DNA of 64,000 bases, from NCBI GenBank assembly GCA_964552755.1, contig CAZKHX010000001.1, forward strand, positions 18,007 through 82,006, in the 5' to 3' direction. Positions 1-64,000 of this stretch are shown piece by piece; positions within the stretch are counted from its first letter, which is position 1; each line of letters begins with the position of its first letter. The notes under the pieces were generated by a model. That model had not been told where the DNA came from. It saw only the letters and a list, made by a program, of their open reading frames with translations, and did no database searches. Position numbers and translations under genes: made by a program. This DNA comes from Candidatus Micrarchaeota archaeon. GTDB taxonomy: Archaea; Micrarchaeota; Micrarchaeia; Anstonellales; Bilamarchaeaceae.

Positions 1-182
1 TTCCTCCAGAGCCTGCTGTCGGGGATTCTCCGCACATCGGTGCGCTGCGCATTGGCTGCCTTGTTCATGGATATATATACCGTCAAAGACATATTTAAAC
101 ATTTCTCCCCACCTAAAAACCACCGAAACCCTTTAAAAACCACATAATTTGCTTTAAACCGCTTTCGGGCTATTGAATATGC

Positions 183-1634
183 ATGGCCATTCCGGGTGCA
201 GCCACCTCAGGCAAAATCCTCAGTGGGATAAAGGACGGCACCTACCAAAAGCTCGTCTACAGGAGGATACCCGCATTCGTCATGCTCTCCATGGGCATGC
301 GGGTGGGGGACGAGGAATCCAACCATAAGGAGCTCGGCTACCCTCACGTACTGCCCACCGACCTGAACGTGGGCAACACGGTCCTCTTCTCGAAGCAGGA
401 ATGGGACAGGGACTTCGAGGCGGTTTCCGCTATGGCGGAAAAAGACCCGAATTTCCTGCACAGGGTTCTTGAGGGCGGCACTGCGCTCGGGGAGAAGCTC
501 ATGGGCATGGGAGACGAGATATTCTCCACCAGTTTTGAAGGCGAGAGAGAAGTCCGCCTTTACGAAGAATTCGGCAGCTTCTACTTCGAATGGATAAGGA
601 TATTCAGCTACCTCGATTCCATCCTCAACATCGAAAAATATATTGAATCCAAAATGAGGCAAATCCTCGAAGTGCGGGGCTGCAAGGATGTGGAAGGCAC
701 CCTCTACGCAATGGCCAAGCCGTCCAAGAAGACAATCGACGCGAACGAGCGGCTGGACATGCTCCGCATCGCTTCGGAATGCAAGCAGGGAATAAGCGAA
801 GAGAAGCTCAGCGGGCTTATAGACGAACACATTGAGAAATACTGGTTCACCAGCTTCTCCTGGGGCTCCGGCTCCCCCATGAGCCGTGGGGACCTCCTAC
901 TGCGCATCAAAGAGGCAAAAGAGCCGGATGCGGAACTGGAGAAGCTCGCGTATGAGGAAGAGATGCAAATAGATGACATGGAACTACGCAGGTGGTCGGA
1001 CCTCGGCCGCGGCTACGCCTGGCTCCGCACCGCCCGGCACCAGGCCGCAAGTTTTTCCCTTGTGAAAGTCCAGCATTCCCTCCTGAAGGAACTTGGGAGG
1101 AGGAAAGGCATTGAGCCCTGGGACATATTGTGGTCTTACCCCGAAGAGCTCACAGAAGGCAACCTGCAGCCCGCTTCCGTGCTGCGGGAAAGGCAGCGCT
1201 TCCCTGTTTTTGGGACTCTGGAGGGTGAAGTTGTCAAACTATACGGCGATTCTGCAGAGGCCCTCGTGAAAGAGGTAAATAGGTTCTTTATCGGAGAAGT
1301 GGAATTTGCAAAGGGCATTGTTGCGAACAAGGTAATGAATATTTCCGGGAAAGCGAAAATAGTGCGCACCGCGGACGAAATCGGAAAAGTGGAGCACGGC
1401 GACATCCTGATAGCGCCCATGACTGCCCCTTCCTTCGCGCCCGCGCTTGAGCGCGCCGCGGCATTCGTGACCGACGAGGGCGGCATCCTCTGCCACGCGG
1501 CGATAATAAGCAGGGAGATGGGCAAGAGCTGCATAGTCGGCACCAAAAGCGCAACTGCAATTTTCAAGGACGGGGATGTAGTGGAACTGGACATAGACAA
1601 AGGGACAGTGAAGAAGGCAGAGCATTCTAAATAA
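183..1634 (+). CDS. Uncharacterised protein with C-terminal PEP-utilising enzyme mobile (phosphohistidine swivel) domain, paralog 1 of 3
   Basis: C-terminal ~80 aa 'GDILIAPMTAPSFAPA...DEGGILCHAAIISREMGKSCIVG' match the PEP-utilizers swivel domain with the conserved phospho-His. N-terminal ~380 aa are unassigned but share motifs ('YW', 'NYA') with the next two ORFs. Confidence 0.7.
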   Translation: MAIPGAATSGKILSGIKDGTYQKLVYRRIPAFVMLSMGMRVGDEESNHKELGYPHVLPTDLNVGNTVLFSKQEWDRDFEAVSAMAEKDPNFLHRVLEGGTALGEKLMGMGDEIFSTSFEGEREVRLYEEFGSFYFEWIRIFSYLDSILNIEKYIESKMRQILEVRGCKDVEGTLYAMAKPSKKTIDANERLDMLRIASECKQGISEEKLSGLIDEHIEKYWFTSFSWGSGSPMSRGDLLLRIKEAKEPDAELEKLAYEEEMQIDDMELRRWSDLGRGYAWLRTARHQAASFSLVKVQHSLLKELGRRKGIEPWDILWSYPEELTEGNLQPASVLRERQRFPVFGTLEGEVVKLYGDSAEALVKEVNRFFIGEVEFAKGIVANKVMNISGKAKIVRTADEIGKVEHGDILIAPMTAPSFAPALERAAAFVTDEGGILCHAAIISREMGKSCIVGTKSATAIFKDGDVVELDIDKGTVKKAEHSK

Positions 1635-1656
1635 TCTTGCGGGCATAGGTGAGCCA

Positions 1657-3207
1657 ATGGAAGAAATGCAGCTTTTGGGAAAAGTGGACCTCAAGCAGGA
1701 ATGGACGCACAAAAGCTTCCATGGGATACTGCACACTTTTTTCCCTGCGGCAGAGGAAGCGTTCAAGCCCCTCAGGGACTATTATGGTGACTCCTTCACC
1801 AGCCATGTTTTCTTCGTCTCAGAAGACCATGCAAACTGGTATTGGAATACCACGGACATGAAGCGGATGCGGGATTCGCTCATAGCAAAAGTAAACGAAG
1901 ACCCGTCCTTCCTCGATAAGCTGCAGGAGGACTGGCTTGTGCGCGTGAAGGCATTTGAGGAAGCGATGGCAGAAGTTGGTTCGACCGACCTTTCAAAGCT
2001 TGATAATGAGGAGCTTTTCAGCCTTTACAAGAAGCTATACCTGGCATATTTGGATGAGTTTGCCCTGTGCACAGGCCTTCAAGAGTCCTTTTCCATGCAT
2101 GCAGATGAGCTTGTGCTGCCCGCGATAAAGAAGTTCCTTGAGGAAAAGGGCATCGGAGATTATTTCGTGGAGTACTATTCCATCCTCACTGCCCCGGTAG
2201 ACGAATCCTTCATCTTCCAGGAGAGGTTCGACCTCCTCAGGATATTGGAGATGGTGCAGAAAAGCCCGGAATTGACGGATTTGTTCGGGAAGGATGCTGC
2301 GGAGATCGAAGAGGAATTGGAAAAACACAAAAAACTGAAAGCCATGCTGGAGGCGCATGCGGAGAAGTTCTACTGGGTGCAGAACAATTACGCAGTAGCC
2401 AAAGTCCTTGACATGAGGTTCTTCATCAACGAAGTCAAGCGCCTCCTTCTCCCGGAAAATGCAGTTGATGCATCCGGCGAATTGAAGAAAATGGAAGCTC
2501 AGGTCCCTGAAATAAAAGAGAGAAAGAAAAAGCTGATTGAGGAGCTCGGCATTCCTCAGGAACTTCAGAATCTGCTCCGGATAGGGGAAGTTTTCACCTA
2601 CATGCAAGACGTCAAGAAGAAATACACCCTCATCTCAAACCATTACCAGAAATTATTCAGGGATGAAATTGGGAAAAGGCTGGGGCTCAGCGAAGAGGAG
2701 ATGGACTATACTTATATCTGGGAACTTGAAGGGATGCTGATGGATGGGAAAGTGGACAAAGGGGCACTGCGCTCCCGGAAAAAAAATTGCATGGGCATCT
2801 TCACCTTGGGCGGCTACCAGATAATATGCGGCGATGAAGCCGGCAGGATTTATGACCGGCAATTCAGGATTAAAGCCAAGGCAGATGAAATACGGGGAGC
2901 TGTTGCCTCTAAAGGAATCGCGAGAGGGATAGTCCGGGTTGTGAGGAAGACCCACGATTTGGTGAAGGTAATGAAGGGGGACGTGCTGGTCGCAAGCATG
3001 ACCCGGCCCGAGATGGTTACTGCGATGGAGAAGGCCTGCGCAATAGTAACGGACGAAGGGGGGCTGACCTGCCATGCGGCAATTGTTTCACGTGAGCTCG
3101 GCATTCCATGCATAATAGGAACAAAAATCGCTACTACTGTCTTGAAAGATGGAGATGAAGTGGAAGTGAATGCGGACAAGGGAAAGGTAAAAAAGATATC
3201 CGGCTGA
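1657..3207 (+). CDS. PEP-utilising mobile-domain protein, paralog 2 of 3
   Basis: C-terminus 'GDVLVASMTRPEMV...DEGGLTCHAAIVSRELGIPCIIG'. N-terminal region shares 'KFYWVQNNYA' with paralog 3 ('KYYWLRCNYA'). Confidence 0.7.
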   Translation: MEEMQLLGKVDLKQEWTHKSFHGILHTFFPAAEEAFKPLRDYYGDSFTSHVFFVSEDHANWYWNTTDMKRMRDSLIAKVNEDPSFLDKLQEDWLVRVKAFEEAMAEVGSTDLSKLDNEELFSLYKKLYLAYLDEFALCTGLQESFSMHADELVLPAIKKFLEEKGIGDYFVEYYSILTAPVDESFIFQERFDLLRILEMVQKSPELTDLFGKDAAEIEEELEKHKKLKAMLEAHAEKFYWVQNNYAVAKVLDMRFFINEVKRLLLPENAVDASGELKKMEAQVPEIKERKKKLIEELGIPQELQNLLRIGEVFTYMQDVKKKYTLISNHYQKLFRDEIGKRLGLSEEEMDYTYIWELEGMLMDGKVDKGALRSRKKNCMGIFTLGGYQIICGDEAGRIYDRQFRIKAKADEIRGAVASKGIARGIVRVVRKTHDLVKVMKGDVLVASMTRPEMVTAMEKACAIVTDEGGLTCHAAIVSRELGIPCIIGTKIATTVLKDGDEVEVNADKGKVKKISG

Positions 3208-3218
3208 ATGGAATTCGC

Positions 3219-4781
3219 ATGAAGAGCGTAGAGGAAGTGAAGGAAGAAGCAAAGAAGGAATGGTACATACAAGGGTTCAACGGTGCTCCGAATTACATGA
3301 TGCTGGGCGAAGTTTCGGGGATTCGGGCATGCAACCGCATGAGCGGCTACGGCTACACGAAGTTTCTCTCGGAATACAGGAACGACTATTGCGATTTTGG
3401 GTATTACGCAAAGGACCTGGAGAATGTGGGGAGGGAATTCATGCGCAGGCAAAGGGAAAACCCTGCCTACCTTTCGGAAATGATAGCGAAATATGATGCG
3501 GAGGCGGAAAAGCTCTTCTCATTCGTGGAAGAGCTCAGGAAAAAGGACCTTTCCTCCCTCCCGGCCGGCGAGCTTATCGGCATTTACCAGGAATTGTTCA
3601 AGCGCTATTACGGGCCGCTCGGCTACGGCCACCTGCTGGAGGGCCTTGTGATAACCTCGGATGGGGTGATAAAGGCGAAGCTGCTGGACGTTCTGAAGAA
3701 GGCGAGGAGGGAAAGGGAGCTGAACAGGATATTTTCGGTCCTTACTCAGCCGGTTGAGCCGTCCTTCACCAACCTGCAGAACCTGGAGATGCTCAGGCTG
3801 GCAAAATACCTGAGGGACAACGGCTATGCAGGGCTGTTCAGGGGCTCTCCCGCGGAAGCGTGGGAAAAGCTTCCCGAAGGGCCGAAGGAAATGATATGGC
3901 GGCATGTTGAAAAATACTACTGGCTGAGGTGCAACTATGCCTCTGCCGTCCCGCTTGGGCCCGAGGACATAGTGGAGGAGCTTGCCGGGCTCGTGACCGA
4001 GTTGAATCTTGAAGAGCAGATAGAAGCGGAAGAGAAGCGCTATGCGCACATCCGCTCGGAAAAGGAAAAGCTGATGGAGGAGCTTGGCATGCAGGACGAA
4101 GAGCTCAGGTCCTACCTGTCCATGATGGAAACGGTTGCCAAGTGGCAGGACGACCGCAAGATTGAGATACTCGTCGGCATCGCAAACCTCGAGAATGTGC
4201 TTTCCGAAATCGTCCGCAGGTTCGGCCTTAAGCAGGAGCTGATGCGGTACTTAATCCATTACGAAGTGGATGAAGGCACCCTCAGGAAAATGACCAATGA
4301 AATGCTGGAAGAGAGGAGGGATGGCTGCGTAATCTATTCAGAACTGGTGGAAAAGGATGGGCTCCCCGACGTTGAAACCACAATTTTCACCGGGGACGAT
4401 TATAAGGCGCTGCACCGGGCCATCAGCGCGGCAAGAAAGGGCACGAGCGAGGACCTCCACGGGCTTACCGCTTCCACGGGAAAGGTTTCCGGCAGAGTAA
4501 GAATATGCAAGAGCCTTGAAAGCATCCGCGACTTTAAGGAGGGAGACGTGCTCGTTGCCTCCATGACAAGGCCGGAATTCGTGCCCGCGATGAAGAAGGC
4601 CGCCGCGATAGTCACGGACGAAGGCGGCATCACGTGCCACGCCGCCATAGTGAGCAGGGAGCTGGGGATTCCCTGCATAATCGGCACGAAGATGGCTACA
4701 AGGGTGCTCAAGGACGGGGACATCGTCGAGGTGAATGCCAACCACGGACTGGTGAGGGTGCTGGAGAAGAAGGAACAGTAA
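3219..4781 (+). CDS. PEP-utilising mobile-domain protein, paralog 3 of 3
   Basis: C-terminus 'GDVLVASMTRPEFV...DEGGITCHAAIVSRELGIPCIIG'. Same architecture as the two preceding genes and tightly spaced with them. Confidence 0.7.
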   Translation: MKSVEEVKEEAKKEWYIQGFNGAPNYMMLGEVSGIRACNRMSGYGYTKFLSEYRNDYCDFGYYAKDLENVGREFMRRQRENPAYLSEMIAKYDAEAEKLFSFVEELRKKDLSSLPAGELIGIYQELFKRYYGPLGYGHLLEGLVITSDGVIKAKLLDVLKKARRERELNRIFSVLTQPVEPSFTNLQNLEMLRLAKYLRDNGYAGLFRGSPAEAWEKLPEGPKEMIWRHVEKYYWLRCNYASAVPLGPEDIVEELAGLVTELNLEEQIEAEEKRYAHIRSEKEKLMEELGMQDEELRSYLSMMETVAKWQDDRKIEILVGIANLENVLSEIVRRFGLKQELMRYLIHYEVDEGTLRKMTNEMLEERRDGCVIYSELVEKDGLPDVETTIFTGDDYKALHRAISAARKGTSEDLHGLTASTGKVSGRVRICKSLESIRDFKEGDVLVASMTRPEFVPAMKKAAAIVTDEGGITCHAAIVSRELGIPCIIGTKMATRVLKDGDIVEVNANHGLVRVLEKKEQ

Positions 4782-4807
4782 AAAAGATATCCGCCTAATC
4801 TATTTCC

Positions 4808-5719
4808 ATGAAGACTCTTGTTTCTGTTTCAGATTTGAGCAAGGAGGACATCCTGAAAATCCTCGACTATTCGGACAAGTTCGACACCGGGAAGCTTGAG
4901 CCCTACGGATATGCAAAGGGCAAGGCGCTCGGCATAGTCTTCCTGCAGGAGAGCCTGCGCACCTCCGCTTCCCTGAAAGTGGCGATGATAAAGCTGGGCG
5001 GCGGCTGGGTGGACTTTGACCTCAGCTATGTGAAGAGCGGCGAAGAGGACCTGGAGGACAGCCTCGTGGCGATTGCGCCCATGGTGGACATCATAGGCAT
5101 CCGCGGCCCGGCGGACATCGACATCGCGCCCATTGCGAAGGAGATAAGCACGCCGATGGTAAATGCGATGATAGGGATGGAGCACTCAATAGGCGTGATA
5201 TGGATGGCGTACACCGTATGGAAGCGCCTCGGGAAAATGGAGGGGCTGAACGTCGGGGTTTACGGGCTCAGCAGGTACTCCCGGCCGGCGATTGCGCTAT
5301 ACAGGATACTTTCAAAGCTGGGCGCGAACTTCATAGAGGATTCCATCATTGACGAAGCGGGCACGCAGCCGGAGCTGATTGGGGAAATAGAAAAGAACGG
5401 GGGCAAGTTCAGCAGGGGCAAGCTGGAGGATTTCATAGGAAAGGTGGACTTCCTCTTCGTGCCCGAAGGCCTGCCGGTGAAAGGCGCAGACCAGAAGATA
5501 GTGGATGAATTCAACAAAGGGTACAAGCCGCTGAACAATGAAATGCTCAAGGGGCTCAGGGAGGACGCGGTTTTCGAATACTCCATGCCCCGCGCATTGA
5601 CTGACGGGAGATTGGTTGCGGAAAAGGAAGTGGACTCGGACAAGCGCCTCATTACCTACGAGCTGATGGAAAAGGCAATCCCCGTGAACATGGGAATTTT
5701 CGCATGGTGCTTTGAATAG
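4808..5719 (+). CDS. Aspartate/ornithine carbamoyltransferase-fold protein (divergent)
   Basis: N-terminal 'GKALGIVFLQESLRTSASLKVAMIKLGG' resembles the carbamoyl-phosphate-binding region of ATCase/OTCase, with 'SLRTS' in place of 'STRTR'. Canonical HPxQ and HCLP motifs are not recognisable. Confidence 0.45.
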   Translation: MKTLVSVSDLSKEDILKILDYSDKFDTGKLEPYGYAKGKALGIVFLQESLRTSASLKVAMIKLGGGWVDFDLSYVKSGEEDLEDSLVAIAPMVDIIGIRGPADIDIAPIAKEISTPMVNAMIGMEHSIGVIWMAYTVWKRLGKMEGLNVGVYGLSRYSRPAIALYRILSKLGANFIEDSIIDEAGTQPELIGEIEKNGGKFSRGKLEDFIGKVDFLFVPEGLPVKGADQKIVDEFNKGYKPLNNEMLKGLREDAVFEYSMPRALTDGRLVAEKEVDSDKRLITYELMEKAIPVNMGIFAWCFE

Positions 5720-6789
5720 GATATGGCTCACGCTGAGTGCATCATTTTCCGAATAAAAATTCGGGGAAAAGATGACAACAGAAAATTTAGCGTATGTATT
5801 ATGCCTTTAGTAACTGCAGGCTGAAAGCCTCGCTTGCGCTAAGCTCTTACACCCCAGTTCTATCAAACGGATCTGTTATCCGCGGCCTTTGCTTATTCGT
5901 TTTGAGAGTGGCTTCGACCTTAGATGCTTTCAGGTCTTATCCACGTAGAGCGTAGCTGCCCAGCAATGCATTGATACAACTGGTCCACCAGAGGCTCCGA
6001 ATCCCTGTTCCTCTCGTACTCAAGGATCCTTACTCTCAATAAGCAACACTTCCTGAAGATACTACCGTACTGTCTCGCGACGTACTGAACCCAGCTCATG
6101 TGGGACTTTGATGGATGTACAACCCAACCCTTGGTGGCTCCTGCACCACCAGGATGTCCCAAGCCGACAGCGATGTACCAAGCCGCGAGGTCGATGTGTA
6201 CTCTCACCCGCGACGAGCCTGTTACCCCCAGGGTAGCTTGTTTGACAGCTTAAATCCCTACCAATAGGATATTAAGGTTCACTAAGCCCGGCTTTCGCCT
6301 CTGCGTTCCATGCTTTTAAGAACACAGTCAGCCCTGCATTTGTCTTTCACCCTCTACAGCGGATTTCTGACCCGCTTGAGCAGAGCATTGGGCACCCTTG
6401 TTTCCCTATCGAGGGCGTACCGCCCCAGCCAAACTATCCACCTGACGCTGTCCTCTTGCGAGTAAGCAATACCAGAATGATTAAGTGGTGTTACACTTTC
6501 GCCTCCACGCGGCCCGGAAGCCGCGCTTCGAAGGCTCCCACTTACTCTCGGTAACCACCCCGATACCACAACATCAGGCTATAGTAAAGCTCCATGGGGT
6601 CTTCGTTTCCCTCAGGAAGTCCCCGGCATGTTCACCGGGTAGTGAGTTCACCAGGTCCCAAGCAGGGACAGTGGGAGCGACGTTACGCCGTTCATGCAAG
6701 CCGCCAATTAAGCGGCGAGGTATTACGCTCACGTTGTTACTCGCTTCACAAGAAGCGGGGCCGGTCATTTCTGCCGGCCTCCGTGCATC

Positions 6790-7420
6790 GCTGCACGGGT
6801 CGGACTGTATCTTCGGCTTTCGCCGTCTAGCGTTCAGTCTCTGAGGATTCTAGATACTTCGGGATCGGTTTGCGGTTCATCTGGGAGATTATCCGGGCTA
6901 TCCGGTCGAGCCCTTCCCTCCGGAGGTGTTCCTTTTCCTCCATCATGGAAAGAACTTCTTCGAACAGCTCGAAGTTCCTGCGCTTGGAAGTCTGCAGCGG
7001 GTGTTCCTTGAAGAACTCAATGAGTTTCCTCAGGTTTTTCACCCCTCTCACCCGGAACTCCTTTCTGTCTCCATTGTTCTGGGTCACTTTGCCGAATCCG
7101 AAGTAATTCCGGATGCGGTAAAGAACTTCCTCATCGCGCTGGTGCTGCACCACCCTGAATTCGGGCAGCACAGTCCAACCGAGGGTCATTTTCCCGAGCT
7201 TGTTCAAAGCCACGTGGAAACAACCTTCTCCGTCGACGAAACCGGCAATCCACTCAGCATCCAGCCTTTCCTGCTGATTGCCTGCACCCATCGCTTTTTC
7301 ACCACCTTCACGAGCTCTGCAGCGGTTATTAACCGTTGCCTCACCGCATTTCCGGTGGTAGCGTGGGATACACAGGTATTCCAGCATATAGCTAGATTTT
7401 ACTAAGGCAACTTAATTCAC
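6790..7420 (-). mobile_element. 23S rRNA intron (domain IV, about E. coli position 1850-1930) carrying a homing-endonuclease ORF
   Basis: About 600-800 nt of extra sequence lie between 23S landmarks that are adjacent in uninterrupted 23S. The insert contains a LAGLIDADG ORF. Exact splice junctions were not determined. Confidence 0.65.
6827..7387 (-). CDS. LAGLIDADG homing endonuclease (single-motif, I-CreI/I-PorI-like) encoded in the 23S intron
   Basis: 'WIAGFVDGEGCFHV' is a classic LAGLIDADG motif. Size is ~150-185 aa. The true start is probably the internal Met (MGAGNQQ..., ~7291) or the ORF is read through from the exon. Confidence 0.75.
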   Translation of the reverse strand: MLEYLCIPRYHRKCGEATVNNRCRAREGGEKAMGAGNQQERLDAEWIAGFVDGEGCFHVALNKLGKMTLGWTVLPEFRVVQHQRDEEVLYRIRNYFGFGKVTQNNGDRKEFRVRGVKNLRKLIEFFKEHPLQTSKRRNFELFEEVLSMMEEKEHLRREGLDRIARIISQMNRKPIPKYLESSETER

Positions 7421-10025
7421 CTTAAGAGGGTCAGAGTTACCCCCGCTCTTTACCAGCCCTTCTTTCCCTTGGACAGGACTTTCAGGTACTGGCAGTGAGC
7501 AGGCGTCGACCATCGTACGCAGCCTTTCGACCTAGCGATGATCTGTGTTTTTGGTAAACAGTCGCACTCCTCCGGTCTGTGCCACCTGCCCTTTACACAA
7601 AGGCAGGCATCCCTTCTTCCAAAGTTACGGGACCATTTTGCCGAGTTCCCTTGCCTGGGTTATCCTGACACACCTGAGCCTTTTCAGCTAGGGGCACCTG
7701 TACTAGTTCTAGGTACGGTTTCAGAGGATCGGATCAGCTTCTTTTTCACGGGCCACTGGAATCAGCCGAAGAAATTCCCATTAAGGCCTTAATCCCCTTC
7801 TCCTCATAATAAGACTCCGGGGATTTATTGCCCGTAGACAGGGTCTCCCCTGCTCGGCCTATCCAAAAGCGTCGGAAACTGAACTTGCGTTGCCGCATCT
7901 ACCTCCAAAGGGCAGGAATATTAACCTGCTTCCCTTTCCTGCACTAGGAGTTACCTGTGCAGTTAGGATCGCCTAACCCTCAGCTGATTCACATGGCTGA
8001 GGAATCCGTGCCCTATCAGGTGTCCAGGGTTCTCACCTGGATATGCTGCTACTAACGCCAGGATATTCGTACCAGATCGGTCCACAGGAACTCACGCCCC
8101 TGCTTCTCACCAACCCGGTCGCCCCCCTACTCCATAGGCTTTTGGCCTGGGTAAGGTATCGGAATCCGGTTTAGCCCCGTCAATTTTCAGAATCTGCATC
8201 CTCGACTGGTCCGCTATTACGCGTTGTTTAGAGGGTGGCTGCTTCTGAGCCTACCTTCCAGCTGTCTTTGGATAGAGACTCCTTTACGATTAACACTTAA
8301 CCGGAATTTAGGGCCCTTAACCTCACGTACGGTCGTTCCCGTAAGGTTCTACAGGCTTACCCCGTAGAGCCCACCGCCTTCGTCTAAAGAGACAACGGAT
8401 TCGGAGTTTGATAGGAAAGTGACACCTTTCGGAGCCGCTCTTTCCAGTCAGTGCTCTACCCCGCTGTCATCCTCGGAAGACGCTGTGCTGAGACACATTT
8501 CGGAGGGAACCCGCTATTGCTGTGTTCGACAGGACTTTCACCCCTACACCCCGGTCACCCAAGGGGAATATACCACCACTGGTTGCGGGCTTCCACCAGC
8601 CGTCAGGCTGGCTTCACCCTGCCAAGGCGTAGATCACACAGCTTCGGGTCCGTAACATGTGACTGGTCCCCTTTTCAGAGGATGCCCCTCATTGCTTGCG
8701 GGCACTTGCTTTCGCTTCGGCTCTCGCCTTGCCACATGCCATGACTCCCTGGCTCTTGCTTCGAGAAGAAAGATACGACACTGGTTAAACCGCCTCGATC
8801 CCACCCTTGCGGGAGTTCACTTCGGCGGCCCTACCCTTTCGCGCCGTACCTGCCTGTTACCACGTAGTTTCAGGGTCTTTTCGCACCCCTCCCGGGGTCC
8901 TTTTCAGCATTCGCTCGCGCTACTCATTCGCTATCGGTCTAGTGCCCCATATTTAGACTTGGAGATTGGTCTCCCCATATTCCCGTCCTCAAGCCGGAGG
9001 ACGGTACTCTTCATGGATCGCTCCCTTCGCCTTCGCATACGGGACTGTCACCCGCTATGGTATGGCTTTCCATCCAACTTCTGCTCAGCTCAGGGATGCT
9101 CCCCGCCACATCTGCCCTGCATTGCTGCAGGGTATTCGGCTCGGTCTGACCGGCTTTCATTCGCCATTACTAACCGGATCCCAATTGGTTTCTTTTCCAC
9201 CCGGTACTAAGATGTTTCAATTTCCGGGGTTCTTACACCCTCAGCATAACCGAAGGTGCACCGTCAGATCCTAGGATCATAGCTTGCGTGCAGCTACCCT
9301 AGGCGTATCGCCGCTTACCGCGTGACCGTGCGGGCACCAGCCTAGCCATCCACTACGTGGATTGCAACATATCCAAACTTTCTGTTGCCATCTCTTCCTG
9401 AACGTGTTCGCGCATAAAGCGGTCTCAGTAGCTAATGAGCCGCAAAACCTTTTCAGGCCAATGCGCCGCTCTCCCCTGATTGAGGGGACAAGCTAAGTAG
9501 TCTCTTAGTCACCGCGCCATACATGCAGAGGGCGCTCAATAAGAGGTAAGCTAGATATATGAACATACGGCTATTTAAAGGTTTCGTCGGTCCGGAGACG
9601 GGCAGCAGCATTTTTCTTCCTTCTATAACGAAAGCCATTTAACCCCTATTTGCCATAAATAAGCAATTATGCTCGAGCGCATACCCTGATTGTGAAAGTG
9701 GTTGAAAAGAAAGAACACGGGGAGAATGGCGCAGCGAAGAAGCTGGAAGCGCTCGGAGTGGATCCGGCAAGCATATCCCGGAAAAAAGCTTCCATATCCT
9801 ATACTATCCTCGCCCTTTCAAAAGAAGGGGTTGAGCTGCCCATGTCCCTCTCGTTCCCCGATGTGAAGGCGGCAACGGAAGCAAGGCGGGCAGAGCTTGG
9901 GGGCGCGCGCATGGAGATGGCAGGGCGCCTCTGCTTCGGATTCAGCCCGGTGCAATAGGCACATTACAAATTTTTCAGGAAAAACAAAAAACTTAAAAGA
10001 ATCGCGGAATTTATGCTCTCGGTGC

Positions 10026-10280
10026 ATGACCATGTTGAATGCAAAAAGCTTGGGTCTTGCTGCAGGTGTCCTTTGGGGGCTTTCAGTCTTCATAATGGCG
10101 CTTGTGGGAGTAACCGGGTACCTGGCAGGCCTAGTGGCCGGCCTCGGGACAGTGTACATCGGGTATCAGGAGGGAATCGTAGGTGCCATCATCGGGCTCA
10201 TCTACGGATTCATTGACGGATTCATCTTCTTCTACCTCCTCGGCTGGCTGTACAACATGTTTGAAGGCAAGAAGAAGTAG
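10026..10280 (+). CDS. Small glycine-zipper membrane protein (GlsB/YeaQ/YmgE-like)
   Basis: 84-aa ORF 'MTMLNAKSLGLAAGVLWGL...GAIIGLIYGFIDG...' contains two TM helices with GxxxG repeats. A TATA-like 'CTTAAAAGAA' lies upstream. Confidence 0.4.
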   Translation: MTMLNAKSLGLAAGVLWGLSVFIMALVGVTGYLAGLVAGLGTVYIGYQEGIVGAIIGLIYGFIDGFIFFYLLGWLYNMFEGKKK

Positions 10281-10306
10281 GCCTTTCCATTTCTCCTTTT
10301 TCTTTT

Positions 10307-12319
10307 CTATTCTTCCAGGTACATTAAGTAGGTAAAGCCGTCCCTGCTGGAGCCCTCGATGTAGAATTCAAGGAGCGGCAGCCCATAGCCCCTGCCCGCC
10401 TCGAACGGGTTGGCGTTCCCCGGCATCACGAAGACCGCCGGGACCTTCCTTCCTGCCGCAAGGTCATGCTCTCCGGAATACACTTCGAATTTTTCCCTTA
10501 CTCCGAGGTCGCACCCGTCTTCGTAGCACCCGGGGTAATAGTCTGCCTTTATCACAACCGGCCCGTCATCTCCCCCGATGACTATTACCGGCACGGTCGT
10601 TTCCGCCCCGGCAACAACGCCCTTCATCTCATGCGGGCCCTTCACTATGTTCCCGCTGTAGAACGTGGTCCCGGAGACCGCAACCGCCCCGCCGGCGCCG
10701 TTCTCCACTATCAGCTTCGCGCCCACATACCTCTCAAGGGAGCTGTCAAGGTGGTGCGCAAAGGAGAATGGCTTGGGCAGGATGGGCGCAACCGTCCCGT
10801 TGAACACTTCGACGTCATTGTTTGAAACGTTGTAAATCGCAAGCGTGGTTACCGAGAAATCGGAGTTGTTGTAGAGCACTGCATTGGCATCGGCAGTCAC
10901 CGAAACGTCCACGAATTCAGGGGTGGTGACGCTCACCTCAGGCATCTCCGCAATCAGCATCGCCGGGTCCCCGAAGAGCTGGAACTGCATGAGCTGCTCC
11001 TTCCTTTCCGGGGTCATTGATTCGGTAGTTGCAAGCATGCGCTTGTACTGGCTGAGCATGTCCCCGAGGCGGTAGTCGCCCCTCAGGTAGCCATGGTTCC
11101 ACGGGTCAAAGTGCACGGGCGCATGGCTCCTGCTCGCGCCTATGAATGCCACAACGCGGCCGGTTTTGAGAAGCCACTCGGCCAGCACATCACTGCCATG
11201 GTCTATGGCCCCCACCAGGCATGCATATGCAAAATACGCCGGTGGCTTCTCAACCGCCGTACTTGAATAATTCAAGTAGTATCCATATGGCCCCATTTCC
11301 AGGATTCCGTAGGTCCATCCATGGGAAAAGCTGCTTACGAAGTCCGCGCCTTCCTCATTGATGAGGGAGGCAATGTCTCCCCCTTCGTCGGTTGCGCACG
11401 CATGCGGCGCCACATCCTTGACTTCCGGGAGGTTCCCCCGCACGATGCTTTCTTCTATGTTTTCCCTCTCTTCCGTGCTGAATCCATCCTGGCAGTAGCC
11501 TCCCTTGGTGACTAAGTGCACTGGCCGCTCCTGCGGCGCCCAGCCCATAATGGTATCAAGCATGGCCTCAAGCTCCTCAACGGTCTGCACGGGCAGGCGG
11601 CCCACTGCCGTTTCCCCGTCTAGCGAGAACTCGTCCTCCATGAGGCCCATTTCGCCGTAAATGCCGTCTCCATCCGTGTCCCACGTGCCGGAGAAATTGG
11701 CATAGTACTCATCAGCAGGCATGATTGAGTCGTTGTATGACTCCTCCAAGGTACCAAAATCTTCCATCGGCCCTTCGCTATAGTCCGCACCTTCCATGCT
11801 CACATAGCGGGCGTGCACTTCCCACGGCTTGTCGGTTTCGTAATTGGGCCATTCGCCCTGCCGGTAATCGTCAGCGTCAACATCCCCAATAATGAAAAGA
11901 TAATCCATGCCGCCGGAAACCCTGAGCTGTGCAAGGTAATCCCTTATCCTCCCGGGCGGGTCATCCCCGCTCCCTGAGGGGATTTCCTCGACCGTAACCA
12001 CTTCAACCTCAAAGCCTTCCTCGGCCTTTGCATCAACATAGCGCTGGAGGGAACCCTTGAACATTTCGCGCGTGAGCACGACAATCTTTTTTGCCTGCTC
12101 CGGAACCACCGCGGTGATGGGCGGCCTGTTCGCGGTAAAGCCCGGTTGCGGGTCCTTTGGCAAATTCCCGTCCTTGCCGCAGCCCACGAGCCCGCCAACA
12201 ATAATAGAAGCAGTGAGAACCGCTGCGCGGCCGAAAGCCCTTATGCCGCCCGGGCGGCGGTCCGGCTCCCGCTCTGTGCATGGTGCATCGCTGCGTGCCT
12301 TCCTTATGGGGGCCATAGT
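10307..12319 (-). CDS. Secreted lipoprotein with clan CD (gingipain C25/caspase-like) cysteine peptidase-like domain
   Basis: Signal peptide ends in a lipobox-like 'LVGC'. A His-Gly...Ala-Cys dyad ('FSHGW' ... ~35 aa ... 'YACLVGAIDHG') is spaced as in clan CD peptidases. Start is taken at 'MAPIRK'. Confidence 0.45.
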   Translation of the reverse strand, partial: TMAPIRKARSDAPCTEREPDRRPGGIRAFGRAAVLTASIIVGGLVGCGKDGNLPKDPQPGFTANRPPITAVVPEQAKKIVVLTREMFKGSLQRYVDAKAEEGFEVEVVTVEEIPSGSGDDPPGRIRDYLAQLRVSGGMDYLFIIGDVDADDYRQGEWPNYETDKPWEVHARYVSMEGADYSEGPMEDFGTLEESYNDSIMPADEYYANFSGTWDTDGDGIYGEMGLMEDEFSLDGETAVGRLPVQTVEELEAMLDTIMGWAPQERPVHLVTKGGYCQDGFSTEERENIEESIVRGNLPEVKDVAPHACATDEGGDIASLINEEGADFVSSFSHGWTYGILEMGPYGYYLNYSSTAVEKPPAYFAYACLVGAIDHGSDVLAEWLLKTGRVVAFIGASRSHAPVHFDPWNHGYLRGDYRLGDMLSQYKRMLATTESMTPERKEQLMQFQLFGDPAMLIAEMPEVSVTTPEFVDVSVTADANAVLYNNSDFSVTTLAIYNVSNNDVEVFNGTVAPILPKPFSFAHHLDSSLERYVGAKLIVENGAGGAVAVSGTTFYSGNIVKGPHEMKGVVAGAETTVPVIVIGGDDGPVVIKADYYPGCYEDGCDLGVREKFEVYSGEHDLAAGRKVPAVFVMPGNANPFEAGRGYGLPLLEFYIEGSSRDGFTYLMYLEE

Positions 12320-12456
12320 AATACTATTGTGGCTGGAAGTGTTTATAAATGTATTTTTTTGGCAGAAGGTGGTTGTTCGCGCACACCCGTGTTCCCGCCC
12401 GGAAATGGGCAAAAAACCGCAACCTTTATATTACACATCCTTCCCTAAATAACCAT

Positions 12457-13425
12457 ATGGTTTCTGCACTGGACGAACGGCCGCTAATTACCGCCACCTA
12501 CGATGGCGCGTACTTTGACCAGTTCATCGGTAATGCATACAAGACAGAAGGCTACGCGGCAGCACGCGGCTTCTTCGACCTTCTCATCCACAAGGCAAGC
12601 ATGGAGCCGGAGAAGCTCCACCTCGGGGAAGTGGAGAACGGCTGGTATTACATCGCCGCATTCGGGGACACGTTCCTTGACGTTTTTGATGGAGGAGAAA
12701 TTGCGAGGCTTGACACTTCCTTCCGCAGCATAACCGGGATGTCCGACCTTGACGCGAACGACAGCGACCCGCGCGTGGACTTCCTCATGCACTGCATTTC
12801 CAACCTGAATGACATGGATTATTCAGGGCGCCTCATGCTCAACAACCACATGCACCCCGAGGATGATGCAGAGGACATAGGCAGGCTGGGCGAAACCTAC
12901 CCCCGTTGGCTTTCGGAAAATTCGCTGCACATGCTCAGGGAAAACATAGTGATGTTCTACTACCTGATTGATTTGGAGGGAATGAGGCAGTATCTCGAGG
13001 GGAAGATAAAGAGCCTCGATGCGGACGTAATACGCAATTCAAACGAGACGATGCAGAGGCTCATGAACCTGCTGGGCAGAATTCCTCCGGATACAAAAAT
13101 AAAGCGGCTTGCGGAGCAGTCAATCGACTCGATACTGGATGAGATGGACATCGACCCGCAGCTAGTCCTCAATTTCGGCAGGGGCTACGGGGACGACGGC
13201 ATTAGGTTCGTGGTGGGCCTCACCGAGCTCGCCCTGCGCACCGTGCTCTCCGGCTTCACGAAGGAGGCGATGCTCCACTCCCAGATGGAAGAGCTCAGGG
13301 GCGCGGACATGAAATTCATAAGGGGCAGGTTCACGAAGAGGACTTTCCTCGACCGGAAGAGCATTCCCAGGGAAAAGAACCCGGTGCGCATCCCGCGCGA
13401 AGCGGCCGGGAAGCTGCTTGCCTAG
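12457..13425 (+). CDS. Hypothetical protein
   Basis: ORF with TATA-like 'CCTTTATATTA' ~30 nt upstream of ATG at 12457. No recognisable domain. Confidence 0.5.
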   Translation: MVSALDERPLITATYDGAYFDQFIGNAYKTEGYAAARGFFDLLIHKASMEPEKLHLGEVENGWYYIAAFGDTFLDVFDGGEIARLDTSFRSITGMSDLDANDSDPRVDFLMHCISNLNDMDYSGRLMLNNHMHPEDDAEDIGRLGETYPRWLSENSLHMLRENIVMFYYLIDLEGMRQYLEGKIKSLDADVIRNSNETMQRLMNLLGRIPPDTKIKRLAEQSIDSILDEMDIDPQLVLNFGRGYGDDGIRFVVGLTELALRTVLSGFTKEAMLHSQMEELRGADMKFIRGRFTKRTFLDRKSIPREKNPVRIPREAAGKLLA

Positions 13426-13958
13426 GCGAAAAGCGCCGCGCCCAAATACCCGAATATAACATACCTCAGCATGCGCCCAGCCGCGCATGCAACGAAGAAC
13501 TCCCTCTTGGGCATGTTTGCCGCGCCCGCGGCAAGCCCAGCAAGGTCGAAGAACGGGTTCGGGAGGAAAGCAAATACGAAAATGGCGAGCATGTCGTTCC
13601 TCACCATCCACTTCCTGTATTTCCCCAGCATCTTCTGCTTCTCAAGGGTAAGCTCCGTGACGCCTTTCCCGAAAAAGTAGCCGGTGAATTCCCCAAGCGC
13701 GGAGCCGATTCCCGCAATTATGCCCACAATGAACGGATTCAATATGGCGCCCATCGCGAGCACAATCCCCCAGCCGGGCAGGGGTACGAAGATGGTTGCC
13801 GCGGAAAACAGCGAAATCAGGAACACGCCCAAATACCCGTATCCCTCAAACTGCTGGATGTAGCTGCTGAAATAGAGTATTATCCCTGCGACAATGAGGG
13901 CGAAAATTATTTGCAATGCCGCCTGCAGCTTTCCCTCCATGCAGTGGTTTTGGAGCAT
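13422..13958 (-). CDS. DedA/SNARE-associated (TVP38/YqaA) family membrane protein
   Basis: 'NDMLAIFVFAFLPNPFFDLAGLAAGAANMPKREFFVACAAGRMLRYV' matches the DedA-family core. Start approximate. Confidence 0.6.
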   Translation of the reverse strand: MLQNHCMEGKLQAALQIIFALIVAGIILYFSSYIQQFEGYGYLGVFLISLFSAATIFVPLPGWGIVLAMGAILNPFIVGIIAGIGSALGEFTGYFFGKGVTELTLEKQKMLGKYRKWMVRNDMLAIFVFAFLPNPFFDLAGLAAGAANMPKREFFVACAAGRMLRYVIFGYLGAALFA

Positions 13959-13990
13959 TCCTTTATATTTGTATTCGGAGAATCTCTCCC

Positions 13991-15142
13991 ATGTTGCCTT
14001 CCAGAAGAAGCGATAAGGTAAGGTATGCAATCAGGGACATCGCCGCGGAGGCGCGGCTACTCGAACTTGAAGGCAAGGAGATAATCCACCTCAACATAGG
14101 CGACCCGTGCGAGTACGATTTCGACCCGCCTGCGCGCATAAGGGAAGTGGCGAAGGAGGCGCTCTCCCAGAGGTATGCGGCTTATGCTCCCTCGGGGGGC
14201 GACGAGGACCTCCGCGGGCTGGTCGCGAAGATGGAAGGCGTCACAAAGGAGGACGTATTCGTCACCACGGGCCTCAGCGAAGGAATAGACTTCGCAATGA
14301 GCATACTGCTAGACCCCGGGGACGAGATGCTGCTCCCGAACCCGGTCTACCCTCTGTACAGCTCGAAGGCCGAGATGCTGGACGCGAAGCCGGTCTTCTA
14401 CGACTGCGACGGGGAATGGGTGCCCATACTCGAAGACATAAGGAAGAAAATCACCGGTAAAACAAGGGGCATAGTGCTCATCAGCCCGAACAACCCCACG
14501 GGCGCAATCTGGCCCGAAAAGACCGTGAAGGGAATATGCGACATCGCCTCCGAGCACAAGCTCCCCGTATTTGCGGACGAGGTGTACGACCAGATAGTGT
14601 TCGAGGGCTCGTACACGAACGCCCGGAAGGTGCGCGGCGACGCGGTCGTCATGGGGGGGAATTCCATTTCCAAGAACTACTCCTACCCCGGCGCCCGCGT
14701 GGGCTACGTTGCATTCCACGGCGACGCGGAGAAGAAGCTTACCGATGCGTTCCTGCGCATGTGCAACCAGCGCCTTTCGGTGAACTGGGAAATGCAGAGG
14801 GCGGCAATCGCCGCATTCAGCGAGCCCGCGGACCCGGCGTACATTGAAAAATTGAAGAAAAGGCGCGACCTGCTCTACAAATTAATTGAGGAAACAGAAG
14901 GCCTTTCTTCGCCCAAGCCCAACTCCGCGATGTACGCGATGGTCAAGGTGGAGGGCTACCCGGGCAATGACTGGGAATTCGCAAGGCAGCTCATGCGCGA
15001 GGCAGGGGTGCTGGTCGCGCCCGGCTCCGCGTTCCTCAAAGGGAAAGAGGGCGTCTATTTCCGCACCACTTTCCTGCCCACTGAGGAAAAGCTCCAGCAG
15101 GCATACGAGAACATAGGGAAGTTCCTCAAAAGCAAGGCGTAG
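13991..15142 (+). CDS. Class I/II PLP-dependent aminotransferase (AlaT/AspC-like)
   Basis: 'IHLNIGDPCEYDFDPP', the PLP-lysine motif 'SISKNYSYPGARVGY', and overall length match this family. Start taken at 'MLPSRR'. Confidence 0.85.
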   Translation: MLPSRRSDKVRYAIRDIAAEARLLELEGKEIIHLNIGDPCEYDFDPPARIREVAKEALSQRYAAYAPSGGDEDLRGLVAKMEGVTKEDVFVTTGLSEGIDFAMSILLDPGDEMLLPNPVYPLYSSKAEMLDAKPVFYDCDGEWVPILEDIRKKITGKTRGIVLISPNNPTGAIWPEKTVKGICDIASEHKLPVFADEVYDQIVFEGSYTNARKVRGDAVVMGGNSISKNYSYPGARVGYVAFHGDAEKKLTDAFLRMCNQRLSVNWEMQRAAIAAFSEPADPAYIEKLKKRRDLLYKLIEETEGLSSPKPNSAMYAMVKVEGYPGNDWEFARQLMREAGVLVAPGSAFLKGKEGVYFRTTFLPTEEKLQQAYENIGKFLKSKA

Positions 15143-15193
15143 GGGAAAGCAGGGAAGACAGCCCGGCCTGAATTGCAAGCGCCTTGGGAAAAC

Positions 15194-17911
15194 CTAAAGT
15201 CGCTCCCCGTATTCGGTGATGAAGCGCTCGTACTCCGCAAGCAGCCCCGCAGTAATCGAGGGCCGCATGCGCGAGATTATGTCAACAACTTTTTCAGTGG
15301 TCAGCTTCGGCTCCTTGCCCGTTGAGCTCTCCCTGAGCAGGTACATGCGCGCCTGCTGGGCGACCGCAGCGATGTCCGCCCCGGAGAATCCCTCGGAAAC
15401 CTTCGCGAGCTTCTTCAGGTCCAGCCCCGTGGCGAATTCGCCGAGGTGGATGTTGAAGAGCTGCTCGCGCCCGGTGGAGTCCGGCGCGTGCACATAAATT
15501 ATCTTGTCAAAGCGGCCGGGCCTCAGGATTGCGGGGTCGAGCATCTCCGGCTTGTTCGTTGCGCCCACAATCATCACGCCCTCCATTCCCTTTATGCCGT
15601 CCATCTCCACAAGGAACTGGCCGGTGATTTCAGCGCGCCCGATATCCCTAGAAGGCGCAACCGTTTCAATCTCATCTATGAAGATCACGGAAGGCGGGTT
15701 CTCCCGCGCCCGGTTGAAGGTTTCCTTGATTACGTTCACCGCATGGGTGTAGCCGCGTTTCATCAATTGCGCACCGCCCAGCGAAAGGAACGTGATGTCC
15801 AGCTCGTTGGAAGCTGCGCGGACAACAAGCGTCTTGCCGCACCCGGGCGGGCCGAACATCAAAATCCCCTTGGTGGGCTTCACCCCGTACCTCTTCACCA
15901 GCTCGGGGTGCAGCAGCGGCGTCTCAATCGCCTCGCGGAAAGAGCGCTTCACGTCCTCCAAATCCGCAACATCGTTCCAGCCGATTTTCTTCTCCGCCTC
16001 TTTCTCTTTGGGCGCCTTCTCCGCTTCGCGCTCCGCAACCCCTGCGACCGAGCGCTCGAAATCGGTCCTGAACTCATCGTAATCCTCAATCTGCGCAAAA
16101 GTGGTGCTGGGCTTGGTGTGCTCAAGCACAGCGCGCAGCAGATCCATGGTGACCGGCACTACCTTTCCGGTCTTCTTTGCCTGGCCTGCAGCGAGCCCCA
16201 CCGCCTCCTTCACTACGTTTGCGATGTCCGCGCCGGAGTAGCGGTCGCTCTCAGCCGCCAGCTTCCTGTAATCGACCTTTTTCCCGAGTATGCCCTTCTT
16301 TGCGAGCCCTTCCATGTGCACCTTGAATATCGCCTCCCGCGCCTCCTTGTCCGGAAGGTGCATGTACACTATCTTGTCAAAGCGGCCGGGCCTCATGAGC
16401 GCCGGGTCCAGCTTGTTCGGCACATTGGTTGCGCCAACCACGATCACCGGCTTCTTGTTGTCGGTTTTCAGGCCGTCCATTTCCTGGAGGAGGATGCTTA
16501 GCACGCGCGGCCCCACGTCATCTGAAGAGGCTGCCATGCGCTTCTTCCCCAGCGCATCGATTTCATCGAAGAAAAGTATCGCCGGCGCGCTTTCCCGCGC
16601 CTTTGCGAATATCTCGCTTATGTTCTTCTCGCTCTCGCCCACCCATTTGGAGAGGATATCCGAGCTTTTCACATAGTACATGCGGAAGTCCAGCTCCTTT
16701 GAAAGGGCGCGCATGAGCATCGTCTTCCCGGTGCCGGGAGGCCCGAAGAGCAGTATCCCCGAAGGCGGCTTAATCCCGTATGCGCTCGCAAGCTCAACGT
16801 TCTGCAGGGGCAGCACTATGGAGCTGCGCAGCTCATCCTTCACGTCATCGTAGCCGCCCACATCGTCAAGCCCCTCCTCGCCCCCTCCGATGGACATGTC
16901 CTGCAGCCCAAACTTCCCGAATGATTTCATTTTCTCCTTCGCGCTTATCTTGCGCTCGCGGGATACGTGCGCCCCGAGAAAGTCGGCCGCGCCGACCACC
17001 GCAACCGCAAGCAGGAAATAGGGGAACATCATCCAGCTGAATGCGAAGCCCACAAAGGAAAGAAGGAAATATGCAAGGGGCACCAGCAGTATCGCAAGCG
17101 CGGATTTCGTCTGGTTCCACCTCCCCTTCCTGAATACGCGGGGGAGCATCCCCACAACGTAGAGCGCCGCACCCCACACCATCAACTGCACAATGCCGCC
17201 GTCCATGAACAGCAGCGTGACCGAATTGGAGAATATCTTCCCGAGCACCGCCCACACATGGGTTGCGGAGGCGAAGTTGAGTATTGAGCCCAGCGCAGCC
17301 CCGATTTCGGAGCCGAGGGCGCCCAGCTCAACCGGCCCGGCCCTGAGCGCAAGCTGGCCCACCGCGGGCTCATATGCGGAAAGCGTGACCGGCAGGAATG
17401 CGTTGTTCGGCACCAGCCAGAGCGAAGAGAGCAGCAGTATGATGAACACCGCGGGCACGGAAATCAGCACGCTCTTGCGCGAGCCGAAATGGAAGCTGCC
17501 CAGCAGCATGAGCAGGTAAACCATCCCGCCGAGCATTGCAAAGGGTGCGGCGGCAAAGGGCAGGAGGCAGATTACTTCCAGCAGCGCGATTATCCCCCAG
17601 TTGTCGAACATCTCGAAGAAGACAATTGCGAGAAGGAGGAGCCCCAGCCAGCCCCATACGGTGGACTGGAACGCGAATGCGGGGATTGCGAGTATCCATG
17701 TCGCGCCCACCCCGAGGGGCGGCTTCTTCATTGCGATTGCGCCGCAGATGAGCGCGAGGACGAATGCAACCGCAATGGGGTAGAATGGGATTGCGGTGAG
17801 GAGCGCAAGCGCCCCAAGGAATACGAGTATTGCATTCCAGAAGGATTCGCTCTCCTGGAGCTGCTGCGTGTAGGCCACTATCCTTTGCTGAGTGAGCGTC
17901 GCCCCGGCCAT
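15194..17911 (-). CDS. Membrane-anchored tandem AAA+ ATPase (Cdc48/VCP-like D1+D2 with ~330-aa polytopic N-terminal domain)
   Basis: Two Walker A motifs ('GILLFGPPGTGKTML', 'GILMFGPPGCGKTLV'), each followed by Walker B 'DEID/DEIE' and SRH regions. The N-terminal third has ~8-9 predicted TM helices. Confidence 0.85.
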   Translation of the reverse strand: MAGATLTQQRIVAYTQQLQESESFWNAILVFLGALALLTAIPFYPIAVAFVLALICGAIAMKKPPLGVGATWILAIPAFAFQSTVWGWLGLLLLAIVFFEMFDNWGIIALLEVICLLPFAAAPFAMLGGMVYLLMLLGSFHFGSRKSVLISVPAVFIILLLSSLWLVPNNAFLPVTLSAYEPAVGQLALRAGPVELGALGSEIGAALGSILNFASATHVWAVLGKIFSNSVTLLFMDGGIVQLMVWGAALYVVGMLPRVFRKGRWNQTKSALAILLVPLAYFLLSFVGFAFSWMMFPYFLLAVAVVGAADFLGAHVSRERKISAKEKMKSFGKFGLQDMSIGGGEEGLDDVGGYDDVKDELRSSIVLPLQNVELASAYGIKPPSGILLFGPPGTGKTMLMRALSKELDFRMYYVKSSDILSKWVGESEKNISEIFAKARESAPAILFFDEIDALGKKRMAASSDDVGPRVLSILLQEMDGLKTDNKKPVIVVGATNVPNKLDPALMRPGRFDKIVYMHLPDKEAREAIFKVHMEGLAKKGILGKKVDYRKLAAESDRYSGADIANVVKEAVGLAAGQAKKTGKVVPVTMDLLRAVLEHTKPSTTFAQIEDYDEFRTDFERSVAGVAEREAEKAPKEKEAEKKIGWNDVADLEDVKRSFREAIETPLLHPELVKRYGVKPTKGILMFGPPGCGKTLVVRAASNELDITFLSLGGAQLMKRGYTHAVNVIKETFNRARENPPSVIFIDEIETVAPSRDIGRAEITGQFLVEMDGIKGMEGVMIVGATNKPEMLDPAILRPGRFDKIIYVHAPDSTGREQLFNIHLGEFATGLDLKKLAKVSEGFSGADIAAVAQQARMYLLRESSTGKEPKLTTEKVVDIISRMRPSITAGLLAEYERFITEYGERL

Positions 17912-17948
17912 GCTAGAGTAAAAGGTGGAAACTTTTTATACGTGCGCC

Positions 17949-18518
17949 TCAGATGCGCTTGAAGGCGGCGACACCCGCGGCCGTCTTGCGGAACCTGTAG
18001 CCCATCTTCATGAGCACCTTCTCGGTCTTTGTGCCCCTCTGCACAACTATGTCCGCCAGCTGCCCGTCGGGGTTTGTGGGCGAGGTAATGGTCACTGCGA
18101 ACTCGAATTCCGCCTCCTTCCCGCGCTTCTCCCTGCGGTCAACGAGCAGCTCGCGCAGGCCCTTCCCCTCATAGGGAAGCAGCACCGCATCATCCTCAAG
18201 GAAAACCGCGTTCTCCTCCCCCTCGACTATCCCCCCCGAGTCCTCATCAAAGTGCACCCCCCATGCGAGGCCCACTGCAACCAGCATCCTGCCGACAAAT
18301 GCGCCGTAGCTCATGCCGAGCCCAAGCACGTCCCCCACTTCTTTTTCGGTAACGGAGAAGAGACACTTCCGCATGATGCGCGAAACCTCTTCCGTATCAG
18401 AGGGCTCAAGGCGCTTGATTTCCGCCTCCTCGAATTCCAAGGGCGCATGGAACTTCTTCTTTTTCTCTTCCTTTTCCTCCTCTTTCTCGTCCACTACGGG
18501 CCCCTTGAACTCAGACAT
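17949..18518 (-). CDS. Hypothetical protein (acidic, K/E-rich N-terminus)
   Basis: ORF in operon context between the Zn-ribbon gene and the AAA gene. No domain recognised. Confidence 0.45.
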   Translation of the reverse strand: MSEFKGPVVDEKEEEKEEKKKKFHAPLEFEEAEIKRLEPSDTEEVSRIMRKCLFSVTEKEVGDVLGLGMSYGAFVGRMLVAVGLAWGVHFDEDSGGIVEGEENAVFLEDDAVLLPYEGKGLRELLVDRREKRGKEAEFEFAVTITSPTNPDGQLADIVVQRGTKTEKVLMKMGYRFRKTAAGVAAFKRI

Positions 18519-18857
18519 TCACACAAACCTCGTCCTGCATACCGGGCAGCGCGTCATGTACCCGCCCATCTCGTAGCCGCATATCGGGCAGCGCCACACC
18601 GTTTTCTTTGCGCGCTCCATCTCCGCCTTGAAGCTGAAGCCGCACTTTTCGCACACATTCGCGTCAAGGTCGTTGAGCTCCTTGCACTTTGGGCACTTCT
18701 TTTTGAACATGGATTTTATGCGGACCCCGCAGCTCGGGCAGCGCTCCATGTCCAGCGTGACCTGCGCCCCGCAGCTCGGGCACTTGAACTTCTTCCCGGC
18801 GAGGGTTGATTTGCCCTTGCCGCCCACCGCGCCCTTCAGCACGTCTAGTATGCCCAT
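18519..18857 (-). CDS. Triple zinc-ribbon protein
   Basis: Three CxxC...CxxC pairs: 'CPSCGAQ..CPSCGV', 'CPKCKEL..CEKCGF', 'CPICGYE..CPVCRT'. It abuts the upstream gene. Confidence 0.6.
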   Translation of the reverse strand: MGILDVLKGAVGGKGKSTLAGKKFKCPSCGAQVTLDMERCPSCGVRIKSMFKKKCPKCKELNDLDANVCEKCGFSFKAEMERAKKTVWRCPICGYEMGGYMTRCPVCRTRFV

Positions 18858-19870
18858 CTTGCCACCAGCGGCGCAAGCAGTATCAGAAGCGAAACGCAGC
18901 AGACCTTCTTCTCTTCGGGCACTGGCCTGTTGAACGGGTCGAAGCCTTCATCCCCGCCGCCCCCTTCAAGGGAGCCGCTGCCCGGGCTACCCGTTTCCTT
19001 CTCCACGGCGGGCAGCTCCTCCGGGAGCTCCCCCCCGCACTCATTCTCCATCGCGGCGTTCACCACCGAGAGGTCCAAATCGTAATCGCCCGCCTCCAGG
19101 TCGGATTCGAGCGAGGCGATTGCCGCGTCAACCGTGGAGCTGGAGCAGGACCTGTCGCTCTTCACCTTGAGCACGCCGTCAATTTTTTTCACCGCGGCCT
19201 CGCATGCGGCCTTGCCCTCCGAATATTCGCGCGCATCCTCGAGCGCGGGGCCGAGCAGGCTGGCCGCGCTGCTCACCTTGCACTGGCTCAAGAATGTGCG
19301 GGCGCTGCCCGCCTTGCCCGAAAGGCTTTCCACATCAAAGGGGCAGCATGCTCCGCTCGTGGTGCAGTAGTCCCCGCCCTCGAGCCCGGAGTAGAGCGCC
19401 TCCAGCTCGTCCGCATCCTCGATTGCCTGCGATTCGGAAGATGAGGGGTAATGGGTGAGGTTGTCCAGCTCTATAATATAGTAATAGTCGTCCCCGAGCT
19501 CGAACTTGAGCACTTCCACCCCGTCGAGGGTTTCCTCGGGCTCGCCCCCGAACTGGAAGGGCATCTCAAGGTCCTCGTTGTCCCCACACACGCTCCCGTA
19601 GGAGGAAATGCTGCACTCTCCGATTTCCACCCATCCCCCTGTTTCCCGGTCCATGTAGTAGAAGGTTGCGGTTTCGGATTCGCCGTACGGGTTGATTATC
19701 CATATTTCGAAGCTCACTATGGAGGGGCCGCTCGAGCCGCAGTTGGGTATCCTGTAGCCCGGGTGCACGCCCCTTACCTCTACGTCTGAATCGTCCATCT
19801 CGGTTGCGGCAAAAGCAAAGCCGGAAAGCATCAGGAAGCCTGCCAGCAGCAGGAACAGCGGCCTTTTCAT
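18845..19870 (-). CDS. Secreted Cys/acidic-rich protein with N-terminal signal peptide and C-terminal hydrophobic anchor
   Basis: 'MKRPLFLLLAGFLMLSGFAFA' is a signal peptide. The C-terminus 'KKVCCVSLLILLAPLVARWAY' is hydrophobic. First gene of the minus-strand operon. Confidence 0.6.
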   Translation of the reverse strand: MKRPLFLLLAGFLMLSGFAFAATEMDDSDVEVRGVHPGYRIPNCGSSGPSIVSFEIWIINPYGESETATFYYMDRETGGWVEIGECSISSYGSVCGDNEDLEMPFQFGGEPEETLDGVEVLKFELGDDYYYIIELDNLTHYPSSSESQAIEDADELEALYSGLEGGDYCTTSGACCPFDVESLSGKAGSARTFLSQCKVSSAASLLGPALEDAREYSEGKAACEAAVKKIDGVLKVKSDRSCSSSTVDAAIASLESDLEAGDYDLDLSVVNAAMENECGGELPEELPAVEKETGSPGSGSLEGGGGDEGFDPFNRPVPEEKKVCCVSLLILLAPLVARWAY

Positions 19871-19922
19871 GCGTCAGGATTAACCGGCAACCCTTTTTAT
19901 CTTTTTCCTCGAAAGTGGCGCA
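19870..19922. promoter_or_regulatory. Short divergent intergenic region with AT-rich TATA-like element between the two operons of the membrane-system block
   Basis: 'CCTTTTTATCTTTTT' lies ~30 nt upstream of ATG 19922. The same element read on the other strand precedes the minus-strand operon start (19870). Confidence 0.4.
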
Positions 19923-21187
19923 TGCGAAAGGCGCTTCTGCTACTGGCAGTGATTGCCCTGTGCCATGCAGGCGGCGCCTCCCCCAAAGTAGACCTCCCTG
20001 AGCTCGGGTTCGTATTCGTTGGCGCGGCAGTGCTCCTTTCCACGGCATTCATCGCGATAGCGTACATGGTCTCCAGCGCGTTCCAGAACCCGCAGGCGAT
20101 TGCATGGTCGAAGAACCAGCTGCGGGAACTGATTGTCGGGGTGTTCATAGTGGTACTGGTTGTCGGCGCGTACGTGGCGGCGAACGAGCTCATCTCCAGC
20201 ATGACCGGCTACCCCAACGCGGTGGAGCTGGGGGAGGACAACATCCGCGATATACTCGCCCCGATAGAAAAGATATACAAGAAGGTGGGCGAGGCCTATT
20301 TCACGCTCGGCCAGTACCAGGGCTCTTCCACCTCATACGTCTCTGGCAACCTCGGCTACATATACTATCATGAGTCCAAGAGCCCGTATTACGGGGTGAG
20401 CCCGGTGATGGGCAGCCTCAACCAGCAGACCTACCAGCTCACGATGCAGATACTCTCCTTCCGCTTCCTGCTTGTGCTTCTCCAGTACATAGACGTAGTG
20501 GTGCCGAATTTCCTCCTTCCGCTGGGCATGGCCTTCCGCGTGTTCCCGTTCACGAAAAAGATAGGGAACACGCTGATTGCGCTCGCTCTCGGCGCGCTCT
20601 TCATGCTGCCCGCGTCCCTGCTTGTGGTGGACGAGATGCGGAAGGCAATCACGTTCCAGCATGTGGACGCGGCCGCGCTCATGAGCTTCCAGGTGAGCAG
20701 CGCCATGGGCGAGATGACCGGCAGCGCCACAGGAGATGCGCTCTACAGCCTCCTCATATGGCCCTACCTGGTCGCAAAGGAAACCTGCGAAATAGCGACA
20801 GTCCGCACGTTCTTCTCTTTGGGGGAAATAGTGTGGGGCGTCATATATGCGACGCTTGCCGCGATAAAGTGCCTCGCCGGCTATGCGGCCTGCTGGGTGA
20901 TTGAGTTCAACTTCTTCGTGTTCTTCCTGTGGCCGTGGATAATGTTCTTTGCGCAGAACATACTCGCGGTGCTTGTCGCGATAGCCGGCACCCCGTCAGC
21001 GGGGTTCATCTACGACCTGCTGGTCGCGGACATAGTAAAATACCTATTCCCAGCGGTGAGCGAGCTCACCACCTTCTCCATAATGTCAATAATAGTGATA
21101 GCGGTAATCACGTTCACAGGAACGCGCTCGATATCTGTCGCCCTGGGAGGCGAGTACGCCCTTTCAGGGCTTTCGAGGCTGATATGA
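19922..21187 (+). CDS. Polytopic membrane protein, paralog M1 of a 6-member tandem family
   Basis: Signal-like N-terminus, multiple TM helices, core motif 'LLPLGMAFRVFPFTKKIGNTLIALALGALFMLP', C-terminus '...LSGLSRLI'. Stop overlaps the next start (ATGATGA). Confidence 0.75.
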   Translation: MRKALLLLAVIALCHAGGASPKVDLPELGFVFVGAAVLLSTAFIAIAYMVSSAFQNPQAIAWSKNQLRELIVGVFIVVLVVGAYVAANELISSMTGYPNAVELGEDNIRDILAPIEKIYKKVGEAYFTLGQYQGSSTSYVSGNLGYIYYHESKSPYYGVSPVMGSLNQQTYQLTMQILSFRFLLVLLQYIDVVVPNFLLPLGMAFRVFPFTKKIGNTLIALALGALFMLPASLLVVDEMRKAITFQHVDAAALMSFQVSSAMGEMTGSATGDALYSLLIWPYLVAKETCEIATVRTFFSLGEIVWGVIYATLAAIKCLAGYAACWVIEFNFFVFFLWPWIMFFAQNILAVLVAIAGTPSAGFIYDLLVADIVKYLFPAVSELTTFSIMSIIVIAVITFTGTRSISVALGGEYALSGLSRLI

Positions 21188-22074
21188 TGAGGGCCGCGCT
21201 CTTCCTCCTGCTGCTTGCGCCGCTGTGCTCCGCGGCAACCTGCGACTTCGCGAGCGACGTGTTCGCGGATGCAATCCCGATAATCGCCGCTGCGATACTT
21301 TTCTCAGTGGCGCTTGCCGCAATAATGTACATGGCAGGCAGCGTGCTGCACGACCCCGGCCTGCACGTGGGCAGCAAGGACCTGCTGTTCCAGGCATTCG
21401 TCTCCATACTGCTAGTGCTCTTCATACAGGGGCTGTTCACCGGGCTGTGCCTCATGACGGCAGATTTCCTGGGAGGGCAGGATGCCCTCTCCACCGCAAT
21501 CTACGATCTGAGGCAGCTCAAGATTGAGGGTGCGCAGATACTCACCAACCTGATGAAGAAGGTGGTGAACGAGAAGTTCACCGCGGCGTATTTCTCCGGC
21601 TACTACATCCCGCTGAGCGGGGGCGAGACGTTTTTCCCCTACGGGGAGCACAACGCATATGCGCGCCATGCGGAAATCGTCTTCGACATGGCGATGATCG
21701 GCTACGTGAGCGTGGGCATACAGAGCATGATACTGAAAGGGATACGGGACCTCACGCTCGCGATACTGCTCCCGTTCGGGCTGATACTGCGCTCCCTCCC
21801 CAAGCTCAGGGAGGGCGGCAACATCCTCATCGCGCTCGCTCTCGCATTATATGTGGTATTGCCGTTTGCGTATGCTGTGAATTCCACCGCTGCGGACATC
21901 ATCCCTGATTTCTGCGACGGCGATGACGGGGTGTTCGGCGCATGCGGGGATGGGTACGGGTTCGGCACGGTCGGGCTCTACCTGTTCCGTACGGTATTCC
22001 TACCGAACCTCGCGCTGGTGATTTTCGCAACTTCCGCAGGCGCGCTGGTGAAAGTCGCGAAGGTGATTCCATGA
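21184..22074 (+). CDS. Polytopic membrane protein, paralog M2
   Basis: 'MMRAALFLLLLAPLCSA' N-terminus; core motif 'LLPFGLILRSLPKLREGGNILIALALALYVVLP'. ATGA overlap with M3. Confidence 0.7.
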   Translation: MMRAALFLLLLAPLCSAATCDFASDVFADAIPIIAAAILFSVALAAIMYMAGSVLHDPGLHVGSKDLLFQAFVSILLVLFIQGLFTGLCLMTADFLGGQDALSTAIYDLRQLKIEGAQILTNLMKKVVNEKFTAAYFSGYYIPLSGGETFFPYGEHNAYARHAEIVFDMAMIGYVSVGIQSMILKGIRDLTLAILLPFGLILRSLPKLREGGNILIALALALYVVLPFAYAVNSTAADIIPDFCDGDDGVFGACGDGYGFGTVGLYLFRTVFLPNLALVIFATSAGALVKVAKVIP

Positions 22075-23879
22075 ACAGGCGCATAGCGGCATTGCTGCTC
22101 CTCGCGATATTCCTTTTCGGGTGCGCCACGGAAGGCACTGCGACCGAAAGCGCGATAATCGAGGCGCAGGAGCGCGACACGCTCGTAGGCAACATGGTCG
22201 CGAACTGGGAGCTCTTCGCGGTAATGCTGATGCTCATCTCCGTGGGCCTTGTCGCAATGGCGTATGCGATTTCCATCTCCTTCAACCTCCCCGACCTGAG
22301 GGCATGGGCGGACGTTGAGCTCTCGGAAGTGTTCACCACCGCGCTCATAGTGATTTTCATAATCGCGATACTGGTATTCGTGGATGTTACTGCCGGCGCG
22401 ATGGTTGCAAGCGAGCCGATGTTCGCAGGGACGTGCGACCCGATGCTGAATCCCGAGGCCGGGCATGCCTTCTGCCCGTCCCTGCTCGCAAAGGAATACA
22501 TCGGCCAGTACGTGGATGCGGCGGAAACGCTTTACGAAAAGCTCACCAAGCGCGCGATAAACAAGGCGCAGGATGCGACCTACTCCTCCGGGCTCGGCAT
22601 CTCTTACCAGATTTACCTCTACCTCTCCATCTCATGGAGGAACCAGCCGTGGGAGATGATGAATGTGGAGCGGCTGGAGCAGCTAATCAATTTCACCGGC
22701 ATGGTGCTGGGCGCGCTGCACACGCAGAGGTTCCTGATAGATTCCATGTCGCTCGGCTTCGGGCCGATTGCCCTGCTCCTTGGCATAGTGTTCCGCTCGT
22801 TCTTCGTAACGCGCAAGATGGGCGGCCTGCTGATGGCATTTGGAATTGGGTTCATGCTGGTCTACCCCGCGTCGTATGCGCTAGGCTGGTTCACGCTTAA
22901 CGTTGCGATTTACGGAGTGGAGAACGTTGCGAGCGGCCCCACGGGCACATGCCCGCAGTCCTGCCTGCAGGCCCCTCCTTCCGGCTTCTACACCGACACG
23001 CTGGAGCCCGCGGCGTACAATGACGTTTATGCGGCCGCACTGGAAGAGGCGGACGGGGATGCGGAAGCGGCAAATGATGTCCTCCGCGGGTTCTTCAATG
23101 GCTCTACCCAGCGCCTCGGGGGCATTGAGTCGTGCGAATACTACGGCAATGAAGATGCGCTGAACTGCAGCTCCGCATGCAGGAGCCTCCCCTACCCGAT
23201 GCAGTCCTCGGGCTGCGCCGCGCGGGAGGCGGCATGCGCGGAGATGCCCGATGCGTGCATAATTTCGCACTATTACGATTCCGCGGACCCGGTGCTCCAG
23301 AACATAGATGCCGCAGCGGAGGTGAAGGCATGCCCGGCGGACTGCCAGCCCCTCGTGCCGATGAAGAGGGACTGCATCGAGGAATACGGGTATTCATGCC
23401 CGTCCCAGTGCAGGTACGTGATACTGGATACCGGGACCGGCGCGACAAAGACCGAGCCGGGGTGCTGGTGCACCGAATATTACCCAACTAATGCGCTCGA
23501 GCTATGGAGCGGAGCCCGCGCGGAGGAGAGCTGCGTGTACATAATTCCGGAAAAGGTCTATGACCAGCCGACCTACTGCAATGACTGCAGCTACACACTC
23601 GATCCCGGGCTTGCGTACAAGCCGCAGGTGTTCGTGGACTGCACTTCCCTTTGCGGCTCATCCACCAACCCCACCATAAACACCGAGGACCCGGCAACCG
23701 CTTCGAACAAGGTGGACGGGTTCATAGGGAACTCGGACATCAAGTCCGCGGCGAAGCTGGTGGTCCCCGCGTTCCTGCTGCCGCTGTTCAACCTCGCGGT
23801 AACCTTCATATTCATACAGACGCTTTCCCCGATGCTCGGCGGGGACATCGACATACCGGGCATGATGAGGCTGATATGA
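22071..23879 (+). CDS. Polytopic membrane protein, paralog M3, with ~290-aa Cys-rich extracytoplasmic insertion
   Basis: 'MNRRIAALLLLAIFLFGC' lipobox-like N-terminus; core motif 'IALLLGIVFRSFFVTRKMGGLLMAFGIGFMLVYP'; >25 Cys in the 22900-23760 segment; C-terminus '...IPGMMRLI'. Confidence 0.7.
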   Translation: MNRRIAALLLLAIFLFGCATEGTATESAIIEAQERDTLVGNMVANWELFAVMLMLISVGLVAMAYAISISFNLPDLRAWADVELSEVFTTALIVIFIIAILVFVDVTAGAMVASEPMFAGTCDPMLNPEAGHAFCPSLLAKEYIGQYVDAAETLYEKLTKRAINKAQDATYSSGLGISYQIYLYLSISWRNQPWEMMNVERLEQLINFTGMVLGALHTQRFLIDSMSLGFGPIALLLGIVFRSFFVTRKMGGLLMAFGIGFMLVYPASYALGWFTLNVAIYGVENVASGPTGTCPQSCLQAPPSGFYTDTLEPAAYNDVYAAALEEADGDAEAANDVLRGFFNGSTQRLGGIESCEYYGNEDALNCSSACRSLPYPMQSSGCAAREAACAEMPDACIISHYYDSADPVLQNIDAAAEVKACPADCQPLVPMKRDCIEEYGYSCPSQCRYVILDTGTGATKTEPGCWCTEYYPTNALELWSGARAEESCVYIIPEKVYDQPTYCNDCSYTLDPGLAYKPQVFVDCTSLCGSSTNPTINTEDPATASNKVDGFIGNSDIKSAAKLVVPAFLLPLFNLAVTFIFIQTLSPMLGGDIDIPGMMRLI

Positions 23880-24922
23880 TGAGGAAGCTGCTGCTGTTCG
23901 TGCTGCTGGCCGTTGCGGCCTGCTGGGCTGCCGAGCCCTATGAATGGCAGGCGCTCTCCATCATGGCGGTGTTCGTCGCGTTCATAGTCCTGGTAATCCT
24001 GTACATGCTCACCTACCTTGCGAATTCGCCGGAAATGCGCACAATGGTGAGCAGCGAGATGTACCAGGTGATATTCACCCTTTTCATAATCGCGATATTC
24101 ATCGGGGTGGAGGCGTTCTCCGCGGAAGTGATCGGGCCGGCTTTCGGCCTCGATTTCGGGGCGGCGGAGGGCCAGAACCAGATAGACTACGCACTGGAGG
24201 TCACGGGCGGCCCGGACGCATCCGACGGCCTCATCGCCTACCAGTGGGGCGAGATGCTCTCCTTCGCAAACAACGTGGTCTCGCCGCTGGGCACGCTTTC
24301 CGCGCTGAGCGCAAGGTGCTCGTTCCTCGGGTTCTCCTTCGGGTTCGCGGGCTGCGCAGGGCTTGCGGTGCCGTTCGCCTCCGCGTCCCTCGCAATGCGC
24401 GTGCTCTCAACCTCGCTGCTTATGCTCAATTCACAATACTTCCTGCTGAAGCTCGCGCAGGGCTTCTTCTTCCCGGTGCTGCTGCCGGTGGGGCTGTTCC
24501 TGCGCTCGTTCCACGTCACTAGGGGCGCGGGCGCCCTCCTCATTGCAATTGCCGCGGCATTCTATTTCATGTACCCGGTCGGCGTGCTCGTGACAAAGGG
24601 GATGGCGGACATGGTGGACTACCCGGACCCGGACATCCCGCACTTCGAGGCGCCGGACCCGACCGAGGCAGGGGAAATCCTTGGCGTGGACCTGCCCCCG
24701 GACGTCGACTGCAACCCCTTCGACAATGACTACAAATACACGAAAAGCGCGATGAACAAGCTGCTTGATGACGATTTCCTGCAGCCCATGCTGTTCCACT
24801 TCATGATTGCCGGCCTGCTGAATACTGCCCTGAGCCTTATGATAGCCCTCTCCGTTGTCGGGGGGCTTGCGAGGCTGTTCGGCGCGGAGGTTGACGTTTC
24901 CGCGCTTGCGAGGATGATATGA
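23877..24922 (+). CDS. Polytopic membrane protein, paralog M4
   Basis: 'MMRKLLLFVLLAVAACWA' N-terminus; core 'LLPVGLFLRSFHVTRGAGALLIAIAAAFYFMYP'; C-terminus '...SALARMI'. ATGATGA overlaps at both ends. Confidence 0.75.
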
Positions 24923-25932
24923 TGGGATGCCCTATTGACCTTTCAGGAGTTTACGGCCTTTCGGTGCTGGCACTGGGCATTACATTGATTGCCGTGGGGC
25001 TTGCTTATGCGCTCGGGCAGATGCTCAGGAACCCGCGCTTCAACGTTTGGGCAAAGACGGAAGTGTTCCAGGTATTCGTTACATTCGTGCTGGTGATTGT
25101 CACGCTTTTCCTTGTGGACAGCCTGTGCACGTTCCAGTATGGCGCGCTCACCTCGCTTGCGCCCATCTCGGTTGAGGCGTATGAGCATCCCGCAATATCG
25201 GATACGGACGTGGTGGCGGACGCCGCGGGAGGCTACCTCAAGAACCTCGCGTATTTCGCGCACATAGCAATGGGCAACTCCCGCGCGGTTTACGGCGGGC
25301 TGGAGAAGGCGCTGCGCTATAGCCGCTCCCCATGCATGCCCGCGTGGCTCCTCTGCATGCTCGGGCCGAACGGGTACACGCTCGCGCCCTACAGGGGCGG
25401 CTCCGGATGGATACAGGTCGCGAACCTCACCCTCTACACAGACACAATCTCATATCTCACGGTGCTTGCGCAGCTTGCGCTGCTGCAGTTCATACTCGGG
25501 GGCGGGCTCGCGGTGCTGATGCCCGCGGCAATAATCATACGCTCCCTCCCGTTCATGCGGATATTCGGGGGAGGCCTGCTCGCGATATGCATATCCCTGC
25601 TCATAGTCTACCCGTTCCTGCTGATGGCGGAATCGCTTTTCTGGAACCCGTATGAGATGATAGGGCAGGAGAATTTCGATGGCCTGGAAGACCTTGCAGG
25701 GAAGGCGCGCGATGCCAGCCACTCCGATGACCTCACGCTTTGGTCGGGAGGCGACGGCTATTCCAAGCTGCAGAGGTACTTCGACCAGGTGTTCCTCGGC
25801 TCGTCCGCCACATTCATGTCCTCGACTTTCCTGTTCATGCTGAACGTGCTTGTGATTACTGCCTCCGCGAGGGAGTTCGGCCGCGTGCTCGGAGTCGAGG
25901 TTGACATGAGCCGGCTGATGCAGATAGTGTAG
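24919..25932 (+). CDS. Polytopic membrane protein, paralog M5
   Basis: Core 'LMPAAIIIRSLPFMRIFGGGLLAICISLLIVYP'; C-terminus '...SRLMQIV'. Confidence 0.7.
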   Translation: MMGCPIDLSGVYGLSVLALGITLIAVGLAYALGQMLRNPRFNVWAKTEVFQVFVTFVLVIVTLFLVDSLCTFQYGALTSLAPISVEAYEHPAISDTDVVADAAGGYLKNLAYFAHIAMGNSRAVYGGLEKALRYSRSPCMPAWLLCMLGPNGYTLAPYRGGSGWIQVANLTLYTDTISYLTVLAQLALLQFILGGGLAVLMPAAIIIRSLPFMRIFGGGLLAICISLLIVYPFLLMAESLFWNPYEMIGQENFDGLEDLAGKARDASHSDDLTLWSGGDGYSKLQRYFDQVFLGSSATFMSSTFLFMLNVLVITASAREFGRVLGVEVDMSRLMQIV

Positions 25933-25940
25933 GTGATGAG

Positions 25941-26954
25941 ATGACTGCAGGCGTTGATGAGATGCTCGGGACGGTTTTCCTCAGCCAGTGGGTTGCGCAA
26001 ATGGGCTGGTTCACCAATGCGGTGCTCGCGGTCATCGTCACCGCCTTCATATTCGGGATAATCTACGTGATTGCGTACGCAATCAACTCCTTCCCGCTGA
26101 GGAGGTACGCGACATCGGAGTTCCTGCAGCTCGCGGCTACCGCGCTGATGGTAATCGGGCTGGTGGCCTTCATCCAATTGGGCTCTGCCGCGGTTTCCAC
26201 CTCCCTCGAGGGACTGGGCGTGCCATGCATGGGCGAAACATATGTTGAGCCGATAAGCGCCGCGATGTGCAAGACGGAAGAGCGGCTGATATTCTTCGAT
26301 GAGGCATGGAGCTTCCTGCGCGAGGACGTGCGCGGGGCGGAATGGTTCTACTACTTCACGATTTCCTATTACGGCGTGCCGCTGTTCCAGGGGCTTTGGG
26401 TGGCGTCAATCCACAGGCAGGTGGAGACCGCGCACTACCTTGCGTACAAGATAGTGTCCATACAGCTTTCCCTCAATGCGCAGATGTTCCTGCTGAAATA
26501 CATACGGGAAAACATGCTCACCATCTTCCTGCCGCTGGGGATAATACTGCGCACGTTCTATTTCACGCGCGGCATAGGCGGGTTCTTCATAGCGCTGGCG
26601 CTGTCCCTGTATTTCATATACCCCACAGCGCTGTTCATCATGACCGCGGTTTCCATCGGGCCGCCGGCCGTGCCGGTCCCCTCGCTTACCACAGTGGGCA
26701 TCTGCGACCTTCCAATGTACTCCGGAATGGCGTTCGGCTCCGCGAACCTTGCGACCATGGCCGGCACGGGCGGGAGCACGATGGCCTCCGCAAGCGTGAA
26801 CACAATCGCATCCTTTGTGAATACGGTATTCGTGAGGATGTTCTATGAGAACATGGTCGCGTTTGCGATTGCGCTTACCGCGCTCCGCTACGCAGGGGTG
26901 CTGCTTGGCACCGAGACAGGGGTGTTCCTGCACATGGTTTCGAGGTGGATATGA
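25941..26954 (+). CDS. Polytopic membrane protein, paralog M6
   Basis: Core 'FLPLGIILRTFYFTRGIGGFFIALALSLYFIYP'; C-terminus '...HMVSRWI'. ATGA overlap with the next gene. Confidence 0.7.
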   Translation: MTAGVDEMLGTVFLSQWVAQMGWFTNAVLAVIVTAFIFGIIYVIAYAINSFPLRRYATSEFLQLAATALMVIGLVAFIQLGSAAVSTSLEGLGVPCMGETYVEPISAAMCKTEERLIFFDEAWSFLREDVRGAEWFYYFTISYYGVPLFQGLWVASIHRQVETAHYLAYKIVSIQLSLNAQMFLLKYIRENMLTIFLPLGIILRTFYFTRGIGGFFIALALSLYFIYPTALFIMTAVSIGPPAVPVPSLTTVGICDLPMYSGMAFGSANLATMAGTGGSTMASASVNTIASFVNTVFVRMFYENMVAFAIALTALRYAGVLLGTETGVFLHMVSRWI

Positions 26955-29900
26955 TGAAAAAGCTTCTTGCGCTGCCCGCAATCGCCTTCCTTTTCCTTCT
27001 GGGGTGCAACGCGCCCACTTACCAGGATTGCTGCCTTTACGCGAACGCAAGCGATAGCGGCATCTGCGTGATGCTGAACGGCACAATCTACGATGACAGC
27101 ACCTGCGACATGGAACTGCTCACCTGCAACGTGACGCTGGACGACAGGGAGCTGGAGATCCCCCTCTGCCCGAAAGTGGACAAGGTTAGATGCAACACCT
27201 CCTGCGTGGGCGTGTTCTGCGGCAGCTTCGACTACGACCCGAGGCCGCTGCCCAGCCCCGCGGATGACATGCAGAGCGACGATGAGGAATCGCAGGAGCG
27301 GGTGACTGCAGGCTCCGCTTCCGAGCGCGGGCCGATAAACCTTTTCCAGTCCGAGTGCAGGGTGAAGAACATCACCCCCGCGTTCCTGCGCGCCGCGAAG
27401 AGCACGGGCGGGTTCACGCTCAACGTGTTTCGCTTCGGGGTCGGGAACTCCTTCGCGGAATTCGACGAGGCGATGGCATACTTCCCGCTCACCGACCTCT
27501 CCTGCAGGATAAACATGTACGGGACGAAGGACCGCTACGTGAACTACGTGCTGCCGAACAGCATAGACGGCTCGGAAAAGCTGTGCAGGTTCACCGGCAT
27601 CCTTGACGCGATGTATATCTGCAATATTGATTCCACAATCGAGTCGCACAGCTATTACGACTGCGCGAGCAGATGCGCGCTCGCATACCAGGGCTACGAG
27701 CCCAATGTGGACCCGGACAACCCCTACCCTACGGAGAACGAGGCCGGGGAGCTCGTGGGCAACCCGTTCTCGTACGGGATTTACGGCACCTATTCGCTTG
27801 CTCCGGCCGAGCCGCTTGTGCTGAGCAGCAAGTACCGCGACCAGGTTGACATGTCCGGCATCACGTTCACTTCCACCTCGCCATTCAAGGACGAGTACCA
27901 GCCGGGCTACAACTTCTACGGCGCGACCTTCAGGAAATCCGATTCGCTCAGCGCGGAGAGGGGGGGAATAGACTGGGCAGTCGCAAGATACGGCCTGCCC
28001 ATTTTCTTCACCGATTCCATATACGACTATTACTCCGGGGAGATGGAGGACACGGACTCCATGGAGTTCTCCGGCTCCACCACCGTTTTCACCACCGCGG
28101 AGCAGGACCTGCACGGCGCGTACATCCCGCTGCTCACCCACCACTCGGTTTATGCGGACCAGCTTGCCGAGGGCCACAGGCTAGACAACGGCTCATGGAT
28201 GCCGGGCGCGGAGTTCGAGTGTGCGGACAATTCCGAATGCATCTCCGGCTTCTGCAACACTTTCGACTACCACCGGGGCAACTGCATCCCCAAGGACAAG
28301 TGGATTCTGGGCGAATATATCTCCAACTATGAAGTGCCGTGCGGCTGCTGGGAATACCAGGGCGAGACGCTCTGCCCAGGGATGCAGAGCTATGAGGCGC
28401 AGGCATGGGACGACACAAGCGAAAGGGTGCGCGCGACCGCAGCGCTTTCCGCCCCCGTGCGTGCGCACAAAGAGCTGGAGGTGCTCACCCCGCTGCGGAG
28501 CATGCCCTCCAAGGGCCGCGTGTTTTCCCATGAGGATGATGAGACCGGGGAAACCATCCCCTACGTAGTGATACAGGTCGGCGGGGAAAGCAGGCACCCT
28601 ACTTACGGGTACACTAATTTCGGAGCCCTGGACATGGCAGGCGTGTTCGATGATGAATCGTACAGGGCCGCGATGGCAGCATGGCTCATGGCCGTCGATG
28701 CAAGAACCCTTACCATCGACCAGGCGCTTTCCCGTGACAAGTGGGGCCAGTGCGGCACGGACTGCGGCAAGTTCTACACGACCTTTGCGGAGGCATGCAT
28801 GCCCGAATGGGATTCCGACCCGGATGCGTATGACTATTTCCACATGTGCAGGGAGTTCCCCGAGGTTTCCGGCGGCTCTGCACCCCCCGCCGCAGTCTAC
28901 GGGAAAAAAGTGTCCCCTTCCACCGGGGAAGCGGTGGATTCCGGCTTCTGCGCCTCCCTCAACGGGAACAGCGAGCTGTACGATGAGGTCTTCTGCTATG
29001 AGCGCAACATAGACGATGACTGCGTAGCATGGTCCACTACCGCGATAGTTGTAGAGCCGCGCCCGGTTACTTACCGCGATGAGGAGGGCAGGGAAATTGC
29101 AGGCTATGCTTTCGGCAACTGCCTTGCGGACGAGGACGGCACGGAGCTGCTCACGCACACCTACGGGATTTGCGAGCAGTGCACCTTCCTCACGCTCGCG
29201 AAGCAGGAAATCGTTCCCCTCCCGCAGGACGAGGACGACCCGGGCTACCCAGGGAGCGGCGACAGGGAGGACAACAAGTACTGCCCGAACGTGGTGGTGG
29301 AGACGCCCTACGAGCCGAACGACCCTGCAGTAACGAAATTCGGGAGCCTCGGCCCTTATGACGAGTGGCAGGTTGGCGGCACTCACGGCACCGAGGACTA
29401 TTCTCAGTGCTACATGCCGGACTATTCCGAGAACGGCCTGCAGGAAGCCTGGGCCGACTACCTGCCCAACGCATACTACCTTAAGAGGAAAACCGAGAGC
29501 TACCTAGTGCGGGGCGTGATGCCCGTAATCGTCGCGACCAACGACAGCCTCTGGGAGGCATACACGAGCCCCGGGGGCGAGAGAGACTGGGCGCTGATGG
29601 CGTATTATTGGAACCACATCACGAGGGATGACGAAGGATATGCGCGGGTAACTATAGACGCGAGCCACCCCTACATGATTGAGCTTGCGGAGAACGAGCC
29701 GCAGCTGCTGGAGCAGTTCGCGCAGCATGACGAGGCCGGGGAATACTATGCCTTCGGAGGCCCGCTGCTCCTGAACGGCATACAGGACATGGGCGCCGCG
29801 ATAATCATCGTCGGGAACCAGGACCTTGGCGACTGGAGCAGCATACCCCTGTTCGGCGCTTACAGTGCCGGGGGCGGGGCAAGCAACAGGGACAGGGCCA

Positions 29901-31108
29901 GGGCGGTCCGCCTCATCTGCCCCAACTGCATGGTCGCAGTGGGCGCGGGTTATACCGGATACGGGGGGGATGCCGAGAACAGCTACCAGCGCCGGCTCGA
30001 TTTCGCGAACTTCCTTTTCCGCTACCAGAACGAATCAACGCATTACATACTCAACGGGCCGGACAGCTACAACCTGACCATCCCGTGCGAAGACCCGCGG
30101 CTTGAATGCGACAACGAGGCCCTGAACCTGGTGGACGTGCTTGCGATGAAATGGGAGCTCAGCAAGGAGGATTCCTTCTGCGAAATAGAAAATGAGCAGG
30201 AGCGCTTCCAGGCAATCCTTGACGCGGAAACCGGCCTCGGCTCGCGCATGCTTGCGCGCTTCCACAAGCCGGTCGTGATTACGGACTTCAGCATAGTGCT
30301 CACCGAGTTCGATACCTGCTGGGACGCGGAGAGCGCCGCACGCTTCATGGTATTCCTTTCGGAGCACACGCAGGAGCTTGCGGAGAGCGGCCACCTAGGC
30401 ATAATCTATGATGCATGGACGAAGGAGCGGGCGGAGGCCGCGCCCACGGGCACCGCCACCGCTGCGGAGCAGGGCCGCGCCTACATCCGCGTGGACTCGG
30501 GCGACGTGGACGGCAGGAGGGGCACGTTCTATGAGGGCGCCTTCATCGCCTCGCGCATCTTTGCGGGCTACGAGCACAAGACCTATTTCAACGAGGTGAG
30601 CGCAACCGAGGAATGCTACTGCGAGCCCTGCCTGCCCTCCGACCCGGATGAGATTTGCAACGGCCGCTACCGCGGGGTTGGCTATGAGTGCAAGGACTAT
30701 GACGGCTCGCGCAGCAAATGGTCTGAAATGTGCGTCTCGCTCAACCAGTGCACCCTCCCCGGCGAGGATGATTATGAGATTGAATGCGACGTGATATACA
30801 ACAACGGCACCCGCACCACGGAAACCTACCATTCTGATGACATTGCGGAAACCCCTCAGCTCTACATGGACGTGATTGCCTCAATCGAGGAGGGCTACGG
30901 CACGCCCTGCTTCAACTTCAGCGGCAATTACATAAGCTATGTGAAGATTGGCGAGCCGATTTTCCAGGCAACGCCCACGATGTTCAGGACCGATGGCGAC
31001 ACCGCCAAGTCCTGCACCCCGCTGGAGGGCTTCGACCTTTCCTTCTGCGGCTACACGCCGCCCGTGAGCGACAGGGAGATGCACTGTGAAATACTAGGGG
31101 TGAGGTGA
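26951..31108 (+). CDS. Giant (1387-aa) secreted cysteine-rich lipoprotein
   Basis: 'MMKKLLALPAIAFLFLLGC' is a signal peptide plus lipobox. The protein is very Cys/Asp/Tyr/Asn/Gly-rich throughout and has no TM after the signal. It is translationally coupled to M6. Confidence 0.75.
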   Translation: MMKKLLALPAIAFLFLLGCNAPTYQDCCLYANASDSGICVMLNGTIYDDSTCDMELLTCNVTLDDRELEIPLCPKVDKVRCNTSCVGVFCGSFDYDPRPLPSPADDMQSDDEESQERVTAGSASERGPINLFQSECRVKNITPAFLRAAKSTGGFTLNVFRFGVGNSFAEFDEAMAYFPLTDLSCRINMYGTKDRYVNYVLPNSIDGSEKLCRFTGILDAMYICNIDSTIESHSYYDCASRCALAYQGYEPNVDPDNPYPTENEAGELVGNPFSYGIYGTYSLAPAEPLVLSSKYRDQVDMSGITFTSTSPFKDEYQPGYNFYGATFRKSDSLSAERGGIDWAVARYGLPIFFTDSIYDYYSGEMEDTDSMEFSGSTTVFTTAEQDLHGAYIPLLTHHSVYADQLAEGHRLDNGSWMPGAEFECADNSECISGFCNTFDYHRGNCIPKDKWILGEYISNYEVPCGCWEYQGETLCPGMQSYEAQAWDDTSERVRATAALSAPVRAHKELEVLTPLRSMPSKGRVFSHEDDETGETIPYVVIQVGGESRHPTYGYTNFGALDMAGVFDDESYRAAMAAWLMAVDARTLTIDQALSRDKWGQCGTDCGKFYTTFAEACMPEWDSDPDAYDYFHMCREFPEVSGGSAPPAAVYGKKVSPSTGEAVDSGFCASLNGNSELYDEVFCYERNIDDDCVAWSTTAIVVEPRPVTYRDEEGREIAGYAFGNCLADEDGTELLTHTYGICEQCTFLTLAKQEIVPLPQDEDDPGYPGSGDREDNKYCPNVVVETPYEPNDPAVTKFGSLGPYDEWQVGGTHGTEDYSQCYMPDYSENGLQEAWADYLPNAYYLKRKTESYLVRGVMPVIVATNDSLWEAYTSPGGERDWALMAYYWNHITRDDEGYARVTIDASHPYMIELAENEPQLLEQFAQHDEAGEYYAFGGPLLLNGIQDMGAAIIIVGNQDLGDWSSIPLFGAYSAGGGASNRDRARAVRLICPNCMVAVGAGYTGYGGDAENSYQRRLDFANFLFRYQNESTHYILNGPDSYNLTIPCEDPRLECDNEALNLVDVLAMKWELSKEDSFCEIENEQERFQAILDAETGLGSRMLARFHKPVVITDFSIVLTEFDTCWDAESAARFMVFLSEHTQELAESGHLGIIYDAWTKERAEAAPTGTATAAEQGRAYIRVDSGDVDGRRGTFYEGAFIASRIFAGYEHKTYFNEVSATEECYCEPCLPSDPDEICNGRYRGVGYECKDYDGSRSKWSEMCVSLNQCTLPGEDDYEIECDVIYNNGTRTTETYHSDDIAETPQLYMDVIASIEEGYGTPCFNFSGNYISYVKIGEPIFQATPTMFRTDGDTAKSCTPLEGFDLSFCGYTPPVSDREMHCEILGVR

Positions 31109-31118
31109 GGGTGATTTA

Positions 31119-34100
31119 ATGTTTTGTCCCGAAATAAAGGCGATGAGGCCCGCCGCATTCCTTGCGCTCCTGATTCTCGTTTCCCTAGCCTTTTCCACGA
31201 CCGGCCGGCTGCCCATGCAGATCGACCAGCCGCCGCTTATACCCGGGATGGGCGTCCCGCCCATGCACGTCCCTCCCCCTTGCGAGGAATGCCCTGCAGA
31301 GGGTTCCCTGCAGCCGTTCATGTTCTCCTCCCTAAATGAGGAGGCGGAGATTACCACTGTTACGATGGGGGTGCAGGCTGCGGACGAGCGCTACCCCGTG
31401 GAGGGCGCCACAATTTTTGCATATGTTTACGACCGTGACGGGTTCGAAACTGACAAGTGCAGGATGTACACCGATTCATCCGGCACCGCGGAATTCGACT
31501 TCAGCGGCATCCCGGAATGCACCGGAGGGGACGGGTGTACGATGCGCTTCATCTTCTGCTGCCCGAACCCCGGGCAGGGGTGCCTCATCGCAAGCTGCCT
31601 TGACGAGCCGATTACCGATTATACTGATTTCCCAATGTGCGCAGATTACAGCGGCGGGATATGGCCCGAGGCCGCAACGGTAGACGGTTCAGAGGAGCCG
31701 CTTTTCCCTGCGTATACCGAAACGGTGAGGCCGCCCGAAGAGGTGGTGATTGGCACCGCATTCGAGTTCGACCTCTGCTTCCCGGTGCTTGTCATTTTCG
31801 GCTTCCTTGCGGCCGCGATGTTTGCCGCGGGCAGGAATCCCTTCTCTGCATTTTCCATCTACACCCCGCGCTACACGCGGGGCGCGGAGCGCGCAATCAG
31901 TGCCCGCGGGTTTTCAATTGACGCGGCAAGCGTCGCGAGCGCGCTCGGCCTCGCCATGGCAGGGGGCAAGGCGCTCAAGAAGGCCGCGAAAAAGGCCGCG
32001 GCAAAGGCCAAGAAAGCGGGAGTGAGCGCCAAAAAGGTGCAGATGGCGGTGAAAGGCGCACAGACCCCTTCCAAGAAGCTGGGAGTGCAAGAAGGAGAAG
32101 AGGCAAAAGGGGGCGCGCAGGCCCAAAAGGCCGAATTGACCGGGGCGGGGGGGCCGACGCAGGCGGAAATAGCGATGGGCGCGGCCGCAGGAAAAGCGAT
32201 GCCCGGAGGCACCGCGATGGCCTTCGGAAAGTCCTTCTTCAAGGCAATATTCTCAATATTCAAGGGCGGCGATGCCGCAAGGGCAGCATGGGCGGAATTC
32301 GGGCAGCTGATGTCTGCCGGCAAGTTCAGGGGAGACATGGCGGCCCAATACCAGGGAGCAGGGGTAAGGGAGGCAGGGCTCGCATTCCTGGATACCCTCC
32401 TGCTGTTCGCAACCCCCTTCGGCCTTTACTATGCATTCGGGCAGCTGGGCCCGGTCAAGAAGCAGCTTGCCAAATACCAGGGCCAGAGGAACGCTCTTGT
32501 CGCGGCAGGCCTCATAAACCAGTTCAAGGAAGGCACCGCCTACATAAAGGAGAAGGACGGCATAGTCACGGTGCAGTTCGACAACGTCGCCACCGGGGAA
32601 ACAGTAAAGGAAACGTTTGACATAACCACAGAAAAGGGCATGAAGGCCTACCAGCACTTCCTCAACATCAACATAGTGATGCCTATCCAGATAGGCACCT
32701 CATTCATCCAGAGCCAGATGCAGGAAGGCCAGCAGGAAATGGCAAAGCAGGGGAACGGGGCGCTTACAGGGGATTCCGGGGACCTGCTCACCCAGTTCTA
32801 CCTTGTCGAGCAGGGCATGAACGTTGCGGAGCTCCAGAAATACTCCGACGCAAAGGCAGTCGACGCGGTGCTCACAGACCGCAAGGCCACTTCCGAGCAG
32901 AAGCTCTTCGCATTCCTTGCCTACATGTCCTCGGACAAGGCGAACCTTGCGAAGGCATCAAAGGAATACACGAGCTTCAACAGCTTCCTGCTCGGCTACG
33001 GGGGGGCCGCGGACCTAGTGGGCGAAGACGGCAAATTCAACGTTTCCGCCCTTACCGGAGCAATGCTGCTCTCGGGCCAGCTGGAAGGGGTATCCGAGAA
33101 GAAAGTCAGCGGCATAGCCGCGTTCAAGGCGAACCTTGAGGGGACCGTTGACCGGACAACCGGAGCGGCGCAAAACGAGGCAATAGAATCCCAGCTGCTG
33201 GCAATGGAAGCGCAGATGCTGCTTGAGGGAAAGGGCGAAAGGGAAATCGCGGTTGCGAAAAACAGGCAGGAGGCATACCTGCGCGGGAAGGGCATGGGGA
33301 TTTCCTCCGTCCTCGCGACCGAAGGCATGGGCGAGGACAGCAAGGCCGTCCAATTGGGCATACTCTCCCTGGGCTTTGCGAACATGGCCTATTCCGAGCA
33401 GCTTGGGAACAAGTCAATTGCGGAAACCGGCACCGGCAAGCTGAACAAATACTCTGCGGAGTATGCCGCGTGGAAGAAGCTCGAGATAGACGTAAGCGAG
33501 AGGAAGGGGGAGAAGCTGGAGCAGTTTGCGGATTCCTATAAGGATTATCAGGCATTCCTCGGGTATTCGCAGGAGATTGCGCTCGCGCTCCCGGAAATGC
33601 CCCCCGCGCTGCAGTACAAGCCGGAGGGCTCGCCCTCTGCCATGGCAATCGGCGTGGTTTCTGGGCAGGCGAAGCTGGAGAGCGTCCCGAAGGTGAGCGT
33701 CGGGGACGTTGCGGTTGCAGGCACCTACCAGATAGTGGGCAACCAGCAGGAAGCCGCGACGTATCTCAAAAACCTTGGGCAGATAGGCAATGCGTTCGAA
33801 ACGATGGGAATGCTCCTGCAGCCGATGGCAGTGGCCAACAACATAAACGCAATGAGTGTAGGCGGGGACCCGGAAACCGGCAAGGAAGGCAAGCCAGTTT
33901 ACGAACTGCTCGTTTCGGGAGAGCCGAAAGGCAAGAAGAAGGGAGAACTGTACGACTCGGCCATCTATGTAATGATGAGCACGCTGGAAACCTCATTCGG
34001 CGAGCCGCTTTCCACGCGGGGGGCGGAGGAGTATAAACAATTCGACTACATAAACTCCGGCGCGAAAAAGGCAGGGGAAAAGCCGCCGGAATATAAGGGC

Positions 34101-35156
34101 GCGGAGCTGCAGAAGCAGCTGGATGCGCAGGCAGCCATAATACTTGACCCTGCCGCAGACCCGGATGCAAAAGCCAAGGCGCTTGAGCAGTTTGGGTACC
34201 TTGCGCTGGGCACAATCCAGAGCTCCGGCAGCGCCAAGAAGGACAGGGGCATTGCGCTGGATGCAATTGCAGAGCTCGGCGTGACCAAGGCAACAAACCA
34301 ATATACGGACGCAACCCTTGGCCCAGAATACCTCCCCACATTCGAGACGACGACTGCCGAAACCGCCGCGGCGGAGCAGATACAAATAACAAAGGTGCAA
34401 TACCAGGCCCCCCAGCCCGAATATTCGAAGCCGGAAACCTCAGGGATGCTTACGACTTACCTCACCATGGGAAATACTTTCGCTGGCACTGAATCAATCC
34501 CCGGGGGGAGGGACCTGAAGAAAGAGATTGACTCCCAGACAAAGGTAGCGACTGACCCGAATTCCTCCCCGGACCAGGTAGCCGAATCGTTGCTTGTGCT
34601 TGGGCCGCTGACGCTTGGCGTTCTGCAGAACCCTGAAAGCAGCGCACAGGACAAGGCGCTGGCAAGGGCGGCCCTCACAGGCCTTGCGGACAAGGTGCCT
34701 GCTGACAACCTGCTGCCTCCCGAAGAAACGGTTGCCGAAACCACAGCAGGGGAACAGTTCAAAATCACGAAAAAAGGTTATGGCGCTCCGCCCCCCGCAT
34801 ATGCTCCCCCGGAGCCGGGCGCGAAGCCTCCCCTGGCCGGGGTGGAAGGCCTCGACCCGATGCAGAATTTCCAGAACATATACAACCTGCCGTCAGCGCA
34901 GAAGGCAATTGGCAAATACATGGAAGACCCAAAGATCCATGATGAAGCATTCAAGATGGAAAAAACCGCGAAGGAAACCTACGAAAGCATACCTGTGGGC
35001 GGCTACATAAGCAAGGAAGAGAAAGAGACCGTGCCCTTCCTTGAAGAACGCCCGTTGCCAAGGGCTACTGAGAGGTTTGAAGCGCCGCACGAAGCGACCG
35101 GCCCAAAAACAAGGGAGGAAAAGGCCGCAGGGCATTCCAAAGGCGGTAAGAAATGA
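31119..35156 (+). CDS. Giant (1345-aa) membrane protein: signal peptide, Cys-rich ~200-aa ectodomain, TM helix, then ~1100-aa K/A/E/Q-rich helical low-complexity domain with internal repeats
   Basis: Strong SD 'GGTGAGGTGAGGGTGAT' lies before ATG 31119. TM 'FEFDLCFPVLVIFGFLAAAMFAAG' at ~aa 215-238; 'KKAAKKAAAKAKKAG' tracts; ~130-aa internal repeat ('TAETAAAEQIQITKVQYQAPQPE' / 'TVAETTAGEQFKITKKGYGAPPPAY'). Confidence 0.75.
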   Translation: MFCPEIKAMRPAAFLALLILVSLAFSTTGRLPMQIDQPPLIPGMGVPPMHVPPPCEECPAEGSLQPFMFSSLNEEAEITTVTMGVQAADERYPVEGATIFAYVYDRDGFETDKCRMYTDSSGTAEFDFSGIPECTGGDGCTMRFIFCCPNPGQGCLIASCLDEPITDYTDFPMCADYSGGIWPEAATVDGSEEPLFPAYTETVRPPEEVVIGTAFEFDLCFPVLVIFGFLAAAMFAAGRNPFSAFSIYTPRYTRGAERAISARGFSIDAASVASALGLAMAGGKALKKAAKKAAAKAKKAGVSAKKVQMAVKGAQTPSKKLGVQEGEEAKGGAQAQKAELTGAGGPTQAEIAMGAAAGKAMPGGTAMAFGKSFFKAIFSIFKGGDAARAAWAEFGQLMSAGKFRGDMAAQYQGAGVREAGLAFLDTLLLFATPFGLYYAFGQLGPVKKQLAKYQGQRNALVAAGLINQFKEGTAYIKEKDGIVTVQFDNVATGETVKETFDITTEKGMKAYQHFLNINIVMPIQIGTSFIQSQMQEGQQEMAKQGNGALTGDSGDLLTQFYLVEQGMNVAELQKYSDAKAVDAVLTDRKATSEQKLFAFLAYMSSDKANLAKASKEYTSFNSFLLGYGGAADLVGEDGKFNVSALTGAMLLSGQLEGVSEKKVSGIAAFKANLEGTVDRTTGAAQNEAIESQLLAMEAQMLLEGKGEREIAVAKNRQEAYLRGKGMGISSVLATEGMGEDSKAVQLGILSLGFANMAYSEQLGNKSIAETGTGKLNKYSAEYAAWKKLEIDVSERKGEKLEQFADSYKDYQAFLGYSQEIALALPEMPPALQYKPEGSPSAMAIGVVSGQAKLESVPKVSVGDVAVAGTYQIVGNQQEAATYLKNLGQIGNAFETMGMLLQPMAVANNINAMSVGGDPETGKEGKPVYELLVSGEPKGKKKGELYDSAIYVMMSTLETSFGEPLSTRGAEEYKQFDYINSGAKKAGEKPPEYKGAELQKQLDAQAAIILDPAADPDAKAKALEQFGYLALGTIQSSGSAKKDRGIALDAIAELGVTKATNQYTDATLGPEYLPTFETTTAETAAAEQIQITKVQYQAPQPEYSKPETSGMLTTYLTMGNTFAGTESIPGGRDLKKEIDSQTKVATDPNSSPDQVAESLLVLGPLTLGVLQNPESSAQDKALARAALTGLADKVPADNLLPPEETVAETTAGEQFKITKKGYGAPPPAYAPPEPGAKPPLAGVEGLDPMQNFQNIYNLPSAQKAIGKYMEDPKIHDEAFKMEKTAKETYESIPVGGYISKEEKETVPFLEERPLPRATERFEAPHEATGPKTREEKAAGHSKGGKK

Positions 35157-35464
35157 CCGGAACCCGGCCGATGAGGCGCCTGAGGCGCCACCTCACGGTT
35201 GAGAACCTCTGGCTATACATCCTCTCATTAATCAGGAAAAAGAAGGAAGTTTACGCATATGCGCTCCCGGAAGAGATAGAGAAGCGCTATTCCTTCAAGC
35301 CCAGCAGGGTGATGATGTACATAGTATTGCACATGCTGGAGGATGAGGGGCTTATTACAAGCAAAATGAAGGAGCGCAGGAAATATTACAGGCTTACGAA
35401 GAAAGGCAACGAAGCGCTGAAAGAATCCAGGAAAATGCTCACATCCCTTTCAAGGAAGCTCTGA
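35153..35464 (+). CDS. PadR-family winged-helix transcriptional regulator
   Basis: 'ENLWLYILSLI...YAYAL...MYIVLHMLEDEGLI...RKYYRLTKKGNEAL' is a PadR signature. ATGA overlap with the giant gene. Confidence 0.75.
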   Translation: MTGTRPMRRLRRHLTVENLWLYILSLIRKKKEVYAYALPEEIEKRYSFKPSRVMMYIVLHMLEDEGLITSKMKERRKYYRLTKKGNEALKESRKMLTSLSRKL

Positions 35465-35517
35465 CCGGTGCGGAAGCGCCATGCTGGCACCCTCCGGCGC
35501 AATGGGCCGCGGGAGCC

Positions 35518-36546
35518 CTAATCAATGCGGAAGCGCAAAAGCGCAACCAGCCCGCCGAAGCCCTTGAGCTTCTGCGCGGCATCGCTTTCCGAGAAGAAAA
35601 CCACTTCCGCCTTTTTCTTTTCAGCGGCTTCGACTATGTCCTCTACTTCTTTGCTCTTGCGCAACGCCTCGTCAAGGACGAGCAATTTCTCCACAGCAGA
35701 GGCGGCAACCGCATCCTTCACCTTCCCAAGGCCGTAGCATGCAAGGCCGCTGTCCCTGTGCAGCTCCACCATGAACTCCTCCATGAGTGTCTCTTCCCTT
35801 TCCACCTGCGCCTCCCCCGCGACGCGGGCGACAACCCCTCCCTTGAGGAGCTCATTCACCCCGGTGCGCTCGGCATAGGAACAGGTTTCGAAGACCATCC
35901 GCTCAAGCAGGGCGGGCTCCTTTTTCTTTATGAAATCCCTGAGCCCGTCCTTTGCAAAGCCAGGGCCGGCAACTATGAATTTCTCCGGGTGCTTGGAGAT
36001 GAAGGCCGCAACGTCCCCGTAATACTGCAAAAGCTTCTCCTCATATTTTCCCTCTTTTTTCGAGCCGTGGAATTCGAATTCAGGGCCGTAGGAGACCCCG
36101 TAGCCGCGCAGGACCGCGGTGAGCGCGTGCTCCTCGTCCATCGCTATTATGCGGAGCACCGGCCTCTTGGTCTCTTCTACTGCTTTTTTCAGCCGCGAGA
36201 CCTCGAACTCCTTCCACTTCTTGGTAACCTTGGGCTTGCTGCCGGGCCCGAATTCAAACGTATGGTGCCGGCCCCTCTGCACGAATTCCTCGGGCGTGCC
36301 CGCTTCAATCGTGCCGCCCACCCGCAGCCGGTTCGCATACTCCGCGAATTCAGCGCTTTCCATGCGAAGTGCAATCGTAACCGGCTTTTTCTCCTCTTTT
36401 CCTTCCCCAAATTTCACGCTGCGCCACGTCCTTGCGGTAACGAGGTCGCCGGGGCGCAGCACCCTCTCAAGGTGCCACAGGTCCTCCAGCCGCTCAAGCA
36501 GGAGCTTCATCTCGCCGGTTTTCCGGTCGAAGTGCACTATGCGCAT
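35518..36546 (-). CDS. pelA: Pelota (aPelota/Dom34) mRNA surveillance factor
   Basis: N-terminus 'MRIVHFDRKTGEMKLLLERLEDLWHLERVLRPGDLV' and ~340-aa length are typical of archaeal Pelota. Confidence 0.8.
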   Translation of the reverse strand: MRIVHFDRKTGEMKLLLERLEDLWHLERVLRPGDLVTARTWRSVKFGEGKEEKKPVTIALRMESAEFAEYANRLRVGGTIEAGTPEEFVQRGRHHTFEFGPGSKPKVTKKWKEFEVSRLKKAVEETKRPVLRIIAMDEEHALTAVLRGYGVSYGPEFEFHGSKKEGKYEEKLLQYYGDVAAFISKHPEKFIVAGPGFAKDGLRDFIKKKEPALLERMVFETCSYAERTGVNELLKGGVVARVAGEAQVEREETLMEEFMVELHRDSGLACYGLGKVKDAVAASAVEKLLVLDEALRKSKEVEDIVEAAEKKKAEVVFFSESDAAQKLKGFGGLVALLRFRID

Positions 36547-36572
36547 GGGAAGGATTAGCATGGAAAAGGCAT

Positions 36573-37067
36573 TTAATCAGAGCGGGAAAGCCGCTCGAGA
36601 ATCGCTTTTTTCTCCTCTTCCGGGATGCCTTCGTCGTCCCTGAAGAAGTCATTGTAGAATTCGCGGAGCAGCTTGCGCGTGCGCTCCGGGTCGATGCGCC
36701 ATGCTTCGCGTATGTGCAGCCGTGCCTTTGGGGAATCCAGGAATAGGTAGCATACGCCGAGCATAAAGTTTACGTCAGCATCCTTTTTGAGCCCAAGCGC
36801 ACGGTGGAGGTGGTTGGCGGCCGCCTCGAACTCGAACCGCTCCATGTGCAGGTGCGCGATTGCCTTCAGGTACTTTTGGGAAACCTTGGAATAGAGCGCG
36901 CGGGTATAGCATTCCATCGCGCGCATGGAGTCGCCCTCGTGCTTTGCGGCCATGCCGAGCATGAACCACGCTTCCGCATCCCCCTTGTCCTTCGCGAGGC
37001 GCTCCTTTGCAATCCTGCGCACTTCCCCTGCCTTTCCCTTGCTGAGAAGCGCAAGAAGCTCATCCAT
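36573..37067 (-). CDS. TPR-repeat protein
   Basis: Repeated 'AWFMLGMAAKHEGD...AMECYTRAL' and 'FMLGVCYLF' TPR-like helices. Confidence 0.5.
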   Translation of the reverse strand: MDELLALLSKGKAGEVRRIAKERLAKDKGDAEAWFMLGMAAKHEGDSMRAMECYTRALYSKVSQKYLKAIAHLHMERFEFEAAANHLHRALGLKKDADVNFMLGVCYLFLDSPKARLHIREAWRIDPERTRKLLREFYNDFFRDDEGIPEEEKKAILERLSRSD

Positions 37068-37122
37068 GATTTTCCTTCCACATCCGCTTTTAAAAATAGT
37101 TGTGCTCCTTTCCAATACGAAA

Positions 37123-37274
37123 AGCCCCGTCGTCTAGTTGGTCTAGGATAGCAGGCTTTGGAAAGCCTTTTTGGCTTTCGGGTGTCTCAGGGCAAAAAGC
37201 CTTGGGAAAAACCCTTAGGTACGCCAAAGGCTTGGGGAAACCTGCAGGCACCAGTTCGAATCTGGTCGGGGCTA
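37123..37274 (+). tRNA. tRNA-Gln(TTG) with ~78-nt intron in the anticodon loop
   Basis: Acceptor AGCCCCG/CGGGGCT, D-arm GUCU-AGUUGGUCUA-GGAU, anticodon stem GCAGG...CCTGC separated by ~85 nt, loop 'CUUUGG^...^A' (anticodon UUG), T-arm ACCAG-TTCGAAT-CTGGT. Isotype depends on junction placement. Confidence 0.6.
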
Positions 37275-37371
37275 AGACAACCGCGGAGGGGGATGCCCCC
37301 TCCCTGGTTTTTCTTTGATTCCCGACCCTCCCCCATATTAGTAATGTTTATAAAGATTGGAAGTGGAATAT

Positions 37372-37671
37372 ATGTGTGCGAAAATGGCATTTAAGGAGAT
37401 GCTTAGAGAAAAAGAGGCAAAATCCGAGAAGCTTGGCCTCATACCGAAAATCGCAAAGGCAGACTATACCATGCACTCCCTGAAGCACCTTGCAGGGAAC
37501 GTGCGCGAGATGGAGCACGAAAGCAGGCACTACGGGAATGCGCATTCCGCATGGGAGCATGTCGCCCTGAGGGAGAAATGGGAAGGCCTGCCCATGAATG
37601 CGAGCCACCAGTCCTATTCGCACAACCACGTCCTTAGGCTTTTTGAGAATTTCAGGGGTGCAGTGCTCTAG
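37372..37671 (+). CDS. Hypothetical His-rich small protein
   Basis: ORF downstream of the tRNA. No domain recognised. Confidence 0.35.
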   Translation: MCAKMAFKEMLREKEAKSEKLGLIPKIAKADYTMHSLKHLAGNVREMEHESRHYGNAHSAWEHVALREKWEGLPMNASHQSYSHNHVLRLFENFRGAVL

Positions 37672-38628
37672 TCATTCCATCTCTATTGTTGAAGGCGGCT
37701 TATTGGTAATGTCATAAACTACGCGCCCGGCCCCGCGTATTTCGTTCGTAATCCTTGTGGAAATCTTCGCGAGCACTGAGTGCGGGATTTCCGAGAAGTT
37801 CGCAGTCATGCCGTCAAGGCTGCGCACCGCCCTTACTATTATGGTATATTTGTATATGCGCTCATCCCCTGCGACGCCGACTGTTTTTGCGGGCAGCACC
37901 GCCGCAAAGTACTGCCATGGGCGCTCCATCTCCCCGCGTTCCGAGGCGCGGTCGATTTCCTCTTCGGCGATTGCGCAGGCCTCGCGCACTATCTCCAGCT
38001 TTTCACGCGTAATCTCCCCCACTACCCGCACCGCAAGGCCCGGGCCGGGGAATGGCTGGCGCTCGTAGACGAACTCCGGGATGCCCAGTTCCTTGGCTGC
38101 CATGCGCACCTCATGCTTGTAGAGCTCGCGCAGGGGCTCGCATAGCTTGAGCTTCATCCCCTCCGGGAGGCCGCCGACGTTGTGGTGGCTCTTTATCGTG
38201 TCCCGGCCCATGCCGCCGCTCTCGATCCAGTCGGGCGCAATCGTCCCCTGTATGAGGTATTCCACCCCCTCCTTCTCCGCAATCTCGTCGAAAACCTCTA
38301 TGAACATCGCGCCTATTTTCTTCCTCTTCTCCTCGGGGTCGGAAACGCCTTCGAGCTTTGAGATGAAATATTCCTGCCTGTCCACCACACGCAGGGGGAT
38401 GCCCGCCTTTTCCGCAGCTTCAAGGGCGCGCTCCGCCTCATTCTTCCGCATGAAGCCGGTATCCACAAAAACAGCGACCAGCTGGCCGGGCACCGCGCGC
38501 GCGGCGAGCGCAGCTGCGGTCATGGAATCCACTCCCCCCGAGACGGCGGTGATGCACCTTGCGCTGCCCACCTTCTCCTTCATCTCCTTCTCCCCATCCT
38601 CCACGAATTTCGCAGGGTCGAACGCCAT
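37672..38628 (-). CDS. guaAB: GMP synthase (glutamine-hydrolysing) subunit B, ATP-pyrophosphatase
   Basis: PP-loop 'AVSGGVDSMTAAAL' and the conserved C-terminal dimerisation region. Archaeal split GuaA. Confidence 0.9.
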   Translation of the reverse strand: MAFDPAKFVEDGEKEMKEKVGSARCITAVSGGVDSMTAAALAARAVPGQLVAVFVDTGFMRKNEAERALEAAEKAGIPLRVVDRQEYFISKLEGVSDPEEKRKKIGAMFIEVFDEIAEKEGVEYLIQGTIAPDWIESGGMGRDTIKSHHNVGGLPEGMKLKLCEPLRELYKHEVRMAAKELGIPEFVYERQPFPGPGLAVRVVGEITREKLEIVREACAIAEEEIDRASERGEMERPWQYFAAVLPAKTVGVAGDERIYKYTIIVRAVRSLDGMTANFSEIPHSVLAKISTRITNEIRGAGRVVYDITNKPPSTIEME

Positions 38629-38657
38629 ATTGGATATTCGCGTTTCCTTATTTAAAC

Positions 38658-39911
38658 ATGACGTGCCCAATCCATCCCATGGAGCTGATTGCCGACCTGC
38701 ATATACACTCCAAATATTCGCGCGCCACCAGCCCGCAGTGCGATCTTGAAGGGCTTTCGGAATGGGCCCGCATAAAGGGCATAGGCCTTCTGGGCACAGG
38801 AGATTTCACGCACCCGAAGTGGAGGAAGGAGCTGAAGCAGAAGCTCAAGCCCGCGGAAGACGGCCTTTTCATGCACAATGAAATAAAGTATGTGCTGCAG
38901 GCAGAGGTGAGCAACATCTTCCGCAGGGGCGAGAAGCTCAAGAAGCTGCATACAATCCTCTATTCGCCTTCTTTTGAGGTTGCGGAGCAGGTTTCTGATG
39001 CGATTGGGAAACACGGCAATCTTGCGGAGGATGGCAGGCCCATCCTCACAATGGATGTCATGGAGATGCTGGATACGTTTTTTTCGCTTTCCGATGAGCT
39101 TGTGGTTGTGCCTGCGCACGCCTGGACCCCCTGGTTCGGCATATTTGGCTCGAAATCGGGCTTTGATTCGCTGAAAGAAGCGCTGGGAAAGCATGCGAAG
39201 CGCATATTTGCAATTGAAACAGGCCTGAGCAGCGACCCGGGGATGAACTGGATGCTCAGCGGATTGGATGGCGTCTCCCTCATTTCCAACAGCGACGCGC
39301 ACTCGCCGCCGAAGCTCGGGAGGGAGGCAAACGTTTTCTCGCTCCCGGAGCTTTCCTACAAAGCATTGATGGATGCGATAAGGACGCACAAGGGATTCGT
39401 GAAAACATACGAATTCTATCCAGAGGAGGGAAAATACCATTGGGACGGGCACAGGAACTGCGGGATATTCATGTCCCCCCGGGAGGCAATGAAGCACAGG
39501 GACATATGCCCGAAATGCAGGAAGCCGCTTACAGTGGGGGTACTGCACCGCGTGGTGGCGCTTGCCGACCGCAGGGAAGGGGAGAAGCCCGAAGGCGCGG
39601 TTCCGTACACCAGCCTGGTTCCGCTCGCCACAGTGATTTCCGCGGTGCGGGGCAGGGGCGAGCAGACAAAAGGCGTTAAAGACGAGTATTTCAAGCTCGT
39701 GAACTACTTTGGCACAGAGTTTGCGGCGCTGGAGGCGCCGGAGAGCGAGCTCGCGCTGGCCTCCGATGCGGAATTGGCGCGCGGGGTCGTTGCCGCAAGG
39801 GAGGGGAAGGTGCACTGGAGGCCGGGCTACGATGGGGTTTTCGGGGAGCTTTCCTTTTCCGCGCAGGTGCCCCAGCAGGACAAATCCCAGACGGCGCTTA
39901 CCGATTTTTAA
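38658..39911 (+). CDS. PHP-domain protein, endonuclease Q (EndoQ)-like
   Basis: N-terminal 'ELIADLHIHSKYSRATS' PHP metal-binding motif, C-terminal Zn-finger 'CPKCRKPL', ~420 aa. TATA-like 'CTTATTTAAAC' lies immediately upstream (leaderless?). Confidence 0.5.
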   Translation: MTCPIHPMELIADLHIHSKYSRATSPQCDLEGLSEWARIKGIGLLGTGDFTHPKWRKELKQKLKPAEDGLFMHNEIKYVLQAEVSNIFRRGEKLKKLHTILYSPSFEVAEQVSDAIGKHGNLAEDGRPILTMDVMEMLDTFFSLSDELVVVPAHAWTPWFGIFGSKSGFDSLKEALGKHAKRIFAIETGLSSDPGMNWMLSGLDGVSLISNSDAHSPPKLGREANVFSLPELSYKALMDAIRTHKGFVKTYEFYPEEGKYHWDGHRNCGIFMSPREAMKHRDICPKCRKPLTVGVLHRVVALADRREGEKPEGAVPYTSLVPLATVISAVRGRGEQTKGVKDEYFKLVNYFGTEFAALEAPESELALASDAELARGVVAAREGKVHWRPGYDGVFGELSFSAQVPQQDKSQTALTDF

Positions 39912-39943
39912 AACCACCCATCCAAATCAGAGCAGGTGTGAGC

Positions 39944-40282
39944 ATGATTGAGACCATGAAGGAGCTCAAGTCCGAATTGCGTGGGATAAGGCAGGACATA
40001 CGCAGGTCAGGGATGCGCGCAGACCCGGTGATAGTGGCCAGCTGGCTTGACAGGATGGTCATCTGCATGGAGAAGGCGATGGATTCCGTGGACCTCATGC
40101 AGGAGCGTGTTGACGTAATGAGCGGCCCCGCATTCAGGGCTTCGGGCGCGGCAAGGAAGGCGGGGGCGGGGAAGCCCGCGCGGAGGAAAGCCGCGAAGAA
40201 GCCCGAGAGGAAAAAAACTGCGAAGAAGAAAGCTTCCAGGGCGAAGAAGGCAAAAAGGCCTGCAAGGAAAAGGAAGAGGTAG
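39944..40282 (+). CDS. Small protein with helical N-domain and highly basic K/R/A-rich C-terminal tail
   Basis: '...KAGAGKPARRKAAKKPERKKTAKKKASRAKKAKRPARKRKR' is a histone-H1-like tail. Confidence 0.45.
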   Translation: MIETMKELKSELRGIRQDIRRSGMRADPVIVASWLDRMVICMEKAMDSVDLMQERVDVMSGPAFRASGAARKAGAGKPARRKAAKKPERKKTAKKKASRAKKAKRPARKRKR

Positions 40283-40293
40283 GTGTTTCAACG

Positions 40294-41778
40294 ATGGATT
40301 TGCACGAGCGCATCTACGAGCTTGCGCTGACACGCTCGTTTTTCTTTCCCGGGAATGAGCCGTACGGCCAGGTTTCGGGATTTTATGATTACGGCCCCAC
40401 AGGAGTGCTCATAAAGAAGAAAATAGAGGACCTCTGGAGGAGGAAGTTCCTCAGGAATGAAGGATTCCATGAGGTGGAAACCGCACTCATCACGCCCGAG
40501 CCGGTGCTGGTCGCTTCGGGCCACGTAAAGAGCTTCGGCGACCCGGTGGCCGAGTGCATGGGGTGCAAATCCAAAGTGCGCGCGGACTTGCTTTACGAGG
40601 AATACGCAAAGAAGAGGTGGGACGGCAAGATGGAGACCCTTGCAAAGGAATTTGCGAAGGGAGGGATAACCTGCCCGGCCTGCGGGGGGAAATTCGAAGA
40701 GCCCTACATGTTCAACCTTATGTTCAAAACGGGCATCGGCGGCTCGCTGGCGCCAGCTTATTCGCGGCCCGAGACCGCGCAGGGGATATTCACCGCATTC
40801 CCGCGGATATTCCGCAACCACGGGATGAAGCTCCCGCTTGCCGTCGGGCAGGTGGGGAGGAGCTTCAGGAACGAGATTTCGCCCAGGAAGGGGCTTGTGC
40901 GCATGAGGGAATTCACCCAGCTCGAGCTGGAGTATTTCTTCGACCCGGAGGACAGGAGCTTCCCGAAGTTCAAGGAGGTGGAAAAGGAGAAGGTCAGGAT
41001 ACTGCCGCCCGGGGAAAATGGGCCTGTGGAGGCGACGCTCAGGGAAATCGTGAAGAAGAAATGGGCAACTGATGAAATAATGGCCTACTTCCTGCTCAAG
41101 CAGTGGGATTTCTACCGCTCGCTGAACATCCCGGAAGAGAAAATGTGGTTCAGGGTCCTTGAGCAGGGCGAGGTGCCGCATTATTCAATGGGGAACGTGG
41201 ACATGGAAGTGGACACTTCCTACGGGGTGATTGAAACCACGGGCAATGCATACCGCACGGATTTCGACCTTTCCGCGCATGCGAAAGAAAGCGGCAAGGA
41301 CATGGGCGTGCACGTGGAGGGCAAGAAAGGAAAGATAATCCCGCACGTGTTCGAGCTTTCGATGGGCGTGGACCGGCTTTTCTTCGTGCTGCTTGAGAGC
41401 TGCTACCGGCCGAAAAATGAGGAGAAGGACTGGGAATGGTTTGACTTCCCTCCTGCGATTGCGCCCTATGACGCCTGCGTGTTTCCCCTGATGAAAAAGG
41501 ACGGGCTTGCGGAGAAGGCGCAGGAGGTTGCGGGGATGCTCAGGGATGCGGGGCTCGACGTGTTCTACTATGCTTCCGGAAGCATCGGCAAGAGGTATGC
41601 CCGCGCGGACGAAATAGGCGTCCCTTACGCCATTACCATAGATTATGACACGCTGGAAGGGGATACTGTAACCGTGCGCTTCAGGAACGACGGGAAGCAG
41701 GAGCGCCTCAAGATACAGGAGCTTGCGGCGAAAATAAGGGAATTCAAAAAAGAAGGGAAAGTTTCCCTCGGTGATTAG
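40294..41778 (+). CDS. glyS: Glycyl-tRNA synthetase (class II, archaeal/eukaryotic type)
   Basis: 'FFFPGNEPYGQVSGFYDYGPTGV', 'RNEISPRKGLVRMREFTQLELEYF', and anticodon-binding C-domain. Confidence 0.9.
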   Translation: MDLHERIYELALTRSFFFPGNEPYGQVSGFYDYGPTGVLIKKKIEDLWRRKFLRNEGFHEVETALITPEPVLVASGHVKSFGDPVAECMGCKSKVRADLLYEEYAKKRWDGKMETLAKEFAKGGITCPACGGKFEEPYMFNLMFKTGIGGSLAPAYSRPETAQGIFTAFPRIFRNHGMKLPLAVGQVGRSFRNEISPRKGLVRMREFTQLELEYFFDPEDRSFPKFKEVEKEKVRILPPGENGPVEATLREIVKKKWATDEIMAYFLLKQWDFYRSLNIPEEKMWFRVLEQGEVPHYSMGNVDMEVDTSYGVIETTGNAYRTDFDLSAHAKESGKDMGVHVEGKKGKIIPHVFELSMGVDRLFFVLLESCYRPKNEEKDWEWFDFPPAIAPYDACVFPLMKKDGLAEKAQEVAGMLRDAGLDVFYYASGSIGKRYARADEIGVPYAITIDYDTLEGDTVTVRFRNDGKQERLKIQELAAKIREFKKEGKVSLGD

Positions 41779-42058
41779 ATGACTATGATAGTAGCGCCAG
41801 AAGACCTCGTCCTGAAAGTTGCCGCGGGAATGATGTCGCAGGATGATGCGCTCCTTGTCCTAAAGCGCCTGGAAAAAGGCGAGGAAGGGACTCCCGAGGC
41901 TGTGGAGCGGTTCAGGGAAATCAGGAAGGACATAATCTCGGCGAATGTGCTCCGCTGCACAAGGGAAGGGAATTGCAGCATCTTCGTAAAAAGAACAAGG
42001 AGGGATGCTGCCGGGCAGCCCCCAGCGCGCGGCAGCAAAATGAAGAATCGAACCGGAG

Positions 42059-42457
42059 CTACCTCCTGATTCCGAGGGCCTCTTTCGTTTTTTCAACCTG
42101 CGCGCCCGCAGGCTTTACCGCAACTTCGGTGTGCTCATTGCTCCTGCTCACAATGTACAAGCTCTGCAGGTCTACGCCCCTGTTCGCAAGCTTTCGCGTG
42201 AGCTTGCCGAGCTCGCCCGGCCTGTTCGGGAGCTTCACCACGACCACTTCGGAGAGGGACACACCGCTTACGCCCGGGACCTTCTCCACGAGCTTCTTTG
42301 CGCTGTTGGGGTCCCCGGTAAGCACCCGGAATACCGCATTGCCGCCCTGCTCGTACGCGGAAATCGCCTCTATGTTCACCCCTGCCCCCCCGAGGGCTTC
42401 CGCAATCGCCGCGAGGGCGCCTACCCTGTTGTCCGTAATAATGGTCACTTCATCCAT
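42059..42457 (-). CDS. Tandem ACT-domain protein
   Basis: Two repeats of ACT-like 'VxxxNRxGxLxxIxxxLxxxGVNI'. Confidence 0.55.
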   Translation of the reverse strand: MDEVTIITDNRVGALAAIAEALGGAGVNIEAISAYEQGGNAVFRVLTGDPNSAKKLVEKVPGVSGVSLSEVVVVKLPNRPGELGKLTRKLANRGVDLQSLYIVSRSNEHTEVAVKPAGAQVEKTKEALGIRR

Positions 42458-42566
42458 GCCTGCCACCAAGTAGGTTTTCCAGCGAGAGTTTTTAACCCTA
42501 CTGAAAACCTTAAAAACCCTTGAACACACAATTATAACTTAGACCACTAGCAGGGGCTGGGATGAC

Positions 42567-43565
42567 ATGAAAGGCGACAAAATGATGTTCTGCAAAGCGG
42601 CACTCAGCGGCGGCATCAGGGACGGCCGCATGCCGCTCTATGCAATTTCAAAGTTCATACGCCATTTCCGGGGCTCTCCGGACGCTTCGGAAATTGCGCG
42701 CATAACAGCGGGCAGGCTCGCGGACCTCAGGCAGTACCGGCTTTCCGCAGTTTTTTACATGCACGGCGGGGACAATGCCGCTGCCGCGGCGCAGCTCCGC
42801 ACCGGAGGGATGTATTACCCGGCCGTTTACAACCTCTTGCTTGCAGGGAAGGAAGGCGAAGCGTTCCGGCTCGCGGAAAGGATTGCCGGGCAGGGGAACA
42901 GCCGCGTCCAGGGCTTCTTCGACACGATGTCTTCGCGGGCGCATGAGGCGGATATGCTGCTCTCAGACGGAAAGTATGCGGATGCAGTGCCTTCACTGCT
43001 TTCTTTCATGCTCATGCGCGAGGCAACCGGGTGCGCGGAGATGCTGGAACAGGGCAGGCCATACCAGGCATTGGACACATATCTCATGACAGGCATGCTG
43101 AGCGCGGCATTTGAGGTTTTCTTCAGTACCATGGGTACCGCGCTCAGGACAAAGGGCGCAGCTGACCCGCGCGCGCAGGCGCTTGAGCTCATGGGATTTT
43201 CAGCACAGAGCCTTTCTGACAGCTGCCTCAGGCGCGAACTGCACTTTGAAAGCGCCACCTTCAATATACTCGGCCTTGATTTCCTTACGCTGCTTGGGGA
43301 AGCGGTTGAAGTGATGCCCGACATGGGCCTCAGGAACCCTCTTGCCGCGGGCCGTATGGCCCTGGAAAAAGGGAATGCGGAGCTTGCGCTCGAGCTGGGG
43401 AAGAAAATGGAAGAGATGGGGCTTCACCTGTCTGCGGCCGAAATATACGGCGAAATGGGGCAGCTGCCGCTGCAGGCGGCGAACCTTGCGCTTGCAGGGG
43501 AGTTTGAGCGCGCAAATGAGCACCGGCTTAGCATGGAGCGGAAAGCAACCGCAAGGGAAGCGTAA
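42567..43565 (+). CDS. Hypothetical alpha-helical (TPR/HEAT-like) protein
   Basis: Long ORF with helical-repeat composition. No catalytic motif. Confidence 0.4.
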   Translation: MKGDKMMFCKAALSGGIRDGRMPLYAISKFIRHFRGSPDASEIARITAGRLADLRQYRLSAVFYMHGGDNAAAAAQLRTGGMYYPAVYNLLLAGKEGEAFRLAERIAGQGNSRVQGFFDTMSSRAHEADMLLSDGKYADAVPSLLSFMLMREATGCAEMLEQGRPYQALDTYLMTGMLSAAFEVFFSTMGTALRTKGAADPRAQALELMGFSAQSLSDSCLRRELHFESATFNILGLDFLTLLGEAVEVMPDMGLRNPLAAGRMALEKGNAELALELGKKMEEMGLHLSAAEIYGEMGQLPLQAANLALAGEFERANEHRLSMERKATAREA

Positions 43566-43680
43566 ACATTTTTCAAAAATTTATTTGCGGATTTTTTTGC
43601 GCAAAAGAACGGAATTCATTTGTTTTTGGGTTTTTTTGCGCGTTTTTTTGCAAAAAACAGCGAAAGGTTTATTTAATTAA
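43566..43680. repeat. T-rich repeat block with three copies of 'TTTTTTTGCGC'
   Basis: 'GGATTTTTTTGCGCAAAAG', 'GGGTTTTTTTGCGCGTTTTTTTGCAAAAAAC'. Candidate oligo-T terminators or regulatory repeats. Confidence 0.4.
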
Positions 43681-43706
43681 TTGCAATTAGTTCCCCAGTG
43701 ATTGAG

Positions 43707-43802
43707 ATGGCAGCAAAAAAGAAGAAAGCCACAAAAAAGAAAGCAACAAAGAAAAAGACCAAGAAGAAAACGACCAAGAAAAAAGCAAAGAAGAAGAGAT
43801 AG
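43707..43802 (+). CDS. Lysine-rich micro-protein (31 aa), paralog 1
   Basis: 'MAAKKKKATKKKATKKKTKKKTTKKKAKKKR'. Preceded by promoter-like 'GAAAGGTTTATTTAATTAATT'. Not in the ORF track (<60 aa). Confidence 0.45.
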   Translation: MAAKKKKATKKKATKKKTKKKTTKKKAKKKR

Positions 43803-43924
43803 GTCTTTCTAAGGTCGTGTATTCGGTCTTTCTTTGTCTAATTTTGTTTTTTCACCGCCCCAGAATTTTTGCCGCAGCGGAAAGGTTTAATTAGATTTCT
43901 GCATTATCTGCGCAGGTGTTTTGC

Positions 43925-44035
43925 ATGGCAGCAAAGAAAAAAAAGGCAACAAAGAAGAAAACAACAAAGAAGACTGCAAAAAAGAAATCCGCAAAAAACA
44001 AGTCCATGAAAAAGAAGGGCTGCAGCTGTTGCTGA
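43925..44035 (+). CDS. Lysine-rich micro-protein (36 aa) with C-terminal GCSCC, paralog 2
   Basis: 'MAAKKKKATKKKTTKKTAKKKSAKNKSMKKKGCSCC'. Preceded by the same 'GAAAGGTTTAATTAGATTT' element. Confidence 0.45.
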   Translation: MAAKKKKATKKKTTKKTAKKKSAKNKSMKKKGCSCC

Positions 44036-44131
44036 TTTCCCCCTAATTCTTCCTGATTTTTTCCGGGTCGGAGCAAGCATTCAAAGTTGCTGTGCGCAAT
44101 CCAGCTGGCAATTGCATTGGCGGATGCAAAG

Positions 44132-44215
44132 CGCCGGGGGTGGGATTTGAACCCACGAATCCTTGCGGAAAACAGGTTAGCAACCTGCCGCCCTGCCGGA
44201 CTAGGCGACCCCAGC
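44132..44215 (-). tRNA. tRNA-Ser(GCT)
   Basis: Reverse complement folds as acceptor GCUGGGG/CCCCGGC, anticodon stem CAGG/CCUG with loop UUGCUAA, long variable arm 'UUUUCCGCAAGGAUUC', T-arm GUGGG-UUCAAAU-CCCAC. Confidence 0.8.
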
Positions 44216-44293
44216 AAAAGTATACCCTTAGTTCAGTGTAGTTATTAAAAACCATTCCAGCCGCGCGCAGGGGAAGCGTTATAAATTTTATAT

Positions 44294-44608
44294 TTGTATA
44301 GTTGGGCAGGCGATCAGTTGGGAACGGCAGTGCGGCAGTACTATAGTATCGAGATGTGCAGGTTGCGTATGCTACAGCGCAGGAAGAATGGCCGCAAGCC
44401 CTTTTTGTCCGAAGAAAAGCTTTCCAAGATGCAAAAGCGCCTCCTTAGCGCCTTTGCCGAAGAGGCGGATCCGGAAAGGAAGCAGCGCCTTCATTCCCAG
44501 CTTAGTTACGTGCTTTCGGAGCTCTACAACCTTAGGGAAGGCCGCGATCCGCTGGTGGACCCTGTGACAGAAAAGCAGATGAATTTTTCAGGGTACTTCA
44601 TGGAATAG
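44294..44608 (+). CDS. Hypothetical small protein
   Basis: ORF 'MQKRLLSAFAEEADPERKQRLHSQLSYVLSELYNLREGRDPL...' has plausible codon usage. No domain recognised. Confidence 0.3.
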   Translation: MYSWAGDQLGTAVRQYYSIEMCRLRMLQRRKNGRKPFLSEEKLSKMQKRLLSAFAEEADPERKQRLHSQLSYVLSELYNLREGRDPLVDPVTEKQMNFSGYFME

Positions 44609-44842
44609 CGGATTTTTGTCCATGGGGAACAATATGTAAAAGTAAATATGGACTCATGGGGATTCAGTTGCGCCCTGCGCTCCAATCCAACGGCAGAGCC
44701 GTTGGTCACACCCCCGTAGAAAAATTCGACGATTAGGCCTCATGGTTTTGAGATGCCTGCTTCGCCACCGCAGTGGCGAGTTGGAGTGAGTGAAACGAAC
44801 GACTGATTGCCCGCAGAACGCCGTAGGACAAAAGCGGGTAGT

Positions 44843-44914
44843 TGGACTCAGGGGGATTCGCACCCCCGGCCTCTCGCGTGCGAGGCGAGCGCTCTACTGC
44901 TGAGCTATGAGCCC
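44843..44914 (-). tRNA. tRNA-Ala(CGC)
   Basis: Acceptor GGGCUCA/UGAGUCC with the G3:U70 Ala identity pair, anticodon stem CUCGC/GCGAG with loop CUCGCAC, T-arm GGGGG-UGCGAAU-CCCCC. Confidence 0.85.
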
Positions 44915-45116
44915 GAAAGCCCGATGAATGGGCGTGAGCGGCATCAGTGCAAAACCACGAGCGGGATGACTCCCTTCGCCAGCTCTTCCTTGGCCACGGA
45001 GAGGAAATCCATCCCCTCATCCGGCTTTATGAGCGGCGGGGCGCCAAGCGAAAGCTGGAGCGACCTTGCGCCGATTATCCTGGCGAGCTCGAAGTTGTTC
45101 AGTTCTTCCATAACAA

Positions 45117-45782
45117 TCAACCCTTCGGAAACGGCTTCCGAGGCTTAGAAGTCTTGCCCATAACTTTTTTTAACTCTTTCAATTCCTCAAGAATCTCCTT
45201 CAGGTAGTTTATTTCGTCTTCCGATGCCGCCTTTTTCGGCTCAATGGCCCCCATCTCTTCCCGCTTTATCTCCCTCTTCTTCCTCTCCACTATCTCCATT
45301 GCCTTCTGGACGAAGTCCTGCGGGTCGGCCACCCCCTCTATTACGCCTTCGGCCTTGGGGTTCCCTCCGGCGGTCTCGATTTTCACAGTCGCTATCCCGA
45401 GCACCCTCTCAAGCACGCTCCTCATTACGTAGAGGTTCTGTATCTTCGTGTACGGGATGATCACCCTCTCCCTGTTGAACACTCCCTTGCTTATCCTTAT
45501 CCTCTTCTTGCCGAATTCGTAGGTATAATTCTGGTAGTTGAGCTCGACCCAGACTATATGGGGGAGCACTATCACGAGGGTAATGGAGAAGAACAGCAGT
45601 GGGAAGAACCCGCGGTCTATCCCGATGAGGGAGGTGAACAGCGCACCGGCGACCATTGTTGCCACTACCCAGAACAGAAGCCCGGCCCCGAGGATGTGCA
45701 GGGACCATGCTATCCTTACCCGAGGGTCCGGGTGGTGCACAAGGTGCTCCCCTGCCTCATCCACTTCGAGCTTGTCCACCAT
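45117..45782 (-). CDS. Membrane protein with bacterial PH-like (bPH_2/YdbS-YdbT) domain
   Basis: Two TM helices followed by 'RERVIIPYTKIQNLYVMRSVLERVLGIATVKIETAGG'. The start abuts the tRNA-Trp gene and may use an alternative start codon. Confidence 0.55.
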   Translation of the reverse strand: MVDKLEVDEAGEHLVHHPDPRVRIAWSLHILGAGLLFWVVATMVAGALFTSLIGIDRGFFPLLFFSITLVIVLPHIVWVELNYQNYTYEFGKKRIRISKGVFNRERVIIPYTKIQNLYVMRSVLERVLGIATVKIETAGGNPKAEGVIEGVADPQDFVQKAMEIVERKKREIKREEMGAIEPKKAASEDEINYLKEILEELKELKKVMGKTSKPRKPFPKG

Positions 45783-45783
45783 A

Positions 45784-45889
45784 TGGGGCTGTAGGGATTT
45801 GAACCCTAACATGCAGGTTTCTTGAGAGAACTCCGCCGAAGCGGATCTCGCCTGGAGCCTGCCGCGCTACCTGGTTACGCCACAGCCCC
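45784..45889 (-). tRNA. tRNA-Trp(CCA) with ~33-nt intron
   Basis: Acceptor GGGGCUG/CAGCCCC, D-stem GCGU/GCGC, anticodon stem GCAGG...CCUGC, loop 'CUCCAG^intron^A', T-arm UAGGG-UUCAAAU-CCCUA. The intron is a hairpin 'GGAGAUCCGC-UUCG-GCGGAGUUCUC' with no obvious box C/D. Confidence 0.75.
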
Positions 45890-46025
45890 TGCCCTTCCAT
45901 ATAGTTGTTATTAGGGCTTAAAAACCATTTGTTTGTGGGCGTTGATTAACTTTTGTTCAAAATAATCTCTGAATAGAAAACTCATTTATTTAAACATATA
46001 CTTAGATATCACCTGCGGTGGGCCA

Positions 46026-46139
46026 ATGTCTCCTCAGGAAAAGATAAAAAACGGGATTTGCCCGGTGTGTGACAATTCGCTTGTTTTCCAGGAAGGCTGC
46101 AAACTCTGCTACGGTTGCGGCTGGGAAGCATGCAGCTGA
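46026..46139 (+). CDS. Small zinc-ribbon protein (37 aa)
   Basis: 'MSPQEKIKNGICPVCDNSLVFQEGCKLCYGCGWEACS' has two CxxC pairs. It overlaps convergently the 3' end of the DHH gene. Not in the ORF track. Confidence 0.3.
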   Translation: MSPQEKIKNGICPVCDNSLVFQEGCKLCYGCGWEACS

Positions 46140-47485
46140 GAGAGAATATCCACTATCTCATCCACTATCTCCTTAGTGAACTCCCTCCTTACCCTCAGCG
46201 AAGCGGCCCTGCCGTGGCCTCCGCCCCCGAGGACGAGCTCGCCCATCCTTTTCTTCAAGTCCTCTATCACCATGTTGGCGTTTGCGCCCATTTCTGCCGC
46301 GCCGGCCGAGATTCGGATGGACATGCCGCCCTGCCATGCCCCGATTACCACTACCGGGTCTTCTGAAGCCACCAGGTCGAAGGCGCGGGTGGTGAGTTTC
46401 CCCCTCCCGGGGAATTCCTTCTGCCCCAGACCTTCCAAGTCTACGGTGTAAATGGCCGGCTTTCCACCGGAGCGCTTCTTCATCCTCTTTTTCAGCTCAT
46501 GCCTCACGTTTTCCAGCTTTTCCTTTGCCTGCACGAGGATGGAGGCGTAGGTTTCATTGTTTTCCAGCGCGTTGCGGTAGGATTCCAGGCTGTTGCCGAA
46601 TTCGGGGTGAGTGGCCATGAAGTCAATCGCAAGGGCCGTGTCCCGGTCTTCCCCCGTTACTTCCATTATTTCGCTTCTGTCGCCTGCGCAGGAAACTGCC
46701 GCGAGGGGCTCGAGCCCGGAGGAGCCGCAGGCGCGCGCCGCCTCCAGCGCAAGGTAGCCTGCAGGGTAGGTTGAGGCGCTTTCCTCTTTCCTTACTGCCC
46801 ACGGGGAAAGGAACACCGAACAGTATTCCTCTACTCTTTCGCAGGGCGGATGATGGTCGATGAGCAGCACTTCCGCGCCCCCTGCCTTCAGGAGGCGGAG
46901 CCCTTCCTCGCTTTCCTCCCCGGAGCCGATATCCACAAGTATCGCAAGGGGTTTCTTCTCGTGCCTTAGCACGCCCATGTCCTGCATTGCGTCATGGATG
47001 CGGTAGATTGCGGAATTCTGCTGGAAAGAGCGGGTTTTGAGCACGGAATCTATGGAAATTGCGCCAACTATGCCGTCCGCGTCGCTGTGGAAGCGGAGCA
47101 GGCAGAACCTGCCGGTCTTTTTGGCAGCAAGCAGCTTCCGGGCGGCCAGTTCTATGCGCGGCGCCAGCTCCTCCATAAGGCCGTCCGCAATGGGCTCCCG
47201 CACCTCCACCTGCGCATTTTCCTCCGCCCTCCCGAGGATCCCTTCGTAGGCGCCTTCCCGCTCCTGCACGAACTCGGGCTTCAGCTTCAGCGCCCCATCC
47301 TCTTCAATTACCGTGCCTTTTACGAACAGCTCCGTGCCCGGGCGGTAATTTTCCTCGGAGGATAACGCAATTTCACCTATGCCGTCCGTAATTGTGTGTT
47401 CGAAGCCGGTGCGGCCCTTCCTCTGGCCGGAGACCACGCATTCCTCGGCTATCTCCTGCCCTTCGGCAAGGTTCTTGAGGGGCAT
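46109..47485 (-). CDS. DHH-family phosphoesterase (RecJ/GAN-like)
   Basis: DHH motif I 'LLRFHSDADGIVGA', motif III 'LLIDHHPP', and Gly-rich DHHA1-like C-terminus 'GGGGHGRAAS'. Confidence 0.6.
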   Translation of the reverse strand: MPLKNLAEGQEIAEECVVSGQRKGRTGFEHTITDGIGEIALSSEENYRPGTELFVKGTVIEEDGALKLKPEFVQEREGAYEGILGRAEENAQVEVREPIADGLMEELAPRIELAARKLLAAKKTGRFCLLRFHSDADGIVGAISIDSVLKTRSFQQNSAIYRIHDAMQDMGVLRHEKKPLAILVDIGSGEESEEGLRLLKAGGAEVLLIDHHPPCERVEEYCSVFLSPWAVRKEESASTYPAGYLALEAARACGSSGLEPLAAVSCAGDRSEIMEVTGEDRDTALAIDFMATHPEFGNSLESYRNALENNETYASILVQAKEKLENVRHELKKRMKKRSGGKPAIYTVDLEGLGQKEFPGRGKLTTRAFDLVASEDPVVVIGAWQGGMSIRISAGAAEMGANANMVIEDLKKRMGELVLGGGGHGRAASLRVRREFTKEIVDEIVDILSQLHASQPQP

Positions 47486-47538
47486 GCTGATATTACGGGC
47501 CGCATAACCCTTAAAAAACGGCGAGCAGAAAACGCACC

Positions 47539-47934
47539 ATGCATAGGTTCCTGGAGCACACCTCGGACGAGCTCCTCGAGGTGAAGAGCCCTGATTTTGC
47601 AAGCGCGTTCCGGGAGCTTGCGGAAGCGACGTTTACGCTTATAGGGAAAGGCGGGAGCGAAGGGCATTCCATCACCATAAAGGCGTCGGCCGATGATTTC
47701 GGGGCACTCGCGGTGAAGCTGCTTGAGGACCTCGTGGTTCAGTGCGAGCTCACGCCCCTTTCTCCGGTGCGTGCCGAAGTGGTGAGGGCGGACCCTGAGA
47801 AGAAGGAAGTGGAGATGAAAATCCACGGGGAGAGGAAGAACCCGAAGAACGTGATAAAGGCGGTTACTTACGGGATGCTCATTGCGGAGAAGACGGCAGA
47901 GGGATGGCACTTCCAGGTGCTTTTTGACATATAA
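47539..47934 (+). CDS. Archease
   Basis: 'MHRFLEHTSDELLEV' (HTAD/HTSD motif) and ~130-aa size. Confidence 0.7.
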   Translation: MHRFLEHTSDELLEVKSPDFASAFRELAEATFTLIGKGGSEGHSITIKASADDFGALAVKLLEDLVVQCELTPLSPVRAEVVRADPEKKEVEMKIHGERKNPKNVIKAVTYGMLIAEKTAEGWHFQVLFDI

Positions 47935-47964
47935 CTGAATTACGGGGAGTCTATGTAACCCTGG

Positions 47965-48573
47965 TTACATTGGCTCATACCGGACCTTCCTGTTTTCTAC
48001 AATAAAGCGGCCCTTGCAGAAGTCCGCCACCACTTTCCTCATGAGCTTGTGCTCATAGGGCAGAATCTTCTCGGAAACCTCATCCGCGCTTTTGCAGCCC
48101 CCGATGTAAACTGCGGTCTGCTCGATTATCGGCCCGGTATCCATGCCCCCGTCCACGAAATGCACTGTGCAGCCCGAAACCTTCACCCCGTAATCAAATG
48201 CCTGCCCCTGTGCGTGCAGCCCCGGGAAAGAGGGCAAAAGCGCAGGGTGGATATTTATCATTTTCCACTTGAACGGCTCAAGCAGCGTTTCAGTAACTAT
48301 GCGCATGTACCCCGCAAGCACAACGAGCCCGACCCCTTTCTCCTTCATTATCTCAGCGGTGCGCGCATCCATCTCCTTCTTGCTCCCAAAACCTTTCCTC
48401 TCAACCACTTCTACGGGGATGCCGTTGCTCTCTGCCCGCTCTATCGCCTTTGCCTCAGGATTATCGGTAACGAGCACAACAATTTCCGCATCGATGTCTT
48501 CTTCCTTTATCCCGTCTATTATCGACTGGAAATTGCTCCCCCTCCCGCTAGCAAGCACGCCTATCTTGAGCAT
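47965..48573 (-). CDS. purN: Phosphoribosylglycinamide formyltransferase (GAR transformylase)
   Basis: 'IGVLASGRGSNFQSII' and 'NIHPALLPSFPG'. Confidence 0.9.
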   Translation of the reverse strand: MLKIGVLASGRGSNFQSIIDGIKEEDIDAEIVVLVTDNPEAKAIERAESNGIPVEVVERKGFGSKKEMDARTAEIMKEKGVGLVVLAGYMRIVTETLLEPFKWKMINIHPALLPSFPGLHAQGQAFDYGVKVSGCTVHFVDGGMDTGPIIEQTAVYIGGCKSADEVSEKILPYEHKLMRKVVADFCKGRFIVENRKVRYEPM

Positions 48574-48603
48574 GATTAGAATGCGCAGCCCGCTCTTAAA
48601 AAC

Positions 48604-49152
48604 CTATTTCCTGCAGCGGATTATTTCCTTCTCGGTGACTATGATGTCTACGGGCACATCATGCTTCTCCTTTGGCAGCGAGTCCACCACCTGGAATGAG
48701 AATGCAATCCCGACCTTCAGCACATTCCTCTTCCCCTTCAGGTACTTGTCATAATAAGCGCGCCCGCGGCCTATTCGGTTGCCCTTGCGGTCAAAAACCA
48801 CCCCGGGCACGATTACGAGGTCCTTTCCCGTTGCGTATTCCTTCTTTGCAGGCTCGGGGACGTTGTACGACCCGTTCTTGGTCTGGTGCACGGGGCTGTA
48901 CTTCACGAATTTCATGTCCTCGCCCTCGACCACCGGCACGAGCACGTTTTTTCCCCCCACCCAGCAGTGCTTTATCATAGCGAGCGTCTGCACCTCGTCG
49001 TCTTTTGCAAGGTAGAAGCCGATTTTTTTCGCCTTCCTGAACTCCGGGAGGCCGAGGAGCTTCTGCATCACCTTCTCGCTGAGGAACTCGCGCTCCTCCT
49101 CCGCAAGCTCCTTCCTCTTTTTGAGCATCTCATTCCTGAGGGACTGCTTCAT
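48604..49152 (-). CDS. 5-formyltetrahydrofolate cyclo-ligase (MTHFS)
   Basis: 'VIVPGVVFDRKGNRIGRGRAYYDKYL' is the conserved C-terminal motif. Confidence 0.8.
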   Translation of the reverse strand: MKQSLRNEMLKKRKELAEEEREFLSEKVMQKLLGLPEFRKAKKIGFYLAKDDEVQTLAMIKHCWVGGKNVLVPVVEGEDMKFVKYSPVHQTKNGSYNVPEPAKKEYATGKDLVIVPGVVFDRKGNRIGRGRAYYDKYLKGKRNVLKVGIAFSFQVVDSLPKEKHDVPVDIIVTEKEIIRCRK

Positions 49153-50365
49153 ACACTTCCTCCATCATGTAGAAAGTACCTGTTGCCACTACCATTCCAT
49201 CTTTTGGCGTTTTGGAGAGTGCAAGCCGCATTGCTTCCGCAGGGCTTTCAGCAGCCTCTGCAGCACAGTATTTTGCGGCTTCTTCAGCCAAAACATCAGG
49301 CTCTTCTGCTCTTTCCGTTTTTGGCTTTGTTAATATAAACCTTTGTGCCACCCCCGAAAGCAGCCCCAGCATTCTCTTCCAGTCCTTGTCCTTCATGCAG
49401 CCGAACACGACTGTGGCATCCTTTTTCCCGAAGAGCCGCACCGCCTCCACGAGCGCCTCCACCGCTGCCGGGTTGTGCGCCACGTCCGCCACCACCAGCG
49501 GCTTTGTCCGAAGCACCTCCATCCGCCCCCTTATCCTTGCCCCCGCAAGCCCCTTCCTTATCGCATCCTCAGGGCACCCGAGAAGCTCCGCACCGCATAC
49601 CGCGAGCCCGGCATTCGCCACCTGGTGCGCCCCCACAAGCTTAGTGCTGAGGCTCTCATAAGAGCCCTTCCCCGAATAGCCGAACACGCACCCCCCGGGA
49701 TTCACTGAGAGCGGGAAGCATTCGAAGTCCTCCCCGTAGGCGCTGAGGGGCACGCCCCTCTTCCTCGCTTCCCTCCGTATCACTTCGAGCCCGTTCCCCG
49801 CGCCGGTCACTGCAGGGCCGGACTTCATTATCCCGGCCTTCTCGAATGCAATCTTATCGACAGTGTCTCCGAGCCAGCGCGAATGCTCAATCGAAACATT
49901 GGTAACTATCGAAAGCGCCTCCTCCGCAACGTTCGTTGCGTCAAGGCGCCCGCCCATCCCTACCTCCATTACTGCGAATTCCGCACCCTCTTTCGCAAAC
50001 CAGTCGTACGCCATAGCAGTAACTGCCTCAAAATAGGTAATCGCATGCCCGGAATCCACCCATTCCCTCACCCTTCTTTCATACCCCTCAATCTCCCCCG
50101 GGCCCATCCCCTTTCCATCTACGCTCAGCCTCTCTGAAAACCTGAGCAGGTGCGGGGAATAATACGAGCCGGTGCGGAAGCCCTGCGCCTGAAGGATGGA
50201 GCTGAGCATCGCGGTTACCGAGCCCTTGCCGTTGGTCCCGCCCACCAGCACGGCCTTCATTTCCCCCTGCGGGTCCCCCCAATCCGACAGCAGGGCTTCC
50301 ACCCTTTCAAGCCCCGGGATTGAGCCGAACCGCTCAAGGAAAGAAAAATGTTCCATGTTGTTCAT
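49130..50365 (-). CDS. folC: Folylpolyglutamate synthase/dihydrofolate synthase (Mur-ligase family)
   Basis: P-loop 'VGGTNGKGSVTAM' and 'YYSPHLLRFSERL'. Confidence 0.85.
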   Translation of the reverse strand: MNNMEHFSFLERFGSIPGLERVEALLSDWGDPQGEMKAVLVGGTNGKGSVTAMLSSILQAQGFRTGSYYSPHLLRFSERLSVDGKGMGPGEIEGYERRVREWVDSGHAITYFEAVTAMAYDWFAKEGAEFAVMEVGMGGRLDATNVAEEALSIVTNVSIEHSRWLGDTVDKIAFEKAGIMKSGPAVTGAGNGLEVIRREARKRGVPLSAYGEDFECFPLSVNPGGCVFGYSGKGSYESLSTKLVGAHQVANAGLAVCGAELLGCPEDAIRKGLAGARIRGRMEVLRTKPLVVADVAHNPAAVEALVEAVRLFGKKDATVVFGCMKDKDWKRMLGLLSGVAQRFILTKPKTERAEEPDVLAEEAAKYCAAEAAESPAEAMRLALSKTPKDGMVVATGTFYMMEEVYEAVPQE

Positions 50366-50409
50366 TCGAGGTGGGCAACACTTAAAAATCCCATCTTCCC
50401 AGTAGGCGC

Positions 50410-50880
50410 ATGCAGAAGTTTTACCGCCTTCTGTACCCCATGAGGGTCTGCCTCATCTCCAGCGCTTACGGGAGGAAGGAGGATGTGATGCCTGCCGCAT
50501 GGGTTTTCCCGCTTTCCGCAGACCCTCCCTATTTCGGGGTCTGCGTGACCAAAAAGCGGCATACTTACTCCCTCATCCGGAAGAGGAAAGCATTTGGCAT
50601 AAATACTGCAGGGCCGCGCATGAAGAAGCTCATTGGGCAGGCCGGCACCACGACCGGCTCCAAGGTGGACAAGTTTTCGCAATTCAAAATCCCGAAAGAG
50701 TATGGGCAATTGAGAGTGCCCCTTCTCAAGAACTCGCCCGTGAGCATCGAATGCAGGCTCGTGAAGGAAATCGAAATGGGCGACCACATTCTGCTTGTGG
50801 GCGAGGTGGTGGGCGCGGTGCAGAGGAAGAAGGCAAAGGGGATTTACCAGTCTGAAGGCTCCAAATTGGTGGAATTCTAG
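50410..50880 (+). CDS. Flavin reductase-like (FMN-binding split-barrel) protein
   Basis: 'RVCLISS...DVMPAAWVFPLSADPPYFGVCV' matches the Flavin_Reduct family pattern. Confidence 0.65.
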   Translation: MQKFYRLLYPMRVCLISSAYGRKEDVMPAAWVFPLSADPPYFGVCVTKKRHTYSLIRKRKAFGINTAGPRMKKLIGQAGTTTGSKVDKFSQFKIPKEYGQLRVPLLKNSPVSIECRLVKEIEMGDHILLVGEVVGAVQRKKAKGIYQSEGSKLVEF

Positions 50881-51692
50881 GGCTTTGCGCACTCCAGCAC
50901 GTTTTCCATGAGCATTGCGACTGTGAGCGGCCCGACGCCTCCAGGCACAGGGCTCACGTTCGCCCTCTGCGAAACCCCCTCAAAATCAACATCCCCCACG
51001 ACTTTCCCTTCCACGCGGTTTATTCCCACGTCCACGACAAAGGCCCCTTCCTTCACCATTTCCGCAGTGATAATGCCTGGCTTCCCAACTGCGGCAACCA
51101 GCACGTCCGCCCTGCGCGCATGCTCCGCAAGGCCCTTTGTGCGCGAATGGCACAGCGTTACGGTCGCATTTGCATTAGTAAGCAGGTAGGAAACCGGCTT
51201 GCCGACCATGCTGCTCCTGCCCACGACGATAGCTTCGGAACCCGCAAGCTCCGCGCCATAGTGCCTGAGCATCTCCATCACCCCTTTTGGGGTGGCCGGC
51301 ACGATGGAAGGGCTCCCCTGCGCAAGCCTCCCCACATTGAGCGGGTGCAGGCCGTCCGCGTCGCGCGCGGGAGAAACCGCCTCCACGACCTTCTGCGCAT
51401 CCAGGTGCACGGGCAGGGGCAGCTGCACTATCATGCCCCCGGTTTCCTTCTTGTTCAATTCCTCAATGAGCGAAAGCAATTCCTCTTCAGGGCAATCTTC
51501 CGGGAGCTCGTGCGCCTCGCCCTTTATCCCCAGCTCCCCAGCCTTCTTCACCTTCTTCTTCACGTAAATTTCCGAAGCCGGGTCAAAGCCGACCTTCACA
51601 ACATCCAGCGTGGGCTGGAAATCCAGCGCCTCCACCGCTTCCTTCACCCTCTGCTCCACCTTCTCTGCAACCGGCTTTCCTTCAAGAATCAT
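50877..51692 (-). CDS. folD: Bifunctional methylene-THF dehydrogenase/methenyl-THF cyclohydrolase
   Basis: '[11 protein letters not shown]', 'YVKKKVKKAGELGI', 'LPLPVHLD', 'VVGRSSMVGKP'. Confidence 0.9.
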   Translation of the reverse strand: MILEGKPVAEKVEQRVKEAVEALDFQPTLDVVKVGFDPASEIYVKKKVKKAGELGIKGEAHELPEDCPEEELLSLIEELNKKETGGMIVQLPLPVHLDAQKVVEAVSPARDADGLHPLNVGRLAQGSPSIVPATPKGVMEMLRHYGAELAGSEAIVVGRSSMVGKPVSYLLTNANATVTLCHSRTKGLAEHARRADVLVAAVGKPGIITAEMVKEGAFVVDVGINRVEGKVVGDVDFEGVSQRANVSPVPGGVGPLTVAMLMENVLECAKP

Positions 51693-52639
51693 GCGCTTGC
51701 CTCCTTCTTTTCCGCCTTCGCCTCTTTCCCCACTTCATCTATTATCATGCTCAGCTGCTCGTCCATGTACCTTGCATTGCCCGCTATCGCAGTGTATGTC
51801 TCAAGCTTTTCCTGGGATTGTATCTCTTCCGCAAGCGGGGCCTGCTTCATTTTCCCCCCAGGGGTTATCTCAAATTCGTAAAGGTGGGCCAGCCCCAGTT
51901 TTTTAAGCAATAAATCCCTCTCGCTGCGTGCCTCTTCAAGGTCGGCCTTCACTCCCTCGAGGTCCGCCTCCATCTGCTCCATCTTGGCGGTTTCCTCCGG
52001 GGTGCGGTCTTTTTTGCCCTTGAGCAGGTTCATCGCCTCTTCAGCGGCCAGCCCGTAATCCGCCAGCCATACTGCGCTTTTATATACGTACGCGTTCAGC
52101 TCCTTGAGCTCCTTCAGGTCGTCAAGCACAGTGGTTATCTCGGCCTCGTCCTCTGCCTCCTTGGGCTCAATCTTCCCCGCCTTCTTCCCTTTCTTCACTT
52201 CAGGCCCAACCCCATAATCCTTGCCCTGCAGGTACTCAAGCGCTATCCTGTACCCCTTGAACCCGCCTATCAATTCCGCCTTCTTTACGGCCTCAAGCTC
52301 CACCTTGGAAGGGATGTCCTTGCCCTTTTCCCTGTATTCAGCGATGTCTATCTTTATCGCAGAAGCCGGGTCCTTGCTCATAATCAGCTTCTTGAGCTCC
52401 CAGTTGAGCGCTGAGAATGGGCTGCTGCTTTTCGCGGCCTTGTCCACAAGCCCCTTTTTCTCCCCGGCAGTCAGCTTGATGTGCACATCTATGTACTCGT
52501 ACTTGTGCAGGAGCCAGTCTACCTTGTCCTCAAGCACTTTTCTCTTTTTGGCGAGGCCTCCCCCCTTTTTCTGCACCTGCGTCTGGGCGCCCATAAGAAT
52601 ATTGCTGAACGATTGTTTAAATTGGTTACCTTCCGGCAT
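51689..52639 (-). CDS. Hypothetical coiled-coil protein
   Basis: K/E-rich heptad-like composition. Translationally coupled between glyA and folD. Confidence 0.45.
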
Positions 52640-53861
52640 AGAGCGGGAACTGGCCGCAAAGCGCCTTCACTTCCTCCTTTATCTTGGCGAGCAGTATCTC
52701 ATCCACTTTCCTGCCCAGGACCCTTGCAATCATCTGCCCGATTTCCTTCATCTCGCTTTCCTTCAGCCCGCGGGTGGTGAGCGCAGGGGTGCCGAGGCGT
52801 ATGCCGCTTCCTATGAACGGCTTCTGCTTGTCATACGGGATTGTGTTCCGGTTGCACACGATGCCTGCCTTTTCGAGCGCCTGCTCCGCCTCCTTGCCCG
52901 TGATCCCCTTGTCAGAAAGGTCCACAAGCAGGAGGTGATTGTCCGTGCCGCCCGAAACAAGGCGGAAGCCGCGCGCCTGCAATTCCTCTGCGAGCGCCTG
53001 CGCGTTCCTCACAATCTGCTGTGCGTACTCACTGAATTCCGGCTCCATCGCATTGTGGAAGCATACTGCCTTCGCCGCGGTCACATGGTTGAGCGGCCCT
53101 CCCTGCGAGCCCGGGAACACCGCCTTGTCTATCTGCTTCGCGAGCCCCTCCCTGCACATTATCATCGCGCCCCTCGGGCCCCTCAGGCTCTTGTGCGTGG
53201 TGGTGGTGATGACGTCCGCATACTTTGCGGGCGATGGGTGCGCACCCCCTGCGATGAGCCCTGCAATGTGCGCAATGTCCGCCATGAGATAGGCGCCGCA
53301 CGCATCTGCAATCTCCCTGAATTTGTCGAAATGCACTGCCCTCGGGTAGGCGGTGTAGCCGCACACGATTACTTTGGGCTTCTCCTCTTCCGCCTGCTTC
53401 CTTATCGCATCGTAATCCAGCTGCTCGGTCTCCTCGTCTACCGCATAGCTTACCGCATTGTACCTCTTCCCGGAGAAGTTTACCGGGCTGCCGTGCGTGA
53501 GGTGGCCGCCCTGCGAGAGCTCAAGGCCCATGAGCTTGTCCCCGGTTTCCATGAGCGCGAAGTAGGCGGCATAGTTCGCAATGGAGCCGGAGTAGGGCTG
53601 CACGTTTGCGTGGTCCACCCCGAAAAGCTCTTTTGCGCGGGTGCGCGCAAGGTCCTCCACCGCGTCTATGTATTCGTTGCCCCCGTAATACCTCTTGTAG
53701 GGGTAGCCCTCTGAGTACTTGTTCGTGAGCACCGAGCCGGTTGCCTCCAGCACCTCCTGCGGCGCATAGTTTTCCGAGGCAATGAGGTTGATTGTGCCCC
53801 TCTGCCTGTCCAGCTCCTTCCTCACCAATGAGTAGACCTCAGGGTCTGCATCCTTCAGCAT
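52626..53861 (-). CDS. glyA: Serine hydroxymethyltransferase
   Basis: '[15 protein letters not shown]' and PLP site '[12 protein letters not shown]'. Confidence 0.95.
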
Positions 53862-53930
53862 AAGCCCACATGGGAACTATTGGGCAGATGGTTAAAAAAA
53901 GCAACGCTCTGCCCTTCCCGGAGGTTCCTT

Positions 53931-55316
53931 CTACTGATAGGGATTTATGGTGTCGAGAGTACTGGTTGGCACCGTGCCGGTGTACGGCACGATCTTAATC
54001 TGCCCGGCGCGCACTGCCGCCTCGAGCGCCTCGAGGTCCGCCTTGGAAACCTCCTTCCCGTCAATATAGGCAGTTTTCATTTTTGCCATCTGCAGAACGC
54101 CCATGACGGTCATGTCCGTGGGCTTAGCACCTATCCTGCCCTCTTTAAGCGCCTTATTGAAGGACTTAACCCTGCCTTCAAAAGCGGTATCCGCTCCCCA
54201 TTCTATCATGATGCTGTGAGTTTCGCCCCCGCTTTCGAACGTATATGGCACATGGACGGTTGTTTCCATCGGGGCGATATATGAAGGCCATTCAAGCTCT
54301 TCCCCTGCGGCTTTTTCCGCCCCTTTTTCCTTTGCTTTCACTTCCACCTCTTTCTTGCCCCCCGCCTTTACCTTCCCGGTTGCCGCTTTGCCGGCCTGCG
54401 CCTCTGAAAGTTCGGCTGCTTTTGACTCGCCCCCCGCGATTTCGCCGAGGCCGCCTTTCCCCGTCTCAGCCTTCTTCGCCTTTTTGGCCTTCTCGATAAC
54501 TTCCTCAATGTCAGAAGCGGATTCCTCCTTTTTCTTCGTAACAGGAGGAGCGCCAAGCGATGCAAGCAGCGCATCCGCCTCCTTGCTGTATTTCGGCTTG
54601 CCTTTGCCTTTTTTCGCCTTTGGCGCAGGTTTCGCGGCAGTTTCCTTCTCAATAGCGGCAACGATGCCCGCGCCCTTGGCTGCCTCGGCAGCCTTCTTTT
54701 TCTTCTCTTCCTCTTCCTTGAACTGCCCCGGCATCACCGTGGGCTCGAAAGTCCCCCTCGCCTCCGCGAGCAGGCCCTCCTTCTTCTTGCCCGTTGCGGG
54801 CTTTTTCTTCGGGGCCTTCGCAACCTTGGTTTCCGGCGCCTTCTCCGCCTTTGCCTTTTCCGGCTCCATCGCGGCAAGGAGACCAGCGCCTTTCGCCGCT
54901 GCCTCGGCTTCCTTGCTTACAGGGCCCGTGGAGGCCACCAGCTTGCGCCTTTCGGAAATGCTTACGACTTCCCCGCCTTCGCCATAAACCTTGACATCCA
55001 TGGTCTTGGCGAGCAGCTCCTTTGCGGAAAGTTTCTCCATTTCCCCCACTGTTGTGGAGAACAAGTATGCCGTCCCCTGGTATTCCTTCTCAAAGTTGTA
55101 GGCCTCTTCCCGCATTTCCTCCCGTTCGAATGGGCTGAGCCAGTGCTCGCCCTCCTTGAACGCAACGCCCTTCTGCAGGAGCAAATCATCCATTTTTGCT
55201 CCCTCCGGGATTGGCTCCTTTGAATAGACCTCTAGCTTGTGCCCTTTGTAATCAGTCTCGAACTGAAGCTCCATCTTCTTTTCCGGCCCTTTTGCTTTCT
55301 GCTTGGCATCAGCCAT
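53931..55316 (-). CDS. Hypothetical protein with central K/A/E-rich low-complexity region
   Basis: Globular N- and C-terminal regions flank 'KAKAEKAPETKVAKAPKKKPATGKKK...' tracts. Confidence 0.45.
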   Translation of the reverse strand: MADAKQKAKGPEKKMELQFETDYKGHKLEVYSKEPIPEGAKMDDLLLQKGVAFKEGEHWLSPFEREEMREEAYNFEKEYQGTAYLFSTTVGEMEKLSAKELLAKTMDVKVYGEGGEVVSISERRKLVASTGPVSKEAEAAAKGAGLLAAMEPEKAKAEKAPETKVAKAPKKKPATGKKKEGLLAEARGTFEPTVMPGQFKEEEEKKKKAAEAAKGAGIVAAIEKETAAKPAPKAKKGKGKPKYSKEADALLASLGAPPVTKKKEESASDIEEVIEKAKKAKKAETGKGGLGEIAGGESKAAELSEAQAGKAATGKVKAGGKKEVEVKAKEKGAEKAAGEELEWPSYIAPMETTVHVPYTFESGGETHSIMIEWGADTAFEGRVKSFNKALKEGRIGAKPTDMTVMGVLQMAKMKTAYIDGKEVSKADLEALEAAVRAGQIKIVPYTGTVPTSTLDTINPYQ

Positions 55317-55373
55317 GTTGAACACCATGCTGATATTTGCTCATCCGCCCTTAAAAATAGTATCTTTGGCCCC

Positions 55374-56261
55374 CTACTCCTTCCCCTCTGAGCCTACTCC
55401 CTGGATAATATCGGCCAATATCTTGGTGAGCGGCTCCTTTGCGCCCTTCTTGGGCACTTTCACCTCCACCACTTTGCCGCCCACACGAATGTGGAACTTG
55501 CCCTCCCCGCCGTCAAAGAGGGAAAAGCCCTGCTTAAGCAGCATCCCGAGCTCTATCTCCTCAACGTCCCAGTTGCCGTCCTTGTCCTGCGCCAGCGCAA
55601 CCAGGCTGGATGAGCCCGGCTCCATTATGAAGAGCAGGCCGTTCTTGGAAAAGATTTTCACGCCCTTCTTGGGCTTCCAGGGCAGCTCTATCTCCATGGG
55701 CTGCGCTCCGGTATACTCGGACTTCACGAAGTCCCAGTATTTGAGCGTCCCGTTGCTGCACAGGAGGTACAGCCTCCCGTCCGCAGCGGCCCACGCCGCA
55801 AGGTTGTCGCCCTGTGCCTCCCCGGAGAGCTTGAGCCGGTATTCCGTGCTCATTGAGAAGCCGCCCTTTTCTTCCATCATGAGTGCGTTCCCAAGCATCT
55901 GCGCCCAGCCGGGCGCAATCACCGCATAGTTGTCAGAAATTATGAGCGTATGGGTGGCCGAAGGCTCAACAGCCTTCACCTTGCCCAGCTCCTGTGCGGT
56001 GGGCGTGATGAAGGTGGAATTGGAAATCCCCTCCTTCTTTTCGGTGAAGCTGAGCTCGCGGGTGACCTTGCTGAATTCCACCCACACCTCCATCGTCTTG
56101 TAGGAAAGGACGTGCGTCCAGTGCTTTTTCTCGCCCTTCGCGTACGGGAGCGGCTTCTTCAGGCTGTGGTGCGGCACAACCTCTTCCGCCTCGGGCCCTT
56201 TGGGCTTTTTCTTCGGGACCGCCTTCTTCTGCTTCTTCGCCCCTCCCTTTTTTTCAGGCAT
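55374..56261 (-). CDS. Hypothetical protein (lysine-rich N-terminus)
   Basis: ORF with 'MPEKKGGAKKQKKAVPKKKPKGPE' N-terminus. No domain recognised. Confidence 0.45.
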   Translation of the reverse strand: MPEKKGGAKKQKKAVPKKKPKGPEAEEVVPHHSLKKPLPYAKGEKKHWTHVLSYKTMEVWVEFSKVTRELSFTEKKEGISNSTFITPTAQELGKVKAVEPSATHTLIISDNYAVIAPGWAQMLGNALMMEEKGGFSMSTEYRLKLSGEAQGDNLAAWAAADGRLYLLCSNGTLKYWDFVKSEYTGAQPMEIELPWKPKKGVKIFSKNGLLFIMEPGSSSLVALAQDKDGNWDVEEIELGMLLKQGFSLFDGGEGKFHIRVGGKVVEVKVPKKGAKEPLTKILADIIQGVGSEGKE

Positions 56262-56333
56262 GCTACCGCTCCGTAATGATTTGCCTTATTCTAATTTTTA
56301 AACGGTTATGTTCACAATAATATTGGTGTTTGC

Positions 56334-56717
56334 ATGTGCCCCAAGTTCAAGCCCAAGAAAGCCGAGGAATTCGTATATGTGGACCTCAAGATGAATGATG
56401 CAGGCCTTGCCCAGAACATAATCGGAGACAATAAAGTGCTCGAAGGCCTTCAGAATGGGGACAAGGTGAAGGTCTCCCTCACGGTGGAAACATTCGGGGG
56501 GCAGTACAAGACAATGGAGTTCGATGCAATTTTCTACGCAGAAGGTGGACGCAGCGCAAGCGGCAAGAAGAAATATACGTTCAAGCTTGAGAAGGACCTG
56601 AGTGCAGATGAGCTGGCGCACGTGAATGAGTTCGCGGCGCAGAGCGGCACCAACGCATTCAAGACCGTTTCGCAGGACAAGCTGCCCGGGGGCGGCGCGA
56701 AAGTGCACAAGGGCTGA
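56334..56717 (+). CDS. Hypothetical protein
   Basis: 127-aa ORF. No domain recognised. Confidence 0.4.
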   Translation: MCPKFKPKKAEEFVYVDLKMNDAGLAQNIIGDNKVLEGLQNGDKVKVSLTVETFGGQYKTMEFDAIFYAEGGRSASGKKKYTFKLEKDLSADELAHVNEFAAQSGTNAFKTVSQDKLPGGGAKVHKG

Positions 56718-56757
56718 GCGCATAAACCTTTTAATTCCTTATTCATGAGGTTATCCC

Positions 56758-57888
56758 ATGATTCCTCCGATGGAAACCTACTACTCGGACTTTATCGCAT
56801 TCCTGCAGACGCTGCCCGGCGGCCAGCCGACTGTGGCGTTCGTGCTGTTCGCGATAATGGCGATACTGCTCTATTCACTGGTCGTGCTCGTCATTTCAGC
56901 AATAAGAAGGCTGAGCGGCAAGACCAAGACCGAGCTGGACGACATAATCGTGGACCGGATAAGGAGGCCGCTCAAATACTTCGCCATAATAACCGCAATA
57001 TATCTCTCCATAGGGCTGGTGTACCCCGGCTTCGCCTTTGGGGACTATTCGCTGGAAAAGGTCTTTCTTATCGCACTGCTGCTGGGCGGCGCCTATGGCC
57101 TGGACCGGGTGATTGACGGCCTCATGCTTTGGTACGGCACGGAAATTGCGCCCAAGACCACCAGCAAATTCGATGACGAGGTATTCCCGCTGTTCAGGAA
57201 AATCGTGCGCGCGATAATCTATATACTCGTGCTCCTGATAATCCTCAGTGAGCTTGGGGTGGAGATTGCGCCGCTCATTGCCGGCCTCGGGATAGCGGGC
57301 CTTGCGGTTGCACTTGCCCTCCAGGACACCCTCCAGAACTTCTTCTCCGGGGTGTACATACTCGCGGACAAGCCCATCAAGCCCGGGGACTACATAGAGA
57401 TGGAGGGCATTGCGGGCACGGTTGAGGAAGTGGGCTGGAGGACCACCCGGGTCACCACCTGGGACAACAACAACGTCTACATACCCAACTCCAAGGTCGC
57501 GCAGAGCATAATCACCAACTACTACACCCCGGACATGGAGATGGGATATGCGATGGAGTTCGGCGCATCCTATGACGACGACCCGGACAAGGTCCTAGCG
57601 GCGCTGCTCAAAGCCGCCCAGGAGACCGCCAAGCGGACCGGCAAGGTTGTCGGTGAGCCCAGCGCCCGGGCGGACAGCTTCGGGGAAAGCTCGGTGAACT
57701 ACAAGGTTTTCGTGAAGGTGCCCACCAGGGTGGACAAGTTCACCGTTAAGGGGGAGATGATCAAGGAAGTCTACAATCAGTTCAAGAAGGCAGGCCTCAC
57801 CATACCGTTCCCCACGAGGACCGTCTACATTGAGGGCGAGGAAAAGCCGGTGAAGCTGGTGAAGAAAAAGAAGCGCCGCTCATCTTAG
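56758..57888 (+). CDS. Mechanosensitive ion channel (MscS family)
   Basis: TM3 and beta-domain 'IAGLGIAGLAVALALQDTLQNFFSGVYILADKPIKPGDYIEMEGIAGTVEEVGWRTTRV'. Confidence 0.9.
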   Translation: MIPPMETYYSDFIAFLQTLPGGQPTVAFVLFAIMAILLYSLVVLVISAIRRLSGKTKTELDDIIVDRIRRPLKYFAIITAIYLSIGLVYPGFAFGDYSLEKVFLIALLLGGAYGLDRVIDGLMLWYGTEIAPKTTSKFDDEVFPLFRKIVRAIIYILVLLIILSELGVEIAPLIAGLGIAGLAVALALQDTLQNFFSGVYILADKPIKPGDYIEMEGIAGTVEEVGWRTTRVTTWDNNNVYIPNSKVAQSIITNYYTPDMEMGYAMEFGASYDDDPDKVLAALLKAAQETAKRTGKVVGEPSARADSFGESSVNYKVFVKVPTRVDKFTVKGEMIKEVYNQFKKAGLTIPFPTRTVYIEGEEKPVKLVKKKKRRSS

Positions 57889-58205
57889 TCCTTGCCAATC
57901 TTCTTTATTTTCTTCCCCGCCTTTTTGGCGGTCTTCCCCACTTCCGAGGCGGCCTCCACCACGGTGTCCGCGGCCTCGCCTATCACGTGCAGCTCCCTCC
58001 GCAGGCCGAGCAGGTAGAGACCGAGCACTACCATTATCAATGCAAAGGATACCCTCCACAGCGGAGACTCATGCATCTGGCTGACGATTTCCTGCGCGAT
58101 TACGAAAATGCCGGTAACGAAAAATGCGGCGCCTATGTTGTGCCTCGCCCTGTAGACTGCGCGCCTGAACTTCCCCAAAATTCCGCCGTTCTCCGCCTTG
58201 GCCAT
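57885..58205 (-). CDS. Small membrane protein, hypothetical
   Basis: Two TM helices and a K-rich C-terminus. Confidence 0.4.
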   Translation of the reverse strand: MAKAENGGILGKFRRAVYRARHNIGAAFFVTGIFVIAQEIVSQMHESPLWRVSFALIMVVLGLYLLGLRRELHVIGEAADTVVEAASEVGKTAKKAGKKIKKIGKD

Positions 58206-58233
58206 AGGGAACCATCGGAAAAAAGGTTAAAAG

Positions 58234-58689
58234 CTATTCCGAACCATCTCCTGACTTCTGGAACAGCTTCGCAATCTTCCTCTTGATGGTGGTGGGGATG
58301 GGCACGGCCATGTCCACGAACTCCACCACGAGCTCGTCCTTGTTCTCGTCTATCTTGGTGATCTTGCCCTTTTCGCCCTTGAACGGCCCGCTCTTTATCT
58401 CCACGATGTCTCCGATTTCCATCTTCAGGGCAGCGGGCTTCTCGGCCTTTATCATCTTCTCTATTTCGCCGATGGTGATGTTCTTCTTGAGCATGCCCTT
58501 AACGTGGCGGGTGTTGTGCGCAAGCTTCACCGCCGCCTCGTCGCTCTCCGCCTCTATGAAGATGTAGCCCTTCACGTTTTCGGGCACGAGTATCGAGTAA
58601 ATCGGCAGCTTCATCACTTTTGCCTTCTTCTCAAGCATCTGGGAGACGATTTTTTCCTGCCCGGTCGTCACCCTGTAGATGTATATCAA
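58234..58689 (-). CDS. spt5: Transcription elongation factor Spt5 (NusG-like, NGN+KOW)
   Basis: 'IYIYRVTTGQEKIVSQ' (NGN) and KOW 'GDIVEIKSGPFKGEKGKI'. Probable TTG start. Downstream of secE as in most archaea. Confidence 0.8.
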   Translation of the reverse strand: MIYIYRVTTGQEKIVSQMLEKKAKVMKLPIYSILVPENVKGYIFIEAESDEAAVKLAHNTRHVKGMLKKNITIGEIEKMIKAEKPAALKMEIGDIVEIKSGPFKGEKGKITKIDENKDELVVEFVDMAVPIPTTIKRKIAKLFQKSGDGSE

Positions 58690-58697
58690 CGCATCAC

Positions 58698-58856
58698 CTA
58701 TATCACTGAGAATACCAGGAACATCACAAGCCCCACGAACCCGACGAACAGCATGCCCATGCCCGTGATTTTGATTATCTGGCGGTACTCCTTGCTTGTG
58801 GGCCTGCGGGCAATCTGCAGGAGCCTTATGCATTTCCCGACTATCTCAAACAACAT
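58698..58856 (-). CDS. secE: Preprotein translocase subunit SecE (Sec61 gamma)
   Basis: 52-aa ORF 'MLFEIVGKCIRLLQIARRPTSKEYRQIIKITGMGMLFVGFVGLVMFLVFSVI' with a single C-terminal TM. Sits in the conserved ftsZ-secE-spt5 position. Below the ORF-track length cutoff. Confidence 0.7.
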   Translation of the reverse strand: MLFEIVGKCIRLLQIARRPTSKEYRQIIKITGMGMLFVGFVGLVMFLVFSVI

Positions 58857-58857
58857 C

Positions 58858-59973
58858 TCACCCTATTATGTCCAGGTCTATGCCCTCGAGGCTGCTCGTG
58901 GGCGAGGCGTCCAGGGAGTACTTCGGTATCTTCACTCCCCCAAGCACCACCAGCACCTTTATGGAGGCCTTCTGGAGGTGCGCGTCAAGCCGCGAGCCCC
59001 AGATGATGTGCGCTGACGGGTGTATCCTTTTGCCCGTCTCCGCGACAATCACCTCAGCTTCCTTCAGCGTCATGTCCTCCCCTCCTACAACGTTTATAAG
59101 CGCTCTGTTGGCCGAGGAGATATCCGCATCCAGCAGCGGCGAGTTGAGCGCGGTCTCGATTGCAATCGTGGAGCGGTCCTCGCTCTTCGCATCCACCGAT
59201 GCTTCGCCGATGCCGATTACCGCGTAGCCCGCGCCGCTGAGTATCGTCTTCAGGTCTGCGAAATCAACGTTCACGAGGCCGGACTTTGTAATCAGTTCCG
59301 CAATTCCCTTCACAGAGCCCGCAAGCACTTCGTCGCACACTTTGAACGCGGTGTTGAGCGGAAGGTCCGGCGCAAGCGAAAGCAGCTTGTCGTTCCTGAT
59401 TACTATAAGGGTGTCCGTATGCCTCCTGAGCTTCTCGAGCCCCTGCAGCGCGTTCTCCATGCGAACCCTCCCCTCCGAGGAGAATGGCAGGGTGACCACC
59501 GCAACGCAGAGGGCGCCGCTCTTCTGCACCTCCTCCGCAATGACCGGCGCGGAGCCCGTGCCCGTGCCGCCCCCGAGGCCGCATGTGATGAATACCATGT
59601 TCGCGTCCTTGAGCGACTCGGTCATCTCGCTCATCGCCTCCTTTGCGGCGTTCATGCCCACGTCGGGGTCGCTGCCTGCGCCGCGCCCCTTCGTCAGCTG
59701 CTTTCCAAGGAGTATCTTCTTGTTCGCTTTTATCTTGAGGAGGTGCTTCGCGTCGGTGTTCATGCCCACGAGATTCACGCCCTCAATCCCGAGGTCATAG
59801 AGGCGGTCCAGCGTGTTTGTGCCGCTGCCCCCCGTCCCTACCACGTAAACGCGGGGCTTGCTCTCCTCTATGAATTTCAATAGCTCCTCATCGTCCTTCG
59901 TCTGCGAGGAAGTCAACTCTTTTGCGATTTGCTCTTCTCCTGTCACATCATCCCCTCTGAAAGAAATATGCAA
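58858..59973 (-). CDS. ftsZ: Cell division GTPase FtsZ
   Basis: 'VVGTGGSGTNTL', tubulin signature 'GGGTGTGSAPV', 'NVDFADL'. Confidence 0.95.
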   Translation of the reverse strand: MHISFRGDDVTGEEQIAKELTSSQTKDDEELLKFIEESKPRVYVVGTGGSGTNTLDRLYDLGIEGVNLVGMNTDAKHLLKIKANKKILLGKQLTKGRGAGSDPDVGMNAAKEAMSEMTESLKDANMVFITCGLGGGTGTGSAPVIAEEVQKSGALCVAVVTLPFSSEGRVRMENALQGLEKLRRHTDTLIVIRNDKLLSLAPDLPLNTAFKVCDEVLAGSVKGIAELITKSGLVNVDFADLKTILSGAGYAVIGIGEASVDAKSEDRSTIAIETALNSPLLDADISSANRALINVVGGEDMTLKEAEVIVAETGKRIHPSAHIIWGSRLDAHLQKASIKVLVVLGGVKIPKYSLDASPTSSLEGIDLDIIG

Positions 59974-60068
59974 CAGATGAGTTGTTAAGAAATGCTTATA
60001 AAACCGCTATACCCGTCCGGAATTCCTCAATGCTCAGGTATATAAATCTTTTATGTGTTATAATAAGT

Positions 60069-60911
60069 ATGATTTCACGGAGAGTGAGCCCCACCCACAG
60101 GCTGCCGAAGCATCCGGCCGAGAGCTACCGCCCCCCAAAAGGCAGCTGGAAGATACTGTGCATTGACAAGCCCGTCGTGGAGAGCTACAGGCCGGTCCTC
60201 GCGGACCCGCGCATGGATTCCTCGAAGCTTGAGGCGGACCTCTGGAAATCCGAGCTCGAGCGCAGGAGAATGCTCGCGCAGGCGCCTGGCAGGTTCGAGG
60301 GCAGGCTGCGGAGCATCGCATTCGAGCGGCTGATGGCAGGTGAAGGGAAAGAGGCGTTCCCAAACGCAAAATGCCCCAGGGACATCGCGGAATCCCTCCT
60401 CAGGCACGGGAGCCGCGGGATGCCCGGAGACCTCCTGAAGATGGCGTTCAATGCCGCGACGCTCGGCATGGGCGTTTCCACTTACGAGCACATGCTTGCA
60501 GGGAGCACTACTAATATGATGTGCGACCCGTTCATCCCCGAGATGGTTTCTACGGGCCTGCTTTCCGTTTCGGAAATCGCGGAGCTCAGGGAGATGGTTT
60601 CCCCAATGGGGAGCACGCTGCTCTCCTTCCTTGAGCCCGTGGAAAGCCTCATGCCCGAAGAATCAGGGGAAGGCATACTGGCGATCATGGGCAAATACAC
60701 AGTCCAGTTCTTGGAGAACGGCAGGATGGCAGATTACCCTGTAATTACCGGTCTGGACGTAACTCTGGATTCCTTTGAGGCCGTCAGAGTGCGTTCCCCG
60801 GAAGTGCTCAGCAAAGTGGCCACCCCGCGGGTGAAAATTGACAGGTACCACAACTGCGTGTGGGTTTACGACTTCGACAAGGGCCTGCGCGCCGTGAAGC
60901 TTGAGGAATGA
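60069..60911 (+). CDS. Hypothetical protein
   Basis: ORF with TATA-like 'TATATAAAT' ~28 nt upstream of ATG 60069. No domain recognised. Confidence 0.45.
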   Translation: MISRRVSPTHRLPKHPAESYRPPKGSWKILCIDKPVVESYRPVLADPRMDSSKLEADLWKSELERRRMLAQAPGRFEGRLRSIAFERLMAGEGKEAFPNAKCPRDIAESLLRHGSRGMPGDLLKMAFNAATLGMGVSTYEHMLAGSTTNMMCDPFIPEMVSTGLLSVSEIAELREMVSPMGSTLLSFLEPVESLMPEESGEGILAIMGKYTVQFLENGRMADYPVITGLDVTLDSFEAVRVRSPEVLSKVATPRVKIDRYHNCVWVYDFDKGLRAVKLEE

Positions 60912-60953
60912 GAGTACTCTTTTTAAGCAGTTCTTTGCCTAATCAGAAACCTA

Positions 60954-61027
60954 GCCCCCGTAGTCTAGCCTGGATAGGATGTGAGCTTGCGGAGCTTGAG
61001 ACCTGGGTTCGAATCCCAGCGGGGGCG
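60954..61027 (+). tRNA. tRNA-Arg(GCG)
   Basis: Acceptor GCCCCCG/CGGGGGC, anticodon stem UGAGC/GCUUG (two G-U pairs), loop UUGCGGA, T-arm CUGGG-UUCGAAU-CCCAG. Confidence 0.75.
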
Positions 61028-61034
61028 TTGTTCT

Positions 61035-61370
61035 TCAAAGCATCCACTCCGGCTTCCGGCCCTTCTTTTTCTTCGCCATCTCTTTGGCGAATTCCGCGCT
61101 GACATCGAACACTTCGCCGCCACCGCTTTTCGGGGGCGCAAATTCGGGCTTTTTCCTTTGGGTAGGCGGAGTCTCTTTGAGGGAAGGCGCCTTCGGATTA
61201 GAAGCCGGCTTCGGTTTTGGCTCAGTCGGCCTTTTGGCCCCCAACGCGCCAGGCCTCTGGCGCCCCTCCTTCTCCACTTCCGCGGCAGGCGGCTCCCGCA
61301 CCTTCACCGGAACAATGCCGCTGAGCGCGCCTCTTTTCGTTTTTTTCTTCACAGCGGACTCTACGGGCAT
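61035..61370 (-). CDS. Hypothetical K/P-rich basic protein
   Basis: Low-complexity ORF 'MPVESAVKKKTKRG...KPKPASNPKAPSLKETPPTQRKKPEF'. Could be spurious. Confidence 0.25.
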   Translation of the reverse strand: MPVESAVKKKTKRGALSGIVPVKVREPPAAEVEKEGRQRPGALGAKRPTEPKPKPASNPKAPSLKETPPTQRKKPEFAPPKSGGGEVFDVSAEFAKEMAKKKKGRKPEWML

Positions 61371-61476
61371 CTGCTCACCATGCGCATATTCCAGTCGCCT
61401 GCTTAAAGCCCTAAGCGGCAATAATTAAAAAGGGTTCCTCAAAAGAATAGGATAACTCATCTTAGGTGATGTGCTC

Positions 61477-61623
61477 ATGAAAAGATGCATAAGCTGCGGA
61501 AGGCTCACCAAGGACTTTGCGGATTTCCCGTGCCCGGAGTGCACTGAAAAGGTTGTCAGGTGCTTCCACTGCAGGGAGACCAGGGCGCCCTACTCCTGCA
61601 AGTGCGGGTTCGAGGGCCCATAG
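61477..61623 (+). CDS. Zn-ribbon protein associated with EF-1beta (COG2888-like)
   Basis: 'MKRCISCGRLTKDFADFPCPECTEKVVRCFHCRETRAPYSCKCGFEGP' has four CxxC pairs and lies immediately upstream of the aEF-1beta gene, as in many archaea. Not in the ORF track. Confidence 0.7.
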   Translation: MKRCISCGRLTKDFADFPCPECTEKVVRCFHCRETRAPYSCKCGFEGP

Positions 61624-61632
61624 GTGGTTTGC

Positions 61633-61881
61633 ATGGCAGAGGTTATGGTTACCCTCAAGGTCTTCCCGGAAGACCCCGAAAAGCTGGAAGAGATAAGGCA
61701 GGAAATCTCCAAGATAGTGAGCGTTGACAAGCTTGAGGAGGAAGAGATCGGCTTCGGAGTGAAGGCGCTCCTCGTGCATTTCCGCACTGAAGAGGAAGGC
61801 GGCCTCGACCCGATTGAGGAAAAGATAGCCGCGCTTGACTCGGTTTCGCAGGTGCAGGTCACCCGCGTGGACAGGCTCTAG
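61633..61881 (+). CDS. ef1b: Translation elongation factor aEF-1beta
   Basis: 'MAEVMVTLKVFPEDPEKLEEIRQEI...IGFGVKALLV...' and ~83-aa size. Confidence 0.85.
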   Translation: MAEVMVTLKVFPEDPEKLEEIRQEISKIVSVDKLEEEEIGFGVKALLVHFRTEEEGGLDPIEEKIAALDSVSQVQVTRVDRL

Positions 61882-63446
61882 GCTTTCTTCCTTATTACGA
61901 AAATGTAGATGTACGCCGCCAGCGCAAGCAGGAACAGGAACCCGAAAACATACGCGAGCGTGGGCTGGGAGCGCACAATCACCCTCACTTCCTCATCCGC
62001 ATACCCTGTCTTGCCCACGGTTATTGCCTTGTCCCCCGAGCTGCCAATTGTAATCTCTATTGTCCCGTCACCGGTGAACTCTTTCCCGTCCACAGTTGCC
62101 TTCACATCGCTGAGCGTGTTCCCGTAAGTGTCGGTGGCGCGTATCTCAAATGGCTCGCCCTCCTTTACCTGGCTCGGGTAATATACAATGATGCCTGGCT
62201 TTGCCGCGTCTGAGGCCTTGATGAATGTGAGCTCGGTGTATGGCGCGGACTCGCTGCCCGCGCCGCCCGAAACATAGCATTCCACGGTGTGCACCCCGTA
62301 CGCAAGCGCGGCCGGAGCAACTTTGTATTCCCAGTCCTCCCCGGAAACGTCCTCCCATGGGCCTTCGTTGAGCCTGATGCGCGTTGCCGGCGCGCCGCCG
62401 GAGGAATAGCTCCTGCCGGTGATTGCGAATTCAGCGTCCCCGACAATGGAGTCCTGAGGGGGGTATATGAAGCTGCAGCCCCTCTTCGGGTCTATTGCAT
62501 GCACCTTGGAATCCTCCGTGCCGACGATGATGAGCCCGCTGATGAACGCAGGGGAAAGCGGCCAGTCCGCGAAGCCCCTCTTGATGAGCACGCTGCCGTC
62601 ACCCGGGCTTATGCCATAGAGCGCACTGCGCGTGGAGGCAATCAGCAGCGGGCTGCCATCAATGGTCTTTACCATCTTTTCGCCCACCATGCCGTCGAGC
62701 TGGGATGCCCATGCGACCTCGTCGTCCGAAGTCGCATACAGCATCCCCCCTGCTGTGCCGAAAACGATGTATGCGCCGTAGTCAGTCGGGGTGGTGGTTA
62801 TCTGCTCGCCAACTGCGAGCACCCACCTCTCTTCCCCGGTATATATCCTGTAGGAGTGCAAGTTTCCGTCACCTGTGCCCACATAGATGTTGCCTGCGTT
62901 CACGAAGGGCGCGGTGTTCCATGCCTCCCCGACTTCTGCCTCCCAGAAGAGCTCGCCCGTGCTGCGCAGGCACACGAGCTTCTCCCCTGCGGAAAATACT
63001 ATGTATGACTCCGAAGTCGCAGGTTCGTTCGCCGCCTCTTCGGTATTATAAATCCACGCAATTGTGCCGTCCGTGTTAAGCGCATGCACCCCTGTTTCGG
63101 AGGCGACGTAAACCTTGTCCGAGGCAGCCACCCCGCGCACGCTTACCACCGGCGCGCTCCAGGTGATGCCGCCCGCGGAATTCACCGCATAAACCCTATT
63201 CTCCGTTGGAATTATTGCGGCTTCCCCAAAAAGCGCAGCATCGCCCACAACGGGCGCCTCAAGCTGCTGCGTCCACACAATCTGCCCGTCCGCAATCCCG
63301 TGCAGCGCCCCCTTGTCCGTGCCTGCTATAATGCGGCCGCCAAGCTCCACCGGCTTGCCCACCGGGGCGCCGTCCGTGTTCACGTCCCACACTTCGCCCG
63401 CAAAGGAAAGCGAAACCAGCAGGAGCATCAGCACGGCGCGCTTCAT
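61878..63446 (-). CDS. Secreted PQQ-like beta-propeller repeat protein with C-terminal TM anchor
   Basis: Signal peptide 'MKRAVLMLLLVSLSFA'. Repeated 'G.L.A....G...W' beta-propeller blades. C-terminal 'LAYVFGFLFLLALAAYIYIFVIRKKA'. Confidence 0.65.
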   Translation of the reverse strand: MKRAVLMLLLVSLSFAGEVWDVNTDGAPVGKPVELGGRIIAGTDKGALHGIADGQIVWTQQLEAPVVGDAALFGEAAIIPTENRVYAVNSAGGITWSAPVVSVRGVAASDKVYVASETGVHALNTDGTIAWIYNTEEAANEPATSESYIVFSAGEKLVCLRSTGELFWEAEVGEAWNTAPFVNAGNIYVGTGDGNLHSYRIYTGEERWVLAVGEQITTTPTDYGAYIVFGTAGGMLYATSDDEVAWASQLDGMVGEKMVKTIDGSPLLIASTRSALYGISPGDGSVLIKRGFADWPLSPAFISGLIIVGTEDSKVHAIDPKRGCSFIYPPQDSIVGDAEFAITGRSYSSGGAPATRIRLNEGPWEDVSGEDWEYKVAPAALAYGVHTVECYVSGGAGSESAPYTELTFIKASDAAKPGIIVYYPSQVKEGEPFEIRATDTYGNTLSDVKATVDGKEFTGDGTIEITIGSSGDKAITVGKTGYADEEVRVIVRSQPTLAYVFGFLFLLALAAYIYIFVIRKKA

Positions 63447-63447
63447 G

Positions 63448-63924
63448 TCATTTCCCCGCAAGGACCGAGTCGTGCTTCCCCTCGTTGACTTCCCATATGA
63501 ATTTCCGCGCGCCCACTCCGCCTATGGTAATGCCGAGGGACTTGCAGGTGCCTGCCACTTCTTTCAGCACATCTTTCGTGCTCTTGCCGAGTGCCGAGCT
63601 CTTCTTGCCGACCGCAATCTTCACGAGCTCCTCAACGGAAATGTCTCCGACCGTTTCCTTTGTGCCGGTGCCCTTGTCCACGCCCGCCGCCTTTTTTATC
63701 ATCTCGGATGCAGGAGGGCTGCCGACCTCGACCTCAAAGGACTTGTCTTCGGTCTCCACAATGACCTTCACCGGGACCTTCATCCCCTTGAAATTCTTGG
63801 TAAGCTCATTGATTTTCGCAATCACCTGGCCTGCGTTCACGCCCATGGGGCCGAGCGCCGGGCCAAGGGGCGGCCCTGCTGATGCCGCTCCGCCTTCAAC
63901 GATAGCACTTATTGTTTTCTTCAT
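63448..63924 (-). CDS. rpl11: 50S ribosomal protein uL11
   Basis: 'GGAASAGPPLGPALGPMGVNAGQV' is the uL11 signature. Confidence 0.9.
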   Translation of the reverse strand: MKKTISAIVEGGAASAGPPLGPALGPMGVNAGQVIAKINELTKNFKGMKVPVKVIVETEDKSFEVEVGSPPASEMIKKAAGVDKGTGTKETVGDISVEELVKIAVGKKSSALGKSTKDVLKEVAGTCKSLGITIGGVGARKFIWEVNEGKHDSVLAGK

Positions 63925-64000
63925 TCTATCCACCAATGGGACAATATGATTGGGGTTTTGTTTTTTAAACAGTTTCTATGCCTTCGCAACCCATTCCGCC

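Follow-up and report, generated by a model that had tools for sequence, protein, structure and literature searches.

The nine genes of an operon in a Micrarchaeota archaeon (DPANN), contained in the 64-kb stretch of DNA analysed here (the window), are joined by tight junctions in which, we think it likely, the distance from the Shine-Dalgarno (SD) sequence to the start codon is what is conserved; the position of the stop codon would be free, the SD constraint would be superimposed on a protein motif, and the first gene would be leaderless. Under this explanation, every internal gene would start 7-8 nt 3' of an SD core (AGG, usually AGGTG or GAGG), selection would keep the SD-to-start distance constant, and the stop codon would float, falling on the start (TGATG or ATGA), between SD and start, or within the SD itself (TAGGTG or TGAGG). 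Where the stop falls on the start, as at 5/6 M junctions of the window, only the last three sense codons are left to spell the SD; the residues there can then only be Arg(AGG)-hydrophobic-x, Lys-Val (AAG GTG) or Gln-Val (CAG GTG), and the third base of the last codon only A or G. Direct observation covers the grammar of the sequences and the conservation of that grammar, as well as the bias in codon use and the separation of protein from nucleotide constraint.

The operon comprises six paralogs for polytopic membrane proteins (M1-M6), two giant genes (G1 and G2) and a gene for a PadR-like regulator, all on the + strand. M1 (19922..21187; 421 aa; C-terminus ending LGGEYALSGLSRLI), a polytopic membrane protein and the first of the six paralogs, is followed by M2 (21184..22074; 296 aa counted from the first ATG, with a second ATG at 21187; C-terminus ending VKVAKVIP), M3 (22071..23879; 602 aa; ending LGGDIDIPGMMRLI), which carries a large Cys-rich insertion, M4 (23876..24922; 348 aa; ending FGAEVDVSALARMI), which is all-helical and membrane-embedded in an AlphaFold2 model, M5 (24919..25932; 337 aa; ending LGVEVDMSRLMQIV), in which Gln replaces Arg at the aligned -3 position, and M6 (25941..26954; 337 aa; ending FLHMVSRWI). 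G1 (26951..31108; 1385 aa) is a giant protein, rich in Cys, that bears a signal peptide and a lipobox-like LLGC and has no match in Pfam or NCBIfam; G2 (31119..35156; 1345 aa) is a second giant protein. A 103-aa PadR-family winged-helix regulator (35153..35464; PF03551, E = 9e-14) is encoded by what is probably the last gene of the operon. M1-M6 stand in a fixed order in 19/19 loci (the window and 18 further loci with the same gene order), and it is suggested that their products may be subunits of one heteromeric complex.

A TATA-like box, TTTTTATC (19894..19901, not assigned to a strand), lies within the 51-nt divergent intergenic region, 21-28 nt upstream of the M1 ATG and 24-31 nt upstream of the ATG of the divergent 341-aa gene; orthologs have TTTATATA at the same distance before M1. 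Because no SD precedes M1 (duplex energy there, -3.1), the mRNA from which this first cistron is translated seems to be leaderless. Throughout the window, genes in leading position lack an SD and show a TATA-like box some 25-30 nt ahead of their ATG; internal genes have an SD. One such box stands ahead of M1, the operon has no room for internal promoters, and it is plausible that the nine genes lie on a single transcript and that their products are made stoichiometrically.

The string GATATGATG is present in exactly four copies in the 64-kb window (at 21181, 23873, 24916 and 26948), where 0.27 copies are expected by shuffling and at least four were seen in 0/100 shuffles. The junctions concerned, all on the + strand like those that follow, are M1/M2 (21175..21192; GAGGCTGATATGATGAGG, with the Arg codon AGG as SD core and the TGA overlapping ATG at both -4 and -1), M3/M4 (23867..23884; the same sequence), M4/M5 (24910..24926; GAGGATGATATGATGGG) and M6/G1 (26942..26959; GAGGTGGATATGATGAAA, the R-W codons reading AGGTGG), with the C-termini RLI, RLI, RMI and RWI directly before the stop. 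An earlier reading of the sequence alone had placed the downstream ATG of these four junctions within the upstream stop, and all the strings it quoted were found, with bases shared between TGA and ATG; the identity that it reported between the M1/M2 and M3/M4 strings also holds, over 18 nt in place of the 17 given. Four more junctions stood outside its list. M2/M3 (22060..22074; AAGGTGATTCCATGA; C-terminus KVIP) has a -4 overlap (ATGA), and its K-V-I-P codons are complementary to nearly all of the canonical 16S 3' tail, 7 nt upstream of that overlap. M5/M6 (25930..25943; TAGGTGATGAGATG) has a gap of +8 without overlap; its SD (AGGTGAT) incorporates the stop TAG, with the start 7 nt after the AGG. 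At G1/G2 (31106..31121; TGAGGGTGATTTAATG; gap +10) the stop is again merged with the SD, and at G2/PadR (35153..35156; ATGA) the PadR ATG overlaps the G2 stop. From M1 to G1 the gaps are -4, -4, -4, -4, +8 and -4, followed by +10 at G1/G2 and -4 at G2/PadR; extended dual coding, in which a stretch of tens of codons is translated in two frames, is absent from these junctions, their overlaps being only 1 or 4 nt.

We compared about 100 junctions in 19 loci of the same gene order, distances being counted over 100 junctions in 18 loci. Overlaps are found at 55/100, and 95/100 lie within -4 to +12. The type of overlap changes among orthologs (-4, -1, 0, +1, +8, up to +23), even in adjacent branches, so the proposal that the ATGA/ATGATG overlap is itself constrained is not supported; M2/M3 is the sole junction of conserved geometry (-4 in 15/16 loci). 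What is conserved at the nucleotide level is an AGG/GGTG SD core 7-8 nt upstream of the start, with an AGG-to-start spacing of 7-8 nt in 59/76 junctions. Of the 24 junctions with a spacer, 19 have their stop merged with the SD, as TAGGTG or TGAGG, versus 12-28% expected. At M5/M6, Q-V (cAGGTG) pairs with gaps of -1 to +1 (4/4 loci, from at least two lineages), and the remaining 13 loci, in which Q-I or H-I predominates, show gaps of +3 to +23 with the SD in the spacer or merged with the stop, usually as TAGGTG. Inserts of 58-76 nt that displace the start carry their own GGAGGT. At M4/M5 in the L017-L020 clade the SD is badly placed or missing; in L019 the Arg codon there is AGA and the duplex energy -1.4.

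At the four GATATGATG junctions, ATGA (-4) and TGATG (-1) are both available in the same frame, and measured from the 3' G of GAGG the first ATG is 5 nt away and the second 8 nt; the 7-9 nt previously given for this spacing is correct only if GAGG is measured from its 5' end or the second ATG is taken as the end point. It is this second ATG, with a -1 overlap, that is probably the conserved start, and the first would then be a by-product of the Ile codon ATA followed by TGA. A 5-nt AGG spacing is used by no junction having a single possible start, and orthologs without the extra ATG start M-[RK]-[RK]. Duplex energy with the 16S tail averages -8.9 kcal/mol over 100 junction starts versus -4.3 for 2660 internal in-frame ATG/GTG codons, with values of -6 or below at 92% versus 26%; 59% of junctions reach -8.4 or below. 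These energies assume the canonical archaeal anti-SD GAUCACCUCCU, because the 16S gene lies outside the window.

The C-terminal peptide G-x-E-x-D-x-S-x-L-x-R/K-Φ-x is found family-wide, in ~3000 representative clusters, and is far longer than the SD footprint; the motif is therefore primarily a protein-level one, with a nucleotide constraint superimposed on its final codons. Coming after the last predicted helix, the tail is short and polar, unlike a transmembrane helix with basic residues behind it; M1-M6 matched no NCBIfam or Pfam family at E ≤ 0.01, known C-terminal sorting signals (PGF-CTERM, other archaeosortase-type) included. A purely protein-level account would hold that an R-Φ-Φ C-terminus is functional, for example as an assembly or sorting tail, that GAGG reflects the preferred Arg codon, and that the overlaps reflect genome compaction. 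The family-wide tail always stops two residues past the R/K, at -16 to -5 its synonymous sites change freely, Arg is most often written AGG in any case (52-58%, with some interior Arg columns also at 85-100%), and M4 retains its Arg even with the start 8-13 nt further downstream, all of which fit such an account; we nonetheless judge it improbable, since AGG encodes 57 of 63 terminal Arg residues, versus 34.3 expected, and CGC none, though CGC makes up 21% of the background. The AGG fraction is 0.75-1.0 in four terminal Arg columns versus a mean of 0.56 in 20 conserved interior columns (p = 0.01, p-values here overstating significance because orthologous and paralogous junctions are non-independent samples). 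At the end of M2, Lys is AAG in 15/15 cases and Val is GTG in 16/16, AAG-GTG being invariant also where GTG accounts for 23-30% of Val codons, and the last codon is NCA (CCA or TCA) in 14/16 loci; CCA and TCA are rare, each about 13% of their codon family, and in the last position they create the downstream ATG. The GG core is also kept through amino acid replacements: R→K-V is written AAG GTG in L016 (M3, M6) and L012 (M4), GTG being only 9% of Val codons elsewhere in L016; the radical change R→G is written GGG in L017 and L018 (M3); and K→R is written CGG-GTG in L017 (M2). Where the coding sequence lacks an SD, one recurs in the non-coding spacer, merged with the stop. The ortholog comparison that the sequence-only reading had suggested gave a divided answer, with the peptide conserved as amino acids and the nucleotides in the SD core and last codons; its claim that the R-[LM]-I-stop C-termini are constrained at the nucleotide level is supported for the last two to four codons, whereas for the peptide as a whole, and for that alone, the result comes near to what it had set as its refutation.

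Ribosomes ending one cistron would on balance be expected to re-initiate on the next at the overlapping junctions. A different, rather doubtful possibility is that the 30S subunit binds each internal SD afresh, without dependence on upstream translation, and that proximity merely saves space. Strong, well-spaced SDs at nearly all junctions are consistent with this, as are the tolerance of gaps of +8 to +23 nt and of 58-148-nt inserts with their own SD, and an RNA structure near the junctions that is the same as in gene interiors, with neither sequestration nor a hairpin enforcing coupling seen. Coupling cannot be universal, because two loci have gaps of +19 to +23, which would abolish termination-reinitiation (PMC10666635). 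Against independent initiation stand the prevalence of overlaps and the narrow range of gaps given above, the strict coupling of such pairs in 13/14 tests in Haloferax volcanii and E. coli (PMC6728339), and the SD-less leading genes of this genome, a pattern that accompanies, in haloarchaea and some Crenarchaeota, the use of SDs chiefly in re-initiation (PMC6728339). The exact 18-nt match at M1/M2 and M3/M4, in spite of only about 24% identity between the M1 and M3 proteins, might be attributed to recent gene conversion or duplication of the paralogs instead of a shared constraint; this is hard to credit when the flanks of the two 18-mers differ, so that identity ends there, when ortholog junctions are unlike each other (AGGCTGATATGATGAAG and AGGATGATATCATGATGAGG in L005), and when each position has few options (AGG, [CA]TG, ATA, TGA, ATG, [AG]RG). 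It is more improbable still that the overlaps are artefacts of choosing the longest ORF, with the true starts further inside: gene callers do differ at a few junctions (L005 M4/M5 at -29, L017 G1 at +50), but N-termini align in 19 loci from the junction on, with a signal-peptide-like M-[RK]-[RK]-hydrophobic beginning, and SD spacing is consistent.

Junctions with an SD in the gene end, real and conserved as they are here, are nevertheless an ordinary, described design of tightly packed archaeal and bacterial operons. In E. coli, trpE-trpD and trpB-trpA (TGATG) are classical cases of translational coupling (reviewed in PMC12548453). The present junctions resemble them in that the stop overlaps the next start and the SD lies within the upstream coding sequence, and differ in belonging to a DPANN archaeon and to uncharacterised membrane proteins. 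Operons of Sulfolobus/Saccharolobus and Haloferax combine a leaderless first cistron with SD-led internal cistrons (discussed in PMC6728339). Here, too, a TATA-like box stands about 25-30 nt before a first ATG without SD, and SDs are internal; unlike in those operons, the transcription start is a prediction from sequence. For stop/start-overlap pairs with an SD in the upstream gene, termination-reinitiation has been shown experimentally in archaea and bacteria (Huber et al. 2019, PMC6728339; 2023, PMC10666635). As in those systems, the genes are co-directional and either overlap (-4/-1) or lie a very short distance apart, the upstream gene carries an SD in its 3' end, leading genes have none, and the products are likely subunits of one complex. 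In contrast to those systems, six successive paralogs here share one grammar, the overlap type is interchangeable among orthologs with SD-to-start spacing held, and a variant with the stop inside the SD (TAGGTG-N5-ATG, +8) is frequent; unlike in both these and the trp pairs, coupling at our junctions is a prediction. To our knowledge, the SD/stop grammar of these junctions has not been described for Micrarchaeota. Eyre-Walker reportedly found in 1996 that, when another gene follows closely, its SD exerts selection on the synonymous codons and C-terminal residues of the gene before it; the bias of last-codon choice towards the SD core is of the same kind, whereas the effect here falls on individual conserved residues of one family, including the R→K-V and R→G replacements.

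A motif and a low-ranked fold match had given a lead to a VirB6/TrbL-like identity for the M proteins, for which there was no Pfam match. The best E-value in a Foldseek search was 0.66, with 7o3v_J (an R388 VirB5/VirB6 stalk-complex entry) at rank 11 (E = 1.3, TM 0.21-0.25), and searching PDB sequences with a profile yielded no hit under E = 1; the M-protein family, with its ~3000 representative clusters, has no Pfam, NCBIfam or PDB relative. Tentatively, and with less than even confidence, the tight junctions may mark an obligate six-paralog membrane complex in a DPANN envelope or host-contact machine, with C-terminal residues dictated by the SD. Were this so, the cell would produce the complex along with two giant surface proteins, Cys-rich and lipoprotein-like, the cell-envelope or host-contact machine would be an undescribed one, and some residues would exist mainly to spell the next SD, such as K-V-I-P of M2 and likewise the family Arg fixed exactly two residues from the end. 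The uncharacterised gene cluster is a more novel object than the arrangement of its junctions. The cluster adjoins a membrane-anchored Cdc48-like ATPase.

The stop/start overlaps that the sequence-only reading had quoted from the array of six paralogous polytopic membrane proteins (M1–M6) and the first of two giant Cys-rich proteins 3′ of it (G1, G2) are all found: M1/M2 (21175–21192, GAGGCTGATATGATGAGG), M3/M4 (23867–23884, GAGGCTGATATGATGAGG again), M4/M5 (24910–24926, GAGGATGATATGATGGG) and M6/G1 (26942–26959, GAGGTGGATATGATGAAA). Their common string, GATATGATG, has four copies in the window (21181, 23873, 24916 and 26948) versus 0.27 expected by shuffling, with 0 of 100 shuffles reaching four; the overlap pattern is real and non-random. 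At each of these junctions the TGA stop lies over two consecutive in-frame ATGs, making both ATGA (−4) and TGATG (−1) possible. M3/M4 does repeat M1/M2 exactly, but over 18 of 18 nt rather than as the 17-mer first described; gene conversion was rejected as the origin of this repeat, because identity stops at the motif and orthologs differ. Four further junctions had not been listed: M2/M3 (22060–22074, AAGGTGATTCCATGA; C-terminus KVIP*), M5/M6 (25930–25943, TAGGTGATGAGATG; without overlap), G1/G2 (31106–31121, TGAGGGTGATTTAATG), and G2/PadR, where a 103-aa PadR-family gene overlaps the end of G2 (ATGA at 35153).

An alignment of M4 orthologs was used for a profile search of genome contigs, and the ortholog set comprised 18 further loci with the order M1–M6 followed by a giant protein. 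Starts at orthologous junctions were set by N-terminal alignment, and 100 junctions from 18 loci (locus L021 being left out) were counted; these are related by phylogeny and paralogy, which makes pooled p-values optimistic. Start and stop overlap (−4 or −1) in 55 of the 100, lie 0 to +4 apart in 21, +5 to +12 in 19 and +13 to +25 in two, and in the remaining three the start has been shifted away by inserts. M2/M3 is the sole junction with a maintained geometry (−4 in 15/16 loci); at all others, geometry varies among adjacent branches of an M5- and M6-based tree. From M1/M2 to M6/G1, for example, the window reads −4, −4, −4, −4, +8, −4, versus −1, −4, −4, +8, +1, −1 in its nearest relative, L004. 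Because geometry shifts among neighboring branches, the overlapping nucleotide arrangement as such is not conserved: over evolution, the ATGATGA overlap can be exchanged for other tight junction types. L021 (401–14802 of a 920-kb contig, GCA_902384585.1) carries the same six-gene array and giant protein; its M4 and M5 (933 and 876 aa) each bear N-terminal CARDB domains, and its M2 lacks the KVIP tail, the M2/M3 junction having TGAGGGAAGAAAATG instead.

The conserved quantity is the spacing from Shine-Dalgarno (SD) sequence to start, rather than the type of overlap. An Rfam scan found one 23S gene and four tRNAs but no 16S gene in the window, and a canonical anti-SD tail was therefore assumed; the explanation expects a 16S end of ...GAUCACCUCC, containing CCUCC. 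Duplex energy with GAUCACCUCCU averages −8.9 kcal/mol before junction starts, versus −4.3 at 2660 internal in-frame ATG/GTG codons, and the AGG lies 7–8 nt from the start in 59/76 junctions. An apparent 5-nt spacing occurs in 22 cases, every one an NTGATG junction with a second ATG at 8 nt, and in no junction with a single possible start. Since M-[RK]-[RK] is the N-terminus in orthologs without the extra ATG, the true start at the four GATATGATG junctions of the window is probably the second ATG (TGATG, −1). An SD core missing from the coding sequence is supplied by the spacer: the stop codon runs into GG (TAGGTG or TGAGG) in 19 of the 24 junctions with 5–25-nt gaps (12–28% expected). At M5/M6, all four loci with a Q-V ending (cAGGTG), from at least two lineages, show gaps of −1 to +1; in the other 13, the gap is +3 to +23 and the SD sits within the spacer or is fused to the stop. 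In one clade, the SD at M4/M5 is weak or misplaced. Local RNA structure or accessibility does not differ between junctions and gene interiors (unpaired probability 0.443 vs. 0.436, p = 0.51) and does not discriminate coupling from independent initiation.

The sequence-only reading had held the C-termini to be constrained at the nucleotide level; this stands for the last few codons, which are under genuine selection to spell the ribosome-binding site of the next gene, and not for the conserved C-terminal peptide as a whole, which is a protein-level motif. Orthologs keep the peptide with mixed synonymous codons, without keeping the overlap, and only the last two to four codons are biased. The terminal Arg of M1, M3, M4 and M6 is encoded by AGG – the commonest Arg codon anyway – in 57/63 cases versus 34.3 expected from each locus's own usage, and never by CGC. 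AGG fractions in these four columns are 1.0, 1.0, 0.85 and 0.75, versus a mean of 0.56 in 20 conserved interior Arg columns, a control sharing the same phylogeny (p = 0.01). Selection is clearest at M2/M3: M2 ends in AAG GTG in all loci with Lys at that position, including those where GTG makes up just 23–30% of Val codons, and its last codon is CCA or TCA in 14/16 loci (each ∼13% of its own codon family), the remaining two having CCG and a GTG start. Amino acid replacements keep the GG core, whether R→K-V (AAG GTG; L016, L012), R→G (GGG; L017, L018) or K→R (CGG GTG; L017).

Further upstream, at −16 to −5, the conserved tail residues of all M groups are encoded by varied synonymous codons. The stretch F-G-[AT]-E-V-D-V-S-A-L-A-R is invariant in M4 orthologs that are ∼50% identical overall, and the final two residues vary; its Val is GTT, GTG or GTC, its Ser TCC, TCG, TCA, TCT or AGT, and its Leu CTT, CTG or CTC. 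A tail of the form G-x-[ED]-x-D-x-S-x-[LI]-x-[RK]-Φ-x-COOH (Φ, hydrophobic) was seen in a sample of 50 of 149 family representatives with mutual identity below 50%, taken from the best 150 matches of a family search. An SD spans only two to three codons and thus cannot account for a motif of 12–15 residues.

Outside the array, a zinc-ribbon gene of the window ends ...AGG TTT GTG TGA with the ATG of a 189-aa gene directly after (18516–18521, minus strand), an R-F-V*/start grammar like that of M1/M2 in the L009/L014/L017–L020 clade but in an unrelated protein, which supports a genome-wide ribosome-binding-site rule.

Leading genes in the window (PEP-utilizers 1 and 3, a carbamoyltransferase-like gene, an AAA ATPase, a 341-aa gene and M1) have a TATA-like box ∼25–30 nt 5′ of the ATG and no SD, and an SD is present before internal genes; in M1 orthologs, TTTATATA lies equally far from the ATG. 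These operon rules match the arrangement known from archaea, with a leaderless first cistron and SD-led cistrons inside the operon. The 51-nt divergent intergenic region before M1 (19871–19921) contains a single TATA-like box, TTTTTATC (19894–19901), about 21–31 nt from each flanking ATG, with TTTATATA at the same place in orthologs, and its sequence suggests one bidirectional promoter giving rise to two leaderless mRNAs. AAAAAAGATATCCG, found at 3180–3218 and 4770–4807, ∼30 nt before the ATGs of the consecutive PEP-utilizer 3 and carbamoyltransferase-like genes, probably represents a repeated promoter.

In Haloferax volcanii and E. coli, gene pairs that overlap by ATGA or TGATG and have an SD within the upstream gene were shown to be strictly coupled through termination-reinitiation; such pairs are also overrepresented among subunits of heteromeric complexes (PMC6728339, PMC10666635). 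Two loci here have gaps of +19 to +23, which exceed the reach of re-initiation (PMC10666635). We infer that the array would be made from a single transcript with stoichiometric output, as had been proposed. The mechanism is already known; the junctions are a new example, not a new kind, and this textbook operon architecture leaves the known picture unchanged. They do provide a clear comparative case in which SD-to-start spacing is conserved and overlap type is not, an example of a ribosome-binding site molding individual conserved C-terminal residues, and practical guidance for start calling in Micrarchaeota: expect the first gene to be leaderless and internal starts to follow an SD at 7–8 nt, and take the second ATG where NTGATG occurs.

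The inserts at three junctions are 58–76 nt long and bring their own GGAGGT, 10 nt 5′ of the ATG. They lie right after the stop of otherwise tight junctions (L001, 6087–6162; L013, 1181–1253 and 4424–4481), with conserved ends (AGCAAACCGGAG ... CGGAGGTTTGGTTCAC-ATG) and complementary CAAACC and GGTTTG near opposite ends, and may represent a small mobile or regulatory intergenic element; AGCAAACCGGAG...CGGAGGTTTGGTTCAC is absent from the window. L001 also has a 148-nt insertion between M6 and G1 (9175–9322) ending in a second junction copy (GCGAGGTGGATATGATG), as if the junction had been duplicated upon insertion.

The cluster itself – six paralogous membrane proteins and giant surface proteins, widespread and unannotated – is more interesting than its junction grammar and poses the larger question. 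The closest named relatives of the window's genes are all from Candidatus Micrarchaeota MAGs. The window is archaeal DNA: among its genes are those for an eRF1/Pelota-type protein, a Cdc48-like AAA ATPase and a 23S rRNA of archaeal type. Organisms bearing the cluster live attached to other archaea. M1–M6 are distant paralogs (20–35% identical) without a match among Pfam or NCBIfam families; PDB sequences, searched with a profile, yielded no match at E < 1. AlphaFold2 models M4 as all-helical (pLDDT 78.7), and Foldseek found no significant relative among solved structures (best E-value 0.66); a likeness to VirB6 was rejected, a VirB5/VirB6 complex chain ranking 11th without significance. The family comprises 3003 representative clusters at E ≤ 0.001, the domain end always coinciding with the protein C-terminus; among the long members, some have N-terminal CARDB or beta-helix domains, in keeping with a role at the cell surface. 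Our literature search found nothing relevant on this gene cluster in Micrarchaeota.

The neighborhood (window 15194–19870, minus strand, and 19922–35464, plus strand) is conserved in L001, L002, L004–L006 and L017–L019. Its minus-strand side encodes a membrane-anchored double-AAA Cdc48-like ATPase, the 189-aa protein, a 112-aa double zinc ribbon and a ∼335-aa secreted Cys-rich protein; the divergent plus-strand side encodes M1–M6, two giant Cys-rich proteins and, in the window, the PadR regulator. It looks like one functional unit, possibly with a role in the cell envelope or host contact. The 23S rRNA gene of the window (5788–9376, minus strand) is 3589 nt long versus a 2987-position model, with no 16S adjoining, which hints at an insertion or intron and at rRNA genes that are not linked. 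In L017 (1–680), the neighboring Cdc48-like AAA ATPase is 1397 aa long and contains an intein (Intein_splicing and LAGLIDADG matches).

Follow-up and report, generated by a model that had tools for sequence, protein, structure and literature searches.

A cysteine-rich, probably disulfide-stabilised loop in the third of six tandem membrane paralogs of Micrarchaeota, and its association with a giant lipoprotein

Why one member of a tandem series of membrane proteins should carry a long cysteine-rich loop, and whether that loop has to do with the giant lipoprotein encoded downstream, is the question raised by an operon in the window analysed here, a stretch of 64,000 nucleotides from a Candidatus Micrarchaeota archaeon. 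The operon, on the forward strand, encodes six paralogous proteins with five transmembrane (TM) helices, M1 (19922..21187, 421 aa), M2 (21184..22074, 296 aa, the shortest), M3 (22071..23879, 602 aa), M4 (23876..24922, 348 aa), M5 (24919..25932, 337 aa) and M6 (25941..26954, 337 aa), then the lipoprotein G1 and the bitopic protein G2, in an order that is conserved in Micrarchaeota. Start and stop codons overlap as ATGA at M1/M2, M2/M3, M3/M4, M4/M5 and M6/G1. Among 62 GTDB loci, all labelled Micrarchaeota or Microcaldota in their record titles except one labelled Woesearchaeota, six tandem paralogs in one order are present in nearly every full-length locus; where there are fewer than six, a contig end or an assembly gap interrupts the locus. 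Full-text searches, and papers dealing with Micrarchaeota, with DPANN and with archaeal "dark matter", yielded no description of the operon. Divergent from it, on the reverse strand (17949..19870), lie genes for a secreted, C-terminally anchored 341-aa protein with 12 cysteines, a 112-aa double zinc-ribbon protein and a 189-aa protein; the zinc-ribbon and 189-aa pair adjoins the cluster in two ways, either divergently on its upstream side or immediately behind G1 (loci L024, L029 and L045).

An alignment of M1 to M6 shows the motif LLPLGIxLRSFxFTRxxGG at the turn between TM3 and TM4 to be common to all six, and a C-terminal tail, LGxExD..RxI, is found in M1 and M3-M6, as in most members of the wider family; M2 ends in VKVAKVIP, with no clear sign of the motif. 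Members of the family have five TM helices, which a signal peptide may precede, together with the LRSFxFTRxxGG turn and an arrangement in six tandem copies. The family profile retrieved 2999 representatives (50% identity) at E <= 0.001, and 2175 when the threshold was set to E <= 1e-10. Neither Pfam nor NCBIfam gave a family match for any of the eight operon proteins, Pfam searches with 75 family members one by one revealed no recurrent family and, for six long members, no match, and a profile of the six paralogs matched none of the PDB sequences. Judged by sequence, the six-paralog 5-TM proteins of Micrarchaeota are a new, unnamed family. Its core fold is seen in the AF2 model of M5 (pLDDT 89.5, pTM 0.85), in which the helices are 29-44 residues long and thus longer than the membrane span. 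Foldseek searches of the PDB with this model and with that of M3 (mean pLDDT 73) brought up nothing at E <= 0.001; designed helical bundles came closest (E = 0.057).

The M3 open reading frame starts with MNRRIAALL at 22071 and stops at 23879; 20 orthologs of 600-860 aa were collected, from Micrarchaeota wherever named. The protein begins with a signal peptide, MNRRIAALLLLAIFLFGC (22071..22124), that ends in a lipobox-like L-F-G-C with Cys18 at 22122-22124; this conforms to the pattern [LVI][ASTVI][GAS]C with a non-canonical residue at position -2, and a cysteine occupies the column in 10 of 18 orthologs. Lipidation is a prediction; across DPANN, lipoproteins have been predicted to be common (PMC12462473). 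Hydropathy and AF2 helices place TM1 (aa 46-70), a short cytoplasmic loop and TM2 (aa 85-108) at 22206..22394. The first outside loop (aa 109-220; 22395..22730) is modeled by AF2 as helices and a beta-hairpin and contains Cys122 and Cys135, both invariant in 18/18 orthologs; exactly two cysteines occur in this loop in 135 of 250 family members. TM3, the conserved cytoplasmic turn RSFFVTRKMGG and TM4 (22731..22892) carry the family signature, of which R242, R248 and G251-G252 are invariant among orthologs. The TM4-TM5 loop follows (aa 275-561, 287 residues; 22893..23753), and TM5 (aa 562-586) and the conserved cytoplasmic tail LSPMLGGDIDIPGMMRLI (23754..23876), whose LGxExD..RxI motif is nearly invariant across M3 orthologs, complete the protein.

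The earlier note had described a loop with more than 25 cysteines at 22900-23760, inserted between the N-terminal TM region and the last TM segment. These coordinates correspond to aa 277-563, that is, to the whole TM4-TM5 loop, which does lie between the fourth and the last hydrophobic helix, and the motifs quoted (CPQSC, CSSAC, CAAREAACAEMPDAC, CPADC, CPSQC, CWC and CNDC) are all in it; the cysteine count was too high, since the loop has 20 of the 23 cysteines in M3. They span aa 294-528 (22950-23654) and include five Cx3C motifs and one CxxC, and their frequency of 20/271 (7.4%) compares with 60/6415 (0.94%) for a set of 13 further proteins encoded in the window (binomial P = 2.6e-12). In the six-paralog alignment the M3 loop measures 293 aa versus 33-71 aa in M2, M4, M5 and M6. 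It was thought to be the only large one, and it is indeed the sole enlarged loop that is cysteine-rich, but the corresponding loop of M1 is enlarged as well, by a hydrophobic, cysteine-poor insert of 148 aa with 3 cysteines. Across M3 orthologs the loop's cysteine columns are 95% conserved, as against 24% for the remaining residues, and 12 of its cysteines are invariant, with further ones nearly so. Loop length ranges from ~290 to ~1130 aa and cysteine number from 20 to 102, the enlarged versions being made of repeated CxxCPxxC[RK] units. The loop is real and conserved, with constraint resting on its cysteines. Neither the loop nor an M3 ortholog profile matched any PDB sequence, and AF2 confidence over the loop was moderate, with block means mostly 57-88 and a few segments below 50. 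Because the loop profile matches only third-position paralogs, the loop is apparently a dedicated feature of M3 rather than a shuffled module, its absence from other architectures being weakly established, as word-indexed searches, both with the loop by itself and with the six-paralog alignment, gave few matches.

Several lines of evidence concur on the side of the membrane on which the loop resides. In 326 family members, lysine plus arginine density is 11.6% in the TM1-TM2 loop and 15.6% in the TM3-TM4 turn, versus 5.6-5.8% in the two long loops, and cysteines make up 0.02% and 0.83% of these short loops, respectively, versus 4.8% of the TM4-TM5 loop. The signal peptide and lipobox of M3, the family-wide positive-inside pattern, the partitioning of cysteines and the mostly even cysteine number of the loop in orthologs agree, and an extracytoplasmic TM4-TM5 loop, as the earlier note had supposed, is a well supported prediction.

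The two large proteins encoded after M6 differ in their orientation to the cell. G1 (26945..31108, 1387 aa, with a likely start ATG at 26951 that overlaps the M6 stop) has a lipobox, LLGC, that fits the pattern of archaeal lipoproteins of the AliA/AliB pathway and is followed by a CC motif; homologs, which stand immediately behind M6 in all 24 loci with a cysteine-rich M3, likewise show a lipobox and then CC, and lipidation is predicted. Its 53 cysteines, the lipobox cysteine and 52 others, make up 3.8% of the protein. G2 (31119..35156, 1345 aa), homologs of which come after G1 in most related loci, has an ectodomain of about 200 aa with 10 cysteines, a TM segment at aa 208-239 and a cytoplasmic part of 1105 aa that is free of cysteine and rich in Ala, Gly, Lys and Glu. 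The designation of both as giant surface proteins thus suits G1, which is mainly extracellular, but not G2, which is mostly cytoplasmic. Profiles of G1 and G2 matched no PDB sequence. G1 was also considered as an S-layer protein of the Micrarchaeum type, and this was rejected because G1 is rich in cysteine whereas sulfur amino acids are nearly absent from the S-layer protein described for Micrarchaeum (bioRxiv 10.1101/2021.04.28.441871).

The loop had been proposed to resemble G1 and to act as an adaptor to it. The resemblance is one of composition; homology was rejected, as BLASTP of the M3 loop against G1 gave E = 0.14 and the loop profile found no G1 match in 65 loci. The adaptor proposal, in turn, gains comparative support. 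In de-duplicated related loci that have six paralogs and enough downstream sequence, a cysteine-rich M3 is accompanied by a cysteine-rich giant ORF directly after M6 in 24 of 24 cases, and a cysteine-poor M3 in 0 of 10 (Fisher P = 7.6e-9, a value that ignores phylogeny and overstates independence, because the co-occurrence could stem from a single ancestral split of two operon types). As two genomes carry both operon types together, these are distinct paralogous systems and not annotation noise. The co-occurrence supports a functional link between the M3 loop and G1, short of proof because the two are not homologous.

What the loop is, and what it does, admits several other explanations. That it might be a cytoplasmic, zinc-finger-like regulatory domain, or that the long reading frame is an artefact of annotation or assembly, is hardly credible: nothing specific favors it beyond the general facts that cysteine-rich loops can bind zinc and that high-GC DNA gives many spurious ORFs, whereas every topology indicator points outside, an identical protein (P0001) occurs on 9 contigs, M3 orthologs carrying the loop are known from more than 40 loci, and the cytoplasmic parts of the operon's proteins are free of cysteine, in a window whose cytoplasmic proteins contain about 0.9%. 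An extracellular metal-binding or redox module, with cysteines holding Zn or Fe-S and forming no disulfides, would suit the regular Cx3C/CxxC spacing and the CxxCPxxC[RK] repeats, which loosely recall cluster-binding motifs, and many Micrarchaeota records in the locus set are, to judge by their titles, groundwater or sediment MAGs; such habitats, if anoxic, would render extracellular disulfides less certain. This is nonetheless distinctly improbable, as no Fe-S or Zn family match or canonical spacing was found for the loop in Pfam, NCBIfam or the PDB, the ferredoxin pattern CxxCxxCxxxCP is absent from it, and no conserved His or Asp partners stand among the invariant columns of M3 orthologs. 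Disulfides are favored because the cysteine counts, from 20 to 50, follow a strong even-number rule: 30 of 36 orthologs have an even count, and so do 26 of the 27 whose loops are <=530 residues long (P = 2e-7). The loop is thus most likely, on these sequence grounds, a disulfide-stabilised ectodomain.

A disulfide-scaffolded loop could also serve by itself, as a fast-evolving surface that recognises, or adheres to, a host or substrate and does not dock G1, the co-occurrence then reflecting shared ancestry of one operon type. The disparity between cysteines and other residues (95% versus 24% conserved), the range of loop sizes (293 to ~1130 aa, 20-102 Cys), the construction of expanded loops from CxxCPxxC[RK] repeats, and the occurrence in other lineages of cysteine-rich inserts in M1, M4 or M5 instead would all be explained, and variable length with poorly conserved non-cysteine residues is no less to be expected of such an exposed surface than of a fixed docking site. 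Against it are the perfect association with G1 and the restriction of the loop profile to third-position paralogs, which makes the loop no mobile module; as an account to replace docking we consider it a serious but unlikely alternative, and it is compatible with the docking model rather than exclusive of it. In another proposal, the M1-M6 array would be a membrane channel, part of a machine for secretion or DNA transfer, and would work in the manner of tandem VirB6/CedA-type subunits, with the M3 loop as outer gate or pilus-base element. In the Fermentimicrarchaeum clade (loci L046, L048 and L055), genes for two TM-hairpin proteins and for a HerA/VirB4/TraG-like P-loop ATPase come after the cysteine-poor version of the array, and VirB6 (TrwI) chains are in the Foldseek lists of both models, namely 7o3v_F at rank 23 for M5, the VirB6 match of widest coverage (E = 0.42, TMq 0.31, TMt 0.36), and 8rtd_L at rank 36 for M3 (E = 1.5), both from structures of the plasmid R388 system. 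These matches (E = 0.4-1.5, TM <0.4) are below significance, however; M1-M6 and 75 family members gave no Pfam match to VirB6/TrbL (PF04610) at E <= 1, and hhalign of the family profile with R388 TrwI gave a probability of 0.1. Moreover, the ATPase linkage is limited to one clade, a HerA/VirB4-like ATPase is absent from the window and from all loci with a cysteine-rich M3, and no VirB4, VirB2 or other T4SS gene is in the window. A channel of this type is therefore improbable, and membership of the M family in VirB6 was rejected, with the analogy kept.

That analogy, and others with known systems, are instructive. VirB6/TrwI proteins, like the M proteins, are polytopic inner-membrane proteins with long helices projecting from the membrane, Rickettsiales encode several VirB6 paralogs in tandem, of which some bear large additional domains, and a sister M1-M6 array adjoins a VirB4/HerA-like ATPase in one clade; there is no sequence relationship and no significant structural match. 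In mycobacterial Mce operons, six tandem Mce paralogs form a heterohexamer, and M1-M6 likewise are six paralogs in fixed order in one operon, in both cases thought to build one pseudo-symmetric assembly projecting from the membrane. Mce proteins differ in being single-pass, with MCE domains, YrbE permeases and an ABC ATPase; no MCE domain was found in M1-M6 (Pfam, NCBIfam) and no ABC genes nearby in the window, and the comparison is one of analogy only. The M3 loop is also similar to Giardia VSPs, cysteine-rich extracellular domains with short regular motifs, conserved cysteines, a variable surface and expandable length; VSPs, however, are single-pass eukaryotic proteins with CxxC as the main motif, whereas the M3 loop is set within a polytopic archaeal protein, has C-P-x-x-C-[RK] as its main motif and shows no detected homology to them. 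Tweety-homolog (TTYH) proteins have five TM helices, the N-terminus out and the C-terminus in, and a disulfide-stabilised extracellular helical bundle formed by TM-helix extensions. TTYH chains are among the top Foldseek matches of M5 and M3 (E about 0.09-1.9, TMq 0.10-0.19, not significant), and the five helices are common to both, as an extended bundle would be, but TTYH proteins are eukaryotic and no sequence similarity to the M family was found.

The explanation to which we give an even chance of being right as a whole is that of a disulfide-cross-linked M3 ectodomain, in a complex of M1-M6, that works together with G1. The segment 22893-23753 would be that ectodomain, set into the TM4-TM5 loop, and M3 would be one subunit of a membrane complex built from six co-translated paralogous 5-TM proteins. 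The six paralogs may assemble 1:1 as a hetero-oligomer, plausibly a pseudo-six-fold ring, whose TM segments would continue outward as long helices and make up an extracellular stalk. Symmetry in this assembly would be broken by the M3 loop, which would provide the site at which G1, and perhaps the small cysteine-containing ectodomain of G2, docks or co-assembles, and the complex could be tied to the cell interior by the huge cytoplasmic domain of G2 and the C-terminal tails of most M proteins. Attachment to host cells is the way of life of Micrarchaeota and other DPANN archaea. From this lifestyle and the architecture of the proteins, a cell-surface or host-contact apparatus of symbiotic DPANN archaea is our favored guess as to role. 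A bolder proposal, rather unlikely in its entirety, is that M1-M6, G1 and G2 together make up an undescribed Micrarchaeota-specific trans-membrane machine, with a pseudo-hexameric ring, an outer disulfide-knotted cap (the M3 loop and G1) and an inner 1100-residue scaffold (G2), that might be the structural base of host attachment or of the intercellular tubes and bridges that cryo-tomography shows in Micrarchaeota-host co-cultures; the cysteine-poor sister operon with its HerA/VirB4-like ATPase would then be a translocating version.

To our knowledge, the molecules that make DPANN-host contact are almost entirely unknown. The operon occurs widely across the phylum, its profile matching ~3000 clusters (50% identity), and is conserved in order; it consists entirely of genes for proteins to which no family or fold could be assigned, and several of these are very large and exposed at the surface. 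Of its features, the M3 loop may be the only one to link the membrane core with the giant lipoprotein G1. The loop would also illustrate clearly how a natural domain on a disulfide scaffold can grow, here from ~290 to >1100 residues, by the addition of cysteine pairs.

The six tandem membrane paralogs M1-M6, each with five transmembrane (TM) helices, are encoded together with a Cys-rich lipoprotein, G1 (1387 aa), and a bitopic protein, G2 (1345 aa), in a tight run of eight genes at 19922-35156 (+): M1 at 19922-21187, M2 at 21184-22074, M3 at 22071-23879, M4 at 23876-24922, M5 at 24919-25932, M6 at 25941-26954, G1 at 26945-31108 and G2 at 31119-35156, all on the forward strand. Because ATGA start/stop overlaps occur at five junctions and GGTGA-like motifs precede starts, the genes are probably co-translated. 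M2-M6 are 19-24% identical to M1 and alignable with it over their length; the turn LLPLGIxLRSFxFTRxxGG, between two hydrophobic helices, is common to all six, and the C-terminal tail LGxExD..RxI to all except M2. M3 (602 residues, starting MNRRIAALL at 22071) carries a Cys-rich loop between TM4 and TM5 (22893-23753). The insertion placed by the earlier note at 22900-23760 corresponds to residues 277-563, exactly between hydrophobic helices 252-274 and 562-586, and every Cys motif quoted for it was found in M3, but the tally of more than 25 cysteines was too high, the loop having 20 and the whole protein 23. Cys accounts for 20 of 271 loop residues (7.4%) versus 0.94% in 13 other window proteins (binomial P = 2.6e-12), laid out as five Cx3C motifs (CPQSC, CSSAC, CPADC, CPSQC, CTSLC), one CxxC (CNDC) and singles. 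In the paralog alignment the loop is 293 residues long in M3, 148 in M1 and 33-71 in M2 and M4-M6; the claim that M3 alone has a large loop is thus to be qualified, since that of M1 is also enlarged, its added residues being hydrophobic and Cys-poor.

At the N-terminus of M3 a signal peptide, which ends in the lipobox-like LFGC, precedes the five helices, and loops 2-3 and 4-5 are therefore predicted to lie outside; lipoproteins are predicted to be common among DPANN archaea (PMC12462473). Alignment of 326 family members to their profile gave K+R densities of 11.6% in loop 1-2, 15.6% in loop 3-4, 5.6% in loop 2-3 and 5.8% in loop 4-5, and Cys densities of 0.02% in loop 1-2, 0.83% in loop 3-4, and 1.5% and 4.8% in the long loops 2-3 and 4-5. 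Of 250 members, 135 have exactly two Cys in loop 2-3. For loop 4-5, 30 of 36 complete orthologs with 10 or more Cys there show an even count, as do 26 of the 27 whose loop does not exceed 530 residues (range 20 to 50 Cys; P = 2e-7). Besides its lipobox Cys, G1 has 52 others, and G2 has ten in an ectodomain of ~200 residues and none in the 1105 residues past its TM segment, which is followed by 12 K/R versus 1 before it; Cys partitioning in both is the same as in the M family. The Cys-free region of G2 (31119-35156, +) has a high content of Ala, Gly, Lys and Glu, and a segment of its ectodomain resembles, by eye only, a carboxypeptidase-regulatory-like beta-sandwich.

Four independent lines (signal peptide and lipobox, K+R density, Cys density and even Cys number) thus agree with the extracytoplasmic placement proposed earlier, and neither the topology indicators nor Cys partitioning in G1 and G2 put the loop in the cytoplasm. 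A cytoplasmic or artefactual loop is excluded for practical purposes. Metal binding by the loop cysteines is a less likely reading, as their number tends to be even and no conserved His or Asp accompanies them.

A protein identical to M3 occurs on nine public contigs, and 20 relatives of 600-860 residues were found, the named ones all from Micrarchaeota. Alignment of 18 relatives showed 12 loop Cys to be invariant and most others nearly so, with Cys122 and Cys135 of the first outside loop likewise conserved. Identity to M3 within the loop is 95% at Cys columns and 24% at others (50-63% in the TM core), a contrast that reads as the signature of a disulfide scaffold beneath a variable surface. 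That the loop is a conserved ectodomain, lying outside the cell and held by disulfides, is considered established. The AlphaFold2 model of M3 (18-sequence alignment) has a mean pLDDT of 73, with the TM core and first outside loop well predicted; blocks of the Cys-rich loop are mostly at 57-88, with a few segments below 50, and each Cx3C motif lies within or beside a short helical turn. The M5 model, based on 75 family members (pLDDT 89.5, pTM 0.85), has helices of 29-44 residues, and since these exceed the membrane span, an outward-pointing helical bundle is suggested.

A scan for M3 motifs, using a single genome for each GTDB species, yielded 62 loci, whose labels are Micrarchaeota/Micrarchaeia, Anstonellales or 'ainarchaeum' apart from one Woesearchaeota. 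By a profile built from the window's M1-M6, nearly all full-length loci carry six tandem paralogs in an unchanged order, and those with fewer are truncated at contig ends or broken by assembly gaps. Searched exhaustively, 1.84 billion representatives gave 2999 family members at E <= 0.001, of 230 to 1683 residues; no member tested has a Pfam domain. Across loci it is the third gene that varies. In most, its loop has 293-530 residues and 20-50 Cys; in several, 720-1130 residues and 71-102 Cys, with repeated CxxCPxxC[RK] units; and in about a dozen the whole protein has 385-470 residues and 2-11 Cys. Orthologs of 1270-1580 aa with 85-107 Cys and ~20 such repeats occur at L031 (10831-14973), L035, L053, L056 and L058. 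A few lineages have Cys-rich inserts alongside or replacing that of M3, in M1 (L043, L057), M4 (L040, L057) or M5 (L039, L056, L061, L063). That the loop is specific to the third subunit of this membrane system of six paralogs is considered established.

Two genes, encoding a double zinc-ribbon protein of 112 aa and a protein of 189 aa without family match, are paired beside the operon at 17949-18857 (-), divergent upstream in the window's clade and directly after G1 at L024 (19033-20063), L029 (12645-13628) and L045 (8382-9298); adjoining the operon in two arrangements, the pair is suggested to be functionally linked to it. Past these genes lies a 905-aa double-AAA (Cdc48/VCP-like) ATPase (15194-17911, -), a placement kept in closer relatives (e.g. 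L001, L005, L009-L011, L018, L020, L023) and not in distant ones. Three tandem paralogs of 483-520 aa at 183-4781 (+) each have a C-terminal PEP-utilising-enzyme mobile domain, the remainder being without Pfam match, and a 701-aa protein at 10307-12412 (-) has a peptidase C25 (gingipain-type) domain (E = 8.7e-36), unusual for a small archaeal genome. DNA of the window is archaeal and includes an archaeal LSU rRNA gene (5788-9376, -) and tRNAs, one intron-bearing; no SSU rRNA gene was detected within it. An rRNA intron in the LSU gene is very likely, given the gene's excess length (3589 nt versus a 2987-nt model) and a same-strand LAGLIDADG homing endonuclease ORF inside it (6827-7387, -; Pfam E = 1.9e-24). 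A 106-nt tRNA match at 45784-45889 (-), detected by Rfam and not by ARAGORN, probably contains an intron.

The resemblance in composition between the loop and the giant lipoprotein G1 is not one of homology (BLASTP E = 0.14). The loop profile matches third-position paralogs only (all ORFs of 65 loci), and a word-indexed database search with the loop as sole query, which gave few hits, found M3-type proteins only. Among the loci left after de-duplication that have the six paralogs complete and 1.5 kb or more beyond M6, a long Cys-rich ORF directly follows M6 in 24 of 24 with Cys-rich M3 and in 0 of 10 with Cys-poor M3; the association may trace to a single divergence, of which the Fisher P of 7.6e-9 takes no account. 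L044, an apparent exception, has an assembly gap. Downstream ORFs unconnected to G1 by phmmer still start, like G1, with a lipobox and then a CC motif. Both operon types occur in two genomes (L020 with L051; L005 with L052), and they therefore represent two paralogous systems. Evolutionary coupling of the loop to G1 is considered established. M1-M6 would assemble as one hetero-oligomer, with the M3 loop contacting G1; the 'adaptor' role put forward earlier is unproven and is the best available reading, its main rival being a loop that itself acts as a fast-evolving recognition surface.

No operon protein has a Pfam, NCBIfam or PDB sequence match, and Foldseek searches of the PDB with the M3 and M5 models gave no match at E <= 0.001, the best being designed helical bundles, with TTYH channels and R388 VirB6 chains at non-significant scores. 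The nearest analogies, namely tandem VirB6 paralogs, six-paralog Mce assemblies, Cys-rich variant surface proteins and the TTYH 5-TM helical-bundle architecture, either do not pass membership tests or serve as analogy only. Cys-rich G1 also differs from the S-layer protein of a cultured Micrarchaeon, which is nearly without sulfur amino acids (bioRxiv 10.1101/2021.04.28.441871). A secretion-like role is hinted at only by three Fermentimicrarchaeum-clade loci (L046 6916-10102, L048 17774-20682, L055 14179-17365), where downstream of the Cys-poor array come two paralogous ~274-aa N-terminal-TM-hairpin proteins and then a HerA/VirB4/TraG-like P-loop ATPase, hinting at a translocation machine. No such ATPase lies within the window, and VirB6 membership tests failed. 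With no family or fold match, no description in the literature searched on Micrarchaeota, DPANN and archaeal dark matter, and nothing beyond analogy among known systems, the six-paralog system is rated as lying outside known kinds. On its own the M3 loop is of moderate interest; it offers a testable handle on how a membrane core and a giant surface protein fit together in a phylum-specific operon.

Follow-up and report, generated by a model that had tools for sequence, protein, structure and literature searches.

The 64,000-nucleotide stretch of Micrarchaeota DNA analyzed here (the window) encodes a very large, cysteine-rich lipoprotein precursor whose gene lies in an operon with six related membrane proteins. 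Our leading interpretation, which we hold tentatively, is that this protein may serve a Micrarchaeota-specific envelope complex as its lipid-anchored ectodomain subunit, binding glycans or acting as a scaffold. We found no earlier description of the protein or of the gene cluster in the literature. The locus contains the following features:

15194-17911, minus strand: membrane-anchored double-AAA (Cdc48-like) ATPase, beside the module both in this window and in 8 or more related loci, on a strand that differs between genomes
17949-19870, minus strand: conserved divergent neighbors, proteins of 341, 112 and 189 aa
19922-26954, plus strand: six paralogous polytopic membrane proteins (19922-21187, 21184-22074, 22071-23879, 23876-24922, 24919-25932 and 25941-26954)
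26954-31108, plus strand: lipoprotein precursor gene, 1384 aa, with alternative in-frame starts at GTG 26945 and ATG 26951
31119-35156, plus strand: downstream operon partner of 1345 aa, kept across loci, with no Pfam or PDB match
35153-35464, plus strand: PadR-family regulator, closing the operon

The gene and its family

The open reading frame runs uninterrupted to 31108 and gives 1387 aa from the GTG at 26945, 1385 aa from the ATG at 26951, or 1384 aa from the ATG at 26954, which is the start in public gene calls and shares 1 nt with the upstream stop. An initial sequence-only reading had placed a 1387-aa protein at 26951-31108; the frame stands, but the length and the start do not belong together. 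The mature protein would have 1367 aa, a mass of 152 kDa and a pI of 4.28. Because the DNA is 59-61% GC and has many spurious antisense reading frames, we considered whether the gene is an artefact, either a fused or misassembled frame or a long non-coding one. This is extremely improbable. The identical protein recurs in the gene calls of 13 contigs that come from independent assemblies, full-length colinear orthologs are found in more than 100 clusters, and invariant residues are spread along the entire length. Orthologs at 31-39% identity align over 98-100% of the protein, and together with the 13 contigs they rule out the fusion of several genes or an assembly error, the outcome that the sequence-only reading had named as fatal to its proposal.

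An exhaustive profile search recovered at least 164 clusters at 50% identity, mostly of 1200-1850 aa and with the lipobox and "CC" N-terminus described below. As to the suggested search for orthologs in symbiotic archaea, full-length orthologs exist, and all named family members and all 21 genome loci are from Micrarchaeota.

A conserved operon

The nine-gene operon consists of the six membrane paralogs, the lipoprotein, the bitopic protein of about 1345 residues and PadR. The membrane paralogs are translationally coupled to one another and to the lipoprotein gene, and the PadR gene overlaps that of the 1345-aa partner by 4 nt. Pairwise BLAST E-values among the paralogs go down to 1e-12, alignment also supports their relatedness, and their order from 1 to 6 is fixed in all 17 of 17 loci. 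Paralog 3 also carries a lipobox, and its ectodomain contains 23 Cys. When 80 members of the paralog family were scanned permissively against Pfam, no consistent family emerged, and a word-indexed homolog search with the six-paralog profile returned 8 matches, all of them in Micrarchaeota. The 1345-aa partner has a signal or transmembrane segment, a Cys-rich ectodomain (residues ~30-215, 12 Cys), a transmembrane segment at 219-237 and an A/G/K/E-rich cytoplasmic region of about 1100 aa. Searches of Pfam, NCBIfam, PHROGs, PADLOC and PDB sequences gave no useful match for the lipoprotein or its operon partners. Synteny, positional orthology and translational coupling suggest that the lipoprotein is part of a complex with these proteins, a physical association read from gene order.

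On the divergent side, 18845-19870 (minus strand) encodes the 341-aa protein, which is secreted and Cys-rich with a C-terminal anchor, followed by the 112-aa double zinc ribbon at 18519-18857 and the 189-aa protein at 17949-18518, both also on the minus strand. The double-AAA ATPase is an uncertain candidate for membership of the envelope system. We rejected a mobile element or defense island as an explanation of the locus, given its conserved synteny with Pelota, GMP synthase and ProRS and the lack of any PHROG or PADLOC match. A "Mur ligase" in the window was likewise set aside as a clue to the cell wall; its gene sits in a folate operon.

Predicted export and lipidation

The N-terminus, MKKLLALPAIAFLFLLGC, is a signal peptide with a lipobox. 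The glycine and cysteine at its end (G17-C18) are invariant in 26/26 family members and in every superfamily member that is not truncated, and the lipobox column is Cys in all 116 non-gapped superfamily members. Compared with the pattern [LVI][ASTVI][GAS]C, the L-L-G-C of this protein fits at -3, -1 and +1, while the Leu at -2 is a minor deviation from a position that is A or S (AGC or SGC) in most relatives. As had been noted from the sequence, the protein contains no hydrophobic segment beyond the signal peptide. Its composition was described as rich in D, E, Y, N and G; we find it rich in E, G, A and D with high Tyr (6.3%), but not in Asn (4.0%). The CC motif is followed by an N-glycosylation sequon in 61/118 members, compared with a background of 7.6%. 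The prediction of an exported, lipobox-bearing, disulfide-stabilized, extracytoplasmic protein is supported.

Archaeal lipoprotein lipidation has been described, with AliA reported in DPANN (PMC12462473). Like the lipoproteins of the AliA/AliB pathway in Haloferax volcanii, our protein has a signal peptide that ends in a lipobox Cys. Substrates known so far are mainly solute-binding proteins of normal size, whereas this one would be a 152 kDa protein with about 26 predicted disulfides and a predicted lipid.

The cysteine framework

The protein has 53 Cys (3.8%), about four times the window background, since most other proteins in the window have roughly 1%. The enrichment is therefore real, although calling it extreme was an overstatement, and the claim that many of the cysteines form CxxC or CxC motifs did not hold: there are only two CxxC (743, 992), two CxC (466, 1224) and one CC. 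Of the 53, 50 recur in at least 19 of 21 orthologs, which are at 31-39% identity. Without the lipobox Cys, 100 of 118 members have an even number (p = 6e-15) and counts step in twos, and neighboring Cys columns are lost together (1221/1260, phi 0.91; 1045/1052, 0.77; 1076/1122, 0.76; 444/463, 0.74). The conservation and parity of this framework are far beyond chance. The even count after the lipobox points to about 26 disulfides and one putatively lipidated Cys, and the parity statistics indicate a lipobox Cys free of any disulfide, as indirect support for its predicted lipidation.

Disulfides or metal sites had both been offered as the role of the cysteines. The even counts, the steps of two and the pairwise loss of columns favor disulfides. 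It is highly unlikely that the cysteines mainly bind Zn or Fe-S, as they would in a redox or metal-binding surface protein. The invariant CxxC at 740-743 and 989-992, the CxCxxC at 1221-1226 and the short stretch LLCPNCMVAV, which gives a local match to the Zn-knuckle in the C-terminal domain of LGP2 (E = 0.08), do speak for metal. However, counts vary by twos and not by fours, Cys are lost in local pairs and not in quartets, the CxxC motifs hold only 4 of the 53 Cys, His is scarce (1.6%) and the location is predicted to be extracytoplasmic. The two invariant CxxC are isolated, with no obvious second knuckle nearby, and the protein may have one or two metal sites.

Modules of the ectodomain

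From conservation profiles and predicted structure, we divided the precursor as follows (all on the plus strand):

26954-27007, plus strand: signal peptide and lipobox (residues 1-18, ending FLLGC), with Cys18 the predicted lipidation site
27008-27253, plus strand: N-terminal Cys-rich module (residues 19-100, 9 Cys), with "CC" placed 7-9 residues beyond the lipobox Cys, and with the sequon N31-A-S33
27329-28633, plus strand: two conserved modules with no fold assigned (residues 126-340 and 341-560), delimited by the conservation profile, with motifs FRFGVG, DRYxNY and GAEFEC...CxSGxC
28634-29353, plus strand: β-rich middle module (residues 561-800), with invariant C723...C740-x-x-C743
29354-30613, plus strand: clan GH-A-like (β/α)8 barrel module (residues ~801-1220, confident core ~830-1160), with invariant C989-P-N-C992 and a catalytic Glu pair that is not conserved
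30614-31105, plus strand: C-terminal Cys-rich β module (residues 1221-1384, 13 Cys), with CxCxxC at 1221-1226

A poorly conserved acidic linker (residues 101-125) follows the N-terminal Cys-rich module, which is the only part of the N-terminal half predicted at a pLDDT of about 80; the AF2 model of residues 19-580 as a whole (pLDDT 46.5) was too poor for a structure search, so that the greater part of the protein is without an assigned fold. Internal repeats or duplications were sought by self-BLAST of the protein and by hhalign of six sub-profiles, and neither search found any. The sequence-only reading had seen no recognizable domains, and for sequence methods this is correct. Structure prediction, in contrast, gives a GH-A-like (β/α)8 barrel.

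The barrel (residues ~830-1215) is predicted with a pLDDT of 80-93, and the model has the (β/α)8 TIM-barrel domain that characterizes clan GH-A. Its best Foldseek matches are GH53, GH26, GH10, GH5 and GH128, including non-catalytic oligosaccharide-binding proteins of GH128, and phage glycosyl hydrolases are on top in a BFVD search. TIM barrels match one another readily, and the likeness is at the level of fold only (8-15% identity, TM 0.3-0.4). No Pfam GH model matches the protein or any of 33 diverse superfamily members, and the barrel profile found nothing among PDB sequences beyond a 23-residue chance match.

In GH-A hydrolases such as the GH53 β-1,4-galactanases (PDB 6GP5, 1HJS) and members of GH5, GH26 and GH10, the catalytic residues are a Glu, usually of an Asn-Glu, at the C-terminal end of β4 and a second Glu at that of β7. 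No acid/base Glu is conserved at any candidate strand end in our superfamily, where residues 998-1000 are A/G/Y, and no nucleophile Glu is conserved at the end of β7, where positions 1152-1154 read Y-S/G-P/D. Glu is found at 1068 in 15/114 superfamily members (8/26 in the core family), the D1111 column is Asp in 40/124, and position 1214 is Lys in 60/116 and Glu in 25/116. From these columns we rejected GH-A catalytic competence as a property of the family. In this protein all three positions are acidic (E1068, D1111 and E1214), which makes residual hydrolysis possible in its subfamily. It also differs from the GH-A hydrolases in that its barrel shares a 1384-aa, Cys-rich lipoprotein with five other modules. 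Because the acid/base and nucleophile Glu are absent across the superfamily, the barrel most likely binds glycans or acts as a scaffold rather than cleaving. The GH128 subgroup VII oligosaccharide-binding proteins (PDB 6UBC and 6UBD, Foldseek ranks 21 and 46) are a precedent for a GH-A-type barrel without hydrolysis; they have no sequence relationship to the Micrarchaeota barrel, for which glycan binding is a suggestion from the model.

Alternative roles

It is unlikely that the protein is an active extracellular glycoside hydrolase breaking down polysaccharide of the host or the environment. The only recognizable fold is the GH-A-like barrel, E1068, D1111 and E1214 lie near strand ends, and there is a DPANN precedent in the fam00969 lytic-transglycosylase-domain proteins of Pacearchaeota and Woesearchaeota, which are proposed to mediate cell-cell interaction (PMC8204110) and, like our protein, are lineage-specific, very large, extracellular and carry a CAZyme-type domain. 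That domain is lysozyme-like rather than a TIM barrel and is predicted to be catalytic, the proteins belong to a different phylum, and no six-paralog membrane operon is reported for them (PMC8204110). The case for hydrolysis is weakened by the acidic residues, which are poorly conserved and at 1214 mostly replaced by Lys, by the missing Asn-Glu motif and by the failure of GH Pfam models in all 33 members searched. The sequence-only reading had thought of an adhesin, and we give only a small chance to the idea that the protein serves mainly for attachment of the Micrarchaeon to a host cell. Micrarchaeota are host-dependent, CARDB adhesion-type domains occur on the partner membrane proteins in Ca. 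Anstonella, and a lipid-anchored, extracytoplasmic protein with a glycan-binding-type fold, as predicted here, would suit such a role. On the other hand, there are no repeats or stalk, the single-locus architecture and fixed Cys framework are unlike the rapid variation typical of adhesins, the gene is embedded in a membrane-protein operon, and the anchor would be in the cytoplasmic membrane, while the S-layer of cultivated Micrarchaeota sits 20-25 nm above it. The absence of repeats, the strong conservation and the operon with six membrane proteins are easier to reconcile with a fixed component of an envelope complex than with a free adhesin.

Another large and acidic protein is SLP_Mh (Micr_00292), the probably glycosylated surface protein conserved across Micrarchaeota, whose anchoring is unresolved according to Gfrerer et al. 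(bioRxiv 10.1101/2021.04.28.441871). Our protein, with its pI of 4.3, its conserved sequon, its predicted membrane tether and its phylum-wide distribution, could in principle be an S-layer component or a membrane anchor or pillar for the S-layer, and this we consider quite improbable. SLP_Mh has S_layer_N (PF05123) and almost no sulfur amino acids, whereas our protein is Cys-rich and has no Pfam match to S_layer_N or any other S-layer domain at E <= 0.1, and known S-layer loci are without a six-paralog membrane operon. Identity with the known Micrarchaeota S-layer protein is excluded, since there is no homology to SLP_Mh; homology to a characterized S-layer protein was the other finding that would have counted against the initial proposal.

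Proposed model and significance

In the envelope-complex interpretation, the lipoprotein would be exported by Sec and thioether-lipidated with archaeol at Cys18 by an AliA/AliB-type pathway, as expected from established pathways. The other 52 Cys would form the disulfides indicated by parity and paired loss, stapling the six modules, which are unrelated and non-repetitive, together as a rigid ectodomain in which the barrel may bind glycans or serve as a scaffold. The complex would be encoded by the one operon, which holds the six polytopic membrane paralogs, anciently diverged and individually retained, the lipoprotein as extracytoplasmic subunit, the bitopic protein with its Cys-rich ectodomain and long cytoplasmic tail, and the PadR regulator. 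Tethered to the membrane, the lipoprotein would lie under or at the S-layer and might link the membrane complex to glycans of its own envelope or of the host cell, with a role in envelope organization or host contact. Mannose and galactose are displayed by the Thermoplasmatales host. More speculatively, and we regard this as doubtful, the lipoprotein could be the extracellular arm of a phylum-defining machine for host contact or exchange, with a hetero-oligomeric six-paralog core, a disulfide-stapled pseudo-glycosidase lipoprotein and an inner scaffold of about 1100 residues, possibly powered by the double-AAA ATPase.

How hosts are recognized and exploited by DPANN archaea is poorly understood, and no symbiont-encoded surface apparatus has been identified for Micrarchaeota. 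This locus, of about 15 kb, phylum-wide and in fixed order, is a concrete candidate for one. All eight of its structural genes are without annotation, its extracellular parts are uniformly disulfide-rich by prediction, and its largest ectodomain is predicted to fold like a glycan enzyme while lacking the catalytic residues. For the recently defined lipoprotein pathway of archaea, the lipoprotein would be a very large additional substrate with about 26 predicted disulfides, and its unannotated superfamily is a possible marker of Micrarchaeota. The locus also offers defined targets in the cultivated Ca. Micrarchaeum harzensis and Microcaldus ARM-1. If the reading as an envelope machine is true, Micrarchaeota would have a previously undescribed machine that mediates host contact or exchange.

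A phylum-restricted family of predicted lipoproteins

The lipoprotein is encoded by an uninterrupted frame with its stop at 31108 (ORF scan of the window), for which three in-frame starts are available:

26945, + strand: GTG start, 1387 aa
26951, + strand: ATG start, 1385 aa
26954, + strand: ATG start, 1384 aa

The sequence-only reading had the frame and stop right but gave the ATG at 26951 the length that belongs to the GTG. Public gene calls (P0001, 100% identical to our protein) use 26954, which shares one base with the stop codon of the upstream gene. As had been proposed, the N-terminus reads MKKLLALPAIAFLFLLGC, a signal peptide with a lipobox at its end, and a search of the remaining length found no further hydrophobic segment. 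The mature protein has 1367 aa (152 kDa, pI 4.28). Archaeal lipobox proteins receive thioether-linked archaeol via AliA/AliB, and DPANN are reported to have AliA (PMC12462473); the lipobox cysteine here may be modified in the same way.

A word-indexed search turned up 21-26 relatives of full length with identities of 31-39%, the named ones all from Micrarchaeota or 'Ca. ainarchaeum'. An HMM profile of the barrel region (residues ~830-1215), searched exhaustively, gave 164 clusters, counted as 50%-identity representatives, at E <= 1e-3, 107 of them at E <= 1e-10. Superfamily members are mostly 1200-1850 aa, with the profile match at a similar position in most, and nearly all full-length members have a signal peptide at the start, then a lipobox ([AS]GC in the majority) and, 7-9 residues on, a 'CC' motif. 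Every taxonomically named member, and all 21 loci found in a species-representative genome collection, are assigned to Micrarchaeota, Micrarchaeia or Anstonellales. Because a protein identical to ours appears in the gene calls of 13 independently assembled contigs and full-length relatives are conserved, a fusion or assembly error is excluded and this is a single gene.

Cysteines and disulfides

Cysteines do occur throughout the protein (53, or 3.8%, against ~1% in most other window proteins), but "many" CxxC or CxC motifs was an overstatement, since only four cysteines lie in CxxC, four in CxC and one pair in CC. Fifty of the 53 are shared by 19 or more of 21 orthologues, most of which have exactly 53, and ~30 columns are near-universal across the superfamily. 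Beyond the lipobox cysteine, the count is even (44, 46, 48, 50, 52, 54 and so on) in 100/118 lipobox-bearing members (binomial p = 6e-15). Neighboring columns are gained and lost jointly, with phi of 0.91 for 1221/1260, 0.77 for 1045/1052, 0.76 for 1076/1122 and 0.74 for 444/463; shared ancestry raises these values, but the units are nonetheless pairs, not quartets. Even counts, pairwise loss and conservation together indicate ~26 disulfides and one unpaired lipobox cysteine open to lipidation, so that of the two earlier suggestions, disulfides or metal sites, the former is favored. Nearly every superfamily member has C989-x-x-C992. The surrounding residues 987-996 (window 29912-29941, + strand) have an LLCPNCMVAV-type consensus resembling LLCINCMVAV, the zinc-binding knuckle in the C-terminal domain of LGP2/DHX58 (E = 0.08), which is probably a chance match.

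Behind the CC motif, 61/118 members have a conserved N-x-S/T sequon (7.6% background; N31-A-S33 in our protein), which is consistent with an extracytoplasmic location.

A predicted, degenerate glycosidase-fold module

Sequence libraries recognized nothing in any part of the protein or of 33 diverse relatives, and a search for internal repeats in it found none. One superfamily member has a DUF7107 insertion. The earlier claim of no recognizable domains thus stands for sequence libraries but not for structure. AlphaFold2 models were made of the two halves from a 26-sequence alignment. The N-half model is unreliable (mean pLDDT 46.5); the C-half model has a mean pLDDT of 69.7, with alternating β/α elements at 80-93 over residues ~830-1160. 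Foldseek matched the C half to GH53, GH26, GH10, GH5 and GH128 TIM-barrel glycosidases in the PDB (best E = 2.8e-4, probability 1.0), and a fold search of BFVD agreed, with phage glycosyl hydrolases at the top. Only the fold is alike (8-15% identity).

The catalytic residues of clan GH-A are not conserved in the superfamily alignment, and Asn-Glu was absent from each candidate β4 end. At position 1068, 15/114 members have Glu; position 1214 is Lys in 60/116 and Glu in 25/116, and the D1111 position is Asp in 40/124. The conserved barrel positions are structural or aromatic (P857, G947, C989/C992, D1061, K1105-P1106, G1146, G1149, Y1152). We therefore read the modeled barrel as a probable non-catalytic glycan-binding or scaffold module, with the caveat that our protein itself keeps E1068, D1111 and E1214.

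A conserved membrane module

The lipoprotein gene is the seventh of nine closely packed genes, with successive overlaps and gaps of -4, -4, -4, -4, +8, -1, +10 and -4 nt. The features of the cluster and its neighbors are:

15194-17911, - strand: double-AAA ATPase (Cdc48-like, Vps4_C-like C-terminus) with a ~330-residue polytopic N-terminal membrane domain
17949-18857, - strand: 112-aa double zinc-ribbon (DZR) protein (12 Cys) and 189-aa protein, divergent from the operon
Divergent from the operon, - strand: 341-aa secreted 12-Cys protein
19922-35464, + strand: nine-gene operon
22071-23879, + strand: membrane paralogue 3, with its own lipobox (LFGC) and a ~270-residue extracellular insertion forming a 23-Cys ectodomain
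Downstream of the lipoprotein, + strand: 1345-aa bitopic partner; 12-Cys ectodomain, A/G/K/E-rich cytoplasmic region of ~1100 residues
Last in the operon, + strand: PadR regulator

Genes 1-6 encode polytopic membrane proteins that are paralogues of one another by pairwise BLAST (E down to 1e-12) and alignment. Their common features are an 'AYM..NP' helix at the N-terminus, the invariant motif LRxFxFTRxxGG...P and, at the C-terminus, a '..G.E.D...L.R[LM]I' tail. Pfam gave no consistent signal for 80 members of this family, and its profile matched no PDB sequence. Across the module, each extracytoplasmic portion is cysteine-rich (3.5-3.8%) and the cytoplasmic parts are not.

The arrangement recurs in every related locus with sufficient flank, including genomes whose lipoprotein orthologue has 23-30% identity. 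Paralogue order (1-2-3-4-5-6) is identical in 17/17 complete loci, so the paralogy is ancient and each copy has been individually retained, as would be expected of non-redundant subunits of one assembly. The distant Micrarchaeon Ca. Anstonella stagnisolia (L004 110-9991, CABMCJ010000004.1) has much larger upstream membrane proteins (1126, 933 and 876 aa), two of these paralogues with CARDB domains, and a downstream partner of 1991 aa. In the window, and likewise in at least 8 related loci, the ATPase adjoins the cluster; its ERZ1426824 orthologue (1404 aa) has an intein with a LAGLIDADG domain. The 189-aa and DZR proteins stay beside the module even in distant genomes (loci L023 and L024). With housekeeping flanks (Pelota, GMP synthase, ProRS) and no PHROGs or PADLOC matches to phage or defense genes, the module is chromosomal core and not a mobile element.

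Other features of the window

The window is archaeal: it carries an archaeal 23S rRNA as well as Pelota and the Cdc48-like ATPase. The 23S gene (5788-9376, - strand) exceeds the Rfam model by ~600 nt and has a LAGLIDADG_1 endonuclease ORF (6830-7387, - strand) inside it, so it probably holds a homing-endonuclease intron; there is no 16S gene beside it, and the rRNA genes are unlinked. A 106-nt tRNA (45784-45889, - strand), slightly overlapping a bPH_2-domain ORF (45120-45812), was found by Rfam and not by ARAGORN and thus probably also has an intron. Three tandem ~500-aa paralogues, each with a C-terminal PEP-utilising mobile domain (183-4781, + strand), are followed by an aspartate/ornithine carbamoyltransferase-like gene (4808-5719). 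A folate one-carbon operon (47965-53861, - strand) encodes a PurN-like formyltransferase, 5-FTHF cyclo-ligase, a Mur-ligase-family protein (FolC-like, not a cell-wall enzyme), FolD, an unannotated 316-aa ORF and SHMT. At 10307-12412 (- strand) lies the gene for a gingipain-like peptidase C25 protein, about 670-700 aa long; this family is common on DPANN cell surfaces.

Discussion

The observations of the sequence-only reading were largely right and its interpretation right in part. The protein is not the characterized Micrarchaeota S-layer protein, SLP_Mh, which differs in having an S_layer_N domain and in being nearly devoid of sulphur amino acids (bioRxiv 10.1101/2021.04.28.441871). The adhesin reading has to be tempered. 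In cultivated Micrarchaeota the S-layer stands 20-25 nm above the membrane (same source), so a globular protein of this size that is tethered to the membrane may sit largely beneath it. The nearest concept in the literature comes from Pacearchaeota and Woesearchaeota, whose large extracellular lytic-transglycosylase proteins have been proposed to interact with host walls (PMC8204110). Our literature search found no published description of this family or gene cluster.

We have high confidence in the architecture, disulfides and synteny. The most fitting place for this exported, disulfide-paired protein is a new, unannotated superfamily of archaeal surface lipoproteins whose GH-A-like barrel has no conserved catalytic pair. 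Operon and synteny couple it to its bitopic partner and to the six ancient paralogues in the membrane, and it may bind glycans and belong physically to a membrane complex. A role in envelope organization or host contact is a tentative proposal, to which we give somewhat less than an even chance. The whole conserved module, for which we identified no counterpart, is of more interest than the lipoprotein alone.

Follow-up and report, generated by a model that had tools for sequence, protein, structure and literature searches.

A giant membrane protein with a rapidly diverging tail represents an unannotated protein family in a conserved gene cluster of Micrarchaeota

Results and discussion

The analysed window, a stretch of 64,000 nt from a Candidatus Micrarchaeota archaeon, contains an open reading frame, here called H, in which a single membrane anchor is followed by more than 1000 residues. 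What kind of protein is this, and what may such a long tail be good for? An earlier note on this DNA had been reminded of tape-measure or fibrous spacer proteins.

Reading frame and conserved N-terminal module of H

The frame of 1345 aa seen before was confirmed at 31,119–35,156 (+ strand). It is unbroken and has the same length in a second, independent ENA assembly that is 96.9% identical; the H proteins of the two strains differ at 42 residues, with zero indels and zero stops. A Shine-Dalgarno-like GGTGA, read directly from the sequence (31,110–31,114, +), begins 1 nt past the stop codon of the preceding gene G (TGA, 31,106–31,108) and lies 4 nt upstream of the H ATG, which is 10 nt past that stop. 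At the other end the H stop shares the ATGA at 35,153–35,156 with the start of a PadR gene, in agreement with the operon membership that had been proposed from a strong Shine-Dalgarno site and tight spacing. Since the N-termini of orthologues match Met9, translation may start at this alternative codon, at 31,143, instead of 31,119.

The conserved part of H begins with a signal peptide or N-terminal hydrophobic segment (aa 9–27, 31,143–31,199, +; hydropathy, AF2 helix at aa 11–24). A CxxC motif at aa 55–58 precedes an Ig-like beta-sandwich, modelled by AF2 at pLDDT 95–98, whose conserved, disulfide-rich core spans aa 60–210 (31,296–31,748, +). The ectodomain comprises about 190 aa and is indeed Cys-rich: its 10 Cys all fall within aa 55–174, and there are none past aa 220. 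A strong and, as expected, single TM helix follows at aa 217–238 (31,767–31,832, +; KD 2.47, AF2 helix at aa 217–236), and behind it the alignments reveal a basic juxtamembrane motif, GRNPF..F....PR..R......ARG(F) (aa 238–266, 31,830–31,916, +). Invariant in the family alignments are four Cys columns and, within GRNPF, the residues G, N, P and F; R, R and G are nearly so. In the form GRNPF...PR...RGRGF, this motif is the signature of the H family on the cytoplasmic face. A Foldseek search with the ectodomain model gave zero matches at E<=0.001. Surface adhesins and S-layer proteins contain Ig-like, FN3 and macroglobulin-type beta-sandwich domains, which match H in the generic fold alone (identity 4–14%). 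An additional sub-domain rich in Cys and the CxxC are specific to the H family.

Throughout the family the Cys density is 4.5 per 100 aa before the TM helix and 0.15 per 100 aa behind it; in H, Arg residues are clustered right behind the helix and acidic residues lie ahead of it. The extracytoplasmic parts of the neighbouring gene products C and G are Cys-rich, too. From the Cys partition and the basic juxtamembrane motif we infer that the tail is cytoplasmic, behind signal peptide, ectodomain and TM helix. Some family members carry extra Beta_helix/NosD domains N-terminal to the conserved module, which is consistent with an N-terminus outside the cell. The proposed bitopic architecture of signal, ectodomain, one TM and long tail is thus upheld by hydropathy and AF2.

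A protein family with rapidly diverging tails

Sequence searches with H gave zero matches in Pfam, NCBIfam, PHROG and PDB. An exhaustive search with a profile of the N-terminal module, the representatives being clustered at 50% identity, yielded 374 cluster representatives (258 at E<=1e-10), mostly of 900–1800 aa, and the H protein of the window scores 322 bits against this profile (E 3.7e-91). As judged by these sequence matches, H is a member of a previously unannotated protein family, defined here. All named relatives are Micrarchaeota except one MAG labelled Iainarchaeum, a restriction resting on one pattern-based genome scan and a few source names. Viral relatives were searched for and none was found.

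Every member has a long tail after the conserved module, so that orthologues lacking it, which would have spoken against the earlier description, did not turn up. Tail lengths range from 325 to 1908 aa; in about 140 representatives the tail is free of Cys and runs on uninterrupted for 325 aa or more (median 963 aa, interquartile range 807–1073). Composition, hydropathy and length class are preserved family-wide. The sequence is not: measured against three syntenic relatives, the tail of H retains 0.00–0.04 bits/aa and its N-terminal part 0.62–0.65, compared with 0.6–1.06 for the products of genes A to G and 1.3–1.4 for PadR and pelota. No gene in the neighbourhood diverges nearly as fast as the tail. 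Tails can be aligned in 92% of the pairs at 60–70% N-terminal identity and in 13% at 40–50%, a drop that indicates vertical descent with rapid divergence. A conserved domain was sought at the C-terminus of the family and not found, and for aa 442–1345 of H, the Cys-free, fast-evolving remainder of the tail (32,442–35,153, +), sequence comparison detects homologues within the same species only.

Composition and internal repeat of the tail

Beyond the TM helix H has 1107 aa and 0 Cys (A 14%, G 10%, K 9%, E 8%, L 8%). The earlier note had taken more than 1000 aa as K/A/E/Q-rich low-complexity sequence. A long Ala-rich tail does exist, but low entropy (3.1–3.3 bits) is limited to aa ~250–420, and the other ~900 aa are of ordinary complexity (3.4–3.9 bits). 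Entropy and AF2 delimit an A/G/K-rich low-complexity stretch at aa 270–420 (31,926–32,378, +; for instance KALKKAAKKAAAKAKKAGVSAKK), which is unconserved among close relatives and falls below pLDDT 40 at aa 316–370. The supposed helical character of the tail was not substantiated either. The AF2 model, reaching to aa 480, gives low-confidence helices alone for aa 245–480, and helical or heptad periodicity was looked for in the tail and is undetectable. When charge is plotted against hydropathy, most of the tail comes to lie on the ordered side, hence it may be a folded helical domain that has a specific function in spite of its weak constraint.

A second hydrophobic segment, also noticed before, is present at aa 419–441 (32,373–32,441, +; AF2 helix at aa 416–431) but weak, with a KD of 1.47 and both an Asp and a Pro inside. 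HMM matches to this motif occur in 7 of 160 tails, it is kept in the nearest subfamily alone, and close relatives align R/S/N-containing sequence to it. Probably, it is an amphipathic or buried helix and not a TM segment.

Local self-alignment detects two repeat copies of about 105–115 aa, at aa 993–1106 (34,095–34,436, +) and aa 1129–1232 (34,503–34,814, +), with a score of 173 compared to 33 +/- 6 for shuffled sequences. Nothing else inside H exceeds the shuffles; hence, of the internal repeats announced in the plural, one two-copy duplication is real. At the DNA level the copies are 73% alike over just 44 nt, and the independent assembly carries both of them. Therefore, the repeat is a genuine old duplication and not an assembly artefact, a possibility that had been raised. 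It is lineage-specific and missing in all other family members.

A conserved cluster of envelope genes

Upstream of H, six paralogous genes A–F encode proteins of about 5 TM segments (19,922–21,187, 21,184–22,074, 22,071–23,879, 23,876–24,922, 24,919–25,932 and 25,941–26,954, all +). They have the motif LLPxGxxLRxxxxTRxxGxxLIA in common, and five of the six end in GGE..LS..xRxI. Hydropathy and Cys pattern suggest an N-out/C-in layout with a large extracytoplasmic loop. Gene G (26,945–31,108, +) encodes a secreted protein of 1387 aa with a lipobox-like LLGC and 53 Cys. Its structural model is of moderate confidence (mean pLDDT 60, barrel 70–87) and shows at aa ~830–1160 the (beta/alpha)8, or TIM, barrel fold of clan GH-A; with moderate confidence, we regard G as a giant disulfide-rich, lipoprotein-like surface protein, putatively glycoside-hydrolase-like. 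The catalytic pair of clan GH-A consists of a Glu acid/base at the end of beta4 and a Glu nucleophile at the end of beta7. By eye, an invariant Asp of G, D1114 in the strand VVITDF, is located where the nucleophile might be expected.

H is followed, as often in related loci, by gene I for a PadR-family regulator (35,153–35,464, +), and their overlap is, from its sequence, a translational coupling. Junctions in the cluster are tight or overlapping, and a TATA-like TTTTTATC (19,893–19,900, +), found by eye ~22 nt ahead of the A start, is a candidate promoter of an A–I operon. The order A-B-C-D-E-F(-G) is identical in 40 related loci (36 genome loci, L001 and L038–L040), with H after G or divergent upstream of A wherever this region is visible. 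A gene for a cytoplasmic protein of 189 aa (u189, 17,949–18,518, −) adjoins the cluster in most related loci. A membrane-anchored, Cdc48-like double-AAA+ ATPase (15,194–17,911, −), the only ATPase near the cluster, does so in closer relatives only; its membership is therefore uncertain and it provides no firm energy source.

None of the proteins A–H has a match in Pfam or NCBIfam, and PHROG gave zero for 10 cluster proteins. According to these comparisons the A–H cluster is previously undescribed and found throughout the Micrarchaeota, which are host-dependent, tiny symbiotic archaea. The published S-layer protein of Micrarchaeota is described as PF05123-like and as having almost no sulfur amino acids (10.1101/2021.04.28.441871). 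Neither G nor H is a candidate for it, as they do not match PF05123 (S_layer_N) and G contains 53 Cys.

Possible roles of H

Our preferred reading, to which we would assign a probability of roughly 0.45, is that H might belong, as a type-I membrane subunit, to a complex of the envelope that is undescribed so far, and that its tail in the cytoplasm might be a scaffold tolerant of sequence change. The beta-sandwich and TM module would dock H to the A–G assembly, on the outer membrane face or within the membrane. Rather than an enzyme or a ruler, the tail would be a flexible scaffold, a tether or a spacer in which many sequences are tolerated, as its evolutionary rate and composition suggest, and the lineage-specific repeat of ~115 aa would have lengthened it. 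The complex as a whole, we infer, may deal with glycans of the cell surface or with contacts between cells at the archaeal envelope.

A more far-reaching version of this is a long shot. The products of A–H could form a new envelope-spanning machine of the Micrarchaeota, in which A–F would assemble as a hetero-oligomeric ring, possibly a heterohexamer. The GH-like protein G and the Ig-like ectodomain of H would be its outer cap, and the ~1000-aa tails a cytoplasmic basket or tether. If true, it could be a docking or transfer apparatus on the symbiont side for contact with the host. In Microcaldus ARM-1, an unidentified 21-nm barrel has been seen beneath the S-layer at the docking site of host nanotubes (PMC11329633), and would then be a possible example.

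Known multi-component envelope systems resemble the cluster in part. As in Mce systems, there are six paralogous envelope proteins in a fixed operon order together with accessory membrane proteins with variable tails, and the mycobacterial owners of Mce likewise take up host material. This likeness is organisational only: the cluster has no MCE domain, YrbE permease or MceG ATPase, and A–F are ~5-TM and not single-pass proteins. VirB6 of type IV secretion systems is described as an N-out/C-in protein of ~5 TM segments with a large extracytoplasmic loop. A–F appear similar to it, and they, too, come with a large surface protein and with a partner that is bitopic. However, type IV secretion has one VirB6/TrbL protein where the cluster has six paralogues, the Pfam models TrbL/VirB6, VirB8 and VirB10 have zero matches in A–H, and a VirB4/VirD4-type ATPase, pilin or relaxase is found neither in nor near the cluster.

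Its position next to PadR raises the possibility, in our view an unlikely one, that H is a sensor and anti-regulator of this co-translated protein: a signal from the envelope or the host would be sensed by the ectodomain, and the tail would sequester or release PadR and so control the operon. In addition to the ATGA overlap, PadR stands directly after H in the window as well as in L003, L006, L007, L009 and L038–L040, and in L001 the pair is kept together although divergent from A–G. On the other hand, PadR is located upstream of A and apart from H in L023, and in L028 and L030 no PadR turned up in the available sequence past H. Moreover, ~1000 unconserved residues make an unlikely specific partner for a regulator that is well conserved, at 70% identity. 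Such sensing is compatible with a structural role of H and does not exclude it.

The preferred reading places the tail in the cytoplasm. It would be outside if aa 419–441 were a second TM and aa 445–1345 an extracellular fibrous stalk or spacer over the pseudoperiplasm, TolA-like or S-layer-anchor-like, which we consider quite improbable. TolA domain II is rich in A, K and E. H resembles TolA in its one TM anchor, polytopic partners in the same operon and a long, poorly conserved region of similar composition, which in TolA probably serves as a spanning connector. About one third of the family tails have a hydrophobic 19-mer 120–170 aa past the TM helix. A pseudoperiplasm of 20–25 nm was published for a Micrarchaeon (bioRxiv 10.1101/2021.04.28.441871). 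Against this stand the weakness and poor conservation of the segment, described above, and the absence of Cys from the ~900 later residues, whereas the demonstrably extracytoplasmic parts of the system are all Cys-rich. TolA itself differs from H: it has neither signal peptide nor ectodomain, its long domain is periplasmic and it ends in a conserved globular domain III, and its partners are TolQ/TolR of the MotA/ExbB family. The tail of H is predicted from Cys and charge to be cytoplasmic, its C-terminus is unconserved, and neither H nor its neighbours match a Pfam model; thus we reject H as a TolA-like connector.

That the tail is a molecular ruler, its length fixing how large a tube, needle or stalk the operon products build, appears very unlikely. 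Phage tape-measure proteins are long, fast-diverging and A/G-rich, some with hydrophobic segments and internal duplications, and in rulers length matters more than sequence. The tail of H, with its wide range of lengths in the family, shares these traits. However, tape-measure and injectisome rulers are extended helical proteins encoded in tail or needle modules and have no type-I layout with a disulfide-bonded ectodomain, whereas H has signal peptide, ectodomain and TM helix, which place its tail behind the membrane, and shows no detectable heptad periodicity. The genes around it encode a GH-like surface protein, PadR and membrane proteins of polytopic type, with no genes for tube, sheath, baseplate or chaperone nearby. 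The length of H does not correlate significantly, at low power, with that of G (Spearman 0.29, n=12) or of C (Spearman 0.19, n=10). With zero PHROG matches and no viral relative found, the earlier comparison with tape-measure or fibrous spacer proteins is not supported; a sequence-tolerant spacer or scaffold role on the cytoplasmic side is plausible.

Finally, we can hardly credit that the tail has no functional constraint, being an extension that drifts behind a small anchor protein, or a frame called in error: its near-zero similarity to syntenic relatives would fit, but against this stand the uninterrupted Cys-free tails in ~140 representatives, the clean frames of two strains, the translational coupling to the PadR gene and a composition and hydropathy conserved throughout the family.

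Structure of the H protein and its gene

The protein under study, H (1345 aa), is encoded by an ORF at 31119–35156 on the plus strand, the eighth gene of a tightly packed operon on this strand whose junctions overlap or nearly abut. A GGTGA site lies 4 nt before the ATG of H and only 1 nt past the stop of the preceding gene G, and the stop codon of H overlaps the start of the following PadR regulator gene as ATGA. The Shine-Dalgarno sequence and tight spacing that an earlier note had read from the sequence are thus borne out. The same is true for the Cys-rich N-terminal domain with signal and membrane anchor: hydropathy analysis gives a signal-like segment at aa ~9–27 and a single strong TM segment at aa ~217–238, the stretch from aa 55 to 174 contains ten Cys residues, and there is none after aa 220. 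In an AF2 model of residues 1–480, built on a 61-sequence alignment, aa ~60–210 form a predicted Ig-like beta-sandwich (pLDDT 95–98) and aa 217–236 the TM helix (pLDDT about 90). The following aa 245–480 appear as low-confidence helices, broken by aa 316–370 with a pLDDT below 40.

The long part behind the TM helix and the basic motif next to it, here called the tail, is composed of 14% A, 10% G, 9% K, 8% E and 8% L. The earlier note had called it a low-complexity domain. This is correct for aa ~250–420 (3.1–3.3 bits per 50-aa window), but the rest has ordinary complexity (3.4–3.9 bits). A conserved role in DNA binding, like that of a histone-H1 tail, was rejected for the K/A-rich stretch because close relatives do not possess this stretch.

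The repeat within the tail, noted earlier as a tandem of ~130 aa, is real. Its copies at aa 993–1106 and 1129–1232 align with a score of 173, compared to 33 ± 6 for shuffled sequences, and are the sole off-diagonal signal exceeding the shuffles. At the DNA level the copies are 73% alike over 44 nt only, and both are present in an independently assembled variant of the same length and 96.9% identity. Therefore, the repeat goes back to an old duplication and is no artefact of assembly. It is missing from all relatives, and a search for further copies in H and all its relatives found none. The H of the window is longer by 158–254 aa than its syntenic orthologues (1186, 1091 and 1187 aa), and the duplication accounts for most of this excess.

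A large protein family with a conserved module and a nearly free tail

Searches of H against Pfam, NCBIfam, PHROGs and the sequences in the PDB gave no match. Word-indexed database searches were nearly empty as well: full-length H returned two hits, and a 24-sequence profile of the N-terminal part returned three and missed its own protein. Despite this, the family is large, as became clear from an exhaustive HMMER search with a profile built from five sequences of the N-terminal module. It yielded 374 representatives (clustered at 50%), and for 258 of these E was ≤ 1e-10. Most are 900–1800 aa long, with the module usually located at residues 1–350. Conservation is seen in a CxxC motif, in a beta-rich region whose core reads '...R.P....A.I.V......YTD..G.A.FDF', in the Cys cluster 'C..F...YCP.C....C.F..C' and, finally, in the TM helix and the motif GRNPF..F....PR..R...Y.ARGRGF that follows it. 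Cys residues occur at 4.5 per 100 aa before this motif versus 0.15 after it. That H belongs to this family and to the gene cluster considered below is close to certain. No relative of H turned up when viral contigs were scanned.

Some members deviate in their outer part. Three proteins encoded outside the window (P0135, P0128 and P0143) carry N-terminal extensions of 200–1000 aa with Beta_helix/NosD domains before the conserved ectodomain, and in the close relatives at loci L006, L007, L009 and L011 the ectodomain is enlarged to 400–500 aa with 37–57 Cys. At locus L028 (570–3874, minus strand) an apparently short orthologue of 796 aa is directly followed on the same strand by a 304-aa ORF at a shared coordinate; the gene may be frameshifted or split here, and its tail not truly short.

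In the 140 family members whose tails exceed 300 aa, the median tail length is 963 aa (interquartile range 807–1073, full range 325–1908). Divergence was measured as BLAST bits per residue against three syntenic relatives. The tail of H reaches 0.00–0.04 and its N-terminal part 0.62–0.65; the neighbouring genes A–G score 0.60–1.06, the gene u189 1.14–1.29, and PadR and pelota 1.3–1.4. Two of the three relatives can be aligned with H up to aa ~600–670 at about 30% identity, the third only to aa 274. When the tail was compared with those of other family members, phmmer found nothing at E ≤ 10 and BLAST a single weak match of 38 bits. Across the family, 92–97% of the tail pairs align if their N-terminal modules are at least 60% identical, and 13% at 40–50% identity. 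Thus, the tails are homologous by descent and diverge very fast. The tail evolves almost freely, yet it is always retained.

On the charge–hydropathy plot the boundary places eight out of ten 100-aa windows of the tail among the ordered sequences. This does not support a disordered region of the classical, highly charged polyampholyte type, and intrinsic disorder is therefore no firm claim here. The hydrophobic-moment spectrum showed no helix or heptad signal in the tail, but neither did the beta-sandwich used as control, so that this method is uninformative here. The C-termini of the family tend to be basic, the last 20 residues having a net charge of at least +3 in 36% of the tails versus 7% of internal 20-mers; H itself ends in ...HSKGGKK (+4).

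Gene cluster and its distribution

H is preceded by six paralogous genes, A–F (19922–26954, plus strand). Their products, 296–602 aa in length, have about five TM segments apiece and the motif LLPxGxxLRxxxxTRxxGxxLIA in common; five of them also have a C-terminal GGE..LS..xRxI. Gene G (26945–31108, plus strand) codes for a secreted protein of 1387 aa that contains 53 Cys and has a lipobox-like LLGC signal; downstream of G, on the same strand, come H and PadR. The gene lying divergently from A (18845–19870, minus strand) encodes a secreted protein of 341 aa that contains 12 Cys and, at its C-terminus, a hydrophobic anchor; between the two genes a candidate promoter, TTTTTATC, was read by eye at 19893–19900. 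Close relatives encode a weakly conserved version of the 341-aa protein (23–30% identity) at this position, and in L038–L040 its gene adjoins one for a 111-aa zinc-ribbon protein. Next comes u189 (17949–18518, minus strand), coding for an acidic cytoplasmic protein of 189 aa that is 60–62% identical in syntenic relatives; its stretch LLPYEGKGLRELLV resembles, by eye, the GNAT motif A. A double-AAA+ (Cdc48-like) ATPase of 905 aa, whose N-terminal domain (~330 aa) has several TM segments, is encoded at 15194–17911 (minus strand); only in the closer relatives does its gene adjoin the cluster.

None of A–G or u189 has a significant match in Pfam, NCBIfam or PHROGs, and PDB sequence searches with an A–F profile, with G and with a G-family profile found nothing. 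For G there are 21 homologues with 31–39% identity, and those with a source name are called hypothetical proteins. The assignment of a glycoside-hydrolase-like fold to G, a prediction from modelling, is reasonably supported.

For a genome scan, an alignment of ten paralogues was too divergent as seed, and a four-sequence alignment of D and F worked. From this single pattern-seeded scan, on which the taxonomic breadth of the cluster rests, 36 loci were obtained, nearly all titled Candidatus Micrarchaeota or Micrarchaeia and a few just 'archaeon'. One metagenomic locus (L001) and three syntenic ones found through G homologues (L038–L040) were added. The order A-B-C-D-E-F(-G) is identical in all 40 loci, with one-to-one orthologues of A–F. 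Wherever the region is visible, H is located immediately downstream of G or, in divergent orientation, upstream of A; in most of the loci u189 is found near the cluster. In L038–L040 the whole neighbourhood, with the AAA+ gene on one side and pelota, GMP synthase and a class-II tRNA synthetase on the other, is shared with the window; the cluster is therefore chromosomal and inherited vertically. For one of these three MAGs the submitter gave the label Ca. Iainarchaeum sp.

Possible function of H and the cluster

The partition of Cys residues in H, together with the Cys-rich loops of C and the Cys-rich character of G, points to an N-terminal domain outside the cell and a cytoplasmic tail. The conserved module would then be the part touching an assembly of A–G, and the tail may serve as scaffold, tether or spacer by virtue of its bulk properties, i.e. 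length, solubility and flexibility. The outward parts are glycosidase-like in G, adhesin-like in the ectodomain of H and beta-helical in some H relatives. Judging by these features, the complex probably has to do with surface glycans or with cell-cell contact. For the composite reading, a type-I protein H with a cytoplasmic scaffold or tether tail contacting A–G in such a complex, we estimate a probability of roughly 0.45, its weak part being the role of the tail.

Alternatively, H could be a sensor controlling PadR, which is rather unlikely although compatible with a structural role. The PadR gene comes immediately after H in the window-like group as well as in L001; in L023 it is placed elsewhere, and in L028 and L030 none was seen in the sequence available downstream of H. 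Somewhat less probable still is a second TM helix that would turn the tail into an extracellular stalk. A second hydrophobic segment, mentioned in the earlier note, does exist at aa 419–441, but it is weak (KD 1.47). It is quite improbable that the tail is a ruler or tape measure, as had been proposed at first: one organisational trait is in common with tape-measure proteins, but a tail, needle or tube module is lacking here, and H has a signal peptide, an ectodomain and a TM helix. That a tail so constantly retained is merely an unconstrained extension is hardly credible.

The locus also shares one organisational trait each with TolA, with Mce operons and with the inner-membrane components of type IV secretion, but the defining features of these systems are absent. 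G and H were furthermore considered as Micrarchaeota S-layer proteins and rejected, because both are Cys-rich and without a PF05123 match, whereas the published S-layer protein is PF05123-like and poor in sulfur amino acids.

To our knowledge, the proteins mediating contact and exchange are essentially unknown, and our literature search found no paper describing this cluster. The locus offers a concrete and testable set of candidates, an unannotated block of 8–11 genes for membrane and surface proteins which is Micrarchaeota-wide and located among housekeeping genes, with H as one signature subunit. If the cluster served ordinary envelope maintenance, H, the A–F paralogues, G and u189 would still be new families to annotate. 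H is, in addition, a clear natural case of a conserved anchor module with ~1000 residues that are nearly free and nonetheless retained, useful for the study of sequence-tolerant scaffolds. Cryo-ET of a cultured pair has revealed symbiont envelope structures with unidentified components (PMC11329633). For Microcaldus ARM-1, cryo-ET reports an unidentified 21-nm barrel under the symbiont S-layer, at the docking site of host nanotubes (PMC11329633). Linking the cluster to this barrel is pure speculation.

Other features of the window

The window is archaeal; among its genes are one for an archaeal LSU rRNA and one for pelota. The LSU match (5788–9376, minus strand) spans 3589 nt compared to 2987 nt of the model, indicating an insertion of ~600 nt, either an intron or an expansion. 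There is no SSU rRNA gene in the window, hence the rRNA genes are unlinked. A tRNA of 106 nt at 45784–45889 (minus strand) was missed by ARAGORN and found by Rfam; it probably contains an intron.
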